This document shows, one piece after another, positions 1-64,000 of a DNA stretch of 64,000 nt. This DNA comes from Raja brachyura. Its lineage: Eukaryota. How positions within the stretch are numbered: position 1 is the first letter of the stretch; each line of letters starts with the position of its first letter. Position numbers and translations under genes: made by a program. The DNA is taken from the NCBI GenBank assembly GCA_963514005.1, contig OY740806.1, positions 22,196,001-22,260,000 on the forward strand, written 5' to 3'. The notes beneath the pieces are model-generated. The model did no database searches. It worked only from the letters and a program-made list of their open reading frames with translations, and was not told the origin of the DNA.

Positions 1-261
1 CAAAAGCCTTTATTGGTAGCATGGTGGACCAGGGTGCATACCACTGCTCCTGTCCATTCACAGTTCAAAAACAGAAAGAGGCTGTAACAACTGCCAGACT
101 AAATATTATGGTGTAAATAACAGTAGAGGTCAAACCTCTTAGCTCACTGTCACAACCCGTCTGATTTACCATGTGACCAGTGGTCCAATAGTGTACAAAT
201 ATACTGGCAAAAGTACTAGCATAAACTGGAGATGCGTAATAACCTTGGTATCTGATGGTCA

Positions 262-556
262 AAGCCCTTTTTTCCAGAGTAGGGGAATCTAAAACATGAG
301 GGCATAGGTTTAAGGTGAGGAAAGTTTAAAACGGACCTGAAGGGCAACTATTTCACATTGGTGGTAGATAAATGGAATGGAATGTCAGAGGAAGCTATAG
401 AGGTGGGTACAATCACAACACTACAAAAATATTTGGACAGGTCAATGGCTAGGAAAGGTTTAGAATGATATGCCAAACAGGACTAGCTCAGATGGACATC
501 TTGATTGCCATGGACGATTTGGGCAGGAAGGCCTTTTTTTCATTCTACAACTCTAC
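262..556 (+). mobile_element. CR1 3' fragment, diverged
   Basis: gggcataggtttaaggtgag...gaaggcc tail, similar to the 8098-8368 copy. Confidence 0.75.
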
Positions 557-594
557 ATACTTACTAAATTCAGTGAAGAAAATTAATGGCAAAA

Positions 595-790
595 GAACAA
601 AGTACTGGAGGAACTCTGTGGGTTAGGCAGTATCTGTGCTGGGATAGGACAGATGACCTTTTGACTTGGGATTCTTCAGTCTGAAGAGGGGTCCAGCCCC
701 AAAATGTCCATAGATGCTGCCTGACCTGCTGAGTTTGTCCAGCTCCTTGGATTTTGCTCAAGATTCCAGCCACTGCAATTTCTTGTCTCC
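595..790. mobile_element. Older palindromic Penelope-derived short element
   Basis: ctgaagaggggtccagccccaaaatgtc core with degenerate inverted arms. Confidence 0.65.
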
Positions 791-3700
791 GAAGCAAATT
801 AAGACTTGTCCATTTCAGTGCAAGTATCTTTTCAATTCTGTGATTGGCCTTAATTTCTGTTAGGAAGAAAAGTTTCTGGCACTATGAACGGACTCTTGAT
901 AATGTATAGTCTCATTTCATAAGATGTTATTTATTGTTGAATGTTAAAAGTAGTCATTTTTTTGAACAATTGCATTTATCTTTCTTAATTAAATATTTAA
1001 TTTTCTGTTTGCTTCGGATTTGGTACTGAATTCAATATTCTGGCCAAGGTTTCTTGTTATTTTTATCCTGCGAGGTTAATTAAGTACAAGGGCACTCACA
1101 CAGCTCAGAGATGCTCTGTTGGGGTCAAATGCACTTTGAGCATTGGGTCAATGGCTACTCTGATGTAAAACTGTCTTGTTAGTCTTCTGTTGCTGTCAGA
1201 TGGATTAAAACTACTCCCTAAATATTTCACCTTGATGAATTTTGCATGAAGGATTAACAACAGTGACGCAAGCTCACTGAATGAGGAACTAGTGGGTAAG
1301 GAAGATATCTAATACCTGAACTACTGAATCCTCCAGTACTGTTGAAACTACTTTAAACGTTTCCATCACATACTTAAGTGCTCTTGGAACATAGATACTA
1401 AATTAACTGTGAACACATCCACTTGGAATTGTAATGGGAATATTACAAAGATTTTTGTCTTGGGTTTTTTTCATTCATCGCTTGATTCATAATGAAGTCC
1501 ACAGAGCAAACAAAAGGAAAAGCTAACAGACTATTCAGCTTGCCAAAATAATTTGTGACATAAAAATCCTCTCTGGGGACTACTGAGATATAGCTCTTAG
1601 GGCTAACGGAATCAAGGGATATGGGAAGAAAGCAGGAACGGGGTACTAATTTCAGATGATCAGTCATGATCGTATTGAACGGCGTATCGTGTTGAATATT
1701 CATTGGAATATTATTTCCTTCTACATTCTTCCTGAATATTCTTCTTCAATTAGCTATTTCACTTCCAGCACTGAAAAAAAGCCAGGTTTGCTCTGAAATA
1801 ACGTTAGGACTACCTAATTTCGAATGCCAAGCCTTTGATGCTAAAATGCAATTATCCCCATATCAGTTGACAATTGCAAGAAAATAAGATGATAAATTAG
1901 AAGACTGCTTGTAAATAGCTATGATTCAATCAGGAACAAATAGATATTTAAAAAAAAATTACATTTCTGCAATAAAGTGGAACAGAAGTAACATTTTGCT
2001 TTCCAAAATGAAAAACTAATGTTCATGAGACACAATGCAGCAAAATACTGGCGAGATTGTGGTTTTCCACAGATTTAGTCCAACAGTTGTAAACATGGTT
2101 TCTGGCAACTTTTATTCTATGTCACCAGTATCCTAAATATCCAAGACTCTCCTTTTAATAATTCTTAAATGGAAATGGGGACAGCCATAACGAAACTAGC
2201 CAGCTTCTCTATCATTATCTTGAAGAAATAGAAGTAAGAAAGTAATTAATCCACCATGGTATCACACTTTGATGGCTCTCCATCAAGGAAAGATATACTG
2301 TATGATTGTCCACAGTGGTTTAAGCCAATTTCTGCTAATTTCATTTGATATTTCTCCCTTTTAAATTATTCACCTGACCATTTGCATCACTTTCAGATAA
2401 TTGATTCCTTAAATGAGATAATGGAGCAACTTAACTCGTCTCAATCCTCTATCAAACACTTATTTTATGCATTATATCGTCGACCCAAAACAAAGTGGCC
2501 ATGCCTTCCCCTCACACTTTAGTAAGAAATCTTTGGTGCTTTGTTGTATTTTCGAATTTAATAGGTAAGCATCAGATTCTGGGAGCAATACACATTCAAA
2601 TTATTTTAGTGCGATCTTACAGAAGCAACATCTCATTTGGTTTAGCATGATATTGTTATGGCAACATTCCCAATATGCTGCTAATGATTGCCATGGAAAG
2701 ACACATACATCTGAAATACATTTTGGTAAAAGGTGAGATGGAGGACATGTGGGACATGTTGAACAAAGAGAAACATATCCAGTGAGAAACCTTGTTCAAT
2801 GCAAGCTTTGCTGTAGTTTTACAATATTGTGGTAAAGAAATAATGGCAAGAGGTTCTGATTAAACATGTCTCGGCAAAGCAAATTGAGGTTGAGAATGGT
2901 GAAAATAAAATTATTTTTACGGATTTTCTGGACGGGAGGGGTGCATTAATCACCATGTTTTACAAATTATAAAAATCTATAAAAGGGTCAGGACATTTGC
3001 TTCTGTGATTTTATTTTTTTAGTTCATTTGCAGGATGCGGACATTGTTGTCAATGTCAGCATTTATTCACCATTTGTCTCAATGAGGGAAGGAGAGGAAT
3101 TAGTAAGTGGTCATTCGGGCTTCTGGTACAGTAAAATATCTAAACAGTCAGAACACTTGCAAGTTCTCTTTAAACTCACACGCTGTCCTGAATTGGAGAT
3201 GTTTTGCTGATTCTTCACACTCTCTGAATCTAAACCTTGGAACTCCCTCCTCAATAACCCTTTGGTTTTTTTTAACCCCCAGTGCTATTTGCATCTAGAG
3301 TCCACGTGTAAAATTAAATTTTCAGGGCTGGACAGATAATTTGATAGTAACAGATGGACAGAAATACTTTAAAAAGCAGACTCACTGTCACATCTTTGTG
3401 AATGGAGGGAATCGAGGGATATTGGTTATGTGCAGTTAGTTAAGCAATGGCCGTGGCATCATGTTCAGCACATACATTGTGGACCAAAGGGCCTGTTCTT
3501 GTGTTGTACTGTTCTATTTTCTATGTATTCCGAAGACTACAGTTAATATTGGAGATGTAAGAAAAATAAGCGTTATTTGCAATTTTTCTGCCTTTATTTT
3601 CACTTTCGATTAATCCCAGTTTTTGCTCCTGTTTATTTTAGAATTTAGAGAGAGAATTTGTCCTCTGTTGCTCATGTTGAGTTTTGATCGATTCAATTAT

Positions 3701-6700
3701 ACTTTGTACACAATGTACATGCATTATGGCCTCCTCTGTACATTTGATACAGAGGAGAAAGGAAGGTAGTCTGGTGGGATCCTTTAGCAAAGGAATATTG
3801 GAGCTCTGAAATAATATTACCAAAATAAGCCCATTAAAGTGACAGAAGAGATGCCTTCATTTATCTGGTGGTAGAATTGACTGAAACAGTAGTTGGGAGA
3901 GTGGAAACATGAGATTGCTGAGCCACAAGTTTTTTATGTTTTAGAAACAACCCTTCCTGTAAATGCAACAGTGGGATCATTTAATGCACAGAAATGCACA
4001 GTGCTGTCACACCAACATTATTGAAATTCGCATTATTCAGTCCTAATTTTTTAATATTTCTCAGGTATTATCGTTGTCCTCATTTTTATTCTATGAATGC
4101 TATTGTGCAACAGGCAGGTTATCCAATCAATGTGTAACTTAGCCCATCGTAGTTTGTTGGCAATATATAGATAGATGGCCTATCGAGCTGCGGCCTTGTA
4201 ACTGTCTGGCAAGCCACTCGAACAGATAAAAACCTATTTGTCTGGACACCACATGTTGGCCTGTGTAACTGAGGAAAAATTATTCAAAGTGGCATTGAGT
4301 CTGACATGAACAGAGGCACAGGCTTAGGCTATCAAGTTTGTTTCGCCTTCTGACTTTTCAATTAGCTCTTGGCTCATCCATCTCACTTCCTATTGCCCAG
4401 GTTCATCCTTTCCTTACTAACAACGGACTTGTTGTATTGAAAGAACAAACTTGGGTAAAAGAAAATGTCAATTGATTCATCTGCAACCTCTTTGGACAGT
4501 GAGTTTCACACTTACACTGTTCTTTACAAGATAAAGTGTTTTCTTATTTCAATTTATAATCTTAACATCCACAAGCAAGGAAATAATTTTCCTATAGGTA
4601 CATTACTGAATCCCTTAACCTTGATTAGACTTGCATGTTTACCTTGGAAATGGTATAACACAGCATGATACTGAGATTTTAGGGATGACATGGTAAGAAT
4701 AATTTATATGGTTGAAAGGTGATCTGACCCAGGTATGATCAGTGTCTAATATTATTTTGCTCAGTATGTATACAGAATAAATACTTTACATTGCAGAACT
4801 CCTCCGTTTATGCAAACAAGCCATCGGCATTTTGAATGAGAAATGCCAGCCACGTCGAAAAAATGTCCCAAAATCTCATTCCCCACGTCTCACATCAACA
4901 AATACATCCCAAAGCGCTATCATGCAGCAGAATATTTTCTGCTAAACTACTACTTTAATATCCTACAGTTTAGTTTCTTTATACATTTTTCCTGACTAAT
5001 TTCACTTTCATTTTCCCCTACATTTCTTCAAAGTCTATTTACCTTTCAAGCTGCATGCATCATTAATAAAGCATCTGTAAAAATGTCTCTCTACATAAAG
5101 ATTTCCGCTACAAAGAGATAATGTTCCTATCCAATATTTGTTGAGGCAGATGTCACATTAATTACACAGTACTATAAATATATCTCTCATATTTATAACC
5201 AGTACTTTTCCGAATAAACATTTTTTTCTCTCTTTAATCATGTTTTCACACTAAGCCAAAAGGAATTTAAACACAGAGGAGGATGTCATTATTCAAGTAC
5301 ATTTGCCCTGAACTTTCACACTAAGTTTGATCACATTTAAGATTTATGAGAGAAAGCTCTTGTCTCTGTTAACATTATTCAATGATTTCTCAAAAAGTAT
5401 TGCAGACTGTCATGAGTGGGATACTCTCACTTGTTCATTAACAAATGTTTCATTCAAACCATATACACTGTTAAATAAATCTCAGATTGCGCGTTTTGTT
5501 TAGTGTAATGGCAATGGGAACCAACGGAGAGATGGGAGTCATATTCCACACTTTTATAAATCATCGCAAGCTATTTAATGGATATCCCACCTGAGCCATT
5601 GAGTTACGGCAGACCTTTTAAAAACGGGTCACTTCCATAAACTCATATGCTTTCCATTTATTACGAGGGCAATTTTTCACTGTAAATGGATTTTTGCAAA
5701 TTGTGCATTAAATCGTTATCTGAGCATTATCATTCTGTTCAATGCCAAAGTGACATTTTATTGGCCAACGTAAGTGTTTTGATATAACATGCAAGTCAGA
5801 AATGTATTTATTTCCCTAAATCACTTAAGATTTGAGGTTTCACCAAATTTGTAATGAGGGTAACTATCCAAGTGATAGGTCAATATCCATTAACAAGTCT
5901 TGCACATTAATAGAAACTGATGGAAAGGATGGAAGAAATAAATTCTAGCAAGAGCAATATTACTTCATATTAATAACCCATCCCCTCTTCACTTTTCCCC
6001 AAAGACATTTAAATAGAGAAACAGCTAAATCTGAACATTTACTTTTTGATTGCTAGTTTATTAAATGCCAGATCTATTGTGACAATGTGAATATCCTATT
6101 GACATTTTATTAATTCATATCTGAGTATTAGGGGAAGCTTACTTTCATAATATCCAATTGGTTATCAGAACTGCAACATTCAAAGGTTTGCCCTGGAAAT
6201 TCTGATATTGTAATTTTCAATTAATTTCCTTGATAAAAAATCCATTTGATCCTCTTGAAAGCCAAGGAATTCAAACATCAATTCGATTATGTATCTCATA
6301 CAAACTAGCACTGTTAACAACAGGATGTTTGCTGATTTAATAAAAAATGAAAGTAAGTAATCAGATTTGTTACCAGTTCTTTATAATTGGACATCATACC
6401 AAAGAATACCAACATTGATCTCCATATATAATTATATAGGTCACAGGATTGATGAAGGGATTTTCTGTCCCAGTGATAGCATTCAACTTCATGGATAGAA
6501 ACCTGCTTTATTGCCATTTTTATAGTGTAAAAATTAATACAGGGCTTTACAAGTACAGGAGGAGGAGGCAAAGGAATGAATTAATCCACTAACGATTATT
6601 TAACTTGGCAACACGCACCTGACAAACTATCAAATGTGATTTCATTGATAAAAACATAATGGGTTAATCAACTGCCAAAGGCAGGTTTTCAAATTGAAAA

Positions 6701-7738
6701 CTCGTGGGATGATTTAAAGACAATGATTGTCAGTCCTGTCAGCATAGTAATAGTTTTAAAATAACCTTGAACCAGGTGAACAAATTATTTCCTTCACCTC
6801 CTTACCTGTTTAATAGAATGTTTGACAGCACCGTTTGGGTGAATCTCTCATAGTTGTTATGCACCTCCTAAATTCAATTTGTCACACTCACTCAATATAC
6901 AATTGTGAAAATTGTGATGTTGAGCTAAAGTGGAAACTATAAAAAGCTAATAAATGAATTAGAACCACCTTATACAGCATTTAACATTTTTCATGTCTGA
7001 TGGCATTTAACAGAAAGAGGTTTTTATTAGTTGAGACTAATAAAATTAATATGAGGGCCTTTCAGTAGAAATTAGAGAAAGGCCAGACAAATATTAACAA
7101 ATGGCAACAAGCTTGTGCCATTCCGCATTAAATTTCCATTATAGATCTTCCCTTTCTTGACGTATAACTTCACTGGTTAGATGTACTGTACATAAACAAT
7201 AAATTCAGCACCGGAATGATGCCATCTTAAATGGTAGATTGAGATGGAGCATAGGTATCTATTAGAAACTGTGACATTGCAAAGCAGCAAGATCTGGAGA
7301 AACACACAAACCATTTCACAGGATATATGCCATCAGTGACTGACCTGTTATGTTGAAACTATGAAGTCATCTTGGAGGGGATATGGTATTGATGGACAGA
7401 TAAATATTCCCCATTTAGACGTGTTTCCATATTCTTGGCATAAACTTATTACAAACTACATGTTTCTTCACAGCAATTTCTTCAAGCACTTAAACTAAGT
7501 AGGTTGGCAAATCAAAATATTGCCACCCTTTAATTAGACCTTTCCAGGGATATATACGAATATGGTGCTGATACTTCGAATGGTGGCAAAGGTAGCTACG
7601 AAAATAGCACTATAATACTGCTGTTTCCATGAGGCTAACTTCTACCACGGGGTGTGTACTTGACTTCTCTGAGCTGAGAAACACATTCTGTACATTGATT
7701 CACAATTCGTGTCAAATATTTTGTTAAACTAATATCTA

Positions 7739-7968
7739 TTACTTAAGCAGGGTTGTCTGCCCTTGTTGTTCTTCATGATCCACCTTCCCCAGAATGGCCA
7801 CTTCATCCTCAGGCTGGTGTCTGTACTTGTGAAACTCTTCCTTCATGGCAGAAAAATAACCATACGGATCCTGACGAGAGTGTCTCTTCTTCCTTTGGAG
7901 GTAGAGAATGCCTTGGGGCTGGAGAACCTGAGATTCACTGGGCTGCTGGACCTGTGAGATTAGAAAAC
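7739..7968 (-). CDS. IGSF9B: IGSF9B last coding exon (...LQRKKRHSRQDPY...QGQTTLLK*)
   Basis: Acceptor ttctttggtcag|, phase 1. 230 bp to TAA (followed by TAG). RKKRHSRxDP and terminal TLL resemble the long IGSF9B isoform. Confidence 0.9.
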
Positions 7969-8097
7969 CTGACCAAAGAAAGAAACAATAATTAGTCCTC
8001 ACTATCTCTCAATGAGAACTTTGGGGTTTGGGGGACCTTAACTACTTTGGAAAAAGAATTGACACCATTGATCTTTTTGCAGGCTGCTCTTTTGCAG

Positions 8098-8368
8098 GAA
8101 AAGATTTAGTAGGAATCTGAGGGGTAACCTTTTCACACGAAGGGTGGTGGGTGTATGGAACGAGCTGCCAGAGAAGGTGGTTGAGGCAGGGACTATCCCA
8201 ACATTTGAGAAACAGTTAGACAGGTACATGGATTGGACAGGTTTAGGGGGATATGGACCAAACGTGGGCAGGTGGGACTAATGTAGCTGGGACATGTTGG
8301 CCGGTGTGGACAAGATGGGCCGAAGGGCCTGTTTCCACACTGTATCACTCTATGAGTCTATGACTATA
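8098..8368 (+). mobile_element. CR1 3' fragment
   Basis: ttttcacacgaagggtggtgggtgtatggaacgagctgcc...gggccgaagggcctgtttcc...ctatga tail. Confidence 0.85.
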
Positions 8369-8595
8369 ACTAGAGAGGGACGGCACTAATTTAAAAATTA
8401 AATCTGCAGCACGACACTTTGCTGCAGAAAACATCATTCCATTTCCCATACCCAGTCACAAAACTGAAAAATGAAAAAAAAAACGGTAGAAAATAGCCTC
8501 TTTAATGAACACATTTTTTCACACCGAAGGATACAAAGTGCTGGAGGAACTCCGTGGGTCAGGCAGCATCTCTAGAGAACATGGATAGGTGATGT

Positions 8596-8800
8596 AAAGA
8601 AAGAATTGCTGATGCTGGTTTAAATCGAAGGTAGACACAACATGCTAGAGTAACTCAGCGGGACAGGCAGCATCTCTGGAGAGAAGGAATGGGTGACTTT
8701 TCGGGCCTGAATGTCTGAAGAAGGGTCTCGACCCGAAATGTCATCCATTTTTCTCCAGAGATGCTGCCAGTCCTGAGTTACTCCAGTGTTTTGTGTCTAT
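8596..8800. mobile_element. Palindromic Penelope-derived short element with a minimal hammerhead motif, nested in an older related copy
   Basis: 12-bp direct repeat GATAGGTGATGT at 8584-8595 and 8801-8812. Inverted arms. CTGAAGA-A-GGGTC-TC-GACCC-GAAA-TGTC at 8715-8742. Confidence 0.8.
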
Positions 8801-8922
8801 GATAGGTGATGTTAGTTTAGTTTAGTTTGTTATTGTCATGTGTACCGAGATACAGGGAAAAGCATTTTGTTGTGTGCTATCTAGTCAGCAAGAAGACGAT
8901 ACATGATTATGATCAAGCCATC

Positions 8923-9062
8923 NNNNNNNNNNNNNNNNNNNNNNNNNNNNNNNNNNNNNNNNNNNNNNNNNNNNNNNNNNNNNNNNNNNNNNNNNNNNNN
9001 NNNNNNNNNNNNNNNNNNNNNNNNNNNNNNNNNNNNNNNNNNNNNNNNNNNNNNNNNNNNNN
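8923..9062. other. Assembly gap (140 N)
   Basis: Run of N between repeats. Confidence 1.
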
Positions 9063-10097
9063 AGAACTGTAGATGCTGGTTTAAATTGAAGGTAGACACA
9101 AAATGTTGGAGTAACTCAGCGGGTCAGGAAGCATCTCTGGAGAGAAGGAATGGGTGATGTTTTGGGTCGAGACCTTTCAGACTGATGTCAGGGGAGGGGG
9201 TGGGACAAAGATAGAATGTAGTTGGAGACAGTAAGACTACTGGGAGAACTGGGAAGGGGGCGAGGATAGAGAGGAAAGCAAGGGTTATCTGAAGTCAATG
9301 TTCATACCGCTGGGGTGTAAACTACCCAAGCGAAATATGAGGTGCTGCACCTCCAATTTGCGGTGGGACTCACTCTGGACATGGAGGAGGCCCAGGACAG
9401 AAAGGTCAGATTCGGAATGGGAGGGGGAGTTGAAGTGCTGAGCCACCGGGAGATCAGGTAGGTTATGACGGACTGAGTGGAGGTGTTCAGTGAAATGATT
9501 GCCCAGCCTGCGCTTGGTCTCGCCGATGTAGAGAAGTTGACACCTGAAACAGCAAATACAGTAGATCAGGTTGGAGGAGGTGCAAGTAAACCTCTGCCTC
9601 ACCTAGAAAGACTGTTTGGGTCCGTGGACGGAGTCGAGGGGGGAGCTAAAGGGACAGGTGTTGCATCTCCTGCGGTGGGGGTGGTTTGGGTGGGAAGGAA
9701 CGAACTGACCAAGGTGTTTCGGAGCAAACGGTCTCTGCGGAAAGCAGAAAGGGGTGGAGATGGGAAGATGTGGGCAGTAGTGAGATCCCGTTGGAGGTGG
9801 CAAAACTGTTGGAGGATTATATGCTCGGCTGATGGGATGGAAGGCGAGGACAAGGGAGACTCTGTCCTTGTTACGAATGGGGGGAGAGGGAGCAGGAGTG
9901 GAGCTAGGGGAGATCAAGGAGACCGTAGTGAGAGCCTCATCCATAATGGAAGAGGGGAATGCCTGTTTTCTAAAGAATGAGGATATCTCCGATGCACTGG
10001 TATGGAATACCTCATCCTGAGCGCAGATACAGTGTAGACGGAGGAATTGGGAGTAGGGGATAGAGTTTACAGGAAGCAGGGTGGGAAGAAGTGTAGG
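9063..10097 (-). mobile_element. Penelope-like retroelement, 5'-truncated (RT thumb, GIY-YIG endonuclease, 3' region)
   Basis: NSIPYSQFLRL (RT C-terminus) and FTCTSSNLIYCICCFRCQLLYIGETKRRLGNHFTEH...GMN (GIY-YIG with CCHH). Frameshifts present. Degenerate hammerhead near 9155-9183. Confidence 0.92.
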
Positions 10098-10101
10098 TAT
10101 A

Positions 10102-10132
<31 letters not shown>
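10098..10132. repeat. (TA)n microsatellite at the Penelope truncation point
   Basis: Directly visible. Confidence 0.9.
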
Positions 10133-11900
10133 GTGTTCATTGTGAAGACCATTGATAGATAATATTTGAAAATAAAATTAAAACAAACACCTTTAATCAT
10201 CATTTGCAATCCACAAAAGCCTGAGGTCATCACTTTTCGTGCATATAATAACTGTAGGTCTCTGGCCAGGTCTTAAAGGTATTACAAGCACTACTGTGAT
10301 ACTGACGTTATATCACTAATTCAATGTGCACGCAAAATTTGCTTCAAATTGACCCAAAATTGGAAGCACAGCTCTCGACTGAAATCTCAACTGGGCCATA
10401 TGTTGCTCTTGGCTTTGTCAGCGGTCAATAATTATAGTGGACATATTCACTTATTTTCTTTTCATTTAAAAAAAAAGACCTTTTTATGACCCTGAATGGT
10501 CTCATCAAAATCTCTGGCAAAGAGAACAGAAAGAGGATGGGAAAAAAATAATTTAGTACAAAAACTTTACATATGTAATAAACAATTCTCTGACATACAG
10601 GGGTCAAAGTAACAACAAAAGGAAGCCAATCTTTGTGATCGGGACCCATTACTGTTCCAACATGCAAGAGCTCACGATGTTGCGGAGCTCACCAGGAACT
10701 GGTAAATTAATAGAAGGTTTTGAAAGAGCAATGCTCTGGAGAGGGTCACATCTAGGAACTATCTACTTGTGAGATAATAAAGGTCATTAAGGCTCTCCCT
10801 GGCCTTATAATAATCAATAACAGGATTTCCTAAGCACACTGTAATGGTCTCTTTAGAGTGCACTCTTTAGTTTTCTTATTGCCAAGCACCAATGTCTGGA
10901 AATGCCTGATAGTCCCATAGATGTCAACGAACCATGGATCAATTGATTCATCACATACTCTCAATCCTTTGGAAAAACACTTGAACAAAGTGCATCTCCC
11001 AACTCTGTACCAAATCTTTTCTTAAATTTAATTTCGAACCCTCACAATTAAAATTATTTTCTTATAATATTGAAAAGTGAGTGATTGTGACAGTTCAACA
11101 TCCGTTTCTCATTCTTTTTTACCTACCTGTAACTTCTGACTTGTTTGACTCACCATCCTCCCCCAACTCCCTCCCCCACCATCCTCCCCCACCCAACTCC
11201 ACCCACCAGGTTAAGACCCACCTGTGTCCACACCTAACCAGCTAAGCCAGAGAATGATTTCTCCCTGGTCCATTACCTCAAGCATTACCAAGGATTCTTG
11301 GGCCTCCCCTACATCAACATGCCGCCCATTGACAAAGTTATTTAAAAATGCCACTTACCACATGCATGCTGACAACCTCATCACCACCTACACTGACTGT
11401 TTTTTGCATCTAAATTTCAACATCCAGAGTTGGATGAACATATATTTCCTTCAATTAATTATATGGAAGACCTTAGTTATTATCTTTAGTTCTTGCCAAA
11501 TACTTTATTCTCTTCCTATCAATTCCAATTTTGTCACTATTATTAGGGCTGTCACATCATTAAAAGAACACTACTGAAACTTATCAATGACAGTTTGAGA
11601 TATATGTACACCTAAAATATTTGCAAGATAGTTATCAGCATTCTTTAAAATGCAACGTTAAATTATTTATACTAACTGGATTAGACAATGGGTTATAGCG
11701 TCAGGTAAAAGAATATAATATAAATGGCCTAAGTGCTCCAAAGTGATAATAAACAGCACCTAAAATCAATGCTGAAGATATAATGCACACAGTTGAACTA
11801 TTACTGAAGAACAACTTATGGAAGATGTGAATGCATTATTCATTCGCCTTCAGTCCTCATCGAAGTTATCTAATACCCGGTCCTATTTCTGTTCATCAAA

Positions 11901-12198
11901 TTTAGTTTAGTTTAGAGATACAGCACAGGAACAGGCCCTTCGGCCCACTGAGTCTGCACCGTCAGTGATCATCCCATACACTAGCACTATCCTACACACT
12001 AAGTACAATTTACAATCTTTGACAAAGCCAATGAACCTACAAACTTGTACGTCTTTGGAGGGTGGGAGAAAAATGGAGTACCCATGGGAAAACCCATGCA
12101 GTCATGAAGAGAGCGTACAAACTCCATACAGAGAGTACCCACAGTCAGGATTGAACCTGGGTCTCTGGAGCTGTAAGACGGCAACTCCACCGTGCCAC
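11901..12198 (-). mobile_element. tRNA-derived V-SINE (HE1-like)
   Basis: tRNA-like head, V-domain (gtatggagtttgtacg...ctcccaccctccaaagac), CR1-like tail and (CTAAA)n end. Confidence 0.88.
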
Positions 12199-12210
12199 TG
12201 AGTCACTCAC

Positions 12211-12332
12211 TGTTTTTTCGCTGTGGTTTTGAGGGGAGCTGGGTTGCCTTCTTGGGCTTTCTCACACGTTGATATCTCAGTCCTTCAAAGCTCGCAGGTA
12301 CAGCAGCCTCACCATGTGTATCCGGAGGCCTC
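12211..12332 (-). CDS. IGSF9B: IGSF9B penultimate coding exon (RPPDTHGEAAVPASFEGLRYQRVRKPKKATQLPSKPQRKN)
   Basis: Long polypyrimidine tract plus ttgcag|, donor A|gtgagt. 122 bp, phase 2 to 1. LRYQRVRKPKK resembles the recalled mammalian LKYQRIKKPKK. Confidence 0.88.
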
Positions 12333-15300
12333 CTGCAAGAGCAAGAGAAACAAACAAAAAAAAGGGATGGGGAAAAATTCAACTGTACCAGTTAATCTGA
12401 CTTACAATTAATTACTCATCGTCACTTAGCAATAACTTGCAATAGTAAAACATCTACTTATTAAAATATGTTAACTATAGAATCTGAACCAAAATTCAAC
12501 GATTTGTTTGGACAGACCAGATTTAAAATACTTAAAGCAGTGTAATATTACAGTCATGTTGCTTGAATGCAATTAGGTTTTTAAAGTGATAACATTTTGT
12601 ATTTTCTAGTCTCTTCATTCCCTTGGACCCGACTAATCATCCTATCCAATATAAAGCAAAGTGATGATACACTCCTAGTCCTTGGGCTTTGCCTGATTAT
12701 AAAAAAGTAATTTGGCATCGCAGAGGAATGATTTAATGAATGTTATGAAGAGATAGGTGAATGGTTAAAGCAATGGACTCTGTACTCTGAACACCCGGAT
12801 TCAAATCCCATTTTGTATGCACACAGTTATCTATGGAAATATTGTCTACAAAATATTTTTGTACAAAAAGAGTACTATTGCTTCATCCTCACAAGGGATG
12901 CCTGCCTTCTGATGGGTATCTTGGCCTAACAAAACAGAAACTGAGATCTAGAAGTTACCATGATTGGAACTGAAACATTAAATGTCAAACTCTACCTGGC
13001 AAATTGAAGTCCAGATCACTGTGCACTCTGTCAGATGCTGGTTCTCTGTAAAGAGGAAGGAGCATGAAGGTGGAAAATGATCATGGTCAATTTTCAGGCA
13101 CATGGAGTATGTATCCCATGAGTGAAGCCTGAAGTTCACCTTAAATTGGATTTTGGGCTTTGCAGGGTTAATTTGGGCAAGTTTGCCATATACCTTTCGT
13201 ATACCTCCACGTTAAACTTGTCTTCTTTGCCTGCATGAAAATATACTTAAGTTGTCCATACACAGAGGCTGTAAAACAGGGTAATAGAGGAGAGAATGGG
13301 AAGAAGATGTCACCTAAAATGGGAAAGATCCACTCTTGCTCCACTGCTTGGAACCGATTTCTGAGCCAGTATTTAGACGAGTAATGAATCATTTATTTAA
13401 AGTGGTTCCACAGGAGACTGAGAAAAAAAAACTGGTTAGATATTTATCAGAGTCTACAGGAACCAGGCCCACTTCCCCTGAAATAGGTAAAAGGTGATAT
13501 GATTTTCCTTTTTTTAAAATCTGTATATTCCAAAAAATCCCAATTTTTACACATTAAAAATGCACCAGAATTAATGCGATTGCTGGTACAAACTATAAAT
13601 CCCACTCACTGGCTTCTTTCTGAAAATAAAATGTTCCTAGTTATGTGTTCATTTACATCCGTATGCTGTTTCTAATCATACAAAGCCCTCTCTCAGATGA
13701 GAGGATACAATGTTGTCTCTGCCCCTGTACCTGGTAGAAGGGCATTTGGACCTTTCTCCTAATTTCACATACATGTCCTCTCGCTGAAGTCATAGAACCT
13801 ACAGTCTGGCAACACATGTATGATCCTACAGCACACACGTCAAAACACTTGTGAAGTCATTGATGGAGTATTCATATTTTCAGTAATTTGCGTGGGGTTG
13901 GATCAAAGAAAGTAGTGGAAATTATTTAAAGTAGTTTTGATCATAAATTACCCTGACATAATTGTACTAAACTAAACAGTGATCATAGGTTTACAGGCCA
14001 GGAATTAAGTTAACAATGCTGAGAAAAACATTACACTATGCTGGCCAATTCCAATTTTGCCGCCAACTTTAATAGATCTACCCGGAATTTATTCATATCA
14101 CCGATATTACAAACACTGAACTATTTTATTTCATTTTCTAAAGCAGGTTTTATTTATTTACTAATCATCAAGTCAATATATAAATTTAAAAAGATACGTG
14201 GGTAACAACATTTCATTTCAATGGACAGTTATTCTATTCACTACAAAGTGCCTATAATTAAACCCACGATGGTTAGTGGTGCTGAGATAGGCACTTACAG
14301 CGGTAAACTAACTTAAGCTCTATAGCCAAAGCCACTGTAATATTATTACCATATTACAAACTTCTAGATGGTACAGGAAGATTTCAAGTGTTTAGGTATT
14401 TGCATGATGATCCAGTGTTTGTCTCCACCCCTCACAGTGCAATTTCCAATGTTCAACACTCGCCTCCTATCTCACAACCTTGTCTGCCATTTTGTACTTT
14501 GACTCCCATTACTTTGACCTCTTCACTCTCCACCTCACCTCCTTCCTCATCCCACCCTTGACCTCCTTCGTTTGCACATTTCTTGGTCCAACCGTCTTAA
14601 TCGATCTGAATAGGGACTGTCCTGGGGAGAAACAGTCTTGGTGTTAAACGCATGAGTATCCGCTGCTGGTTGTACTCACCATCGCACCTATGGTTCTATT
14701 TTGAACCATATACAGAGAGCTGAGAACCTCCACCAACTATCACCAGACACACTTGTGGTATTTCCCCATGTCACCAATGGCACCATAGAATTTTGGCGAG
14801 TAAATGTAGCTGAATGTATTTGCTTTGAGTTTCTTATGTTTTCTGCTTTGTTTTTGATTTCCCACCTAACCAAAGCATTATTGAATGTACAATCAATGAC
14901 ATAGTGAAAATATATTTTCCGTAGTTTTAAACCAGTGGTGTGCTAATCACACGGAATGCGAATGCGTGGGCTTTGATGATGAGCCTTTATACTGAGCAAC
15001 CCCACAATACAGAATTTATATTTCACAAACAGGCCAAATTGTCCAAATGGTGGAGATAGTGTTTACATCTGCTCAAGACTCCCCCATTCCAGTTTCGTCC
15101 AAACATATCACTATTTATTTATTTCTCCATCATGTGCACCCAGTTTTCTCTTAAATATATATTCTCCTGTTCACCTCAACCCCATCATTCAACCATTGTG
15201 GGTACATTGTTCTCCTGATATATTGGAGACAACCTCAAATTCATGGCTTGAAGTGAAAAACTGAGGTCAACTTTAATTTTTAGATGACAGACTGAGCAAA

Positions 15301-15529
15301 TCTCAATGACTGGCTGGCTGCAGTGGCCCTGTGGTTTTAGGGTTGAATGCTCATAGATTGGACAGGGATGCTGTGAAGCATTAAGAAGATGGCCTGCTGG
15401 ATGAGAGCTCTTGCAAGTAGTTTCAATGTGTGTGGAGAGGACTGGAGAGAGGTTTTAATCATGGGGGATCAGGTTCCTGAGTTGGTAGCTACCAGAACTT
15501 TGAATTATATTTGATCACTCTGCTATAGA

Positions 15530-16010
15530 AAGTGTGTTGTTAAAATGGAAAGGGTGCAGAAAAGATTCACCAGAAAGTTACCTGGACTCGAGGGTTTGCG
15601 ATATAAGGATAGGTTGGGAGTTTTTTCCCCTGGAGAATAGGAGGTTAAGAGATAACCTTATAGAGGTATACAAAATGATGAGAGACAATGATAAGGAGAA
15701 TGGTCATAGTTTTTCCGGAAGGGTAGGGAAGGCCAGAACCAGTGGATAGGTTCAAGGTGGAGGGGAATGATTTAAAAGAGGGCAATTTGTGCACACAGAG
15801 GATGGTGCACATATTGAATGAGCTACTGGAACAAGCTGCAGAGGCGGGTACAATTGTGATATTTAAAAGACATTGAGGCGGGTACATCAATAGGAAAGGT
15901 TAATGGGATATGGGCCACAAATACAAGCAATTGGGACTAGCTCATTTTAAAACCTGGTTGTCATGGATGAGTTTGGCCAATGGGGATATTTCCATGCTAA
16001 ATGAATCCAT
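15530..16010 (+). mobile_element. CR1 3' fragment, diverged
   Basis: FPLENRRLRDNLIEVYKMMR motif and CR1 3'UTR. Confidence 0.8.
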
Positions 16011-19000
16011 AGGGGAATGCTTTGGATAAAAAGTTATGGATGAAAATCAGCAAGTAAAGCTACTGACCCCAGTTTGAAGCACTACAATCCTTTAACAATC
16101 AGAGGGCAAATAAGAACAACCTCTCTGAGTGAAGGTCAAAGATGGCCCTATAAGCAAAGGAAGAATCATTATTCCTGAGTTGACCATAGCTTCAGAACTA
16201 CACTGATAGAGTTCGGAGAGTTGGCTACCCAGTTACCTCTTTGGTTGAAGGATATCACATTTCAAGAAGGAGTTGGAGGAAATACTCAAGAAAGAAGAAT
16301 ATATCACACTAAAAAAATGACATAAATTCAAAAGAACTGCTGAAAAAATCTTTCTCTATATTTCTGCACCGAATATTATCTTTATAGTTTGCATGTGTAA
16401 TTTTGTGGAGTTACATGCAGGCTGTAGAGCTAGGATTGGATGGTTTATATCAGATTCCATGGGCTTCCTGCCTGGCATTTTGGATTCTAACTTACCTCAG
16501 TGTCTCTACATTAATCCACAGTGCTGGCGCTCTTTGAAATAATGAAAACATTGCTCATTGGAGCAAGGGTGAAATGGGCCATTTGCTAAAAACACAAAAG
16601 TTGCTCATACCGATTAGTCAGCCCATTCTACAATACACCTGATTTTCATTCCCATGTCTGATTTTTATATCAAAATCAACCGTGGTGCAAAAAGCAGCTG
16701 ATTGACTACGACAAGCTCAAACTGTATCGCTTGGGAAGGACAATTGCATCTTCCAGAAACCCTTCTTATTCAAAAGCTTTATCTGATTGCATATAAGTTG
16801 ATTCTTTGCTATAAATGCAATGTTTAGCTTATAGTTGGGTATTCTCAGCATAACGCAGATACCCTCATTGAACACTCTCTGGCAGTTAAAGTGAGGAAAT
16901 TGAGAGCTTTTGGCTAATTTGTTATTATATTTCCATTTTTGTTATGGCTTGTCTTTCAAGAGATTACAAGAAAATGAGATGCAAGTTTATGTTAACAATC
17001 TTCGAGTTTATTTACTGGAGCCATTGAAACCTGATATTTGATACCTGTAATGTATGGAGCATTGTGTCAAACTGCTGATTAGATTTCCGGGATTGAGAGT
17101 TCACTTGGAAATCTTAAGAAAAACTGTTGCCTATGTTGACTGGTTGAAGTTAAGTGTGGGAGTCCTAGGAGAAGGATGAATGAACAAACTTGTCACTGAG
17201 TGACTGGGTCCAGCTCCGCTGCCACAACTACTTACAGAGGCTCACAAACCTGGTAGGGCTGTTACTGGGTGGGACAAAGAGAGGTGTTGGTGGTAGGACA
17301 GGACACAGGTAAGTGGGGCATCAGTGAAGTGATAGGTTGTGTGTCACCACTAGCCAACTGTGAGCACTTCACCTACAGGGAAGTTACAGAGGAGCATGGG
17401 CAGATACCTGAATGGAGTTTGCCAACCCTGCCTCTCAGCAAGGAATGCCAAGTGCTGTGGAGGAACCTAAAGAGGAGGAAAAGAAATTTTGTGAAGCAAT
17501 AAAGGTAAGTAAATGGAGAAGAGCACTTACAACACACAATTCATCAAATATTGGGCTGGATCATGCTCGATCTGACCCTCTCCCTGCACTCGATCTTCCT
17601 ACCACCCCCATTGCCACTCTTACATGTTGCGGGGCAGTCAAATCACAAGAGGCCACATTTCCACAGCCACCTTGCAAAGTGATGAGCAGGTCTCCAGCTA
17701 CCTCATCCTAGAAGGCTGCACTCAATCCCCCACCACACCCCACCCTAGCCCAGCGCACATCGAAAATGTTGAAATTGGTTTGAATAAATTAAAATATATA
17801 TTTTATAAAACTATTAAAAAAGACTGGAAGCTGGTGTCAAATAATTATAATTCAAACATATAGTGAATAAAAGAAAAAAAACTAAAACCTCTTGTAAACT
17901 TATCCCTTTTCTTGATGGCCGGTGACCCCAGTGAGATGAAGTGTGTCTCACGCCTCAGCTCAGGACTTTGTGGATTACCCCTACACTCAGTGCCCCGTAA
18001 CAGAACGAGAGGTCATCAGAGCTCCCATGTATTCTGTACTTTCCTATTGCAATGCATTGTTTGGGGGTAATTCAGAACACTCTGACGAGCAGACTGCTGT
18101 TCGCCACCATTTTTCTACAGGGTTACTCACTAAATATTAGCAGGAGCTGGCCTTTTACCTTTGCTGCCTGGGGGATCTGACGTTTAAATGGACAAGCTAT
18201 TGGGGAGGTGTTACGCGAGGCTTGCAGCTTACCGTATGTCCAATGGTTAATCTTGTGCTAAACAAGTGGCTGAGGGGCACACAACCAGCATTGCCCCAAT
18301 TCTGGTCTGGATTATGTCCACATTTGCTCTTCGTAATGGAATTTACAATTATAAATTGGGAGATTAAATATAACATCTTCACTTTAGGATTCATAGAGTC
18401 TTTCTTGACATTTCAGTTTAACTCACATATAATAGGACAAGCCCAAAATTAATCAAAAATTCAAATCCACATAACTGTACTCAGAATTTATAATCAAAAC
18501 AAATCCCGTTAACAGAATAACATGAAATACGTTACAAATCTTAGGCAATTCCCAGCTTCATGTTTTGCTCCAGTGCTGCTGTCATGGCAATTAGTTATCA
18601 CGTTATTATTTTTAATTAAAGATAAAGAAATTATATATTTGTAATTAGAAATAATTAAAGATTATTTTGTTATAAATGAAAGATTTTCAGAATAGTTTAA
18701 CCAGTTCCTCTTTTAAAAATACCATACTCTATCTTATATATAACAAAAGCAGAAAAATAAAATCCCAAAAACAGATGCTGGAAATCTGTTGGAAATATTC
18801 ACGGGGAAAGTGCTGGAAATATTCAACAGATCAGGAAAGATCTGTGGAGAGAGCAACAGAGATAATGTTTCAGGTCGATGACACTTGCTATCTCACCCGA
18901 TGAGTATTCCCAGCATTTTATGTTTTTACATGATTTCAAAGAGTTATTTTATTTCCAATATCCAGCATCTGTCGAGCTTTGTTTGGAAATATTCCATTTC

Positions 19001-19732
19001 ATTGTTGTTTAAAATTAGCTGTAGAAACAGAGTAAATTATTATACCACAAGTAAACTTGAATGTTTATGATGTGAATGCAAGGAGATATGATGGCGGGGC
19101 AGTGGAGGAAACCAGAGGGTAAATGGGATGTTGTTAAAGGTTGAATTGAAGCCACTCTAAACCAATTAGAGGTTAAATTCATCCTTGGATATTTGCATCA
19201 AATGCACAGTGTAGTAGTGTTGCCACATTGCAATCCACTCCTGAAATTCGTTGGCATTGACTAATCTTGAAAATGGAAACCAAGCTGTTATATTATTCAT
19301 GCTGTGGACTAGGTTCTAGTCTTGAGGTTGGCGAGTTATTTTAATCTAATTCACTGAACGTGGTAGACCTAATCATTACCTACTACTGTCCAAAGGGAGC
19401 AAACTAGATGGGAGGCAGGTAAACATATTACTATTGCCCAGACATTGCGCAGTTCAGAAATGCTTCATCCCACACACTAATTTTCTTTATATGCAAGCTT
19501 GATAACTCTGAATCTCAGATATCTCCAAAAATTTGAAATTTGCTATAGTTGGATAATAGTTGGGCTTCTATGGCATTTGCCTCCAGAAACAAATTTCCAT
19601 TGGTGTGTATACATGATGTAAGAGAAAATACATGAAGCACAGCATCCATGAGTAACATTTATCATGCATGCCACTTTTTAGTTATTGATTGCATGTTACT
19701 CTATATAGTTCACATCCTATCACCAATCTTAT

Positions 19733-19899
19733 TCACAATCACGATAATACTTTATTAGCCAAGTACGTTTTGCAGCACACGAGGAATTTCATTTGCCAAG
19801 TCAGTCATACAAATAAAAAGCAACAAAACACACAAAATACATTTTAACATAAACATCCGCCACAGTGGCTCTTCCACATTCCTCACTGTGATGGAAGGC
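19733..19899 (-). mobile_element. 5'-truncated copy of the 62672-63425 family
   Basis: Reverse complement matches 63243-63400 (gccttcc.tcacagtga...cttggctaataaa). Confidence 0.8.
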
Positions 19900-20680
19900 G
19901 GAATTGCATCTAATCTATCAATGTCTATTGGCCTCCCCTAATACTAGTATGTAAAAATGCAAATACATCAAAACAGGCATCTTGAAAGGTAGATCTATTA
20001 ATAAACAGGAGAATTATGGAGTTGAAATTTCAGCTACATTATAATTGTTAGACACAATGTAGAAAAACGCCATTAATAATTACAATAAATAAAATATGGG
20101 ACATGACAAACAGCAGAAAACTCACCTATATTAAATATTTTCCGTGCAACACATTTAATCAAGCATATATCTTGCACAGAATATATTTAGAGGAAAAATT
20201 ATGTTTGCCAGCTGTCAAAAGTGACATTAATTCTTGCTCAATCATTGAAGACTATTATTTTAAGTTGTAAATTGTCATAAGCATTTAGCAAGTAGTCCAG
20301 TTGCGATGTTAATGAATCCTTAAGAGATCATATCATTTTGTTTAGGTCACCTGGGTGAAGGCAATGAAGGAAAAATACAATCTGTAACTAATGGGAACAC
20401 AGATACTACATCAAAGAAAATCATGTCCTGAAAAATGTGTGATTTATCATTTAAGGCTTGTGTTTAACAGGGTTTATTTGGTGGCATTGGTAACCAATTG
20501 TTCTTTTTACCCAATCGGACTGAAGAGCAACCACGTATAATGAGGTGAACAGTTCCTCTTTAAAACTGTAAGATCTGTTAGCATGAAGGTACATTCATGA
20601 ACCCAGATGAATAATTACATCAAGCAGCACAAAACTCTTTTACACATTACTATGTGTTGTACTTTAAAAGCTGTGATAGT

Positions 20681-20818
20681 GGGGTGGGAGTTTGCAACTT
20701 TCACGTGGTCCGCCCTGTTTCGACGAATGCAATCAACCTGGCGTGCACAATCAAATAAGATCAAATAGAACAAGTTGTCCTACAACTTTAGGCTGTGCAC
20801 GCCATACGCAAGAAGAAG
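20681..20818 (+). mobile_element. Short retroposed 3' end with an (AAG)n tail
   Basis: TSD aagctgtgatagt / aagctgtcatagt. Internal stem TGGCGTGCACA/TGTGCACGCCA. Confidence 0.75.
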
Positions 20819-21224
20819 AAGCTGTCATAGTTTTAGGAAGAGCAATTAGGGAATGTCAATGTTTTAGGTACCTTGACCAGCAGCACCAAAACTATGACAA
20901 TCTATGAAAAATGAGGGGTAGATTGAGGCAGTGACATGATAGTTCTGCTCTGCATCTGGACTATTCAAATCTTGAATGGGACCTACGGATGCATTTATGA
21001 ATTCTTCGTTGCAATACCAATTTTTAAACTTACTAAGCATCAAAGTGTTTCTTCTGCATGCAAAACGGTGTTTATATTTATTTTTAGATCAGGCGTTTAT
21101 TTATCCAAGTTGAACCTCATCAGCATCAGAATCATAACTGGGTTTAGTTACAGGCGACATTGAGTATTCAGTGGAACATTAATCTGTTCGATTTACGCCG
21201 CATTTGTTTTCGTTTAAGACTTAA

Positions 21225-21515
21225 AGTCTTGGAGCAGAATAAGACCATTCGGCCCCTTTGAGTGTTTCACCATTCGATCATTTTCTCTCTTAACAACATT
21301 CTCCTACCTATCAATCTCCATATTATAAATATCCATTTACGGCCACCACCGTTGTCTGTGGCAATGAATTCCACAGATTCACCACCCTTTGGCTAAAGAA
21401 ATTCCTCGTCATCTCCATTCTAAAGCTACGTCCTATTATTTTGAGGCCGTGCCCTCTGGTCATAGACTCTCCCACTACTGGAAAACCCTCCCATTTCCAC
21501 CCTATCTAGGCCTAT
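21225..21515 (-). mobile_element. CR1 3' fragment
   Basis: ggcaatgaattccacagattcaccaccc motif shared with other CR1 copies, including 34825-35030. Confidence 0.75.
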
Positions 21516-22719
21516 TTAATTTAATTTAAGTGTACTATTTTCATTTTATCAAACCTAGTTTCCCACGAGTCTTACCTAATGGATAATTTATCATGAATAG
21601 ATAATTGATCATAAATGGATTTAAATGTCTCTCAATGCTTTGCCCACATTCTGGGCCAAAGTTTGCCTTTAAAATGTCAGGGGTCTGTGAGAGAAAACTG
21701 GGTAATATTGGTTGTTTTGTTTTCACTCAGAAAATATTTGTGAAGTTTAGATTTTAGTAACTAACTATACAGACCTGCAAGAAGTGACTAAAAGTGAGAA
21801 GCTCGAGTCCCCATTGCCCACTTTCAATGGCTTAAGCAGGAGAAGGGAATGGGGATGAGGAGAGTAACAATTTATGGCCCCACATTCTTCACTGAGCATT
21901 TTACATAAGTGTTTAACATGTCCCTACAAAAAAAGTTAAAAAGTCATCTCATGTCCATGTCCCCAGCTCTCTTCATTATTCGCTCAATTGGGCTTTTGCT
22001 TGCTTGATGAACATCCTCACTATTTCCAAGAGTTATTAGTATTCCTACAACACCTCAAATTAAACTTCTTTTAATTTCTGTAGGTGTCCAAAAGGAGGAT
22101 ATACTCTACCATTCTTGCGTGTGCTTTTCAAGGTGAAGGATGACAGTGCCGAGGGCAAGTAATCATTCAGCATCTGAGCTGGAAGATTCATGTTTCACCA
22201 CGTAGAAGCAATGTAGGGTTGCTTCCACTCTATCATGAGAGACAAGCCTCTGGATAGCACCTGCTGTCCTATATTAATGGTACTTCCACAACCTGCTCCT
22301 TCAATCCTCCAGCACAAATCTGTCAAGGAAAATGGTATACTGCATACCAACTCCCTAACTTACTCAATGAAGTAATTTTCCACCGCAGTCTCTGCAAAAG
22401 TTAACTCCAGTTTAAACCTGTGGCTACTAAACTGGGTAAAAACTTCATTGCTCACTGGCATAGATCCAGAGAGGAATGTATATTAATGTGGCAGATACTG
22501 TAATTACATCCATGGAAAGCAAAACTTTATCTTTCCGTGCAGCTTTTTAAAGAGCACATTCTCCACCCTTCTTTCTTATTAAGGAATAGTGAAGGAAACT
22601 TCAAAATGGGGATGAGAAATCTAAATAAAGTGAGGGTAAAATTAGACCTATAGTGAGAATGACTACAATTGTATAAGAAATTCCAGTTTTCACATGCCAA
22701 AAATGTTTTATTTTACACA

Positions 22720-22916
22720 GATTAACGAAATTTCCGTTAGCACCTACGACTTCAAAAGTATTGGTTTTCTCCATGGCAACCATACTGAGGCTGCGACTAG
22801 TTGTCAGAATGCGGGGGCTCCTCTCGACCATGAAGGAGACCACCTGCGACCATGCGACCATGTGGCGATCTTGTGGCGAGTGCAGTCTCCTAAACTCGCC
22901 TAAGTGGGACAGGCCC
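22720..22916. mobile_element. Partial MITE related to 41036-41577 (one TIR only)
   Basis: Ends aaactcgcctaagtgggacaggccc|ta; CGAC motifs inside. Confidence 0.65.
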
Positions 22917-23877
22917 TATAGACACTCTATAATCCAGTTCGCTCAAGAACTACACCTAACAACATCTAATCTTATGACCTTCATGTACTGATCGACAAGC
23001 TGAAGCTCCAACTGCAACTGGGAACACACTAACACCTGACCTGAACACCAATGCCTACTCTGGTGTATTGACTCACAGAGTCATAGATCTGTACAGCACA
23101 GAAACAGGCCTTTTGTCCCACGTTGTCCATGCTGACCAAGTTGTCATTTTGGGCTAGCCCCTTTTGCTTGCATTTGGTGCATATTCCTCTAAACCCTTTC
23201 TATCCATATATCTGTCCAAATGTCATATAAAAGTCATTTCTTGGATGAGCAATATCAGCTTCAAGGCAGGAACTGATCCAGAAGATGTTGTCGCATGGAG
23301 TAGATATGATTTTCCATTTGTTTGACCAACCACTTGCTGACTACTGATCCATGGCAGATTGCATTGAACCTCTCCCAGGAACTGAGCTGTCTAACTGGAT
23401 AGCCAAGCTCCACCCCATCACTTCACCATTCCTGGCAGGCAATGTTCCTCCCACTTGCCTATCAACCCCTCTGCCAACCTACTGGCACTGAACTTACCTT
23501 TCTAATCTTGACCCTCCACAATCTCCCACCGTCCCTGGCTCTCTGTCCCCTTATAACCCAAAGCCTGTTACCTGACCTTAACTCTAAAACTAGCTGAATT
23601 CCTCATGCAAGATCTGATTAGTAGCTTGAGAACGTATGAAAATAGAAGCAGGAGTAGGCCACTAGGCATCTGAAGCCTGATCTACCACTCAATATCATCA
23701 TGTCTAATCCATGCTGCCCTCAACTCTTCAACAGTATCAGTTCCGTGGCCCTCAACTTGATGTATCAAATATTTATCGATCTCCACCTTAAATATTTTTA
23801 ATGATCACTAACCTCGGGGGGCAGAGAATTTGGGAAATTCTCTCCCGGCTGAGAGAAGAAATGCATATGTACCTCAG

Positions 23878-24178
23878 TTAGATTTTAGAATTTAGAGATA
23901 CAGCGTGGAAACAGGCCCTTCGGCCCATCAAGTCGGCATCGACCAGCGATCACCACATACACTTCCACCATCCTAAACACTATGGACAATTTACAATTTT
24001 CAGAAGCCAACTAACCTACACACCTGTACATCTTTGGAGTGTGGGAGGAAACCAAAGTTCTCGGAGAAAACCCATGCAGTCACACAGAGAAGGTACAAAC
24101 CCTGTACAGGCAGCACTCGTAGTCAGGATCAAACCCAGGTCTCTGGAGCTGTAAGGTGGCATCTCTACCACTGCGCCA
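23878..24178 (-). mobile_element. V-SINE (HE1-like)
   Basis: Same head, V-domain and tail structure. Confidence 0.88.
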
Positions 24179-25394
24179 TTTTAAGTGACTATATTGTAAC
24201 TAGTTTTTCTTGATTGTGACTCTTCCAAGATGCACTGGGCTTTGAATGCTGACTTTCCCAGCGGTAGGTTCACAAAGAAAATATCTCTCGTCCTGCTGCA
24301 AATCATCTATTTATTGGTATTAAATATGTCCCCTTCCAATTTCTTGACTATATGGTTACAAAATGTCTTGTTCCTGCTGCTGCAGTGCACAATTAGTGCC
24401 CCGTCAATAAAGGATAGATGGATTGAGCAGATAAATGGCTTAATCAGAGGTGACTTTCTTTTTCTATATTTTCTCTTGCTTCGAACAGAAATGCGCATTT
24501 ATGGCAAAATGGCTTCAGGTTCCAGCTTCACAACATCTCGGGCACGGTTCATGATAAATCATGCTGAAAGCAATCTTTGATGGGGTCAAATGTACTAATT
24601 AATGAGGAACTGATAAATGGCTGCATCTGCGGAAGGGAATGTATTGAAGTTCTATCTTCAAGGCCTGAATTAAATATGTGCAGCCAGGATGTGATCAATG
24701 GGCACATCGAAGGATATGTTGTCATTATGACTAAATTCTCATGGCAACCTGCCCCGAGACGGAAAATCAAACATCTCCGATGCCATTTAATGTTATCTCA
24801 GAGACATACTGTATCAAATGGTCAATGCAGGATAGCTATTTCACCTTTTATGTCCCCTCCATCGTTCAACAAGACCATGGCTAATCTTTTACTTCAGTGC
24901 TACCTTCCTGCAGTAATAAAAAATCCTTTCATTTCCCCAATATGCCTGAATCTACCAATCTGTGCCTTGATACAGTCAGTGACTAAGCTTTCACTGCTCT
25001 TTTATGTAGATAATTGAAAGGATTGACTAAATTCTGGATGAAGAGATTCAGTGTCCTTTCAGTCTGGAAGCTCCAATCCCTTAAGTTGAGATTTTGACCC
25101 TTGTTTCTGGACACCGCACTATCCCAGCATCTCTCTTACAAAGTCTAAAGGAAATGTGTACAATAGGATCATCTCTTATTCTTCTAAACTCTGGAATGTA
25201 CAGGCCAGTCTATTTATTCCTGCTTGGGATAAAGCCTACCGTTCCAGAAATCAACTTTGTGAGCCTTTGTTGAATTGCCTCTTGTGCGAGTACATCGGTT
25301 CTCAGGTAAGGAGACCACGTGTGTAAATGATATTCAAAGAGCCGTCTCATAAGGGGTTGATATATTTGCATTAAAACATTTTACCCTTGTGCTC

Positions 25395-25507
25395 GAGCCG
25401 AAATGTCACCCATTCCTTCTCTCCAGAGGTGCTGCCTGTCCCGCTGAGTTACTCCAGCATTTTGTGTCTACCTTCGATTTAAACCAGCATCTGCAGTTCT
25501 TTCCGAC
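25395..25507 (+). mobile_element. Half-copy of the Penelope-derived short element
   Basis: Begins in the hammerhead stem (gccgaaatgtcaccc). Flanked by ttacccttgtgctc / ttactcttgtgctc. Confidence 0.75.
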
Positions 25508-25640
25508 TTACTCTTGTGCTCAAATCCGCTTGCCCTAAAGAACATATCATCTGAGTTCCAGGTTGCTTACTATGTCTGCATGTTAACGTCAGTGATGTAC
25601 ATGAAGACTCAAGTATCTCAAATTGCCAACATCATTCAAT

Positions 25641-25920
25641 CTTTAGACTTTAGACAAACAGTGTGGAAACAGGCCCTTCGGTCCACGGAGTCAGCGCTAA
25701 ACAGCGATCACCCTGTACACCAGCAACATCCTATATACTAGGGACAATTTGTAATTTTACCAAAGCCAATTAACCTACAAACCTGTACGTGTTTGGAGTG
25801 TGGGAAGAAACCGGAGCACCTGGAGAAACCCCACACAGTCACAGCAGATCGTGCAAACGCCATACAGACAGCGCCCATAATCAGGATCGAACCCGGGTCC
25901 CTGGAGCTGTAAGGCAGCAA
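25641..25920 (-). mobile_element. V-SINE (HE1-like)
   Basis: Intact B box GGTTCGATCC on the minus strand; V-domain present. Confidence 0.88.
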
Positions 25921-28900
25921 CACAATCTCTTCCCATTTAAAAAAAATACTTTTCTATTTATTTACCAAAATGGATAACCTCACATTTCCCACACTGTATT
26001 CTGTCTGCCATTTCCTTGTCCATTCACACAGCATCTTTATATTTCTCTGAAGCATCTCTACATCCTCTCAAAACCTATACAAGCACCTGGCTCAGTACTA
26101 TCAGACAACTCAGATATATTAAGTATGATCCTTATATCCAATTCACTGACTCCGTTTTGAGCAGCAGAGGCCTCAGCACTAATCCCGGCAGCCCCCCTCC
26201 CCCCCCCCTCCCCACTAATCACAGCCAATATGAAAAAGATTTGTTTATCCCAATCCTTGGTTTTTTCTTCAACAACCAACCCTTCCATGCAAGAGAATAC
26301 TCCAGTTCCATGAGTGCTAGTTGTTAAGTCATGTTATTTGTGACATCGTGTTGAAGGCTTTCTAAAGGTCCAAATACACCACACCTACAGATTCTCCTGT
26401 ATCTATTCCACAAATTACAAATCAGATAAATTCTAACAGATTTGTCAAGTTGATTTTCCTTTCATAAATCCATGCTGACTCTGAATATTCTATGATTTTC
26501 TAATTGCATTCTTAACATTTCAAAACAATATATTTCCATCAAAACAATATATTGTTCCTTACATGTTCCGTACAAATGACGTAAGCCTCTGTGGTCAATG
26601 ATTCTCCATTCATTTTATCTCCTCTCTTTGATTATGGGGTTATATTTGCTATATTTTAATCTTTATGCACCGTTTCAGAATCTGCAGAAATGCTAACCAC
26701 TGATTCCATTAACTTCATTGTCAACTCTTTCTCAGGTCTCAAGTTCTGGAGATTTATTAAGCTCCAGCCTTATTAATTTTTCCAATACCATTTTTTGACA
26801 AATGCTACTTTCCATCAGCTCTTCTTTCAAAAAAGGCTGTACTTCACAATTCCTAGGAGGTTTCTTGAGTCTTCCATGAAGACTTACACAAAACATTTGT
26901 TTAGTTTTTCTGCTGCATCCTTATTCCTTGTGTAACTTCTTCTAATTTCACTTTGTCAATGAACCGCATTAATTTATCTTCACATATTGATTGAACCTCT
27001 CATGGTCTCTTTATATGCTTCTCACCAGAATACTTATATTCCCTGATAGAATAGTAGAAGTTGAATGCTGCTGCTTGACCGGTGCTGGCAAAACCATCTG
27101 CAGTTTTCAATGTTGGTGAGGTGGGTTTTGATATCTCTGTCATTCTTTTGCACCCCCGACAGCATGAATGTACTTTGAGATGCGCTTTCCCAAATCATTT
27201 TCACAAATCAGAACCCATGTCTCTCTTCATACCTTTCATTAGCAGCTTGAAAGTATAAAAAAGCTGCACACAACAATATGAACATCTCTATTTGTTATTT
27301 CTCCCTAATTGGGAAATGGGACACGGTGATGGTCAACTGAACCTGATGCATTGGAGGAAATGCGGCCTTGGCAGTCTTTTCTCTCTCTCGTTGAAGCCTT
27401 GCGCTCATACACTTTCAAGAGCTGACAGCAGCCAATACTCAACCTTAACATTAATTGCTAACAGTTCTTTCCCTATTTATTTTCTTTGCAGCACACAAAG
27501 AGACTTTCCATTAGACAAGGAGCTGAAAGAGGACAGTGACAATATGGACACACCATCATGATTTATTGATTGGTGCTCTACTTGGCTGGAAGGGTCTGAA
27601 TACAAAAAAATAACTAATACTTGTCCTCGGGGGTACAGATCAGAAGCTACATAACTGGTGAAAAAGATGTGAATGAAATCTCAAAAGATGCAGCACACAG
27701 AACATTAACATGACTGAGTGACACTGGTTCCATGGATTGACCTAAGTACCCTTGTTTCCCTATTAAAAGAGGCCGATCATGTGAAATAAAGAAGCTATGT
27801 GGACATCAGTCCATGTCCAAAGGTTAGGTGGCCTCAATTTCTCATGCCTACATGATGTTAAGACTACCAATGCTATGTTGAGGGTGTTCCTGCACCATTA
27901 ATACATGGCAGATATAACTCCAATTTGTGGATATCTAAATAGATTAACTTGTTATGCTCTATCATCCAGAAGACCACTGACATTCACCAAACTTATATGT
28001 GAAGGTATGCCCCTCTATCAAAACACTAAATAGCAGCCACCTGTTGAAACTTACTCCAGAAACAGGTAATGCACACTAAAGGGAAGAGAAAAGCAACAAG
28101 AGTAGAAAAATGGCCTGTTAGAGCGAGACCTACCAATCATACAACATCAGGGTTACTAACCAATGATCTGTGTTATGAACCACACTTTTTGTTATTTTAA
28201 AGCTTTTGAGAATTTCACAAAAATGTAACTATTTATGCATCACCTTTTATGACTAAGTTTGGATCAAACACAATGCTTAGAGTTCAGTCATTAATTTCCA
28301 GCAAGGAAGGGACAGTGTTTACAATACCCAGAAGTTGAATCTGTTGGTATTGAAAGAATATCTGGCTGGATTCAAACTAATTGCACTCATTCATTTGTTA
28401 GCTAGCAAAGGAGAGAATGGTGCATGTACATTTATATGTACAGTTCATTCTTCTTCACAAAACTATCAGATACCTCATACATCTGCAGTGCCGGCAGTAA
28501 AGATGTACAATTGAACAAATGAAATATAAAGACAAAGCATGCAATTATCAGTTGGCACACATGCAATTAAACAAAAAAAATCAGCGCTAGTAACAAACCA
28601 GTTTCATTGTAGGCGGCAAATTACAAAAAAAAATCTGTCATTATCTTGACTCCTGTCATAGCACCGGAGTCATAATCGTTTATCTGTTTGGCTTTGTTTC
28701 AAAGCGTTTTTCAGACGTGTAATTAACGTGTCCACTCTGATTTCATTACATAATGCGAGTTAATTGTTACTTAATCTTAAGGATGGGCTGCTGTTGCTTT
28801 CACAACTTTGTAGCCTTTAGACAGTACTGAAAAATGTCTCTCACTTAAAATGAAATAGGACACTGACATAACATAGTACAGACTGGATTACCAAGTGGGC

Positions 28901-29964
28901 CTGAGGATACTTTGAGGTACAGTTCTTTGTTTATGTCGATCCTATACTTCCTCCATTAAGAAGATTGCATGATAGGGAAATTGTTCTAACTTTCAACAGA
29001 CCCATCAATCACAGAAAGCTTATGATATTTTATTTCGTTTAAACAATATCATCTCATAAATTCAAAATAATTCCACTGAATTTCTTTGACACTTCCTAAA
29101 TTTGCTGCAATGTGAAGTTAATGATGGTTAGTAAATGATTACACTGCTGTGCAACAGAGCAGCACTTCTATGTGTCTAACAACTTAAATATTCATCTATA
29201 ATGGGCTTCACCATGCTGACAGGGGGGAGGAATGGCAGGATTAGGGAAAATGGTTAGGAACAAACACATTGCGTCACTCAGAAGACAAATGCAACAATGT
29301 TTAACTAGCGAAAGCATGCATTGCTTTAGCAGATGTGACTTTAAAGGGGAATACCTGAATTTGAAATAACAGAAGAGTTTTGTCTCTTGAGTCAATTTTT
29401 TCTGTTTTGGTATAACAGAAAATATGACAGTCCAAGTGGATAGAGAGTGAGCCATATCATGAGAAACAAAGGTGTTTCAAAGCAGCAATTTAACTTGAGG
29501 AAAACATGTTGATGACTATCATTAACACCTGAAATATTTCAAATCAGGAAGCTAAAACGCAGCAAAGAGCTTTTGAACCATTTGCCTGGTACTAAATTGG
29601 GCAAAACAGTGGGAGATTGTAACAGCTTTGAAGAATCCCTGCCAGCTCTGCTTGGCTTCAGGAACTGAGGACTTAGTTGTGTAAACGCCATGTCAAAAAG
29701 CTGCATTATGTTCCACAATTTACCTAGATTCAATGTTCTTTTTAGGAATTTGTGCTTTTTTTTTAAACATACCCACTGAAAATATCACTTTGAACCTCAT
29801 ATAAAGAACTTTCATATTCAAATATGAAACTGCAGAATACATGTTGAGAGGAAAATGATTTTTAAACAAATACATGTTTGGGGGAATTTCACCACTTGGT
29901 AATTGGAAATTTTGCTCTATATGTTTATAAAATAATGCTATTTTTTTTCTAATTCGATTTAGTG

Positions 29965-30295
29965 TCATATAATCATTGGAACCAGGCCATTCGACCCACT
30001 GAGTCCATACTGACCATCAGACACTCATTTAGACTGATGCCATTTTATACATTCCCATCAATACACCCTCAGATTCTACCACTCATCTACACACCAGGGG
30101 CTATTTACAATGACAATTATCTATCCACCTATATGTTTTTGGAGTGTGGGAGGAAACTACGATTACCCATGGGGAAATTCATGCAGTCACAGGAAGAACG
30201 TGCAAACTCCACACACACAGACTGCACTGGAGGTCAGGATTGAACCAAGGCTGCTGGAGCTGTGAAGCATCAGTTCCACTGGTTGCACCACTGTG
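29965..30295 (-). mobile_element. V-SINE, older
   Basis: ttggagtgtgggaggaaac...gaacgtgcaaactccacac V-domain. Confidence 0.8.
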
Positions 30296-33220
30296 ATATC
30301 AACACAGAATCTTATCAGAAGTCCACTGGATGAAGTAGAATTGGGTAGGAAAGCATGTGGACCTTCTATCCATTGTGCCTGTTTGACTCTTTGAATGAAC
30401 TGAGCAATTAGCCCATTCTCGTATTACAGTTTGAAACAAATGAACAATGTGGTATTCAATAGGCCAATAAATAATTCTGCTTTTCTTTTGTGAGTGCTTT
30501 GAACACTGACCATTCTGGACATAAAGGCCTGTGTAATAACTTTTTATTTGTTTTCATTGCGTTCAGGGAGGAATATTTCTGCCTGTTAGGGAAACACCTG
30601 ATCACAAGGTTGGCTGGAGTGGTTAAACAGGACAAAACAAAGAAAACGGACCAGTTTACGACCCACCTGAAGCAGCAACTCTGCTGGGGTTGCGCGATGA
30701 AAAGCATGTCTCATTCCATTCCCATCTAACCAGAAATTGAATGGAGCAGAGTGTTCCACAGTTGCGGATTAGGAAGAAATAACACGGGGAACATTAAAGA
30801 ACACTGAATATGAAGGGAAGTGATGGAGGATAATGAAGGTTCCAGGTATTGTATTCCCCTTTAAAGGAAAAATGAGATTAAAAGCCCCTCCTGCTGCCCC
30901 CCTTTCAGACATGGATTCAACCCTTACCTATTGAGGTGTTGAGGACCTGGTCACAACAACACTGCCGTGATAGCTGAGATTAATCAAAAACAAAGCAGTT
31001 AAGACTCTGAATGATCCATTTAATTTGAAGAATATTCATTAAACGAATGATGACATTCAGGTACATGAGAAGAATGCTCAGTAATGTCCGTGGGTTCCAC
31101 ATACACAGTATCTGACATCAATGAAAATGAAACAGGAACCTGAACACACCAAAATACACCGTCATTTTTCTTTAAAAAAAAAATACTACGGCAGGGTTTT
31201 CACGCACAACGACAAGACACGACAGCTTTACCTGCAGCTCACTCTGGAAAGAGTTAATTGAGAAAATGGAAAAGCGGAACACATACGCGGTGACTGGGAA
31301 GTCCAGGCAGCCTTGGGTTACAACATTTCAAGACTGATTAACATCATTCTTCCCGTCCATATTACCACACCCTGCTTGGTGTGATCAGATTAAATGGAGA
31401 ACTGAGCCTTGACTCCAGGAATTCAAATTGTGGAAAAGGACTAATTCAGATCAGCAATACAAAATCAAAGTATTTTGCTTGACATTCCCTCCTTAAATGA
31501 AGGAGAGAAGAGTATATCACAATGCATGGAATCATAAATGTAAAACACAGTGTCCCTCTGTCGTATCTCTATGCAATGCAACACACATTCATTCCCATTT
31601 CTACAGTCACACGAAGAAAATCATGTTAATTTCCTTTACAGTTCCAATTAGTGAGGATCCTTAATTAACACTTGCAGGCATTAGTTATATTTCTCATTGA
31701 GTTCAATGGGAGATAATTTTCTTTGCACTTCTAAGGACTCAATATAACAATCCTAAGTCAAGTAAATACACAATTATGACACTGCAGTGGTCCATCGATG
31801 CTGTTAGGTCGTAGTTGTGCTTCCAATCTGTTCTGCAACCTGTATGAGGTACACGTACTGCAACCTGTCTCTGTTATTGCCAGGAAGAAGAAGATGAGTG
31901 ACAATATAAACAATCGTTTAAGGGGACCTATGTCCAATGCATTGAAGTTCACTAAAAAAAAATGAACAAAAGAGTTCAAAAGTTACCACATTTGTGGCTC
32001 ATAACATGCAAGAAACAGAAGACAATAATTTAATTTCAGAGGTTGCTGTTTGCTTTGAGTTAGAATTCAGCCCATGGCTAAATTGGGATTACACCACTAA
32101 TTCTGAGTAAAATGAGATCAAGATCTTGTGGTGTGGACCCAACAGAATATATTTTAAGATTGGTGGGCATATCTCAGGACCTCTACTCAAGCATTAGTAT
32201 ATATATAATATATTGAAGATTATTTCCCTGATTTTTGAACATCTGAATCATTGCATGCACTTAATGGCGAAGACTGGTACAGACATAACTATTTAAGGAG
32301 CAGGTTGAAAAGACATTGAATTATCATCCCCAAATATAGAGAAATAACACAGCTGCTCTAACATCCTTTGAGATGGAACAACAGCTGTGTCTGAGACATC
32401 CGTGGATAAATACTAAGTGACTATATAAGTGCTTAGACCATGTTAATCTGACATTGGTTATTTCAATATTTATGCCAGTATATATCCAGAGTAGAAGGCA
32501 ATTATCAACCTGCCAATTTAAGCAAATAAATGCCACGTCTACTAAGCCATAACTATTTCTGCAGCTTGCCAGTGTACGTACATTAGATACTGCACCTTAG
32601 AGGTCTGGTACTACTAATTACCAGCCTCAAAATAAAATAAGACATTAAAAATCCCCTAGCTCTCTGCAAGGAACCTTTAAACTGAACCTTCTGGGTTTCC
32701 AACTGCACATCTGGTGCATCTAATTCGGTATGGTATGAGTTTCCACTGATACCTTAATACAGCAATTTTTCAAAAAATGGAATCTGTTGCTTTATTGATG
32801 AGGGCAATTATTTATTTACTTATTTTGGCCATGCTTTAAAACTAAGAAGAAATATGTGATTGTGAGTGCACAATTATATATTTTCTTGCTCATTGATTCA
32901 TGACGGAGTACGCCTTCTGAAGCATGTAATGCAGAAATCAAGCAAACAGCAAATACACACAGAAAGGACACAAATTGACTGAACTATACACAGTACTTGA
33001 TCAAGCCTCCAGCAAGTCAGCCCCACCTTGCTGATAGCTTGCTAACTGCAGGTGTTGTGTGGAATACTGTTGAACCCAATACACCTACAGCTGGAGCTCA
33101 ATGTGATGCATGAATAACACTCTCCTGAGTTCTTGATAAAGAACAAGAGTTCTAAAAATCTAATTTCTAGTCAATCTAAAGTATCAATGTCTGATCTTGT
33201 ATGGTCAAAGGCAAAAGATT

Positions 33221-33545
33221 TTTAGTTTAGTTTAGGGACACAGCATGGAAACAAGCCCTTCGGCCCACTGAGTCCATGCCAACCATCGATCACTAGTTCA
33301 CGCTACTTCTATGTATTCCACTTTTGCAGTCACTCCCTACACATTAGGGCTGATTTATAGAGGCCAATTAACCCACAAACCTGCACTTCTTTGGGATGTG
33401 GATGGAAACCGGAGAAGCCGGGGGATGTCCATACGGTCATAGGGAGATCATACATACTCCACACAGACGTTCCCGAGGTCAGGATCAAACTGGGGTCTTT
33501 GGTACTCCACAAGCTGTGCCATTGTACCCCCCCATGTTGTGCCAC
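33221..33545 (-). mobile_element. V-SINE (HE1-like)
   Basis: (TTTAG)n tail and V-domain. Confidence 0.85.
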
Positions 33546-35975
33546 TCTACCGTTCCAAATACAGATGAGACATATAGAAGTGTATCTACAAGAGCAATAA
33601 GTTGTGTGGATGATGGCACTATTTACTTTGGGAGATTACTGTCAATCTTTAAAATCTAGAATAATAAATGCAAGCGTACAGCATATCTCAGTGAGATTCT
33701 ATGATAAAGATACATAATGTGCACTCTAGTTGGAAAAGATTACCCTGCTCATATGTTCTACTTCCACCAAAAAGACTCGGCTCATTACAGCCATACTTAA
33801 GCGGAATTTATTAAAATACGAATTCACAGGGTCCAATTCAAATAATTTTCAGCTGTCACTAAATATGTTTCAGATGACGAATACAAAGGGGCAACCTCAA
33901 AGCTGAAAATACAAAGACTCCCCGGTTTATACAACATGATGAAATTCAAATGCTAGATTAAGAAACTCAAATATTTGATTAAGAAATAATCTTGGCAAGG
34001 AAAGTCAGCTGGGTTTCTGAATAAGGGTGATATGGTTCAAAAATTACATAATTGCCAAGCCTATCTAATGAAGCTTGGAAAAAAAGGGAATTTGAAACTT
34101 AATGTTTATATTGGCAGGCTACATAATTTCACCCAGTTTTCAGCAGACAAAGGTGAGGCGGGGTTCAGATTATTTGCTTTTGGGCAGTGATACAGAAACA
34201 CACGAAAAAATAGGAGCTGGAAAAAGCCACAACCTCTCAAACCTGCTGTACCATTCAATATGATCATGGCTGATTTGCCCCACTCCTCATCTCTTCTATG
34301 CCAGTTCCACATGTTTCTCAATCGTCCACTATTCAAAAATGTTTCTAGTGGTCTAATCTCTACTTATCTCAGATGTAAAGAATTCCAGAGATTAACCACC
34401 TAATGTGATAGGAAATTCCAATCCACCTCAGTTTCTATTGACCAGCCCTTCGTAATTAGTTCAGGAGTCTCTCGCTGATGGAAACGTCTCAACATTTTCC
34501 GTTAGGGTCTTACATGTTTCAATAAGACCACCCCTCATTCTTCTAAACAATAAAGATTACAGATCAAACATGCTTTAGGTGTCAATATTCTCAAGGTGAA
34601 AGTATATATATAATCTACAATCAGGCAATTAAAAAGAAGCCTAGTCTAATGTTAAGCCTACTTTGTGGTTGGGAGAATGAAGAGCATCTAACTCTGAACT
34701 CAGTTCTATTGACTTCAATAGAACTAAATTTCAGAGTCAGATTAAGAAAACTGTGCAGTAACTGTTAACATGCATTTGGCTCCACTGAATAGGAATGATG
34801 CTCCTGGCATGCTCCTAAATTCATAGATCATTGGGGCAGAATTCAGCCATTCGGCTCAATGTCTACTCCACCGTTCAAGCATGGCTGATCTATCTTTCCA
34901 TCTCAACCCCATTCTGCTGCCTTCTCTCCATAACCTCTGACACCTGTACAAATCAAGAATCTATCTATCTGCCTTAAAAATAGCTTTCTGTGGCAATGAA
35001 TTCCACAGATTCACCACCCTCTGACTAAAACCCCTACTGGTTTTATTATGGTGATGAGTTCCCATGTGTTTCAGGCACTTAGCTGTTAAAACGCTTGGTA
35101 TTTCTATAAATGAGGTTTAATTCCTCCTAGTAAACTTTCAATTGCTGCACAAACACGCATTGATCTGATACTGCAGCGGATGCTTTTTATTTTCAGCAAC
35201 TTAAATCAAAGACCAAAGAAAACACAAACTTATTGAAGTAATGGTTTGGGCCCCTGGGAATTGAAACAAATTTAAAGTTTAAAAAAATGTGACCTAGCTG
35301 AAGCATTTGAAAGCATCTTCAGTCAGAAGTTTCAAGCAGAGGATTTGTCTTGGGATCAGCCTGAAGCATAACATGCTCGTTTTTGGATAATTTGATTCAC
35401 TACACATTATATCAAGCAATTGCAGAATGTATGGGATACAGTAAAGTCTACAGGACCAAATGCCACCCTGACTGTAATAATCCAGACTTAGGGACCCTTA
35501 GTCAAGCTACTGCAGTACAGCTCCAATACAGACATCTCCCCAACAATGTGGATGGTTGTCAACATAATTCCTGCCTTCAAAAAGCAGGATCAACACAACT
35601 CAGATAATAGCTGCCATATCAGTCTACAATTCATCATCAATAGAGGGATGGAGTGAATTAGTGATCATACTCAAAAATAATTAACTTAACTGATCTCAGT
35701 TTGGATTCCAATAGGCCATTGCTTAGTTTAGTTTAGCTTAGAGATACAACAACAATGGCAGACTCCAAAAGAGCAAGTCAAGCCATCTCTATTGACTTTC
35801 AATGACATTAGTATCACCAAATCCTCCGCCCTGACTGAATATTCTGGCTATAATTGCAGATCAACGCATTGGTATTCTACTGCTGGTGAACCACTCATTT
35901 CAAAAAGTCTTGCCATCAATAAATTACAAGATGAAACACTTCTCACTCAAGCAGCTATGAGAAGAAACCAGTCGT

Positions 35976-36284
35976 TTAGACTTTAGACTTTCCAGTTACA
36001 TAATGGAAACAAGCCCTTTGGCCCACCAAGTCCGCACCGACCAGCGATCACCTCGTACACTAATACTATCGTACACACACACACTAGGGACAATTTGCAG
36101 AAGCCATTTAACCTGCAAACCTGCACATCTTTGAAGTATGGAAGGAAACCCTAGTAATGGAAGTTATCCCTATGCGGTAACAGGGAGAACGTACAAAATG
36201 TACAGACAACACCCATAGTCAGGATCAAACCTGGGTCTCTGGCATTGTAGGTGAGCAACTCTACCACTGCGTCACTATGCCGCC
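35976..36284 (-). mobile_element. V-SINE (HE1-like)
   Basis: Head ggcggcatagtgacgcagtggtagag and V-domain. Confidence 0.85.
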
Positions 36285-37018
36285 ATTTTGATTTACTGTT
36301 CCCTATTCAATAGCTTTATGGGAATTTCTCCTCCATCTGTCTCTGATGTATGAATGGATAATAAATGGAAGCAGAGCATTTAAGCCCACATTTATGAATA
36401 CTCTTAAAATAGCCAAGAAGGCAAGACAATGTAATTCTACCAAAATGTAACATCACCTCATTTAGAAATACAGATTATGGGAATGCGAACTCATTTGACT
36501 TCAACATTGGATCTGTGGATAGTACAGACAAGCCTCTAGACCTGCTACAGGCAGTTATTATATTCTGAAACAGCACTGCTATTGCCTGAAATTTTCCTAA
36601 TCCTTAGTCATAATACTATACTTTAAAATGTTATAAGTCTTTTCTTTGTCTATCCCTTAATTTAATTACTTGCTGAGAATAATTACTTTTCCCATCGAGT
36701 CATTTGCGGAGAAATTAGATTTCACAATTTGTTGATTCACAAAACAGTTGTGTTCATCATTAAAACCTATTTAGAGGCTCTGTAAAAGAGATGACACTAG
36801 CTAAAAAGAATTTTGAAACAGCGTTAGGGTAGTTTACATCCAGAAACAAGAGCTAAAATGGGATCCACATCGTTGCCAACAGGGCTAGGCTCAATTGAGA
36901 GTCGTTGCCAACCCTTTGTTATAGCTCACTCAACAAAAGGTCTTGGTCCTTAAAGACACATCCCCCACCCCCAGCAGTGATGCAAGAACAACATGTGCAC
37001 AATACTTTCATCCATGGG

Positions 37019-37328
37019 GGGGGAACGTGGTGCAGCTGTCCTGGTTTAATGCTGACTCCAATGCCATCTATGAAGTTTGAATGTTCTCCTTACGACTGCG
37101 TGGGTTTCCCCTGGACACTCCAGTTTCCTCCCACATCTCAAAGATGTGCTGGTTGTTAAATCAACTGGTGGGTGTAAATTATCCATCTTGGAGGTGACAG
37201 GTAGGATAATCACAGGTTGTTATTCGGCATGTGTGAGATAATAGATTACTGGGAAATAAGTGGGAGAATGGGATTGCTCTGAGGCACACACTGAACTTGA
37301 TGGACTGAGCAGCCTCCTTCTACATTGT
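37019..37328 (+). mobile_element. V-SINE, older, plus strand
   Basis: gcgtgggtttcccctggacactccagtttcctcccacatctcaaaga V-domain. Confidence 0.75.
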
Positions 37329-37342
37329 AAGGAATTATAATT

Positions 37343-37576
37343 ACACAAAAATGCTGTAGAAACTCAGCGGGTGCAGCAGCAGCATCTATGGAGCGAAGGA
37401 AATAGGCAATGTTTCGGGCCAAAACCCTTCTTCAAACCCTTCTTCAGAAACCCTTCTTCTGAAGAAGGGTCTCGGCCTGAAACGTTGCCTATTTCCTTCG
37501 CTCCATAGATGCTGCTGCACCCGCTGAGTTTCTCCAGCACCTTCGATTTTCCAGCATCTGCAGTTCCTTCTTAAAC
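37343..37576. mobile_element. Palindromic Penelope-derived short element with a minimal hammerhead motif
   Basis: 14-bp TSD AAGGAATTATAATT at 37329-37342 and 37577-37590. About 100-bp inverted arms. CTGAAGA...GAAACGTT at 37459-37486. Confidence 0.85.
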
Positions 37577-37995
37577 AAGGAATTATAATTGTTTGAAAAT
37601 AGACAGACTTTCATACACCACCAGACAAAGACAATCTATTCCCATGATCACCCACATAGAGGATTGGCCTCCAAAAAAATGATAATGAAAAAGGTCCATC
37701 TCCTCCAAGATGGTAAAAAAAGGAGGTAATCTTTGGGGAGATCTCCTGTTCACTTTACTTTGGAAGATGGTTGAGTAACCTGTTGTGAGTTCTTAAGCTT
37801 CCCAGTCAAATCTCTCTGCTTCAGCTGATTCTGCCATTAAATAATGAGAAAATCAACCAAGTAGCAACCAATGTGCGCCCAGTGACTGTTCCACACTGGT
37901 TCTAGGTTGCACCTAGGGCTCCAGTTTATCTCCGTAAGGGCAGAAATGGGCTTCACATGAATCACAAACCTAATGTGCGTCCGAAGCTGGAGAAG

Positions 37996-38938
37996 GACAA
38001 GGGAATTGAATGCAACATCTCCAAGTTTGCGGATGACACTAAGCTGGGGGTAGTGTTAGGTGTGAGGAGGCTGCAAGGTGACTTGAATAGGTTGGGTGAG
38101 TGGGCAAATGCATGGCAGATGCCATATAATGTGGATAAATGTGAGGTTATCCACTTTGGTGGCAAAAACAGGAGGGTAGACTATTATCTGAATGGTGGCA
38201 GATTAGGAAAAGGGGAGATACAACGAGACCTGGGTGTCATGGTACACCAGTCATTGAAAGCAGGCATGCAGGTGCAGCAGGCAGTGAAGAAAGCAAATGG
38301 TATGTTAGCATTCATAGCGAAAGGATTAAAGTATAGGAGCAGGGAGGTTCTTCTGCAGCTGTACAGGGTTTTGGTGAGACCATACCTGGAGTATTGCGAA
38401 CAGTTTTGGTCTCCAAATTTAAGGAAAGACATTCTTGCCATAGAGGGGGTACAGAGAAGGTTCACCAGACTGATTCCTGGGATGTCAGGACTTTCATATG
38501 AGGAAAGACTGGATAGACTTGGCTTGTACTCGCTAGAATTTAGAAGATTGAGGGGGGATCTTATAGAAACGTACAAAATTATTAAGGGGTTGGACAGGCT
38601 AGATGCAGGAAGATTGTTCCCGATGTTGGGGAGGTCCACAACAAGGGGTCACAGTCTAAGGAAAAGGGGGAATTCCTTTAGGACCGAGATGAAGAAAACA
38701 TTTTTCACACAGAGAGTGGAGAGTCTCTGGAATTCTCTGCCACAGAAGGTAGTTGAGGCCAGTTCATTGGCTATATTTAGGAAGGAGTTAGATGTGGCCC
38801 TTGTGGCTAAAGGAACCAGGGGGTATGGAGAGAAGGCAGGTACAGGATACCAGCCATGATCATATTGAATGGCGGTGCAGGCTCGAAGGGCCAAATGGCC
38901 TACTCCTGCACCTATTTTCTATGTTTCTCTGTTTCTAT
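37996..38938 (+). mobile_element. CR1 LINE, 5'-truncated (ORF2 RT C-terminus and 3'UTR)
   Basis: ISKFADDTKLG, RPYLEYC.QFWSP and LYSLEFRRLRGDLIE motifs; (TTTCTATG)n tail. Confidence 0.96.
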
Positions 38939-41035
38939 GAAGCAATAGGTGTACCATTATGAACAGTGCCCAGAGAGGCTTGGTCCAATTTCCTGGTGGC
39001 AACTATTAAGAAATAACGGTAACACAATCTTCATCCAATTTGTGCATGAACAATAGGAGTTAACTGACCATGTATATGCTTTCAGTGAAAGTTATGAAAT
39101 ACAGGGTATGTCTTCAACTCTGCTGCTGCTTTTCTATTTTCATACCTTTTGGTCCAATTTCCAACTCATTCATTCAACTTCGCTTTTATTTAAGTTTGAG
39201 GCTCTAGCCTTGGTTTTACATTTGTTACTCTCAACATCAACCATGTTTTGATTCTTCTTCTTCCAGAGAAGCCTTTGCTCTAAAATTAATCATCAATCCT
39301 GTTTCATTACACACAACCAACTGTTACTCTGGTCCCTGACTGGGGGTCACAATGTGTTGAGAAACTGTCTTGAACATGTTCCATGATCTCATTCCCAAGC
39401 CCACCTTTACCAGTTTGATTTGATTTGGCAGAGTTTGTCCTCATACTCTTCAACTAAAAGATAACGACTCCCAGATCCATGAGGATCAGTGAAGACATAA
39501 ATACACACGCAAAGGTATTGTCATTCCAACAAAAACAATCATTTTCAAATTATTTTTCGTGTCATATCTGTAATTGGATTATTTTATTATAACAATTGCC
39601 ACTCCAGATGGAAGAAGATGAATAATGATGGGAGAAAATGAACAAACACTGTACTACAATTAGATGACATGAAAATATACGTGCAAGTTGAATGGGCAGA
39701 AATTTAGAAGATGCACATCATTTAAGATCATTCAACATTCCTGTGATTAGGAAAACTTGAGGTGGGATCCCAAGTTTGCCTAAATAAGTCTAAATAAGTA
39801 CTTTTGCATCAAATTTATTATGTATCCAGAATCAGCCCTTGTAGAAAATTAAAATATTAATAGAATCCTATGTTTTTTTTAATCAATTCTAATAATAATG
39901 AAAAATGATGCAAATAATAATAATAATTAATAGGGCATCTAATCATCTTTCAAAATTTACAAAAAATCTAAAAAGTGTTTTAGGTAAAGGCCATTGACTG
40001 ATCACGAGATACAAAAGTAAATTCAAGGGATTGTTGTTTTTATTTGTTTCAGGAAAAGTGAAATATAAAGTTTTATAATTATCAGGGCTGAAGTTATGAA
40101 TTGACATCATTCGTTTCCGATTAGATACTAGAATTGGAACCTGCTCAGCAAATACACAATTTGAAATGGAAAAAAGAAGTCTTGACACCAAATCTAGATA
40201 CTCTAAACATTTAACAGTGTATTTAATCTCGTCATTTATATAATCATGTGTACACTTCCTTTGTACACATGTTATATTAGCCATACTACTCCTATTTATG
40301 CAAACCTAGACTTGAACATCAAGCCCGCCTGAGAAAAGTGCTGCTACTAAACTAAACTAAACTCTTTTTCTCTTGCTACAGGATCACTGGACTAATAAAT
40401 GATGCATTAGACATGTATTTTTCAGTTTCAAGAAGCCTTGGAACATTACGAAAAAAGAACCAATGCATACATACTTCTCCATATAAAGTATATTAGTACC
40501 CTATAGTACCCTATAAGTACTGGGAATAGGTCACCATGAACTAATTCATGCCAATATGAGGTAATGTAGGACAAACAGTTGTAGATTTGAAGCTGTACTT
40601 TCTATCCCAACTTTCACAGCACTTGGTTTGAAAGTTGCATCTGGGATTCAATGCTAGCCAAAGACTCTCTTCTGAAGGAAACAGATAAAATTTCAGGAAA
40701 TTGCGGCAGTAGCTTTCTGGAAATTGTCTGAATCAACTCAGGTTCATAAGAGCCTTCCTTGGCTGGTAGAAGATGAGAGGAAAAAGACAATAAGATCAAT
40801 ACATCTGCCAATCATGGAGAGTTTTTCCTTTATCTGTCCTCGATATATAGTCAGACAGGCATGTCCTGCTCTGCCATACCAGCATACACATAACTGTGTA
40901 AAAACCTTGAATATCTGATCTTCTATGGAATGCTGAGTTCATTATAAATTGCCTGCAAAGTTTGCAGGCACCTGCAGAATCTACGTTAATGGGCCAGATA
41001 GAGGGGTAAAACTGTAAATTGTAGCACAGAGAAAA

Positions 41036-41577
41036 GGGGTTGTCCCACTTGTGTGACCTAATTGGCGAGTTTAGAAGAGCTTAGGAGAGTTTAGAAGAGC
41101 TTAGGAGAGTTCGACTATGTAGAAGACCTCCTTCGACCTCCTTCAACTATGTTGAAGACTAGCTTCGACTAGCTACGACCAATTTCGGGAAAATTGGACA
41201 CCGAATAGTGGAGAGTGAAGACGACCTCCTTCGATCTCCTTCGACCTCCCTTCGACTATGGCGAAGACTATCTACGACTACCTTTGACTACCCTCGATTA
41301 CCCACGACTGACATGCCGACCTACTACGACTAAACCTACGAGTAAAAAAAAGTATCTATTTTTTCCATGGCGACCTTTTTTTACTCGCGGGCATTTTTCA
41401 ACATGTTGAAAAATACGCCGCGACCTAGCTGAGGTCTCGAGTACACGGGGACTACTCTCGAGCATGAAGGAGAGTTACAAAGACCTCTTACGACCTCGTG
41501 TCGACCATGCTGCGAGTATGAGTCGAGGGCAAACTCGCCAGAACTCACGGAATAGGTTGCCCAAATGGGACAGCCCC
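41036..41577. mobile_element. MITE, probably PIF/Harbinger-type
   Basis: TIRs GGGGTTGTCCCACTTG / CAAATGGGACAGCCCC. AAA/TAA 3-bp flanks. No coding capacity. Many internal CGAC motifs. Confidence 0.8.
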
Positions 41578-43967
41578 TAAAGGATGTGACCATCCTAGTA
41601 CTTAAAATTGGATGATTGCAGCAAGATCTTCTGTGGCCATAACATATTGGCTGCAAGTATGAATTCCTCCAAATAATTACAAATTTACGAACTCTAGTGA
41701 TTAGCTGGTATTTTGGTATATGGTCAATAAAGGAAGGCTTTGACTATGTTGACACGCATGTTTCCTCTTCTAGATCTTCTTTGGGTTACCTCAGTTCTCC
41801 ACAAGCATCAGAATTTTACTTTCAAAACAACAAACGAGTAATGTATGTGCAGTGAAGAAATTCTGATCATATAATTTCCTTTCTTTCGTGCAGATGAAAA
41901 TGCTTGGCTGAAAAGTACAATTGTTCCCAACAGGCCAGGCAAATGCGAATGGTTTGCACCTAAATGCAAGGGGCCAATGGACTGGATGGCAACAGTGTAA
42001 CTCGTCATCAAAGCCTCTACTGCACCTATAGACGTTAATTGCTTTGGAAGTTTGGATCGGAATATTCTTACGATGTTGGAAATGAGAACAAAAGGAATAT
42101 GGAGCTATATTTTTTAAAATACACATTTAAGGTGACCTTAAGATTAATTAAAAAGCAAATATCACGTTTCACTCTAAAAGGAAAGGTGTATTTGTTGGTG
42201 GGGTAAAACGAGGAGACATACTGCTTCACTTCCAATTCATTTGGGAAAAGTTCTTGGATTAGCTTTAGGAGACATTTCAGTCACTGAATAAATTGCAAAT
42301 ACACTTCCATTTGTAAAACAAGACATTAATAATTTAGCCTTTTGCAAGAAGCCACATCATATTTTACATTGATTTGGTATGGTTTGATTTGTATATGATG
42401 GAAATTATTATTAGATTAGAAATGTCTATTTGCAAGTTTGGTGCACAAGTGCTTACGATCTTTACATTCAATTTCTATTGCACTAGATATGCCAACTGAT
42501 TTGAAACAAATGAATTATTACCTCTGTTAAAATGGGAAATGGTGGATGACAGTGGAGTGTACATGATGTTCTTAGGTTAATGTGGCAAACAGTAATTTCT
42601 AGGATCGTTAACATTCACAAGAAAGTAAAAACACAGAATATAATCAAAACTGATGGTGATTTCAATGGTGACCTATCACCGATTATCATGGTGACACTGT
42701 AATTACATGGGACATATGCAATTAATGCTACAATATCTGAGCAATATCATCAACACAGAAGCTTTTCATGAAGGACATCTGAGAGCACTCCCTAGGTGAC
42801 ATTAGTCACTATAACAGTGAGGCTGCTTCCCTGTGATTCCCTGCTCCTCCTCATCCTGCACTGTTTTGAAGATATTTCCTAACTATTCCCACTGTGGAAA
42901 CGCTGAAAATACTCAGCCTTTTTATTACTTGAGAAGTAACTGAGTTTGAATGCAATCTCAGGGCATAAATGTTGTCTAACAACCTAAAAAAAACCTATTA
43001 TTTCACATGGTATGTCAGTCCCTCCGGTAAAATTGCAAACTATTTAAAATTATATAAAAAGTTGAATTTTTTATTTTTTTTTGGTTTATATCTTAACCTT
43101 TCATAGAGTGTGAAATAAAGTTTGAAATCTTGCATGGGAGGTTAATAATTTAATCAAACGCTATTGCCGATAAGCCATCCCCAATCAGGATGGTGACATT
43201 TGCTATATAGTGGTGGCTATGTGGTTGATTTTGCTTCCGAAATGTAATCTCTTTTATTCAATTGAATGAATTTTGAGGCAGGGTGCAATGTGCGGATGCT
43301 ACTATATGATGCATTTGAGGCGACTGTCCAAGGCTGAATTTCTTGGCATTTGGTGTTTCCACTTTCCGGTTTGCTATGTGGGGGTTTTAGTTACGTGAGT
43401 GGCTAGTCAGTGATGACATCACTATGGCTAGGTACAGGGAATCCCCCAGAGGTGAAGTCAAACAGCAACTGATGCCAGCAGAGGCTAAGTTTGTGTCTCA
43501 GAGATTCTGAGATATTTATTCCAGGTTTCTTTGAGATCAGTAACTAGCCCATTCCTTCTAAGGTATTAATGCCATAAACAATGGGCGTTGTTTCAGGTTG
43601 TCAATGAAATGATCTATACAACCGTTTCCTTTCATTGAGCGCTTCAAATCCTGACATATATTACATGTGAATTTTGCCCAAGAGGTTGACAACATTATTC
43701 CAATGATTTACATTTATATTCGATCCGGATCCATATTTAGAATCTTATGCAGCTGTGGCATCACTAGTTTATTTTCAGGGGTCCTTTCCCTCCAAATGTA
43801 GGGAGCAGCTCTATAAATGGTAGCACTGTCAAGATTTATGCACACTTGAAAGAAAAAGGCAATTATGCTGGAAGACAGGAATTCCACAATAAACCAATAA
43901 TACTTTTAGTGGCATGGAAGTTGGCTTTCCAACTGATCTGGTTCAACATTCAGTATCAAATACCTAC

Positions 43968-45644
43968 CCTGAAGTAGATAAGTGTGAAGGTGGGTGTTCA
44001 AAAGGAGGACTGTCTTCACCTCTCCACCTTTGGGAAGGGATCTGACTATAAAACTCGCTGTGGCCTGTTGCAGGAGAGAGGGATCCTGTGTAGCTGCCTG
44101 TTGAAGGTGTCAGTGCCATGTGAGGTCTATAACTGGGGCTTCCTCGTCTGCTGCCCTGGCCAGCAGTGCTGCTTTGTGCTGGTGAGGAGGATGGTGAGGA
44201 CCTTCTGGATATGCTAACAACAGCAGGAGGCTGAAGGGTAATTTCAGACATCTCCACAGAGATGCCTGCAGGAAAGATGCCACGGGAAGGCTGCATGATA
44301 CTGGGCCGTGGTCGCGGGCGGGATGAGATCTCTGGGGAGGCGTGATGGGAACTCAGAGGACTCTGACTCAAAGGGGAGAGCCGAGAAGGCTGTAGAACCA
44401 CCTGGTGTAAACTGGCCTCAGTCCTTCTGCCTTGCCTAGGGCTAGGTCTGGGCCTGGGTCTTGGTTCGTACCACCTGGTGTCCAGACTGAATGTGCTTGT
44501 GCCACTGGCAACAGCCTGTCTGGCTGATTCAGTGTAAGGCAATGTGGGTGCACTTATACCATGGCTGGTATGCTTTAGCTGCCCGTGGCTGGTCTCTTGC
44601 ATAGGTTGATGTGGATGTCTTTGAGAGAGAGAGGCAGATCCTTTAGATTTACTGGAAGCTTTGCCAGTCTGACTCTTTGGTGCCTCCAGATGCAGCACAC
44701 TGTGGTACGGTGCTGAGACCTGGAGTGAGGAAGGGGGCCCACCCCTCGGAAGACCAGCCTTTGGCAGTGTACTCTCAGGTGTATCTTGATGGTGTGAGAA
44801 CATAACTGGAGAGCTCTCAATGCTGCTGATAGACAATTTCTTCCTTCTCCATGGTTCAGGAGACCGCATGGTAGTTGGCGTGTGAGTCAAAGGCAGGGTA
44901 CTACTGGAAGTGACCAAATGCTGTCCATCAGGATCGCCGTGATCTGCAGGGAGGGTGGGATGACCATAGGGTCCTTCAGCAAGTAATAGAGGTGAAGACA
45001 TCACTGAACTGAGGGGACTGATATCTGGCATGTAAAATGGCTGACCATCTTGGTCTGCTGAGCTACTGCTGAGGTAGCCATAAAACTGGCTTTGAGGGTA
45101 ACCTTTAGCAAGTCTCCTGGTCTGACCGGTGGCCTGCAGCCTGGCATCTAAGCTTCCCATGCATTCATCTGCATTCTGGAATGATGGGGTGTATGCTGGT
45201 GGCTGTAAGTATGAATCTTGACTGGATGAAAGAGGTGAAAGCTGAGACTTCAAGCTCATAATGGCAGTAGGAGTTAATGTGTCATTGTTTTCCTCGTCGG
45301 ACTGCCGGAATTCAGGATACGTTTCCGTCTCTTCTGCAAAGGGGAAGCCCTCAATCCTCCTAGACTTCAATGATATCTCCATCCCTGTGTGGTCCATAAT
45401 GAAGCGTCCATCAGGGCCTCTGCTGATCAGTTCGATGGGGGTAGTGACATCAGCCTCAGCCTCATGCTTGGAGACACTGTACTTCTTGCTGGTTATTGCT
45501 CGCTTTGTCTTTTTGTACAAGGACATTTCTCTGTCCCTGCCAGGACTCATCATCTTGGCATGTATGGCTTGAGCATCTTCAGAGGAGTCTGATGGAGCTC
45601 GGAGTGTCCTGACGCTTTCAGGACTCACCTTTCCTGAGGAAGAT
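43968..45644 (-). CDS. IGSF9B: IGSF9B large cytoplasmic exon (SSSGKVSPES...TTPIELISRGPDGRF...HLSTSG)
   Basis: 554-aa Ser/Pro-rich ORF with the conserved IELISRGPDGRF motif. Acceptor ggtctctcag|, donor GG|gtaggt. 1677 bp, phase 2 to 2. Confidence 0.96.
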
Positions 45645-46395
45645 CTGAGAGACCAAAATCAGAGGCAACAGTAACCCTGCATACTTTCATGTTTACAATT
45701 TTGCTACTGTCCAGTGAAGTAAAGCATCACTTTATTGCTTTTGCTGCCATTATTCATTAATAACAAGTCCTTTTGACTATTAATTTAATGTCATCAGTTA
45801 TGAAGCTGTGGCAGTTGGAATACATCTCATGAAGATAGGCCTCATTTGGGGAACATTTAATCAGTTATGCAACTATATTATGAATATAATGCAATTTAAA
45901 GTAATAATGAGGGAATTTATAAGTTGATTAATACTGCCAACTGATGCGTGTTTTTACAGCAATAGGATACCAGAGCGATAATGGAGCGGTGAATTAATGG
46001 CACTTTGGTGCGTTGTGTATAGAACAGACAACTATTCTGTTTATGGAAACATAATTCTTCAAGCTACTGCAGATTAAAGATTTAAGAACAAATCCTCCAG
46101 TATCCTGTAGGAAAGCTGTAAATTACATACAGATTTATGTTCTGCTTTAAAATTTAGTAGGATCTATGCGACTAAGGCTGCCAGTTCACTTACAATCAGC
46201 ACAGTCAGAGACATTATAGTATAACCACTTTATTGGTCTCTTTTATTGATTGTAAAACAAAGTCTACTGCTAGTCTGACATGGATCTTACACCAAAGTTT
46301 GGCTCTCATCGCTGAGAGAATGAGTCAAATCAACCACATTGATTTATCACAAGACACAAACACGGACAAAATCATAAAAGGGGCTGGTTACTTAC

Positions 46396-46441
46396 GGGGA
46401 TTCCACACTCTTTCGGCAGTGTGTTATTGAGAGAGGAGGAT
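46396..46441 (-). CDS. IGSF9B: IGSF9B small juxtamembrane exon (DPPLSITHCRKSVESP)
   Basis: Not in the ORF track; read by eye. Acceptor ttctcctccag|, donor CC|gtaagt. 46 bp, phase 1 to 2. Matches the recalled DPPLSITHCRKS motif. Confidence 0.93.
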
Positions 46442-48293
46442 CTGGAGGAGAACAAGCATGCGCATTAAACAGCTAGAAGGGAATCAATTCACTTAATATT
46501 AGAAATAACTTTCACACAAAAGCATGGCCGCAGCCCAGGCACATCAGAGTTATCATATTGAAATAACCTCCTGTGATACAATACAAGGGGGTTGATCTCA
46601 GTGACGGATAGTAGAAACAAGCTGGCAGTTTATCGTTCACCTCTGCAGATTTTTATTTCCATAGGGAGGAGATGAGGTGTTTCAGTGCCATAACATTTTA
46701 GAGCTCTATGATATACAATGGTTCATATAAAAATGAACACATTGAGGTTTGCTAGCCGCTGCATTGTGCCAATGCTTTCTTTGGCACAGCATTTTTTCTC
46801 TTATTTTTCCCAGTAATTAGAAAATTAAATATATGAGGTTCTGTTTTTGGCACAATGAGCTTCACCCTCATTATGCCTCTTGCAGTTAAGTACATTTCAG
46901 ACTAGATTTGTCAGCTGGCAATGGGATTTCTATGTAAAAGAGGTTTGGGTAATCTCATTTTTCACGTGAGTTTGCCACAGTGCAAAGTGGCACCTATTTT
47001 GATATCAAATGGATGTCCTCATTTTGATGGACTGCATGGAGTCAGAAAAATAAAATATCTCCCAGCACTGTTCAAAGGGGTCCCTCTAGTTGGTAATAAA
47101 ACACATCATACAGGGTTTTGCACCTAATCTGTCTGTGAGTTATTAATGCTAACACCAAATCACAGATTCTCACAATACATTATGCCATTAAATATGAATG
47201 TGTTCACATCAACAGGAAATAACTGATTGGAAGAGCAACTTAAGTTGCTGAAGTGGGACAGTTCTATTTCACAGGTCAAATACTCTTCAACTGTATGCAC
47301 AAGTCATCATCAAACAGAGAATTAAACCTTGATTTCTTCTCAACATAATTTTGGCATTCAAGTGAAGAATAATAACTGCGAGTACACATCATTCTGTGAT
47401 GAGAGCTCAAACACATTGTTTTGCCAGTAACAAGATGTAAGCAGAATTCATATAGTTTGAACATGGCGTACAAAATATTTAATTACCTCAGAATCCCTCA
47501 GTGTATTGAGTGAAATATAATAGTTACAAACAACTTATTTTCAATATCACGAGCTATGTAGCTAGTCTCACTTGCATGGAATACACACATCATCCATATT
47601 AAATAGATATCAAGGTTTCAAAATAAATTCAGGTACAGCTCGTATTGTTTTCCCGCATCAAGCCTATTTTATTGAATCTCACTGTCCTGGCACTGAACAG
47701 GGTTTTTATTATGTACCTGGATTCACCATGAACCATATAAAATAGTAAGATTAAACGAGAACTTACCAGATTGAAGTTTGATCTTTATTTTATGAGGAGT
47801 TGCGATGAGGGATTTCGTGAAGAACCCGCCAGCACGCATGCGCGACATCTCTTCAAAGCAGCGGTGTGGAATCACAGAACCAACAAACCAAAGAAATGAC
47901 TTGTTATAGTAAGATTGAAGAGACTCTAGTTACCAGTTGACTTTATGATCGAGGGTTGGGAGCGGAGGGCACGAAATCCCTCATCGCAACTCCTCATAAA
48001 ATAAAGATCAAACTTCAAACTGGTAAGTTCTCGTTTAATCTTACTATTTCATTTCGGAGTCACGTGAGTGACTTCGTGAAGACTTCAAAGCTCTGTGATT
48101 ACACGCCCTGGACCACGTCCATGCTCACACACTGCCGTAATACTGATGGAGGAAGTATGTTAACGTATTTCAGACTTGAACAAGCTGAAAAATAATAACA
48201 TTATTGTTAGTACAACAATAAACCCCTGAACTCGGGGACAAACGTTTAGGGACAGCACTTAACGTGCGTAACGTTGCGGGAAAAGGCCACAGG

Positions 48294-48720
48294 TTAGTTA
48301 TGAAACCACTGAAATGTAGTTTCATTGGCCCAGCCCGCTATCGTGAGGACATGCTCCATGAACACCTCCATGGTCCTCGTTCCTGATGTGGATGCAGCCT
48401 TGGTAGAATGACATTTCAAAATGTTTAGTGTCTTACCTGCTGCATCGAATACCACCTTAAGCCATCTGGAGATAGTCTGCACCGTCATTCTGTGACGTGG
48501 GTTTCCATGGGTGACAACAGATCCCATTTCCACACCTGTAGTCGCAGGTCTGTATAGTTTAAGTAACTCTTTCATAAAGCAGTTACATTATTATGGGTTG
48601 ATCATTCTATCCAGGTTTAATTCCTGTAGAGTCTGGACCCGTTGTGCTGTATTCAGTGCTATTGCCATCACCACTTTTGAAGGTGAGTAAGTCCAGTGGT
48701 ACCTCCGTGATAAGCGACCA
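48294..48720 (-). pseudogene. DIRS tyrosine recombinase remnant (frameshifted)
   Basis: TISRWLK...HSTKAASTS...AGWANETTFQWFH resembles the YR HSTR...AGW...F..FY box with catalytic R and Y lost. Upstream LKVVMAIALNTAQRVQTL remnant. Confidence 0.85.
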
Positions 48721-49017
48721 CCTTCTGAGTAGGGTCAACACCACCCTAATCTCTCAGATATTATATCGTGGTCGGGAAGGGATGGATAGAACATATCCCT
48801 CGTAGTTTGGATACCAGCTGGTGAGATCCCACTCCGATGTTGAGCTAGGATGACAGTGCACTACTGGCACTGTATGCAGCACTGTAACTGAGGGCTCATC
48901 ATAATGAGCACATTGGAGATCGTAGCAGATATGTAGGTCATCTTGGTCCGACTACAAAATCCTCTCATATCCTGTGTAGGTGAGGTAGTGCTTCCCAGTG
49001 GACTTTCTCTGCATGAT

Positions 49018-49165
49018 CTATATGACGTCCATGGTCCTGTATGTTCCAGACCTGGGTACATTTTCTGCAACACCTGTCTGATGAGGCAGGATGGGGAAAG
49101 CATAGAAATCCATTTCCCCCAATGTAGCGAGAACTCGTCCATCGCCACACTTGGAGACCACATTC
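49018..49165 (-). pseudogene. DIRS methyltransferase-like (MT) domain remnant
   Basis: AMDEFSLHW and FYAFP...LIRQVLQK pieces in different frames resemble the DIRS DAFxxxW / YAFPP / LIxRVLxK motifs. Confidence 0.7.
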
Positions 49166-49584
49166 TGCAGTTTCTCCTGGGTTTCCTCAGGTACTACAGG
49201 TTCCTCCAGAACTGGAGGACATCTGGTCCAGCTGCAGAGACTGTGCTCTAGTATACGCTCCATCATGCGCTCCATCCGAGCCATGCGACCACTGCCGCAT
49301 CTGCGGACAATAAGTCGACTTCCTCAGGTTCTGGAGAATCTCTGAGGCTTCTGTCATTGCCCCACACCTCGTCGAGGTGATTACAAGGGTGCAAGACAGG
49401 ATGTCGCTGCCTGCCGCTCCTGCGTGGCTAAGCGACTCCCGCGCGGACCTGCCGCTGCTCCGCCGTCTTCCGGACGGAGGCGGCCCGCTGGTCTGATAAG
49501 ACATGATAGCAGTGGTGAGTCGGTCCCGGCCGCCGAAGCGTGGTACCCCGACGTCCGCGCGGGCTTGCCGCCTGTCCTCCAAAG

Positions 49585-49806
49585 GCGACGTTCGGTCACG
49601 TCCTCCACTACAAGGCAGTGCGATGACCGAGATGAGACTACACCGACCTGCAACCAGGCAGGCTCCCTCGGTGCTGAGTCTGTGTCCTCCTTTGGGACAA
49701 AGCGTCGTTCGTTCACGTCCTGACGCTAAAGGGGGTGCGGTGACCGAGATGAGGCTACTCCGACCTGCAACCAGGCAGGCTCCCCTCGGTGCTGAGTCTG
49801 TGCCGG
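49585..49806. repeat. Two-copy ~117 bp tandem repeat inside the DIRS element
   Basis: gaccgagatgagrctacwccgacctgcaaccaggcaggctccc(c)tcggtgctgagtctgtg occurs near 49626 and 49742. Confidence 0.9.
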
Positions 49807-50112
49807 CCGCACATGTGGTCCTCCAGACCCAGGCCTCAATCCTTCCCCGGTCCACGATCTGGTGGCCTGCTCCAGTGGAAGTTGACCCCGGCTCTATGGC
49901 GGGTTTACCGACTGCTGTGCGATACTTCCCCTGGTCCTCTCTCTGGTGACCTGCATATTTGGGGAGAGAGAACGTGCCAAGAATATAGCACGTTACGCAC
50001 CTTTGCTCCACTGTCGCTATGGTTAAGTGACAGAGGTAGGGAGTCAGGGTCTTACCTACCCTGCTCCTGTGCGGTTACCACTTATGGCACCATGGTCAGT
50101 CGTGGTGGAGAA

Positions 50113-50830
50113 TCAGGTCCTGACTGCGCAGGGCTCCCCTGATTTCCGCGTTTTTATCCCGACCCGCAGAGCGGGTGCTGCCGACGTTGCGGGCAGCTCC
50201 AGGAATGGTGGGCGTTGACTCACATCTGGAGGCACCGGTATGTAGGTCCTTGCTGGCCTTCCGGTTTGACCCCGTGGCCTGGAATATGGAGTTTTCCTGG
50301 CCGTTTGTCTGGTCAAGGTGTGCGACCTCATAAGACCCACTGTCTTGGCATGGTCGTCTAAATCCTTGACCTGCTTCAGAAGGTCTTCCCCGAATAGTTG
50401 TCTGGGTGGTGGTGTTGGAGATGCTCTGCATAGCCCCGCAAATTTGGGATTTAGCGTGAGCTTGATGGCACTTTTTCGAAACGCATTTATTTCGTATTGC
50501 GTGTTACATAATAATTCAAGAGCATCCTCCTGTTCGGTGTTCAAGTCCATCCCGTCCACCGACGTCGCAAAAGCGGTAATCCCAGATGTGAGCAGTTTTA
50601 GGATTATCTGTAATTCTTACTTCCTGTGCTCTTATGCCCGGGCTTATATTGCTCCAAATAGGCATGTTTACAATAGGTACATTGAGTGAGTTACAATTAC
50701 TCGGTGCCTTGCACCCATTCATGGCCTCCGCAAGGACCTGATCCTGTAGCTGGTGGTTGGTAGCGGCCAGTTTAGTTTTGAGAGGTTGTCCCGATGATTC
50801 GGGTAACGCAAACTTGGCTGCCACGTACAA
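50113..50830 (-). pseudogene. DIRS gag-like ORF, frameshifted
   Basis: PSNCNSLNVPIVNMPIW and EINAFRKSAIKLTLNPKFAGLC...LFGEDLLKQVKDL resemble DIRS1 gag as recalled. Confidence 0.75.
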
Positions 50831-52150
50831 AAGTACTTACCTGAGGAACCTCAGTTGCCACTGGTTCGTGTGCCAAGATATCCTCTTCTCCTGGCTGCCT
50901 CATGCTACCAATTGACGGTGGGGATATATCCAAAAGTTCCCGGAACTGGACATTTCCTGCAGTTGATTTTGCTGCAGGATCCGTTCCATCATCCTCTCCA
51001 TCCGTTCAATGCGCCCTTCATGGTGCGTAAATGGGAGGTCAGAGCCCTCATGCCCGAAGGAACTCCTGAGGCTCCTATCATCGGCCCGTACCTCATCGAG
51101 GTAATCTCGGTGCCGTGACAAAAATCGCTGCCAGCCGCCTCAGCGAAGCTGTACGACTCCCGCGCGGATCTGCTCATACGCCTCCTTGGATGAGCTAGGC
51201 CCGACTGCCTCAAAGGGCATATGCGGTGTGAAGTCGGCACCTGACGCCTGCGGCGTGGCGACCCGACATCCGCGCGGGCTTGCCACCTGTCCTACTCCTG
51301 GACTCAGGCGGCGTACGGTCCCGTCCTGCCGCTATAGGGGGATGCAGTGACCGTGGCGAGACTCCACCTGTATGAATCCACCTGGTCCAATTAGGTGGTG
51401 AGTCAACACTGGCCCTCCCTGGTCTGCCAGTGGACTCGGGTCTCGGTAAACCACCAGTCCGCAATATAGCGGTCTCTGGTGAAATTCCTGCCCTAAAAGG
51501 GCTTTGTTGTTGAGCTCTATCCCTGGCTCTTTCACGAGGGCTCGGGGAGAAGGGCCGTGCAGCAGCACGTGAAACCCGTTTGCTCATATCAGCCAATGAT
51601 TCTCTCCCTGTTGGAGATAGTGAAAAAATGGAGTCAGGGTCTACCTGCTCCGGCGCCATACCGACTTCCTGCTCTGCGGGTACCCCGCTTGTACACAGCT
51701 GTGTCGGTGGGTCGGGTCCTGTAATCACAGGGCTCCCCGACTTTTGCGCCTTTTCCCCGGCCCGTCTAGCGGGTGCTGTCGTTGTAGAGAGCTCCGGGAA
51801 TAATGGCCGGCGATTCCTTTTGGAAGTCCTGCGGCCTGTACTCCTCATTATCCATGTCCCTGTTGGAGAAAACACATTCAAAACAGCAGGGACAACCAGC
51901 TCAAGGTTGCCTGTACTTACCTGAGTGGCCCTTATGAAGGGCTGGTGGTGAGCTGTCGTTCTGCCATTGTTGAGCAATGGTGAGTGTTGAGCCCGGACCC
52001 ACAGGGTCAACAAGTTGCCCCATTGTAAAAATAAGTTGGGCTTAGAGACAACATGATAATGGCTGCAACTCCATACCCTCTAAATTACAGCACTGGGATA
52101 ATGCAGGCTGTGTAGAGTTGAGTTGGGGCTAACCCCTTACTCTTAGTAAA

Positions 52151-52650
52151 TGCCGACAGCCCGCAGAATCGTGTGGGCTGCGGTGTAAGTCGGGCTGCTG
52201 CTCTGCCATTGCTAACTGCAAATGGCGAGCCTGCAAGCCCCTAGTTATAAAATAACTGCCGACAGCTCGCAGTATCCTTGCGGCTGCGGTGTAAAATCGG
52301 GCTGTGCTCTGCCGTTGCTTACTGCACACGAGAGTCTGCAAGCCCCTAGTTAAAAATAACTGCCGACAGCCCGCAGTATCCTTGCGGGCGGCAGTGTAAA
52401 ATCGGTCTTATGCTCTGCCGTTGCTACTGCACACGGCGAGTCTGCAAGCCCATACTTCTTTAAAAATGCCGACAGCCCGCAGATCCTTGCGGGCTGTGGT
52501 GTAAAATCGGGCTTATGCTCAGCCGTTGCTTACTGCATACGGCGAGTCAGCAAGCCCCTACTTACTTATAAATGCCGCCAGCCCGCGACCTGCGGGCTGC
52601 GGCGTAGAGTCGGCTGCCTCTGCCGTCCTCCGCCGGCGAGTGTGAACCCG
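52151..52650. repeat. Tandem array of five ~105 bp GC-rich double-hairpin units in the DIRS 5' leader
   Basis: Units start at 52151, 52257, 52361, 52467 and 52573 (TGCCGACAGCCCGCA...CAAGCCCC). The fifth is more diverged. Confidence 0.92.
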
Positions 52651-53034
52651 GACCTACCTGGGTCAACGGGCTCTCCCGACTCCATGTACTAGAGCCGCCG
52701 CTGACTGCCCGCATACTGCGGTCCGCAGTCAGTGTTGAAGCGGCCTGGAGTACTCTGAAAACAGAGACCCTGTAAGAAAAAACGGACGGCGGGTTAGTTT
52801 TCCACTTACCTGCAGGTCCAGCAGTGGAGGAGCAACGCTCCTCCCTGCCCGTCTGTCGCACGCGCGTCGACGATATGGCGCGCATGCGTGCTGGCGGGTT
52901 CTTCATGAAGTCACTCACGTGACTCCGAAATGAAATAATGTAGATGTCTCCTTCATGATGTTAATCAAGTGCTTAAGCGCAATTTCAGAGTAACATTGCA
53001 AAGAGTTCCTATGCATTTCACTTTCTCCTATAAT

Positions 53035-53216
53035 CTACTTAGAAAGGGATTGGTGATGTTTGGAAATGAATCCTCAATTTATTTTATTTAAAAAAAATTA
53101 AAAATAAATAAAATTCTATGGATGTACGGAAACTTAATTATTTCTTCCATGTAAAGCACTTTGGTTTCAACGCGATTTGATGTAAGCGCGCTATATAAAT
53201 ACAATTTACTTACTTA
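53035..53216 (+). mobile_element. L2-like LINE 3' end
   Basis: tgtaaagcactttg...gcgctatataaat followed by a (TTAC)n tail. Confidence 0.55.
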
Positions 53217-53756
53217 ATGACTGGAGGCCTGAGACAGATAGGAGGTAAATATTGTAAAAATCCACCTATGGCCATTCTACAAATTACAAAGGGAATGCTT
53301 TCCTGGAAAACATTTCATACCACACAAATGTTGTGTGCAGAATGTATTGACGGGATTTTTGGACAGCGTTTTCCTATACATGTAACGAGGTATGCTACTC
53401 ATTACAGTGAAAATTAGATTTGTAAAAGGAGAGTTTGTAAATTGAAGAATGCTTGTATTGTGGAATGATAAGAACGCTCTAGTTCATTTGGCATCAGTCA
53501 AAAATCCCACGCTGCCTTCATGATCGTCACTTGAGAAACCTCTCCGGGTATGCAGAACTGTGGGGGTTTTTTTGAAGATAGACCCAAAATGCTGGAGCAT
53601 GACAGGCAGCATATCTGGAGAGAAGGAATGGGTAAGGCTCTGGGTCAAGACCCTTGTTTTACTGCAGTTGGCCAAGCAAAATGTTCCATAATAATTCTGG
53701 GGAGTAAGGGTTTATGATCTCAGTTCTTCACCTGATTGCTGACCCCAACCAGGGGG

Positions 53757-53975
53757 AACAAAGAACTGCAGATGCTGATTTATACCAAAGATAGATACAA
53801 AGTGCTGGCGAAACTCAGTGGGTCAGGCAGCATACCTGGAGAAAAAGTATGGGCGATGTTTCGGGTCGGGCCTGGGTCGGGTCCGAAGAAGGGTCCCAAC
53901 CCAAAACATCACCCATCCTCTTTCTCCAGAGATACTGCCTGACCTACTGAGTTAATCCAGCAGTTTGTGTCTATC
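53757..53975. mobile_element. Palindromic Penelope-derived short element (degenerate hammerhead)
   Basis: gaactgcagatgctg...ccgaagaagggtcccaacccaaaacatc...tttgtgtcta with inverted arms. Confidence 0.75.
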
Positions 53976-54789
53976 TTTACTACAAAAATGCGGGTCCCCA
54001 TTGACTTCCCCAGTAACCAACTGTGCTGCAATCGTTCGTTCATTGGATCTTGCCTTTACTGAGCAGATGTCCTGCTGGATTAGTTCTTCGTGTGGAACCT
54101 GATATTATGCTGGCTGTGCCTGACCTGTTGTATCACATGTAAGTGGTGCTGGAGCCTGATATAACTGGCAATCTTTTACAGTTCCTGCTAATCCTGATCG
54201 ACTAAATGCTGTGCAAAAGACCATCAAAGCCAATATTCCATTTGCCAAACACTGCAGGTTCAGCTGAAGTAAACAGTAATATACCCTTTAGATTATAATC
54301 AACACCGCAGATTGAAGATTCTGAAGCCATACTGGTTGATAAGGAAGGGGCCAATGCCATTGAAATATGGAATTCTTTCCAATTAATTTAATCAGTTATC
54401 GACATACTCAGAGCAATTTTGTAGAAATGCATTTTTTCCTAACAATGATATGTGTAAATGTGAAGTTAATGAGAAGATAAAGGAGTCGTTTATTGGAGGC
54501 TGAAATTGTAACTGACACAAATAAAGTGCATGTAGTTATTGGAGGTCAAGGGAGCAGTGCACACGTTCTGCCATCAACTGCATCATTTTCCAACTCCCTT
54601 TGCACATCAGGTTGATCCTGCTTGATGACACATTTCATACTGGCCTGATGACTGGACAACATGTTGGCTTGGGATGAGCAGTGACAATATATAAAATTGT
54701 ACAAAAATGTCAACATCAACATCATAACAGAATCAAACTCTGTCACCACTAACCCCTCAGGGTGATCACTAACGTAAAGGCCAGATGGA

Positions 54790-55452
54790 GCATCCAGTGC
54801 TACACTCTTGCATCAGACACCGGTGATGTAGGTGCCCAGCCTCTCAACAAGAACCATCAAGAAAGAGAAGTGAAACAATGTTACTGTGATCTCCAATTTG
54901 GGCCGCATGGCCAAAGGGACCATCAAGTCGTGGCTGTACCCCAGCAGCAGGCCTGGCTCGTCCGTTGTGAAACCGGAGAACCCGCCTGGAGAGGGAAGCA
55001 GCCGATCCTGGCACCTGCTCATCCCCGAGGACCAGAGGAACGGAGAAGAGAGTGGAGAGAATTGGCGATGGCGGATGCAAAAACAAAGAGCTGGTAAGAA
55101 GAACTGGGGGTCTTGCCTTCCGCGCCCTCAAGGTCATCTGCGGGTGGCGTCCCCAGAGCTCACAGGCTGAAAGGTGTCTGGGCTATGACGGTTCGCTATG
55201 GGCTATGATGATCCAGATTATGGTGATGGCTGCCACGGCTCTCTATAGCCAGCTGCAGCTTGGACTTTGAAAATGGTGCCAAACCTGACGATGCTTGATT
55301 ATGGTCTCAGTGTGCTAATTCTATAAACAATTTGTACCTAATCTGGGATTGTACTTATTATGTATGGTAATAAATTACTGAACTGTATGGACAAAAAAAA
55401 AGTAATTTCGCTAAACCTCGGTACATGTGAAACTAAAGAACCATTGAACCAT
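54790..55452 (+). mobile_element. GC-rich non-autonomous retroelement with a LINE-like 3' end
   Basis: 3' end cctcggtacatgtgaaactaaag + (aaccattg)n. Related tails occur inverted near 8813-8922, 59160-59330 and 61812-61895. 5' boundary uncertain. Confidence 0.55.
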
Positions 55453-56195
55453 CATGGTGAAGGTAACTTGATCTGGATCTGCGTTACTTTTTGGTCTTCA
55501 TCTGCTCCAAAATCCTAAAATTCCTAAAGTAATATTGTTACCAAGCCACCAAAAATGGAAGATGGCTCAAAGGTTTAAGGAATGGGTTCACCACCACTTT
55601 CTCAGAGTAACTAGTTAATAACATTAATAAATGTGTCCCTGCCAGAACTTCCTATATCCAAGAACAAATAAGGAATATAAAACATGTGGGGAATGGATCC
55701 ATATTACCGATGTACTAAAACAGTGAGCTGTAATAGTGTGACTATCTTTGATTTAGTCATACATGCCTCGTTTCGGAAAAAATGAACAATTCTTCTCTCT
55801 ATTAAAAATGTTCACGTAAAAAAGGTTCTTTGGACTTTCAAACAGGTGCTGAGATATTTAGTCTCTTCAAGAAATCTTTCTTAGCTACAACATTAAGATT
55901 TAATGGATGAGCATTGACTGTGATGTAAACTGGTATTTATTCTCAGTTTACACATTCAGTTCATACAGCCTGATCTTTGATAAAGTGCTGGAACTGATAA
56001 AGTGCAAATTCTGAACGCAAATATGATCTCATAAGTCCAACCTAACTGTTTATGTAGGGAACGTTGTCATCAGAGTGAAATAGTAGAGCAGAAATTAATT
56101 TGTGTTAAGAGATTTCAAATCTCTAATTATAACAATAATAACAATTTTGTTCTTTTTCCTCTTCTTCGCCTCCTCCTTCCGTCATGTCTGAGGAT

Positions 56196-56587
56196 AGAAA
56201 CATAGAAACATAGAAATTAGGTGCAGGAGTAGGCCATTCGGCCCTTCGAGCCTGCACCGCCATTCAATATGATCATGGCTGATCATCCAACTCAGTATCC
56301 CGTACCTGCCTTCTCTCCATACCCTCTGATCCCCTTAGCCACAAGGGCCACATCTAACTCTTTCTTAAATATAGCCAATGAACTGGCATCAACTACCCTC
56401 TGTAGCAGAGAGTTCCAGAGACCCACCACTCTCTGTGTGAAAAAAGTCCTTCTCATCTCGGTCCTAAAGGATTTCCCCCTTATCCTTAAGTGGTGACCCC
56501 TTGTCCTGGACCTCCCCAACATCGGGAACAATCTTCCTGCATCTAGCCTGTCCAACCCCTTAAGAATTTTGTAAGTTTCTATAAGAT
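56196..56587 (-). mobile_element. CR1 LINE 3' fragment, same young family as 37996-38938
   Basis: LIETYKILKGLDRLDAGRLFP... and an (ATAGAAAC)n tail on the plus strand. Confidence 0.95.
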
Positions 56588-58084
56588 GATTTACTTCCAC
56601 TCATTCTCATTTTTAATTTCATTCTTCTATTGATGCTGGATGTTGTAAAGTTCTTACTGCATGGACTCAGAAGCCTTCGGGTGTTCTTTGATAAATACCA
56701 CATTTGTCCTTCTATCAGGGCTCACTTTCCCACGGAGTCAAGTAAAAAGAACTTACATCAGAACTTCCACAACCTCAAAATCCGTTAAGCCAATTTCAAC
56801 GAAGAAAGTAACTTTCACAGTAGCTATGATTGGGGCTGGCTATTAGTGTTCCTCTTCTCTTGGTGTGTCTGCTCAGGTTATTTATTGTGTTTTCCTCGGT
56901 TCCAGAAAAGGCTGGGGCAGTTGAATGAGATGTGAGCCAACTCTTGTAAAGCTGGGGATTCACTGACAGCAGAATGTAGGACTAATCTCTGCTTGTTTTG
57001 GAAAATTAAACAAACAAAACTGCAAATCAACAAAAGCCAATGCCATGAATCTCGGTAAATTTAGGATATTGTTGTCAAAGCCATTGATGGATTTGTCTGA
57101 ATCCAGCCTACTTATTTTAAATTCATTAAGTCTCTTATTGATGAAAAGTCCGTTTCTAATGGACACACGCTCAACTCCACACCATTCACAACCAACAGTA
57201 AACTATTCAATTATATCTACTTTTCAATACTGTCCTGAAGAGAAGGCAATGTAGTAAACTGTAGGAGACAGCCCAGAACTAATGAACAATAGACGGGTAA
57301 AATCCATGAGCATTCATGAATCAGAATGGTGGCACAAGCTGAGTGAAAAGTATTGTAACTATAACAAAATCACGGACTGTTCCACAGAAGTTGGATGAAT
57401 CAATTTTAAATATTATCATTGCAATGAATCACTCATCATCTCCCAGTGAATTCAACATTCTTTGAATACATCAGAAAGGTAAAGTATGAAAATCAACTAT
57501 TTGGACTTTGTGTTGGTAAGGGTGATTACACTTTGACAGGGGCATTCACCCTATTTCCCTTATTTCTCCCTTTGCAACCAAAAGGTTGAACTGAGAAATG
57601 AAATACCAGGATACAGACAATATGATCCACGATCTGCCGAGTACTGGGCTGTTGGGGAGGACTTTGCTTCACTCCGACCCAACAATGGGTTTCAACAAAG
57701 AATGAGGGAATTAACTCATGAGTTCCAATCTTCTAGAATGCCACAATAGTGCAGCTTGGCTTGGCTGGCTTTACTTATTTTGTCAATTGAAATTCTTAAA
57801 ATACATATTTAAATATGATGTGGCTCTCACTGACAAAGCATCGTTTGGCGTTTGTCTTTAAATGTCCCTGGTGAGGAAAAACTTAAAAGACAACCACACT
57901 GTTGGGTCTGGAGTCATGTATAGGCCAGGCTGGGAATGGATGCCAGATTTCTTGTGAAGTACATTGATGAACCAGTTTGGATTTTTATGATGATCTATGG
58001 CTACGAAGATTTCATTCCAGATTTCTTTAATTACCTGAATTTATATATTACATCTCTGCACTGTGGTTCAATTCAATGTTCAAT

Positions 58085-58394
58085 TTTAGTCTAGTTTAGT
58101 TTATCTTAGAGATACAGCGCGGAAGCAGGCCCACCGGGTCCGCGCCAACCAGCGATCCCCATGGACTTACACTATCCTACACACTAGGGACAATTGACTA
58201 TTTAACCAAAGCCAATCAGCCTACAAACCTGTACGTCTTTGGAATGTGGGAGGAAACCAGAGATCCCAGAGAAAACCCTTGCTGGTCATGGGAAGAACAT
58301 ACAAACACCGTACAGACAGCACTTGTAGTCAGGATCAAACCCAGGGCTCTCGCACTGTAAGGCAGCAGCTTTACCGCTACGCCACTGTGCCGCC
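58085..58394 (-). mobile_element. V-SINE (HE1-like)
   Basis: A box TGGCGTAGCGG and B-box-like GGTTTGATCC on the minus strand; V-domain; tail. Confidence 0.88.
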
Positions 58395-60048
58395 TTAATT
58401 CTGGATGCTTGTCCAATAACTAAGCCATGATGCTGGTGCACCCAACAACTTCAGTCTCAGTCTGCGTTGAAACCGGATTAAGGGATACCTTTTTGAACCC
58501 ATATCTATGTATAAATAGCACATAATCTGCCATTTTACAGAAACAAGAAACTATATTTGCTGGAATCTTGAGCAAAGAACAAACTGTGGTGGAATTCAGC
58601 AGACCAGGCAGCATTGGCTGAAGGAAACGGATGGACAATATTTTATGTTGGGACATTCCTTTCACTGATGCTGAGCTCCTCCAGCAGTTTCTTTTTTGCT
58701 GCAATTTTGAAGCATTTGTGCCTTTTCCTGAAATCCTACCCAGTGGAAAAATAGCTGAGATAGTTCCTGATTCCTCCTAAAGCCAGTGTACCTTCCCCCT
58801 TACATTTTCATTTTATTTTAGTAGGAGAACATTCAGCCCATAAATCTATACTATCTCTCAGAGTAGTCCCATAGGCCCAATTCCCCAATTTATTTCTCTG
58901 AACCTATTCTTTCTCACACATCCAACCACACAGGGAGTAATTCATAGTGGCCAATTAATCTACCAATGAGCACATCTTTGGAATATGGAAGGAAGATGGA
59001 GCAGCCAAGGAGGAACCTATGAGGTCCTGGGGAGAATGGATAACACCGGTGGACAGAATTCAACATGTGTTGCTGGTGTTGTGAGATAGCGACACTATGC
59101 GGAATGAGACTATATCTGTGCAGACACATATGCCTATATCTATTAGTATGTACAGTGTATTAGTTTAGCTTAGTTGATTATTGTCACGTGTACTGAGGTA
59201 GAGCGAAAATATTTTTTGTTGCATGCTATCCAGTGGCTTATTTGTAATAATGTATAGTCTTTCCAATGACTATATGTTATTACAAATAAGCCGTTGATAG
59301 TGTACAGATACAGGATAAAGTTTATAACATTTAGTGAAATTCTGCTGCTGAATAAAGATTTAAAACAGTGGAGTGAATGCAATGTATGATAGATCCCATT
59401 CTGGGACTAGCATGCAAGGAGTAACCTGGCCTAGCACCATCTTGGATCAATTATTGACTTAACTATAGAGGTAAGATTAAAATATAACCACCCTGGACTA
59501 CCTGGGACCTGTGATATTAACATACAATCCATCCTGGAACCCTTTACACTAGAAGTAATGGAACCTGGATGATTTAATTGGTTCTACCTGGGATATTGTT
59601 TTTATATCCTGAATATCTTCATTGCCTGGAATCCAAAGCTGAAACAGCCCTCAGTATTGATCAAAGCTTCCGCAACTAATAACTGGTGCTCACAGGTTCT
59701 TTGATCTGCACCCAATGGCTGCCACTGATCACAGGGTTTTGGAACCATCCTTGACTAGAGGGCATGAATCACTCACTCCAAGCTTATGGAAAGTAATGGG
59801 AGAGATGCGTCTGTCAGGATGAGATGCTTTAACAATGCTGACTTATTTCCCATACGTAAGCACATGTCTGAGAAATACAAAGATCAACTTTTTAAGTGCG
59901 TAAATTTATTAAAGCAAGATTTTAATTTCAACATGTTTCGATGCTTTCTATCAAGGGCTAACAGTTCAGTCCATGGATAATGGGTGGACATCTGCCTTTC
60001 GAGTGGCAAGTGTGTCCCTTCCCAAATGATAGGCCAGGTCCTACTTAC

Positions 60049-60210
60049 CCCTCTTTCTCTTATTTTTCCGCTTCCTCTGCCTGTTCACAAAGCATGCAGC
60101 CAGAGTGCTGAATAAAATGGCTGCTGCCAGGAAGCAAATGGTGGCGACAATCCCAGCCACAACTGGACGCGCCAAGCCTTCCTCCAGCACCTCAGGCGGT
60201 GAAAAGATGT
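60049..60210 (-). CDS. IGSF9B: IGSF9B transmembrane exon (DIFSPPEVLEEGLARPVVAGIVATICFLAAAILFSTLAACFVNRQRKRKNKRKR)
   Basis: Hydrophobic helix followed by a basic stop-transfer cluster. Acceptor gtgcttttag|, donor |gtaagt. 162 bp, phase 1 to 1. Confidence 0.96.
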
Positions 60211-60314
60211 CTAAAAGCACAGAGAACTTGTCAAAGGAAACAACTATGGCCCACACATTTGAACAACTTTATACAATGGAGGCTTCATCAAACAGAAACT
60301 TACGCATGGCTTAC

Positions 60315-60399
60315 CTGAGCTAGAAACCCCGACTACGTTGCTTGGCTCACTGATCAGGTCCTGCATGACAGCCATTACACGGAATTCATACCAGGAGTC
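60315..60399 (-). CDS. IGSF9B: IGSF9B coding exon, FN3-2 C-part (DSWYEFRVMAVMQDLISEPSNVVGVSS)
   Basis: FN3 YEFRVxA motif. Acceptor ccctctgtcag|, donor CAG|gtaagc. 85 bp, phase 0 to 1. Confidence 0.95.
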
Positions 60400-61636
60400 C
60401 TGACAGAGGGAGGAAATAAAATGTCCACTTTTTATTCTGTTATCTCTGATACGCATTTTCTCCTTACTTGTTCTTTAAGTAGAACCATAATTTTCTACAA
60501 GGATAAATCATCCCTTTTGCCTGTTAACATTTGAATCACCACTGCAAACATGAAAGGACACAGAGTTTAATGTTTAGAGTGCATTACTGGGGCGGGTGGG
60601 ACTAATGTTTAGCATGAGCAACTTGGGGTGAAGGGCCTGTTTTCATGCTTTAAGACTCTATGATTCTATGCTAGTTATGATCAAACAAGGACCCCACCTG
60701 CAATCACCTGCCCTCCTGCCATTGTTTACACCCATTGGAGTGCATTGACCAAACTGTGTTTTGATTTCTGCTCCATCCAGCGTCTTCCATCTCTCTCCCA
60801 ACCAGAACTCGACGACCTCTGCATTTACAGAGAGCCTTTCATCTTTGCAGAATGAGGAGTCCTTCATCTTATCATACATTGTGGTTTGATCTCATTCAAA
60901 TAGTTAATCCATTGCACTAAAAGCATTGTAAAGTTTAGCCTTCCAAGGTGAAAGTCAAGGTAAATGTTCACCTTGATGCTTCGGTAGTAATGGGGAAGAG
61001 GAAACCAGTCTCCCGCCCAATGTTCATTCCATTCAAATTATTAGAATTAAACTCAGTCGGGATCTGTAATGTGTTCACACTGCAATACAGGTCCCTGAGA
61101 TTAAAATGTGCCATATGACCAGAGAAAAAGACTCTATCAAGAGTGTATACCACAGCATTCCACTGTCTAATTGGTGGGTTCAGTTAAAATGGTGCATCTG
61201 TTTAACATATCATGGAACGCGGGGTGGACCATGCTTAGGCCAACACCAGCTGAGGAGAGGCTGAGTGGTTACTCCACAGAGTGCAGGAGAGTTCCTCCAA
61301 GCTCTACACTTTCCATGTTTGGCCCACAGCTATTGTTGTTCCCCAAATAGGAATTACCTTCTTATGGACAAAAGACCAGGAAGTAATCCCTAGATGTGAT
61401 CACGCTGTCTATATGATACCGAAACACATCATGGCCTCTCCACAAGGCTACCCTGCAATTAGCTTGAGATCTGTTCTTGGGCACTAGGGAACCTGCTGCA
61501 TGGTATTATTGGCCCAGATAAATTGATTAAAGAAACCAGGTCCAGCATTAACAAATTACAGGTTTAGTCTAACACACCCCCACCCTGAAAATGGTGATCA
61601 ATTACCTCATGTCAATATACTCTTTCGTGGGACCAG

Positions 61637-61812
61637 GGAACTGCAGATGCTGGTCAATACACAAAATGATACAGTGCCAGAATAACACAGCAGGTCAGGC
61701 AGCATCTCTGAAGAACATGGAAAGGTGACATTTTGGGTCTGAAGAAAGGTCTCAACCTAAAACATCACCTATCCTTGTTCTCCAGAGATGCAGCCTGACC
61801 TGCCGAGTTAGC
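61637..61812. mobile_element. Palindromic Penelope-derived short element (degenerate hammerhead)
   Basis: Same family; ctgaagaaaggtctcaacctaaaacatc core. Confidence 0.7.
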
Positions 61813-61950
61813 TTCAGTTTAGTTTATTGTCACTTGTACCAAGGTACATTGAAAAGCTTTAGTTGTGTGCTGACCAGTGAGCAGAAAGAAAGTACTCCAG
61901 CACTTTGTGTTCTACTAAGTCTGTTCAGTAGCTGCTCGACAATGCCTTAC

Positions 61951-62177
61951 CAGAGATAACTCCTTGGTCAGCAATTCGGTTTCAGTGCCAGGTATTGCTT
62001 CATCTAAAATCTCCCACCGTTCTCCCAGACGGAACTCCATGATATAATGGCTGATCGGATAGCTATGGTTGGCTGGTGTAAGCCAAGACAGCAATACTCC
62101 TTGGTGTGTTCGATTGGCTGTTAGGCACCTTGGTGGAGAAAGCAGCACCAGTGGTTCTCGGGTGGTTATAGGGAAAG
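61951..62177 (-). CDS. IGSF9B: IGSF9B coding exon, second FN3 domain N-part (AFPITTREPLVLLSPPRCLTANRTHQGVLLSW...TKELSL)
   Basis: Peptide resembles vertebrate IGSF9B FN3-2 as recalled. Acceptor ttcactctttcag|, donor CTG|gtaagg. 227 bp, phase 1 to 0. Confidence 0.95.
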
Positions 62178-62318
62178 CTGAAAGAGTGAACAAGGTTATA
62201 GACTCTTCTGCTGAAAGTATTATTCCATACCAGTGGCACAATTTAATGCTACCTGATTGCAAATACAGAGCATCCAACACACACTACATAATCCTCTTTA
62301 GTATTTATGGTTCGATTA

Positions 62319-62660
62319 GAGATCCACCACCAATTTTCCAACAACTGGTAGTCCGGCTCCTCTTTTAAATCAGACAAAATTATGAGAGTGCACTTGAAAT
62401 GTTCCCCTTGAAGTCCACCCCCGAAGATGTGGCACCTAGGCCGATGAGGCGGCTGAACTCTAACTCATTTGGTACTTCCATGGCTGATCGACGAGTGGAA
62501 TCTGCCTCCTGCGACTGGGGCTCGACCTCCGCCCAGCCGGAGACGGCAGATCTCTTCCCATAGCCGACTTCTGCGGGCCAGTATCTCAGCCCCTCAAGGC
62601 CATGACCTCTGTTGATCCGGTTCTGGAAGCAAGGGTGCCAGAAAATCGGTGGTGGACCTG
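62319..62660. mobile_element. Tc1/mariner-type MITE
   Basis: TA|GAGATCCACCACCAATTTTCC ... AGAAAATCGGTGGTGGACCTG|TA: imperfect TIRs with TA flanks. Confidence 0.7.
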
Positions 62661-62666
62661 TACATA

Positions 62667-62680
62667 CCACCAGGGGGCGC
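62667..62680 (+). promoter_or_regulatory. CTCF core consensus match CCACCAGGGGGCGC
   Basis: Exact match to the canonical core motif; occupancy unknown. Confidence 0.45.
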
Positions 62681-63425
62681 CGCACGATTGGCAGCCTTGC
62701 AACAGTCTGTCTGTTTTGTCGTCTTTTTTTTGTTATTTTTAGTGTGTTTTAAAAGTTTATGTAAATGTTCTCTGGTTTTATGTGGAGGAGGGGGAGGGGG
62801 TCGGGGGAACCTTTTTTAAAAAATCTCTTACCTTGCCGGAGTTGCAATTGTTTTCCGGGTCGTATCTCCGGTCGCTCTGCGGCCTAACATCGTGGAGCTG
62901 TAGGCCTCGCTCGGGACTGACTTTGAGCCACACCGCGGGGCGTGGACTTACCGTCGGAGCCGATCCCTTGCCTGGGATCGCTTCCACCGCGGCCTGCGGA
63001 TGTTACCATCGAGAGCTTGCAGTCTCGGGTAGAGACCGTAGACGTTGGGAGCTCCTACGATGCAGAAGGTTTGACCAGCCCCGACCCGGGGTCCGATCGC
63101 CGGCGCGGGGGAGCTGAGGTTCCCCCCGATGCTGGAGCTTGATCGCCCCGACATGGAGGGAGAAAGATTGCCCCGTCAACAGAAGGCTCGAGGCCCCTGA
63201 CCTCGGGAGAACAAAGAAGGGAAGAGATTTAACTTTTTTTTTGCCTTCCTTCACAGTGAAGAATATAGAGGAGTCACTGTGGTGGATCTTTATGTTAAAA
63301 TGTCTTTTGTGTGTTATGTTGCTTTTTATTTGTATGACTGACTTGGCAAATGAAATTCCTTGTATGTTGCAAAATATACTTGGCTAATAAAATATTATTG
63401 TATTGTATTGTATTGTATTGTATTG
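62672..63425 (+). mobile_element. Non-autonomous non-LTR retroelement with a GC-rich body and (TATTG)n tail
   Basis: Starts GGGGGCGCCG, ends aataaa + (tattg)n. Its 3' ~165 bp recur inverted at 19733-19899. Confidence 0.7.
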
Positions 63426-64000
63426 CAACCTTAAAATGTCCTTTCGTTAATCCAGGCAATAAGTCAACAGAACCTATTTTATGTTAAATTGTGGAAAGGA
63501 ATCGTCCAAGGGGTACAAACCAGGATAAAAGGAAGGGCCAAGTTCCCTTGGCAGAGTAGAAACCTCTAAGAGAAGAAGATTTAAGGAAATTAGAGAGGTG
63601 AGTAACATTTCTTTCACCTGGAGGGGTACTGAGGGCTCTGGGACTCACTGCCTGTGCTGGAAGAGAGTAAGAATTTTATAACACTTCAGAAATTCCATGG
63701 ATGAGCCCTTGAACAGTTATCCGGCAAAGCTATAGACTGAACTCAAACATTCTTCTTAGTATTTTGACGAAAATGGCAAATGTTTCGTGGTCTTTCATTA
63801 ACTTCAATTTTATTGACAGAAAACAGGAAAGCATCTGTGCAATTATATTTCTGTTAAAAAACATTCATATAACATGAGAAAAATCGAGGCCTGGTGGATC
63901 TCCCAAATTCCAAATGGTTTAATTGCATTGTGCAGTCTGGTCCAGAGACCTGTCATTCATTGAGGTCTCGATTTGATGTAGATTTGCACTAAGTTACTCA

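Follow-up and report, generated by a model that had tools for sequence, protein, structure and literature searches.

The minus strand of positions 47740-52937 of the window, as the whole 64-kb stretch of DNA analysed is called here, is a DIRS1-type retrotransposon of 5198 bp. It is probably a copy of a non-autonomous family of cartilaginous fish that is mobilised in trans by an autonomous DIRS. The element combines DIRS1-type anatomy with broken ORFs and uneven decay, and appears to lie in an intron of an IGSF9-like gene, on the same strand. Its features are listed in Table 1.

Table 1. Features of the element in window coordinates, in the 5' to 3' order of its minus strand.
Feature	Position	Strand	Basis
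Left terminus, starting with TATTT, complementary to the left ICR	52900..52937	-	38 bp, 1 mismatch; junction context
Left ITR conserved core	52879..52903	-	perfect complement of 47820-47844
Donor-like, branch-point-like and acceptor-like splice signals in the 5' leader	52770..52809	-	motif scan with splice consensus
106-bp unit in 4.5 tandem copies, 5' leader	52147..52613	-	each unit folds into two hairpins
61-nt intron-like stretch, ending 4 nt upstream of the gagA start codon	51860..51920	-	sequence and motif scan
gagA pseudogene, nearly complete	50230..51855	-	matches P0002 residues 5-536 of 579
Junction 1, in-frame fusion of the gagA end with gagB at about its codon 10	50215..50235	-	alignment
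gagB, a second and divergent gag, N-terminal half	49144..50230	-	alignment
117-bp tandem duplication in gagB, copies ~88% alike	49568..49802
Junction 2, left by loss of the gagB core, RT, RNase H and most of MT	~49140..49152	-	gag similarity to P0001 stops at 49144
Frameshifted remnant with putative C-terminal methyltransferase motif	49060..49152	-	family motif
Tyrosine-recombinase pseudogene	48285..49044	-	56% identity to P0010 (Pfam PF00589)
Left ICR	48045..48082		pairing with left terminus
Right ICR; TATTT overlap with left ICR at 48045-48049 = circle-junction copy	47970..48049
Right ITR conserved core	47820..47844	-
Right terminus: divergent ITR and right extension of ~45-55 bp, ending in TATTT	47740..47819	-	layout as in Table 3 of PMC3266345, available part

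Termini and ICRs

Both pairings between the termini and the internal copies, which had been noticed in an earlier reading of the letters alone (the sequence-only reading), were recovered. The right terminus is the reverse complement of the right ICR over 80 bp with one mismatch (at 47770), a pair expected by chance within 64 kb at about 1e-32, and the left ICR matches the reverse complement of the left terminus over 38 bp, again with one mismatch (at 48076). At the latter position the ICR and the right ITR carry G and the left terminus carries A, the change being of the CpG type and lying in the terminus. The two ICRs lie near the 3' end, are complementary to both termini and overlap at their junction. 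The right ICR and the right terminus are 150 nt apart, a distance at which conversion could homogenise the pair.

In the sense of the element, the host junctions read ...CTACAT/TATTT and TATTT/TATATGG and the ICR joint reads ...CTTAC TATTT CATTTCG, in agreement with the earlier placement of TATTT at the joint and at both host junctions. The common core is exactly 5 nt without extension on either side, TATTT stands at both element ends, and the flanks diverge beyond it, with no target-site duplication past the core. The ITR comprises 54 bp at 85% and holds a perfect 25-bp core. The segment common to ITRs and ICRs is 6 nt in three of the four, with 5 of 6 positions matching in the left terminus, or about 9 nt if mismatches are allowed, the criterion for DIRS1-like elements being at least 10 nt. 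No terminal direct repeats of the PAT-like or Ngaro-like split type were found among the largest 20 of 32 repeat families; the ends are inverted.

Coding remnants

The tyrosine recombinase (YR) is broken, as had been read from the sequence. It has an Atlas score of 0.96, and its match to P0010 (E 1e-31) is interrupted by six frameshifts, three stops and a deletion of about 32 codons at ~48522, and two catalytic residues are altered, the HSTR motif having become HSTK and the invariant C-terminal Tyr His. The first search for YR homologues found none among 138 candidates, and a search with a longer piece found 2 among 175; the two matches of the YR piece in a PDB sequence search were both due to chance.

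The gag disruption that had been described concerns two regions, gagA and gagB, of which the earlier reader saw one. GagA is interrupted by six internal frameshifts and a deletion of 5 codons, has no in-frame stops, lacks its last ~45 codons and shares 72% amino-acid identity with P0001. GagB shares 48% with P0001, with ~4-7 frameshifts depending on the reference, and is identical to gagA at 635 of 875 aligned bases (73%). Junction 1 between them probably spans a short microhomology. No Pfam domain was found in the gag relatives P0001-P0003; the assignment to gag is suggested by position and by P0002 and a member of the YR cluster both being recorded with a longest contig of 5747 bases. Of the papers listed when the literature was searched for two-gag DIRS elements (20 of 26), none mentions DIRS, a weak negative, as most DIRS reviews lie outside the coverage of the search.

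The absence of RT holds: three RT motif patterns gave no match in any of the six frames, and the gap from gagB to the MT-like remnant is too short for RT/RNase H. The deletion junction, placed at 49165-49190 in the sequence-only reading, is corrected by ~20-40 bases to junction 2, gag similarity reaching 49144. A splice origin of this deletion, in which CAG/G at ~49178 would align with a donor-like site of gagA, was rejected, since gag similarity continues past that point to 49144; it is also disfavoured by junction 2 beginning within gagB and ending within MT. Downstream lies a short frameshifted remnant carrying what we take to be the C-terminal methyltransferase (MT) motif of the DIRS family, and probably cut again at ~49060. 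The earlier claim of a broken MT fits this remnant as read by the family motif, but no tool confirmed an MT. Pfam gave one match below the cut-off on 19 element fragments, PHROGs one weak match with seven proteins, and HMMER with the MT/YR frame over 1.84 billion representatives a single match, P0006, which was dropped as an unrelated repeat protein.

Neither the intact RT-RNase H nor the catalytic YR that defines an autonomous DIRS1 is found in the element. The DIRS1 assignment and the lost autonomy proposed from the letters are supported.

The 5' leader

Four of four leader-repeat units were folded, with z-scores of -3.2, -6.1, -1.8 and -5.5; a compensatory change was seen in 1 of 29 pairs. 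A ribozyme in the 106-bp repeats was rejected, Rfam giving no match at the gathering score in the window and one sub-threshold SmY match inside the element but outside the repeats. In P0004, which comes from a distant family, the off-frame N-terminus still shows the intron-like stretch that precedes gagA (12/20 identity, E 1e-4). The splice-like signals further upstream are merely 40 nt apart and may pair with other sites.

Uneven decay and age

The paired ends hold 2 mismatches and no indels in 273 paired lineage-bases, that is 0.7% per copy (95% CI 0.09-2.6%). The excess substitution of the gagA core is ~3.7% (1.0-6.9%), with 17 changes unique to the window copy vs 5 unique to P0001 at 200 sites, and the coding regions carry 14 indels in 2343 bases. 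YR is changed at 27 of 82 conserved sites vs 12 of 97 in gagA (Fisher p=0.001) and has 10 lesions in 731 nt vs 7 in 1612 nt (p=0.017), although indels alone do not set the two apart (p=0.11). YR being more decayed than gagA, a single clock for the entire copy does not fit.

With gagA as the clock, decay in place has a joint P of ~0.009 (Bayes factor ~14), and with YR as the clock P lies between 1e-6 and 0.07, varying with the assumed functional divergence; the gag clock depends on P0001 as its one sister protein, and no sister serves as a control for the YR clock. Substitutions alone give P=0.04; P rises to 0.06 when the post-hoc ITR core is left out and to 0.13 when the far-apart pairs are taken by themselves. 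The comparison argues with moderate strength that the cis signals are younger than the coding lesions. The earlier proposal of copying in trans after decay is favoured by the uneven decay and, indirectly, by the word shares in sequencing runs given below, but the substitution-only tests are marginal. The term "recently", used in that proposal, was an overstatement: if the host is a chondrichthyan, at the epaulette-shark mutation rate 0.7% end divergence corresponds to 1-37 million generations.

Occurrence in sequencing runs and collections

Among the runs listed, 20 of 22 hold 0.36-0.66 of the words of the element (12 organisms, 13 studies), these shares not being placed along the element, so that intact parents or one orthologous copy in a close species could supply them. 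At least half of the words are held by 10 of the listed runs from 6 studies (5 studies when organism A, a possible source, is left out), and two listed runs of organism M contain almost none; no RNA run is among the listed holders. Four runs of one sample, with 3041, 1869, 1617 and 124 million letters, give shares of 0.66, 0.57, 0.54 and 0.56, respectively, and an intercept of 0.53. This near independence of run size is as expected for a multi-copy family. If the copy had decayed in place from intact parents, a share of ~0.22 would be predicted, or 0.52 at the lower-bound lesion density. The ICR pattern scan of metagenome and viral contigs and the gag alignment scan of three collections gave no locus, and the YR scan of viral and genome contigs gave none, with one related stretch reported. 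Neither a sister copy nor a shared junction nor an empty site came to light, which weighs against the family reading.

Origin and mobilisation

It is likely that the lineage lost RT/RNase H by deletion and that its recombinase and both gag regions decayed. The cis parts, namely the leader with its structured repeats, the ITRs and the ICR, would have been retained. The RNA of the element would be packaged and reverse-transcribed by the proteins of an autonomous DIRS, both termini would be rebuilt from the ICR and the right ITR in every round, which would reset their match, and the recombinase of this presumed helper would insert the copy, perhaps by way of a circle, at a host TATTT. The circle intermediate and the integration by YR, which the sequence-only reading called established, are still a model; the available part of PMC7192593 does show the ICR to be essential.

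It is possible, if doubtful, that the element is a modular, long-lived DIRS parasite common to many sharks, joining a renewed 5' half to a 3' half that is old and dead (gagB stub, MT stub, YR, ICR and right ITR). Template switching would then have renewed the leader and gagA from a younger autonomous family, and the ICR would have rewritten the left terminus, giving a hybrid that is still mobile. The layers of decay (ends 0.7%, gagA ~4%, YR ~5-14%) would record this history.

Decay in place seems unlikely. An autonomous DIRS, or a nested pair, would have inserted, lost RT and decayed, and the young look of the ends would be due to chance or local inverted-repeat conversion. The marginal substitution-only tests (P 0.04-0.13) leave room for it, two gags could arise by insertion of one DIRS into another followed by deletions (self-insertion of DIRS-1 is reported in the available part of PMC7192593), and words in many organisms would fit an orthologous insertion of great age if the clock runs slowly. 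However, the decay of YR and gagA is uneven, each of the three separate pairs is near-intact, including the two that span ~5 kb, and the run share is nearly unaffected by run size. Young ends with old ORFs are explained equally well by a one-off processed copy, in which the transcript of a decayed source locus was copied in trans on one or a few occasions, with no self-sustaining family; this is very unlikely, as the share of words held by small runs and by 12 organisms, though unplaced, suggests many near-identical copies. Least credible by far is that the frameshifts are assembly errors in what is merely a deletion derivative. Such errors would suit the indel-rich gagA, with its six internal frameshifts and no stop codon, but two neighbouring ORFs run without a break over 1692 nt (43967-45658) and 951 nt (37906-38856), with P ~1e-7 at the indel density of the element in a test biased against assembly errors, these being the longest ORFs outside it; nor do polishing errors account for the stops, the catalytic changes or the large deletions.

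Comparison with known DIRS elements

Non-autonomous elements of the DIRS order and the action of RT in trans are known already, and the picture of DIRS function is unchanged. The ends of TOC1 of Chlamydomonas reinhardtii are split direct repeats, and the N in the Repbase name DIRS-N1 stands for non-autonomous. TOC1 is, according to the available parts of PMC5613634 and PMC9940879, a non-autonomous DIRS-order retroelement moved by the autonomous TOC3; unlike it, the present element has the DIRS1 ITR/ICR layout and recognisable pseudogenes. The zebrafish DIRS-N1 (PMC5400779, available part), likened by name alone, is probably a vertebrate non-autonomous DIRS family.

In layout, the element resembles LgDIRS1/AcaDIRS1 as described in the available part of PMC3266345, with ITRs and a right extension, two ICRs overlapping at their junction, an ATT-type core and no target duplication. 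The ICR lengths are 38+80 here vs 39+86 and 45+88 in elements of that type, and the total length is 5198 vs a mean of 5160 for DIRS1-like elements with a short conserved ITR (same source). LgDIRS1/AcaDIRS1 are autonomous (gag, RT-RH-MT, YR), whereas here there is no RT/RH, two gags are broken and the YR is dead; the shared core is 5 nt here and 3 nt there.

In Dictyostelium, as far as the available part of PMC7192593 describes it, the RT of DIRS-1 acts in trans on a construct without gag/RT/RH, for which the ICR is essential; the cDNA is mostly linear and single-stranded, and the circle junction could not be amplified. This helper/donor system, trDIRS-1, resembles the present case in being reverse-transcribed in trans without gag/RT/RH coding capacity, but it is a laboratory construct for which the full trans cycle is not shown. 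The available parts of PMC8498967, PMC9210276, PMC6681497, PMC4350176 and PMC5753468 hold nothing on non-autonomous DIRS1 elements beyond a SIRE/VIPER remark. Descriptions of DIRS elements from sharks and rays seem to be few: no title among those listed in the literature searches (4, 25 of 28 and 15 of 80) deals with them.

If mobilisation in trans is correct, the element would represent a natural case in a vertebrate of the full DIRS1 cycle (gag, RT and recombinase) being supplied in trans, and it would mark out the cis parts that are sufficient for it. The joint between the two gags would be a relic of past recombination between families of DIRS, and the mismatch between ICR and terminus could serve as a dating tool, like LTR-LTR divergence.

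Structure and coding remnants

At its ends, the element (a DIRS1-type copy on the minus strand) proved to be as the sequence-only reading had described it. The two claimed inverted pairs, of 80 and 38 bp, were borne out with one mismatch each, at 47770 and 48076, and TATTT is indeed both the overlap of the halves of the ICR, the internal region complementary to both termini (48045–48049), and the pentamer with which the element begins and ends. Where the 38-bp pair differs, the ICR and the right inverted terminal repeat (ITR) both have a G, which puts the change, of the CpG type, in the left terminus. On either side of TATTT the host sequence departs from the circle junction, which limits the common core to 5 nt. 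The 54-bp ITR, with 85% identity, contains a perfect 25-bp core. The 38 + 80 bp ICR, the short conserved ITR and the extension on the right only are arranged as in LgDIRS1 and AcaDIRS1, according to Table 3 of PMC3266345.

Features of the element and dispersed repeats in the window
Feature	Position or length	Strand	Description
Left terminus, then leader	leader 1.08 kb	minus	106-bp unit repeated 4.5 times; splice-like signals
106-bp repeats	52147–52613	minus	two hairpins per unit, by folding
gagA	51855 to ~50230	minus	matches P0001 at 319 of 445 aligned residues
gagB, N-terminal half	fused in frame to gagA	minus	matches gagA at 635 of 875 aligned bases
Junction 2	~49140–49152	minus	gagB core, RT, RNase H and most of MT gone
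YR pseudogene	between MT-like stub and ICR	minus	matches P0010 (PF00589) at 136 of 241 aligned residues
ICR, then right terminus	after YR	minus	last parts in element sense
~300-bp repeat	11901–12207, 23878–24184, 25641–25941, 30076–30273, 33221–33502, 35976–36284, 58095–58394		
Second dispersed family	8530–8800, 9063–9178, 25391–25503, 37343–37572, 53570–53990, 61629–61818		

Where a single gag had been claimed, two were found joined in frame: gagA, a nearly complete pseudogene, and the N-terminal half of the divergent gagB. The deletion junction previously set at 49165–49190 was relocated to ~49140–49152. gagA carries six internal frameshifts, one 5-codon deletion and no stop, and its C-terminal ~45 codons are gone; gagB contains a 117-bp duplication. 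Of three matches to the gag core among 766 candidates, the one named relative comes from Leucoraja erinacea (61%, covering 59% of the query), which makes a cartilaginous fish the likely host. Candidate origins of the gag pair are a family-to-family template switch, nested insertion with deletion, and a tandem-gag parent.

The tyrosine recombinase (YR) remnant has six frameshifts, three stops and a ~32-codon deletion. The HSTR Arg and the Tyr are catalytic in tyrosine recombinases; here the former is replaced by Lys and the invariant Tyr286 by His. From a short family motif, we take the stub beside junction 2 to be methyltransferase (MT)-like; searches including HMMER and PHROGs gave no match confirming its MT identity.

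The leader also includes an extra degenerate repeat unit at ~52571–52660, and its hairpin repeats may be a packaging or translation signal. A short intron-like stretch upstream of the gagA start (51860–51920, minus strand) seems to be conserved in P0004, from a distant family, suggesting that these DIRS elements have a functional leader intron. Donor-consensus hexamers also occur on the minus strand at junction 1, the gagA/gagB joint (50223), and at one gagA frameshift (50840), likely by chance, since the element strand has 7 such hexamers and the opposite strand 8. A splice origin of the RT deletion, raised by a donor-like site in gagA, was rejected on the junction positions.

Genomic neighbourhood

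The DIRS copy appears to lie within an intron of an IGSF9-like gene with the same orientation. An unbroken 564-codon frame without a Pfam match (43967–45658, minus strand) resembles the long terminal exon found in genes of the IGSF9/turtle family, and a fibronectin-III exon at ~61960–62140 (minus strand) matches PDB 1v5j, 'KIAA1355 protein' (E 4.5e-11). The splice-like signals of the element are oriented as this gene. A frame of 317 codons (37906–38856, plus strand), weakly similar to RVT_1 (E 0.005), corresponds to the 3' portion of a CR1-like LINE, and 38558–38938 recurs inverted at 56194–56587 (89%). The ~300-bp repeat, with at least seven copies 68–78% alike, is probably a SINE or LINE tail. 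The other dispersed family looks MITE-like and contains long inverted repeats internally, such as the 92-nt arms (82%) at 53779–53986. An assembly gap of 140 N occupies 8923–9062.

Decay of genes and ends

Three internal clocks, the paired ends, gagA and YR, disagree. In the paired ends, 2 of 273 lineage-bases are mismatched, or 0.7% (0.09–2.6%), with zero indels. Over 200 sites of the gagA core, with P0002 as outgroup, 17 changes are unique to the window and 5 to the intact sister P0001, from which a neutral substitution of ~3.7% (1.0–6.9%) was derived; the indels of gagA and YR combined number 14 in 2343 bases. Conserved sites are changed more often in YR (27 of 82) than in gagA (12 of 97; p = 0.001), and YR has 10 lesions to the 7 of gagA although it is not half as long (p = 0.017); indels alone show no difference (p = 0.11). 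With YR as the clock, P increases from 1e-6 to 0.07 as the share assumed for functional divergence rises from 8% to 25%, a share that no sister protein fixes.

If the genes had decayed in place, perhaps in nested elements, such clean ends would have a joint P of 0.009 (Bayes factor ~14), and the stronger decay of YR than of gagA also argues against this explanation. The case is less strong than that joint P suggests: from substitutions only it is a modest 0.04, or 0.06 minus the post-hoc ITR core and 0.13 for the far pairs alone. Decay in place is an unlikely rival. One-off copying from a dead source seems to us quite improbable, and an assembly artefact is hardly credible, because two long neighbouring frames are unbroken.

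At 7e-10 substitutions per base per generation, the rate given for one shark in PMC10587355, 0.7% corresponds to ~10 million generations (range 1–37 million). The description 'recently mobilised' holds only in the sense of after the genes died.

Related copies

The word share, that is, the fraction of sampled words from 47300–53300 present in a sequencing run, was 0.36–0.66 in 20 of the 22 runs listed for this stretch (12 organisms, 13 studies); as the words are unplaced on the sequence, these shares do not show junctions common to other copies. Half or more of the words were present in 10 runs from 6 studies; the studies number 5 when organism A, among those that supplied runs, is excluded because it may be the source. 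The expected share is ~0.22 (point estimate) or 0.52 (lower bound) if the copy decayed in place from intact parents, and 0.69 if its private change amounts to only 0.7%. In one sample the share was 0.56 at 124 million letters and 0.66 at 3041 million (intercept 0.53), and this near size-independence fits a multi-copy body with single-copy flanks (13% of the stretch). Scans of metagenome, viral and genome contig collections with ICR-pattern, gag and YR queries yielded no related locus.

Proposed mechanism

Judging by its ends and YR remnant, the element belongs to the DIRS1-like elements and would work like them; it is not an autonomous DIRS1. Most probably, its RNA would have been packaged and reverse-transcribed by the proteins of an autonomous DIRS, the ICR and right ITR would have served as template for the rebuilt ends, and a helper recombinase would have inserted the product at TATTT. 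In PMC7192593, the ICR is essential and RT is active in trans on an element without gag, RT and RH; the circle and the YR step are still a model there.

A search of the literature outside Repbase and subscription reviews listed no paper on two-gag or hybrid non-autonomous DIRS1 elements or on shark DIRS families. Non-autonomous elements of the DIRS order are already in the literature: TOC1 is a published case (PMC5613634, PMC9940879), SIRE a disputed one, and DIRS-N1 a name in print (PMC5400779). That the element may represent a hybrid, long-lived parasite is a tentative reading, which we regard as possible though rather doubtful.

Follow-up and report, generated by a model that had tools for sequence, protein, structure and literature searches.

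Non-autonomous retroelements with structured repeats are already known as a kind. LARDs and other non-autonomous LTR elements depend on helpers and contain a non-coding internal region that is structured or tandemly repeated, and retrozymes and other ribozyme-bearing retroelements are likewise non-autonomous and carry repeated structured RNA. In the available sections of two accounts of DIRS1-like elements (PMC3266345, PMC9210276), these elements have inverted terminal repeats, an internal complementary region (ICR) complementary to both ends and an ATT-type junction, and Xenopus DIRS is described with three ORFs; tandem repeats, a leader or a loop do not appear in the available sections of PMC3266345, nor tandem repeats or secondary structure in those of PMC9210276. 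In Ty1 and retroviruses, where function has been tested, structured 5' RNA overlaps gag coding sequence and mini elements are moved by helpers; according to the accessible part of PMC3592414, the first 380 nt of Ty1 are required in cis, and the HIV-1 packaging region may reach into gag.

The window analysed here is a 64,000-nt stretch of the Raja brachyura genome. On its minus strand lies a retrotransposon that shares the inverted repeats, ICR and junction type of DIRS1-like elements and retains relics of their gag, methyltransferase (MT) and tyrosine recombinase (YR), but has neither reverse transcriptase (RT) nor RNase H and carries two leaders and an array of hairpins (Table 1). Compared with the Ty1 5' region and retroviral Psi, structure and function are predicted here, and the segment has been multiplied and no longer codes. 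LARDs differ in being LTR elements with integrase helpers, whereas the source of the present repeats could be traced to gag.

Table 1 Features of the DIRS1-type element and its hairpin array (window coordinates).
Feature	Position	Strand	Remarks
Non-autonomous DIRS1-type retrotransposon	47740..52936	-	5.2 kb; ATTT at both ends; copies end at 52936
Left inverted terminal repeat	52864..52936	-	52864-52917 pairs with 47806-47859 (85%); pairs with ICR 48045-48082 (97%)
First splice-donor-like and acceptor-like sites of leader	52770..52809	-	motif prediction only
Single hairpin upstream of array	52694..52744	-	matches first gag codons of family K
Unit 5, transcribed first	52570..52660	-	hairpin 1 and shortened hairpin 2
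Unit 4	52464..52569	-	two hairpins
Unit 3	52358..52463	-	two hairpins; hairpin 2 mostly deleted in 13/60 young copies
Unit 2	52253..52357	-	two hairpins, weakened
Unit 1	52147..52252	-	two hairpins; carries GCCAT/ATGGC variant
Spacer	51951..52146	-	further predicted hairpins and hairpin-2 remnant (~51951-52011)
Second donor-like and acceptor-like sites	51860..51920	-	from second leader joined behind array; motif prediction only
Broken gag-core relic	50200..50824	-	tblastn 42% to N-terminal part of L159 ORF, two frames
Broken MT and YR relics	48288..49151	-	tblastn 29-50% to L159 proteins
ICR with AAAT circular junction	47970..48082	-	
Right inverted terminal repeat and right extension	47740..47859	-	47737-47819 pairs with 47970-48052 (98%)

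The inverted termini and an ICR complementary to both of them, with its circular junction, give the element a DIRS1-like layout, and the broken recombinase relic covers 0.89 of the YR of the intact family L159, which matches PF00589. Coverage is 0.93 for gag, 0.22 for MT and 0 for RT and RNase H; coding for the latter two is equally absent (coverage 0) from 13 of 14 loci of family M, and at the single remaining locus the match lies upstream of the element. A non-autonomous DIRS-type host with ORFs on the minus strand had already been proposed in a first-pass annotation of the sequence, in agreement with this layout and the missing RT and RNase H. A Pfam search of eight frames of the element gave no match. 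The 40 scored of 1518 candidate copies in the 2.7-Gb genome were all 91-100% identical across the array. The element is young and must use a helper.

In intact DIRS families (L159:4008-7244; L170:4156-7239), one frame of 1028-1078 aa joins the gag-like region, RT, RNase H and MT, and a separate 332-aa recombinase follows; many copies of one family are 99% identical. Within the window element the gag N-terminal relic occurs twice (49239-49784 and 50965-51327), 1.6-1.7 kb apart, one copy having a 117-bp internal duplication, and locus L164 shares the element body (89% over element positions 984-2710) behind a plain leader without the cassette that holds the array. Judged from such sequence relationships, two DIRS families seem to have recombined to give the family in the window. 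In an older copy, L117, the cassette contains a palindromic insertion about 1050-1530 nt from the element 5' end. Array-bearing copies also recur at ~2.9-kb and 50-kb spacing (C8:73.67-73.69 Mb and C38:9.23-9.39 Mb), probably as local duplications. Beside the element, a 564-aa open frame on the minus strand (43964-45658) has no Pfam match and is probably a long host exon; it resembles the cytoplasmic tail of an IGSF9-type protein, and the element may lie within an intron of the gene holding it. An inverted repeat at 53779-53986 (92-nt arms, 82% complementary) belongs to an abundant short repeat that forms 66-bp tandems at other loci.

Tandem Repeats Finder reported one array at 52147-52613 (period 106, 4.5 copies, 84% matches), located 280-790 nt inward from the 5' end of the element. 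All five units were predicted to fold into two hairpins each on both strands, with A/T-rich linkers between them, which bears out the first-pass description of five ~105-bp double-hairpin units. Relative to shuffled sequences, the z-scores of units 1-5 were -6.4, -2.5, -3.6, -6.5 and -4.2 on the plus strand and -5.2, -1.9, -3.6, -6.3 and -3.6 on the minus strand, with stems of 13 and about 21 bp. The structured cassette extends beyond the five units to the hairpin-2 remnant and the upstream hairpin listed in Table 1; over 821 nt it reached z -9.1 as sense RNA and z -11.5 as plus-strand DNA (20 shuffles each).

The same annotation had called the hairpins covarying, and the double change it named, GCCAT/ATGGC in one unit against GCCGT/ACGGC in others, is present. 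Among the window's units, however, only 1 of 32 pairs had changed on both sides, a value equalled in 259 of 500 shuffles, and the RNAalifold covariation term was unfavourable (+3.4); covariation in these units was at chance level. At the lineage level we found three double changes, all CpG transitions, and these compensations had arisen one change at a time, by way of wobbles on one or the other strand. Decayed single copies held 15 such double changes where 18 were expected under independence, and neutral decay therefore produces compensations of this kind. Template-switch correction of the hairpins was rejected, as single copies show no excess of double changes and the compensations ran via single-change intermediates. 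The outcome that the first-pass annotation had itself named as contradicting its reading, no significant covariation with the wobbles explained by CpG deamination, is largely what we observed.

The annotation had further taken several mismatches to be wobbles on the plus strand only, antisense to the element ORFs. Across families, wobble states between classes numbered 11 antisense and 6 sense, a preference that was not significant (p 0.33), and states within classes numbered 180 and 178; from wobble counts the working strand cannot be told. These figures bear on the possibility, already touched on in the first-pass annotation, that the hairpins act on single-stranded antisense cDNA, which is the plus strand here, protecting or shaping the cDNA intermediate. 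DIRS-1 cDNA is described as linear, single-stranded and antisense in the accessible part of PMC7192593, the plus strand folds well as DNA, and the lineage wobbles do lean antisense. However, this lean is not significant when set against the neutral within-class balance, the compensation intermediates were of both kinds, and DNA folding energies were about equal on the two strands; we consider an action on cDNA quite improbable.

Known RNA classes offered no better identity. Rfam searches over the array returned no match at E values up to 10 for the window or up to 5 for four relatives, so that the proposed Rfam comparison did not place the array in a described family, and no hammerhead core was found in it; in this the array differs from the repeats of retrozymes. 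Stable repeated hairpins with fixed bulge positions could suggest an uncharacterised ribozyme or a cluster of small-RNA precursors, as the first-pass annotation had considered. Against this stand the missing Rfam match and hammerhead core, the scarcity of conservation among unpaired bases (2 of 39 are invariant), a recent origin from coding sequence, and the length of the stems, given that Drosha needs a stem of roughly 35 bp. Such a function appears very improbable. Of the specific candidates, a microRNA precursor cluster was rejected on this stem length, and hairpin-ribozyme and C/D motifs gave no consistent match in the array. H/ACA RNA, expected to show pseudouridylation pockets and a conserved H box in the linker, was set aside since linkers and internal loops vary between classes, as judged by eye, and Rfam gave no match. 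A likeness to integron attC sites was dropped because the element recombines at its own ICR junction.

What the first-pass annotation overlooked is the origin of the array: its unit is former gag coding sequence, and sequence comparison makes descent from a single in-frame gag segment nearly certain. The name gag rests on position and homology, the region having no Pfam name. At loci picked by the gag relic the array was present in 34 of 34 cases (14/14 and 20/20), though RT and RNase H were lost; at loci picked by the recombinase, the young intact family included, it was found in 0 of 20, with one weak hairpin-1 match. This match sits inside the gag frame of family G and shares 74% identity across 54 nt with the final unit of older arrays. 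Alignments of G gag with the arrays of family O outscored every one of 300 shuffles in all six comparisons, and the comparison with the window array was less clear (2 to 7 of 300 shuffles). The corresponding 145-nt segment of G is weakly structured (mean z -0.9, 30 copies).

A pattern search recovered closer families. In family K, hairpin 1 and hairpin 2 each gave a single profile match in 30 of 30 copies, in frame with gag and directly preceding a conserved gag helix; the start codon of this family is kept in 18 of 21 readable copies, and all seven full-length loci retain 0.55-0.99 of RT. Family I carries three units of about 135 nt and retains pol homology, and among its 18 readable copies (12 of 30 were unread) the start codon is lost in all and an in-frame stop is shared by 17. 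In family O, which has lost RT, the arrays reach seven units, and families M and Y have 106-nt units. In a tree of 40 leaders, I, O, M and Y are nested in that order, with G and K outside (supports 99/88, 100/100, 100/99 and 99/94). As reconstructed from these leaders, the families display a nested series in which a single copy was tripled with loss of the start codon, after which the array grew to as many as seven units and the unit length fell from 135 to 106 bp. In the coding family K, hairpin 2 already has its upper stem and hairpin 1 is present in a weaker form, with pairing that is better in families I, O, M and Y; the lower stem of hairpin 2 was created where duplicated copies join. Three more distant families have no hairpin ahead of the same gag helix. 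Upstream of the same small hairpin, the gag N-terminus of another DIRS family (L233, L236, L239) contains in-frame tandem repeats peculiar to that family.

To assess constraint, units were detected with DNA profile HMMs. Profile matches scoring below 18 bits, units outside any cluster and classes with fewer than five copies were excluded, and 18 duplicate loci and 2 loci lacking a full 5' end were left out before counting. The 540 hairpin-1 and 531 hairpin-2 matches were grouped into classes, and changes between classes were compared with rare changes within them, which were alike in stems and unpaired sites (0.021 and 0.018 per site). Lineage changes numbered 28 in stems and 63 at unpaired sites, against 531 and 281 private changes (odds ratio 0.24, column permutation p 5e-5), in a test that is favoured by stem columns defined on the same sequences and in which units matched across families may not be true orthologues. 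With linkers, edge units and older families taken out, the deficit persisted at odds ratios of 0.20-0.43 (column permutation p between 5e-5 and 0.007), the strictest subsets giving 0.35-0.43 (p 0.002-0.007). Over all lineage classes, 35 of 58 stem columns were invariant compared with 2 of 39 unpaired ones, and bulges were constant in position and variable in letter.

Measured against the decayed gag body of the same element, the signal of stem constraint is modest. Non-CpG stem columns had changed less often than the relic (2/95 versus 72/898, p 0.038), but stem columns as a whole had not (8/141 versus 91/1074, p 0.33), and CpG stem columns were unprotected (6/46 versus 19/176). Loop columns changed faster than the relic (10/52, p 0.02), and part of the contrast between stems and unpaired sites is therefore due to fast loops. 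Most of one hairpin 2 was lost in two lineages that still spread (15 and 13 of 60 copies), by deletions of 43 and 45 nt with a common 3' end, which makes single hairpins dispensable. On balance, we lean towards the view that the hairpin fold is under selection.

The same data allow a neutral account, in which slippage duplicated the start of gag, a GC-rich and repeat-prone stretch with weak hairpins, conversion homogenised the copies, and the array hitchhiked beside the essential left terminal repeat, its loops mutating fast during retrotransposition. In-frame repeats arose separately in the same gag region of another family, the lower stem of hairpin 2 was made at a duplication junction, covariation is absent, the whole-stem rate equals that of the gag relic, unit number varies and hairpins are lost. 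Given the neighbouring essential terminus, dispensable hairpins, the array-free young family and a third family's own repeats, neutral hitchhiking stays a serious rival. It fits less well with the under-changed non-CpG stem positions, with the excess of invariant stem columns and with a pairing that increased, rather than decayed, once coding was lost, and we regard it as somewhat unlikely.

Constraint that tracks pairing while bulge and loop letters are free also fits a fold better than a DNA motif. This observation, together with the unprotected CpGs, speaks against a role in tuning expression or evading silencing, be it as promoter-like monomers, as a splicing or translation block that keeps the RNA unspliced, or as a small-RNA shield. 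L1-type promoter monomers offer a precedent for such tuning, and the array is GC- and CpG-rich and lies between two predicted donor-like sites. In addition, the DIRS-1 5' segment is reported to be without siRNAs in the accessible part of PMC7192593. We rate a role of this kind as rather improbable.

The reading we prefer, with a probability of roughly 40%, is that the array is a multiplied former piece of gag whose predicted hairpins, repeated along the genomic RNA, act as a cis signal for capturing helper Gag and RT. A short gag piece would have been copied in tandem at the 5' end of a DIRS element lacking RT, the repeated hairpins on the genomic RNA would attract the Gag and reverse transcriptase of a helper element, and a parasite competing for these proteins would profit from more copies of the signal. 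Such a reading implies that the hairpins would form in vivo, that sense RNA would be the working strand and that packaging would be the job; packaging or recruitment as the array's particular task is a tentative assignment, at slightly less than even odds. The array lies directly behind the first donor-like site (motif prediction only; other DIRS families have similar donor motifs in their leaders) and over the old gag start, a position matching that of the Ty1 and retroviral packaging signals and thus fitting a packaging role. In the accessible part of PMC7192593, DIRS-1 RT acts in trans; there, a truncated DIRS-1 without ORF1 still yielded cDNA in Dictyostelium, which counts against packaging. 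The weak structure of the G segment counts against a selected signal, and the absence of the array from the young intact family and of the hairpin from three distant families argues against a cis signal. The literature searched contained no description of DIRS RNA being recognised by its own proteins, and packaging is absent from the available text of PMC7192593. The first-pass annotation had proposed a selected structured module amplified in the leader of a non-autonomous DIRS element. Of this, the amplified hairpin module in the 5' part of such an element stands and stem constraint has gained indirect evidence, while the antisense-strand inference and the ribozyme and small-RNA readings found no support.

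In the literature we searched, DIRS elements are nowhere described with an array of this kind; reviews by Poulter and Goodwin, Repbase entries and supplements lay outside the scope of the search, and prior notice is possible. The interest of the array lies in its traced gag origin together with a testable candidate signal. A bolder and doubtful extension of the preferred reading is that a parasitic DIRS lineage may have turned an ancestral gag packaging signal into a multi-copy RNA lure, its stems polished over successive bursts, in which case the array would mark the DIRS packaging signal. The analysis also illustrates that CpG decay alone yields convincing-looking compensatory pairs. Should the array be a multiplied cis signal, it would single out a 135-nt candidate open to direct testing; even if it is neutral, the genome preserves, with unusual completeness, the successive steps by which coding sequence became a structured non-coding array.

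What the first reader, a model, noticed from the sequence alone, without database searches (positions are those of the whole stretch)
60730..60818. Hidden, synonymously diverged copy of part of the FN3 exon in the next intron: relic or cryptic alternative exon
Seen: minus-strand 60816-60769 encodes VVEFWLGERWKTLDGA, and the true exon at 62043-61996 encodes IMEFRLGERWEILDEA. That is 10/16 aa and 33/48 nt identical. Four shared residues use different codons (CTG/TTG, GAA/GAG, CGG/AGA, TTA/CTG), the pattern expected from selection on protein rather than neutral decay. A TGCAG acceptor before 60818 and a weak GGT|GTAAAC donor after 60730 would give an 89-nt exon of phase 1 to 0, the same phases as the 227-nt exon. 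Inference: an ancient tandem exon duplication, possibly a mutually exclusive exon that remodels the second FN3 domain of IGSF9B. The splice signals are weak.
Basis: partly seen in the sequence, partly recalled or inferred. Interest (0 to 1): 0.8.

Follow-up and report, generated by a model that had tools for sequence, protein, structure and literature searches.

The report
Dead copy of an IGSF9B exon
An intron of a skate's nerve-cell adhesion gene IGSF9B holds three worn fragments of the exon just before it, in the same order and broken by a stop codon and a frameshift, so it is likely the dead remains of an old exon duplication and not a working alternative exon.

Summary
The match is real and larger than reported. 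The 48-nt piece (33/48 nt, 10/16 aa) is the best hit among 502 real intron tiles under a codon model (p about 3e-7), and 11 of its 15 mismatches are transitions. Two more fragments lie upstream in exon order (FPITT, 60997-60983; HQGEHLP*LSP, 60978-60946; chain p about 0.001-0.03), so most of the 227-nt FN3 exon was copied in tandem. The copy is dead: a stop at the conserved Trp codon, a 50-nt loss with frameshift, a 99-nt gain and no acceptor at its start. The proposed 89-nt exon is not supported. One related species has a 10-nt deletion inside it, it varies at the intron rate (6/89 against 15/220 sites), its donor is poor, and no shark, ray or skate protein examined contains it. Four changed codons alone are no sign of selection, since chance hits show more. 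Over all blocks a modest synonymous excess remains (neutral simulations reach it in 0.5-6%), so the copy may once have been translated. Splicing could not be tested. The scan has noted such relics in other genomes. New member of a known kind.

The parts
61951..62177 (-). Live IGSF9B exon (227 nt, phase 1 to 0) for the N-terminal part of the second FN3 domain; source of the copy
   Evidence: Pfam fn3 profile positions 1-51 of 84, E 0.0028, below the curated cut-off; identical in protein to Amblyraja, Leucoraja and Rhinoraja records
60983..60997 (-). Relic block 1: FPITT = exon codons 1-5; 5/5 aa, 12/15 nt, all three changes synonymous; no AG acceptor in front of it
60946..60978 (-). Relic block 2: HQGEHLP*LSP against HQGVLLSWLTP = exon codons 24-34; stop at the Trp codon; starts 19 nt after the start of block 1 where the exon has 69 (50 nt lost, frameshift)
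   Evidence: organism F also lacks one base at 60954
60817..60945 (-). 129 nt of single-copy DNA where the exon has 30 nt (net gain of 99); origin not found
60769..60816 (-).
60730..60818 (-).
   Evidence: 10-nt deletion at 60732-60741 in organism E; 6 of 89 sites variable against 15 of 220 beside it; donor 4 of 9 consensus positions
60315..60399 (-). Next live exon (85 nt, phase 0 to 1), end of the FN3 domain
61634..61810 (.). Dispersed repeat between the live exon and the relic
   Evidence: many copies at about 80% identity
60590..60680 (.). Short dispersed repeat remnant downstream of the relic
   Evidence: 39 other places among the 40 candidates scored, of 206

Best explanation
Three worn fragments of the 227-nt FN3 exon lie in order about 1 kb downstream of it, with a stop codon and a frameshift, and are likely the dead relic of an old tandem duplication of that exon, which the spliceosome is predicted to skip today. 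Shown: the three colinear blocks, the stop, the 50-nt loss and 99-nt gain, the missing acceptor at the copy's start, and intron-like change in related species. Inferred: a local duplication copied at least codons 1-60; including both copies would shift the frame (227 is not a multiple of 3), so one copy was left out of the mRNA and decayed; this happened within cartilaginous fishes and before organisms A-F split. Whether the copy was dead from birth or served first as an alternative exon is open, at about even odds.
For: Codon homology score 26.9 nats, best of 502 real tiles, next best 17.8, fitted p 3e-7. 0 of 87 simulated chance peptide hits reach 69% DNA identity; their mean is 47%. 11 of 15 mismatches are transitions, p 0.002-0.004. 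Two further blocks, not used in the discovery, lie in exon order: chain score reached by 9 and 12 of 8000 random 300-nt stretches, and by 48 and 230 of 8000 800-nt stretches. Stop and indels. The orthologous intron is present in all five related organisms laid (B-E; D, E, F), with a 10-nt deletion in E and 6/89 against 15/220 variable sites, Fisher p = 1.0, while the live exon is unchanged in protein in three named skates. The relic is single-copy in the genome. It reads His at codon 24 and Ser at codon 33 as 29 of 33 cartilaginous-fish proteins do; 112 and 111 of 115 other proteins have Gln and Pro, and the 4 skate proteins have Thr at 33.
Against: By peptide score alone the match is ordinary at gene scale. 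Anchored DNA extension from block 3 fails both ways, p 0.81 and 0.91, and plain gapped DNA alignment upstream is only marginal, p 0.02-0.10 for 254 nt and 0.2-0.4 for 814 nt. No trace of exon codons 61-75 or of flanking intron was found. Blocks 1 and 2 are short, and the model depth (0.3) was chosen near the best fit. In block 3 itself 3 of the 4 changes seen in D, E, F are synonymous, too few to test. The dating rests on single codons, each one step from another state.
Confidence: 0.9

Rival explanations
1. A narrower form of the best explanation, counted within it: after the duplication the copy was spliced as a mutually exclusive alternative exon under selection on protein for a long time, and only later lost its splice sites and decayed.
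For: Over the 32 codons of the three blocks, differences fall 11, 4 and 15 at codon positions 1, 2 and 3; a model with a constrained period fits better than decay from birth, 2dL 8.98 for three blocks and 6.53 for blocks 2+3. Neutral simulations with the same block search reach 6.53 in 7/1516, 20/1355 and 16/732 matched runs; constrained ones in 164/1314, 276/1308 and 428/1151. The copy spans the exon from its first codon.
Against: Block 3 alone gives only 3.56, and capping the depth at 0.4 lowers the values to 4.99 and 2.56. If the live exon's silent sites evolve 1.5-2 times faster than intron, neutral runs reach 6.53 in 61/1368 and 95/1540. The finding was picked because of its synonymous look. 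No second copy appears in the 33 cartilaginous-fish proteins examined that hold the domain (30 of 45 members of the two main clusters were listed).
Confidence: 0.42
2. The resemblance is chance: an intronic stretch that happens to translate like part of the neighbouring exon.
For: tblastn E = 0.55 in the window and 3.4 over the gene; an antisense hit about 320 kb from its exon scores 57; a scan of very many windows will meet rare matches.
Against: DNA identity, transition bias and codon-model score lie far outside chance hits; two independent colinear blocks.
Confidence: 0.05
3. The 89-nt piece is a live mutually exclusive exon that replaces the 227-nt exon in frame and remodels the second FN3 domain.
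For: AG and GT in phases 1 and 0 with an open frame between them; the AG and the GT show no change in D, E and F.
Against: Such an AG and GT pair flanks 3774 of 20000 random open 16-codon spots; the donor matches 4 of 9 consensus positions, and 69 of 92 GT sites of the intron do as well or better, against 7 and 8 for the real donors; pyrimidine tract 0.47 against 0.71-0.88. A 10-nt deletion in E breaks the frame. Orthologous ORFs P0121 and P0152 carry K>M in the motif, and P0152 has Leu at the donor's Val codon, which removes the GT if the alignment is colinear. 29 codons would replace 75 and drop about the first 30 of the 84 Pfam fn3 positions, which by general knowledge of the fold removes its first strands.
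Confidence: 0.02
4. The 89-nt piece is a poison cassette: included after the live exon, it shifts the frame and would send the mRNA to nonsense-mediated decay.
For: Inclusion puts a stop 60 nt before the next junction, beyond the usual 50-55 nt rule (recalled).
Against: No raised conservation, weak splice signals, and the likeness to the exon would play no part in that frame.
Confidence: 0.03

Closest known systems
Mutually exclusive exons from tandem exon duplication (Hatje et al. 2017, PMC5740500, passages read; Martinez Gomez et al., PMC9741552, passages, and PMC8373072, abstract and supplement search; author names recalled)
   Same: A homologous copy of an internal exon in the adjacent intron, same strand; exon length not a multiple of three, as in 60% of the human clusters in PMC5740500.
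   Different: The copy has an in-frame stop, a frameshift, the wrong length and no acceptor at its start. IGSF9B was not found in the supplements searched (10 files of PMC5740500; 1 file of PMC8373072 with ACTN1 as positive control).
SCN alpha exon 5a/5b duplicates, with unannotated, partial and lost copies (PMC12772994, outline and section 5 read)
   Same: Exon copies found by translating neighbouring introns; partial copies and lineage-specific losses occur.
   Different: There intact copies are used in many species; here no intact second copy is known in any species examined.
GNAQ/GNA11 exon 4.1/4.2 duplication kept in some vertebrate lineages and deleted in others (PMC5896119, passages read)
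   Same: An old single-exon duplication whose second copy is lost by lineage: the model for the once-translated reading.
   Different: An intact alternative copy is documented there; for IGSF9B it is only a possibility.

Membership tests
Mutually exclusive exon from tandem duplication | Sequence similarity to a neighbouring exon, in the adjacent intron | tested here: met
Mutually exclusive exon from tandem duplication | Similar length (within 60 nt, in steps of three, per PMC5740500) | tested here: not met
   89 against 227 nt; the whole relic has -50 and +99 nt changes
Mutually exclusive exon from tandem duplication | Same reading frame, no in-frame stop | tested here: not met
   Whole relic: stop and frameshift. 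The 89-nt part is open here but frameshifted in organism E
Mutually exclusive exon from tandem duplication | Usable splice sites at both ends | tested here: inconclusive
   AG and GT exist but are weak and common; none at the copy's true start; only a simple consensus count was available
Mutually exclusive exon from tandem duplication | Junction reads to both flanking exons | not testable with these tools
   No run on record as RNA was offered
Mutually exclusive exon from tandem duplication | Coding constraint across related species | tested here: not met
   6/89 against 15/220 variable sites, 3 of 6 changes non-synonymous, one frameshifting deletion
Poison (NMD) cassette exon | Inclusion gives a premature stop more than about 50 nt before a junction | tested here: met
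   60 nt; geometry only
Poison (NMD) cassette exon | Conserved sequence and splice sites | tested here: not met
Decayed relic of a tandem exon duplication | Colinear, same-strand homology next to the source exon | tested here: met
   Three blocks in order
Decayed relic of a tandem exon duplication | Disabling lesions and intron-like evolution | tested here: met
Decayed relic of a tandem exon duplication | Not part of a dispersed repeat or of a paralogous gene | tested here: met
   Only the own place is found with DNA; one further hit at E 4.45 with the ORF; the paralog on C24 is about 43% identical to the exon and reads YLLESWQGNGWRLMHSA at block 3

The most novel reading that the evidence does not exclude
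The relic is the skate corpse of an unannotated mutually exclusive exon of IGSF9B, born in early cartilaginous fishes, that swapped most of the membrane-proximal FN3 domain and is still intact and spliced in some rays, sharks or chimaeras.
Probability: 0.08. Interest if true: 0.55.

Novelty: new member of a known kind. Interest (0 to 1): 0.2.

Why it matters
As it stands it is a readable fossil of exon duplication: slow evolution in cartilaginous fishes leaves fragments alignable, but nothing here changes what skate IGSF9B does. It would matter more if an intact copy survives in rays or sharks, because that would give a synaptic adhesion protein (IgSF9b at inhibitory synapses: PMC3678166, abstract start in listing) a lineage-specific ectodomain switch not found in the human catalogues searched.

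Tried and rejected
RNA: no RNA holder listed. None of this is evidence for or against splicing. The wide lay had its tables cut by repeats (40 of 165 difference rows shown), so exon-against-intron rates were not counted from it. Metagenome scan with the exon: 529 pattern hits, none a relative. Searches with the 77-codon intronic ORF found only two unnamed ORFs that are 93% and 88% identical; none among longer proteins; the profile search of 1.84 billion representatives added two weak hits, an HMG-box protein and an unrelated one, taken as chance. These searches have little power for an intact second exon in sharks. Source from the paralog IGSF9 on C24: rejected; tblastn showed no relic beside its exon, but the codon model was not run there. 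A second, more decayed copy of the exon's 3' end inside 60945-60817 was suggested by a loose alignment but is not significant. Similarity of flanking introns: none, p 0.96 and 0.54. One search used a next-exon start one base off; its cassette and pyrimidine values were redone. Literature: searches for IGSF9B with splicing, isoform, skate or shark terms listed no paper on this; only listings were seen, and subscription journals are largely not held. PMC10587355 (passages) gave no yearly rate, so no absolute age is offered; PMC10115646 (passages) dates the shark-skate split to about 286 million years. Earlier notes on look-alike stretches in other genomes: none.

Full report
Setting. The window holds the 3' part of IGSF9B (turtle homolog B) on the minus strand. 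The exon at 62177-61951 finds only turtle homolog B among named hits and is identical in protein to Amblyraja, Leucoraja and Rhinoraja records, so the genome is a skate's. The gene spans about 400 kb of G000:C26. The intron after this exon is 61950-60400, and the next exon is 60399-60315.

Observation.

Is it chance? The peptide score of 55 is reached by 1 of 3000 shuffles of the intron and about once per 10,000 intron lengths in 228 Mb of simulated DNA (14 hits). At gene scale that is not decisive: E = 0.55 in the window, 3.4 over 414 kb, and among 7320 tests of 15 exons against real intron tiles 2 reach 55, this one and an antisense hit far from its exon. The DNA tells more. The 87 chance hits scoring 50 or more average 47% nucleotide identity and none reaches 69%. 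11 of 15 mismatches are transitions against 37% in chance hits, p 0.002-0.004. A codon model of descent gives 26.9 nats, the best of 502 real tiles, next 17.8, fitted p 3e-7.

The copy is larger than reported. The same model finds two more blocks upstream in exon order: FPITT at 60997-60983 (codons 1-5) and HQGEHLP*LSP at 60978-60946 (codons 24-34, exon HQGVLLSWLTP). As a chain they are matched by 9 and 12 of 8000 random 300-nt stretches and by 48 and 230 of 8000 800-nt stretches, depending on gap cost. They played no part in the first observation, so they are independent support. Against: plain DNA extension from block 3 fails, gapped DNA alignment upstream is marginal, and codons 61-75 and flanking intron left no detectable trace. 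The relic is single-copy and sits between two dispersed repeats.

The copy is dead. Block 2 has TGA at the Trp codon; 50 nt are missing between blocks 1 and 2, shifting the frame; 99 nt are gained between blocks 2 and 3; no AG precedes block 1. The proposed 89-nt exon starts inside the gained DNA, not at the copy's start. In-phase AG and GT flank 3774 of 20000 random open spots, the donor matches 4 of 9 consensus positions (69 of 92 GT sites do as well), and the pyrimidine tract is 0.47 against 0.71-0.88 at three real exons. Twenty runs from 9 studies hold part of the region. All five related organisms laid carry the orthologous intron. Over 60682-60990, D, E and F show 13-15 other letters in 309; E has a 10-nt deletion at 60732-60741, inside the proposed exon. 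Variable sites are 6 of 89 inside and 15 of 220 outside (p = 1.0); three inside are synonymous and three are not (R>K, K>T, G>R). The AG and GT themselves are unchanged in D, E and F. Two unnamed ORFs from other data sets add K>M in the motif, and one has Leu at the donor's Val codon. None of the 33 cartilaginous-fish proteins examined that hold the domain carries an alternative version (30 of 45 members of the two main clusters were listed). Included as a cassette the piece would give a stop 60 nt before the next junction, but nothing marks it as a conserved poison exon. Splicing itself could not be tested.

Was it ever translated? Four changed codons prove nothing: chance hits have four or more in 92-100% of cases, and a dead copy also differs at silent sites because the live exon goes on changing there. 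Over all 32 codons the differences are 11, 4 and 15 by codon position, and 11 of 21 shared residues differ in codon. A model with an early constrained period beats decay from birth by 2dL 8.98 (three blocks), 6.53 (blocks 2+3, which is what the automatic block search keeps) and 3.56 (block 3 alone); capped at depth 0.4 the first two fall to 4.99 and 2.56. In matched simulations 6.53 is reached in 0.5-2.2% of neutral runs, 4.5-6.2% if the exon's silent rate is 1.5-2 times the intron's, and 12-37% with a constrained period (one search gave the same picture at 8.98). That is a likelihood ratio of a few to about twenty, on a case chosen for its synonymous look. I put past use as an alternative exon at about 0.42.

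Age (inference). The relic reads His at codon 24 and Ser at codon 33 like 29 of 33 cartilaginous-fish proteins; 112 and 111 of 115 other proteins have Gln and Pro, and the four skate proteins have Thr at 33. The neutral fit gives about 0.3 changes per site per branch against about 0.04 between this genome and D, E, F. So the duplication likely falls within cartilaginous fishes and long before these species split. Single codons are weak dating evidence.

Comparison. It works like the first step of mutually exclusive exon birth, and it is not a member of that class: length, frame and conservation criteria fail (PMC5740500, passages). Partial and lost duplicates are described for SCN exon 5 (PMC12772994, section 5) and GNAQ/GNA11 exon 4 (PMC5896119, passages). 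IGSF9B was not found in the supplements of two human catalogues or in the main text of a third paper, whose supplements were not searched. The scan's own notes list similar relics in other genes and genomes; they are unchecked and used only as leads.

Verdict. A real, previously unnoted but ordinary relic of a tandem exon duplication, confidence 0.9; live exon of either kind 0.05 together; chance 0.05. Interest 0.2.

Noticed in passing
window 17465-17406, 13044-12994, 12339-12209, 8161-7745 (minus): Several small 3' exons of IGSF9B match different skate and shark isoforms (Rhinoraja, Amblyraja, Chiloscyllium), pointing to alternative C-terminal ends.
   Followed up: no
window 60945-60817 (minus): The 99-nt gain between blocks 2 and 3 is single-copy and loosely resembles the exon's own 3' end and donor; not significant.
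   Followed up: partly
window 60970-60933: No substitution listed in D, E or F over most of block 2, only a 1-nt deletion in F; p about 0.07 at the local rate, post hoc.
   Followed up: partly
window 61810-61634: The dispersed repeat matches itself and its copies on both strands, so it has an internal inverted part; some copies elsewhere continue in 66-nt steps.
   Followed up: no
L041 6521-6640 (G000:C26, about 22,586,500): An antisense stretch scores 57 against the first FN3 exon; taken as the chance control.
   Followed up: partly
G000:C24:20125709-20137909 (L003, L046, L047): A second turtle-family gene, likely IGSF9, with a LINE-like reverse-transcriptase fragment (recognised from recall) right after its FN3 exon.
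   Followed up: partly
window 60891-60661 (minus): A 77-codon open frame covers block 3 and was called as a gene in unnamed contigs of relatives (P0121, P0152); it ends earlier there and is broken in E, so it is likely incidental.
   Followed up: yes
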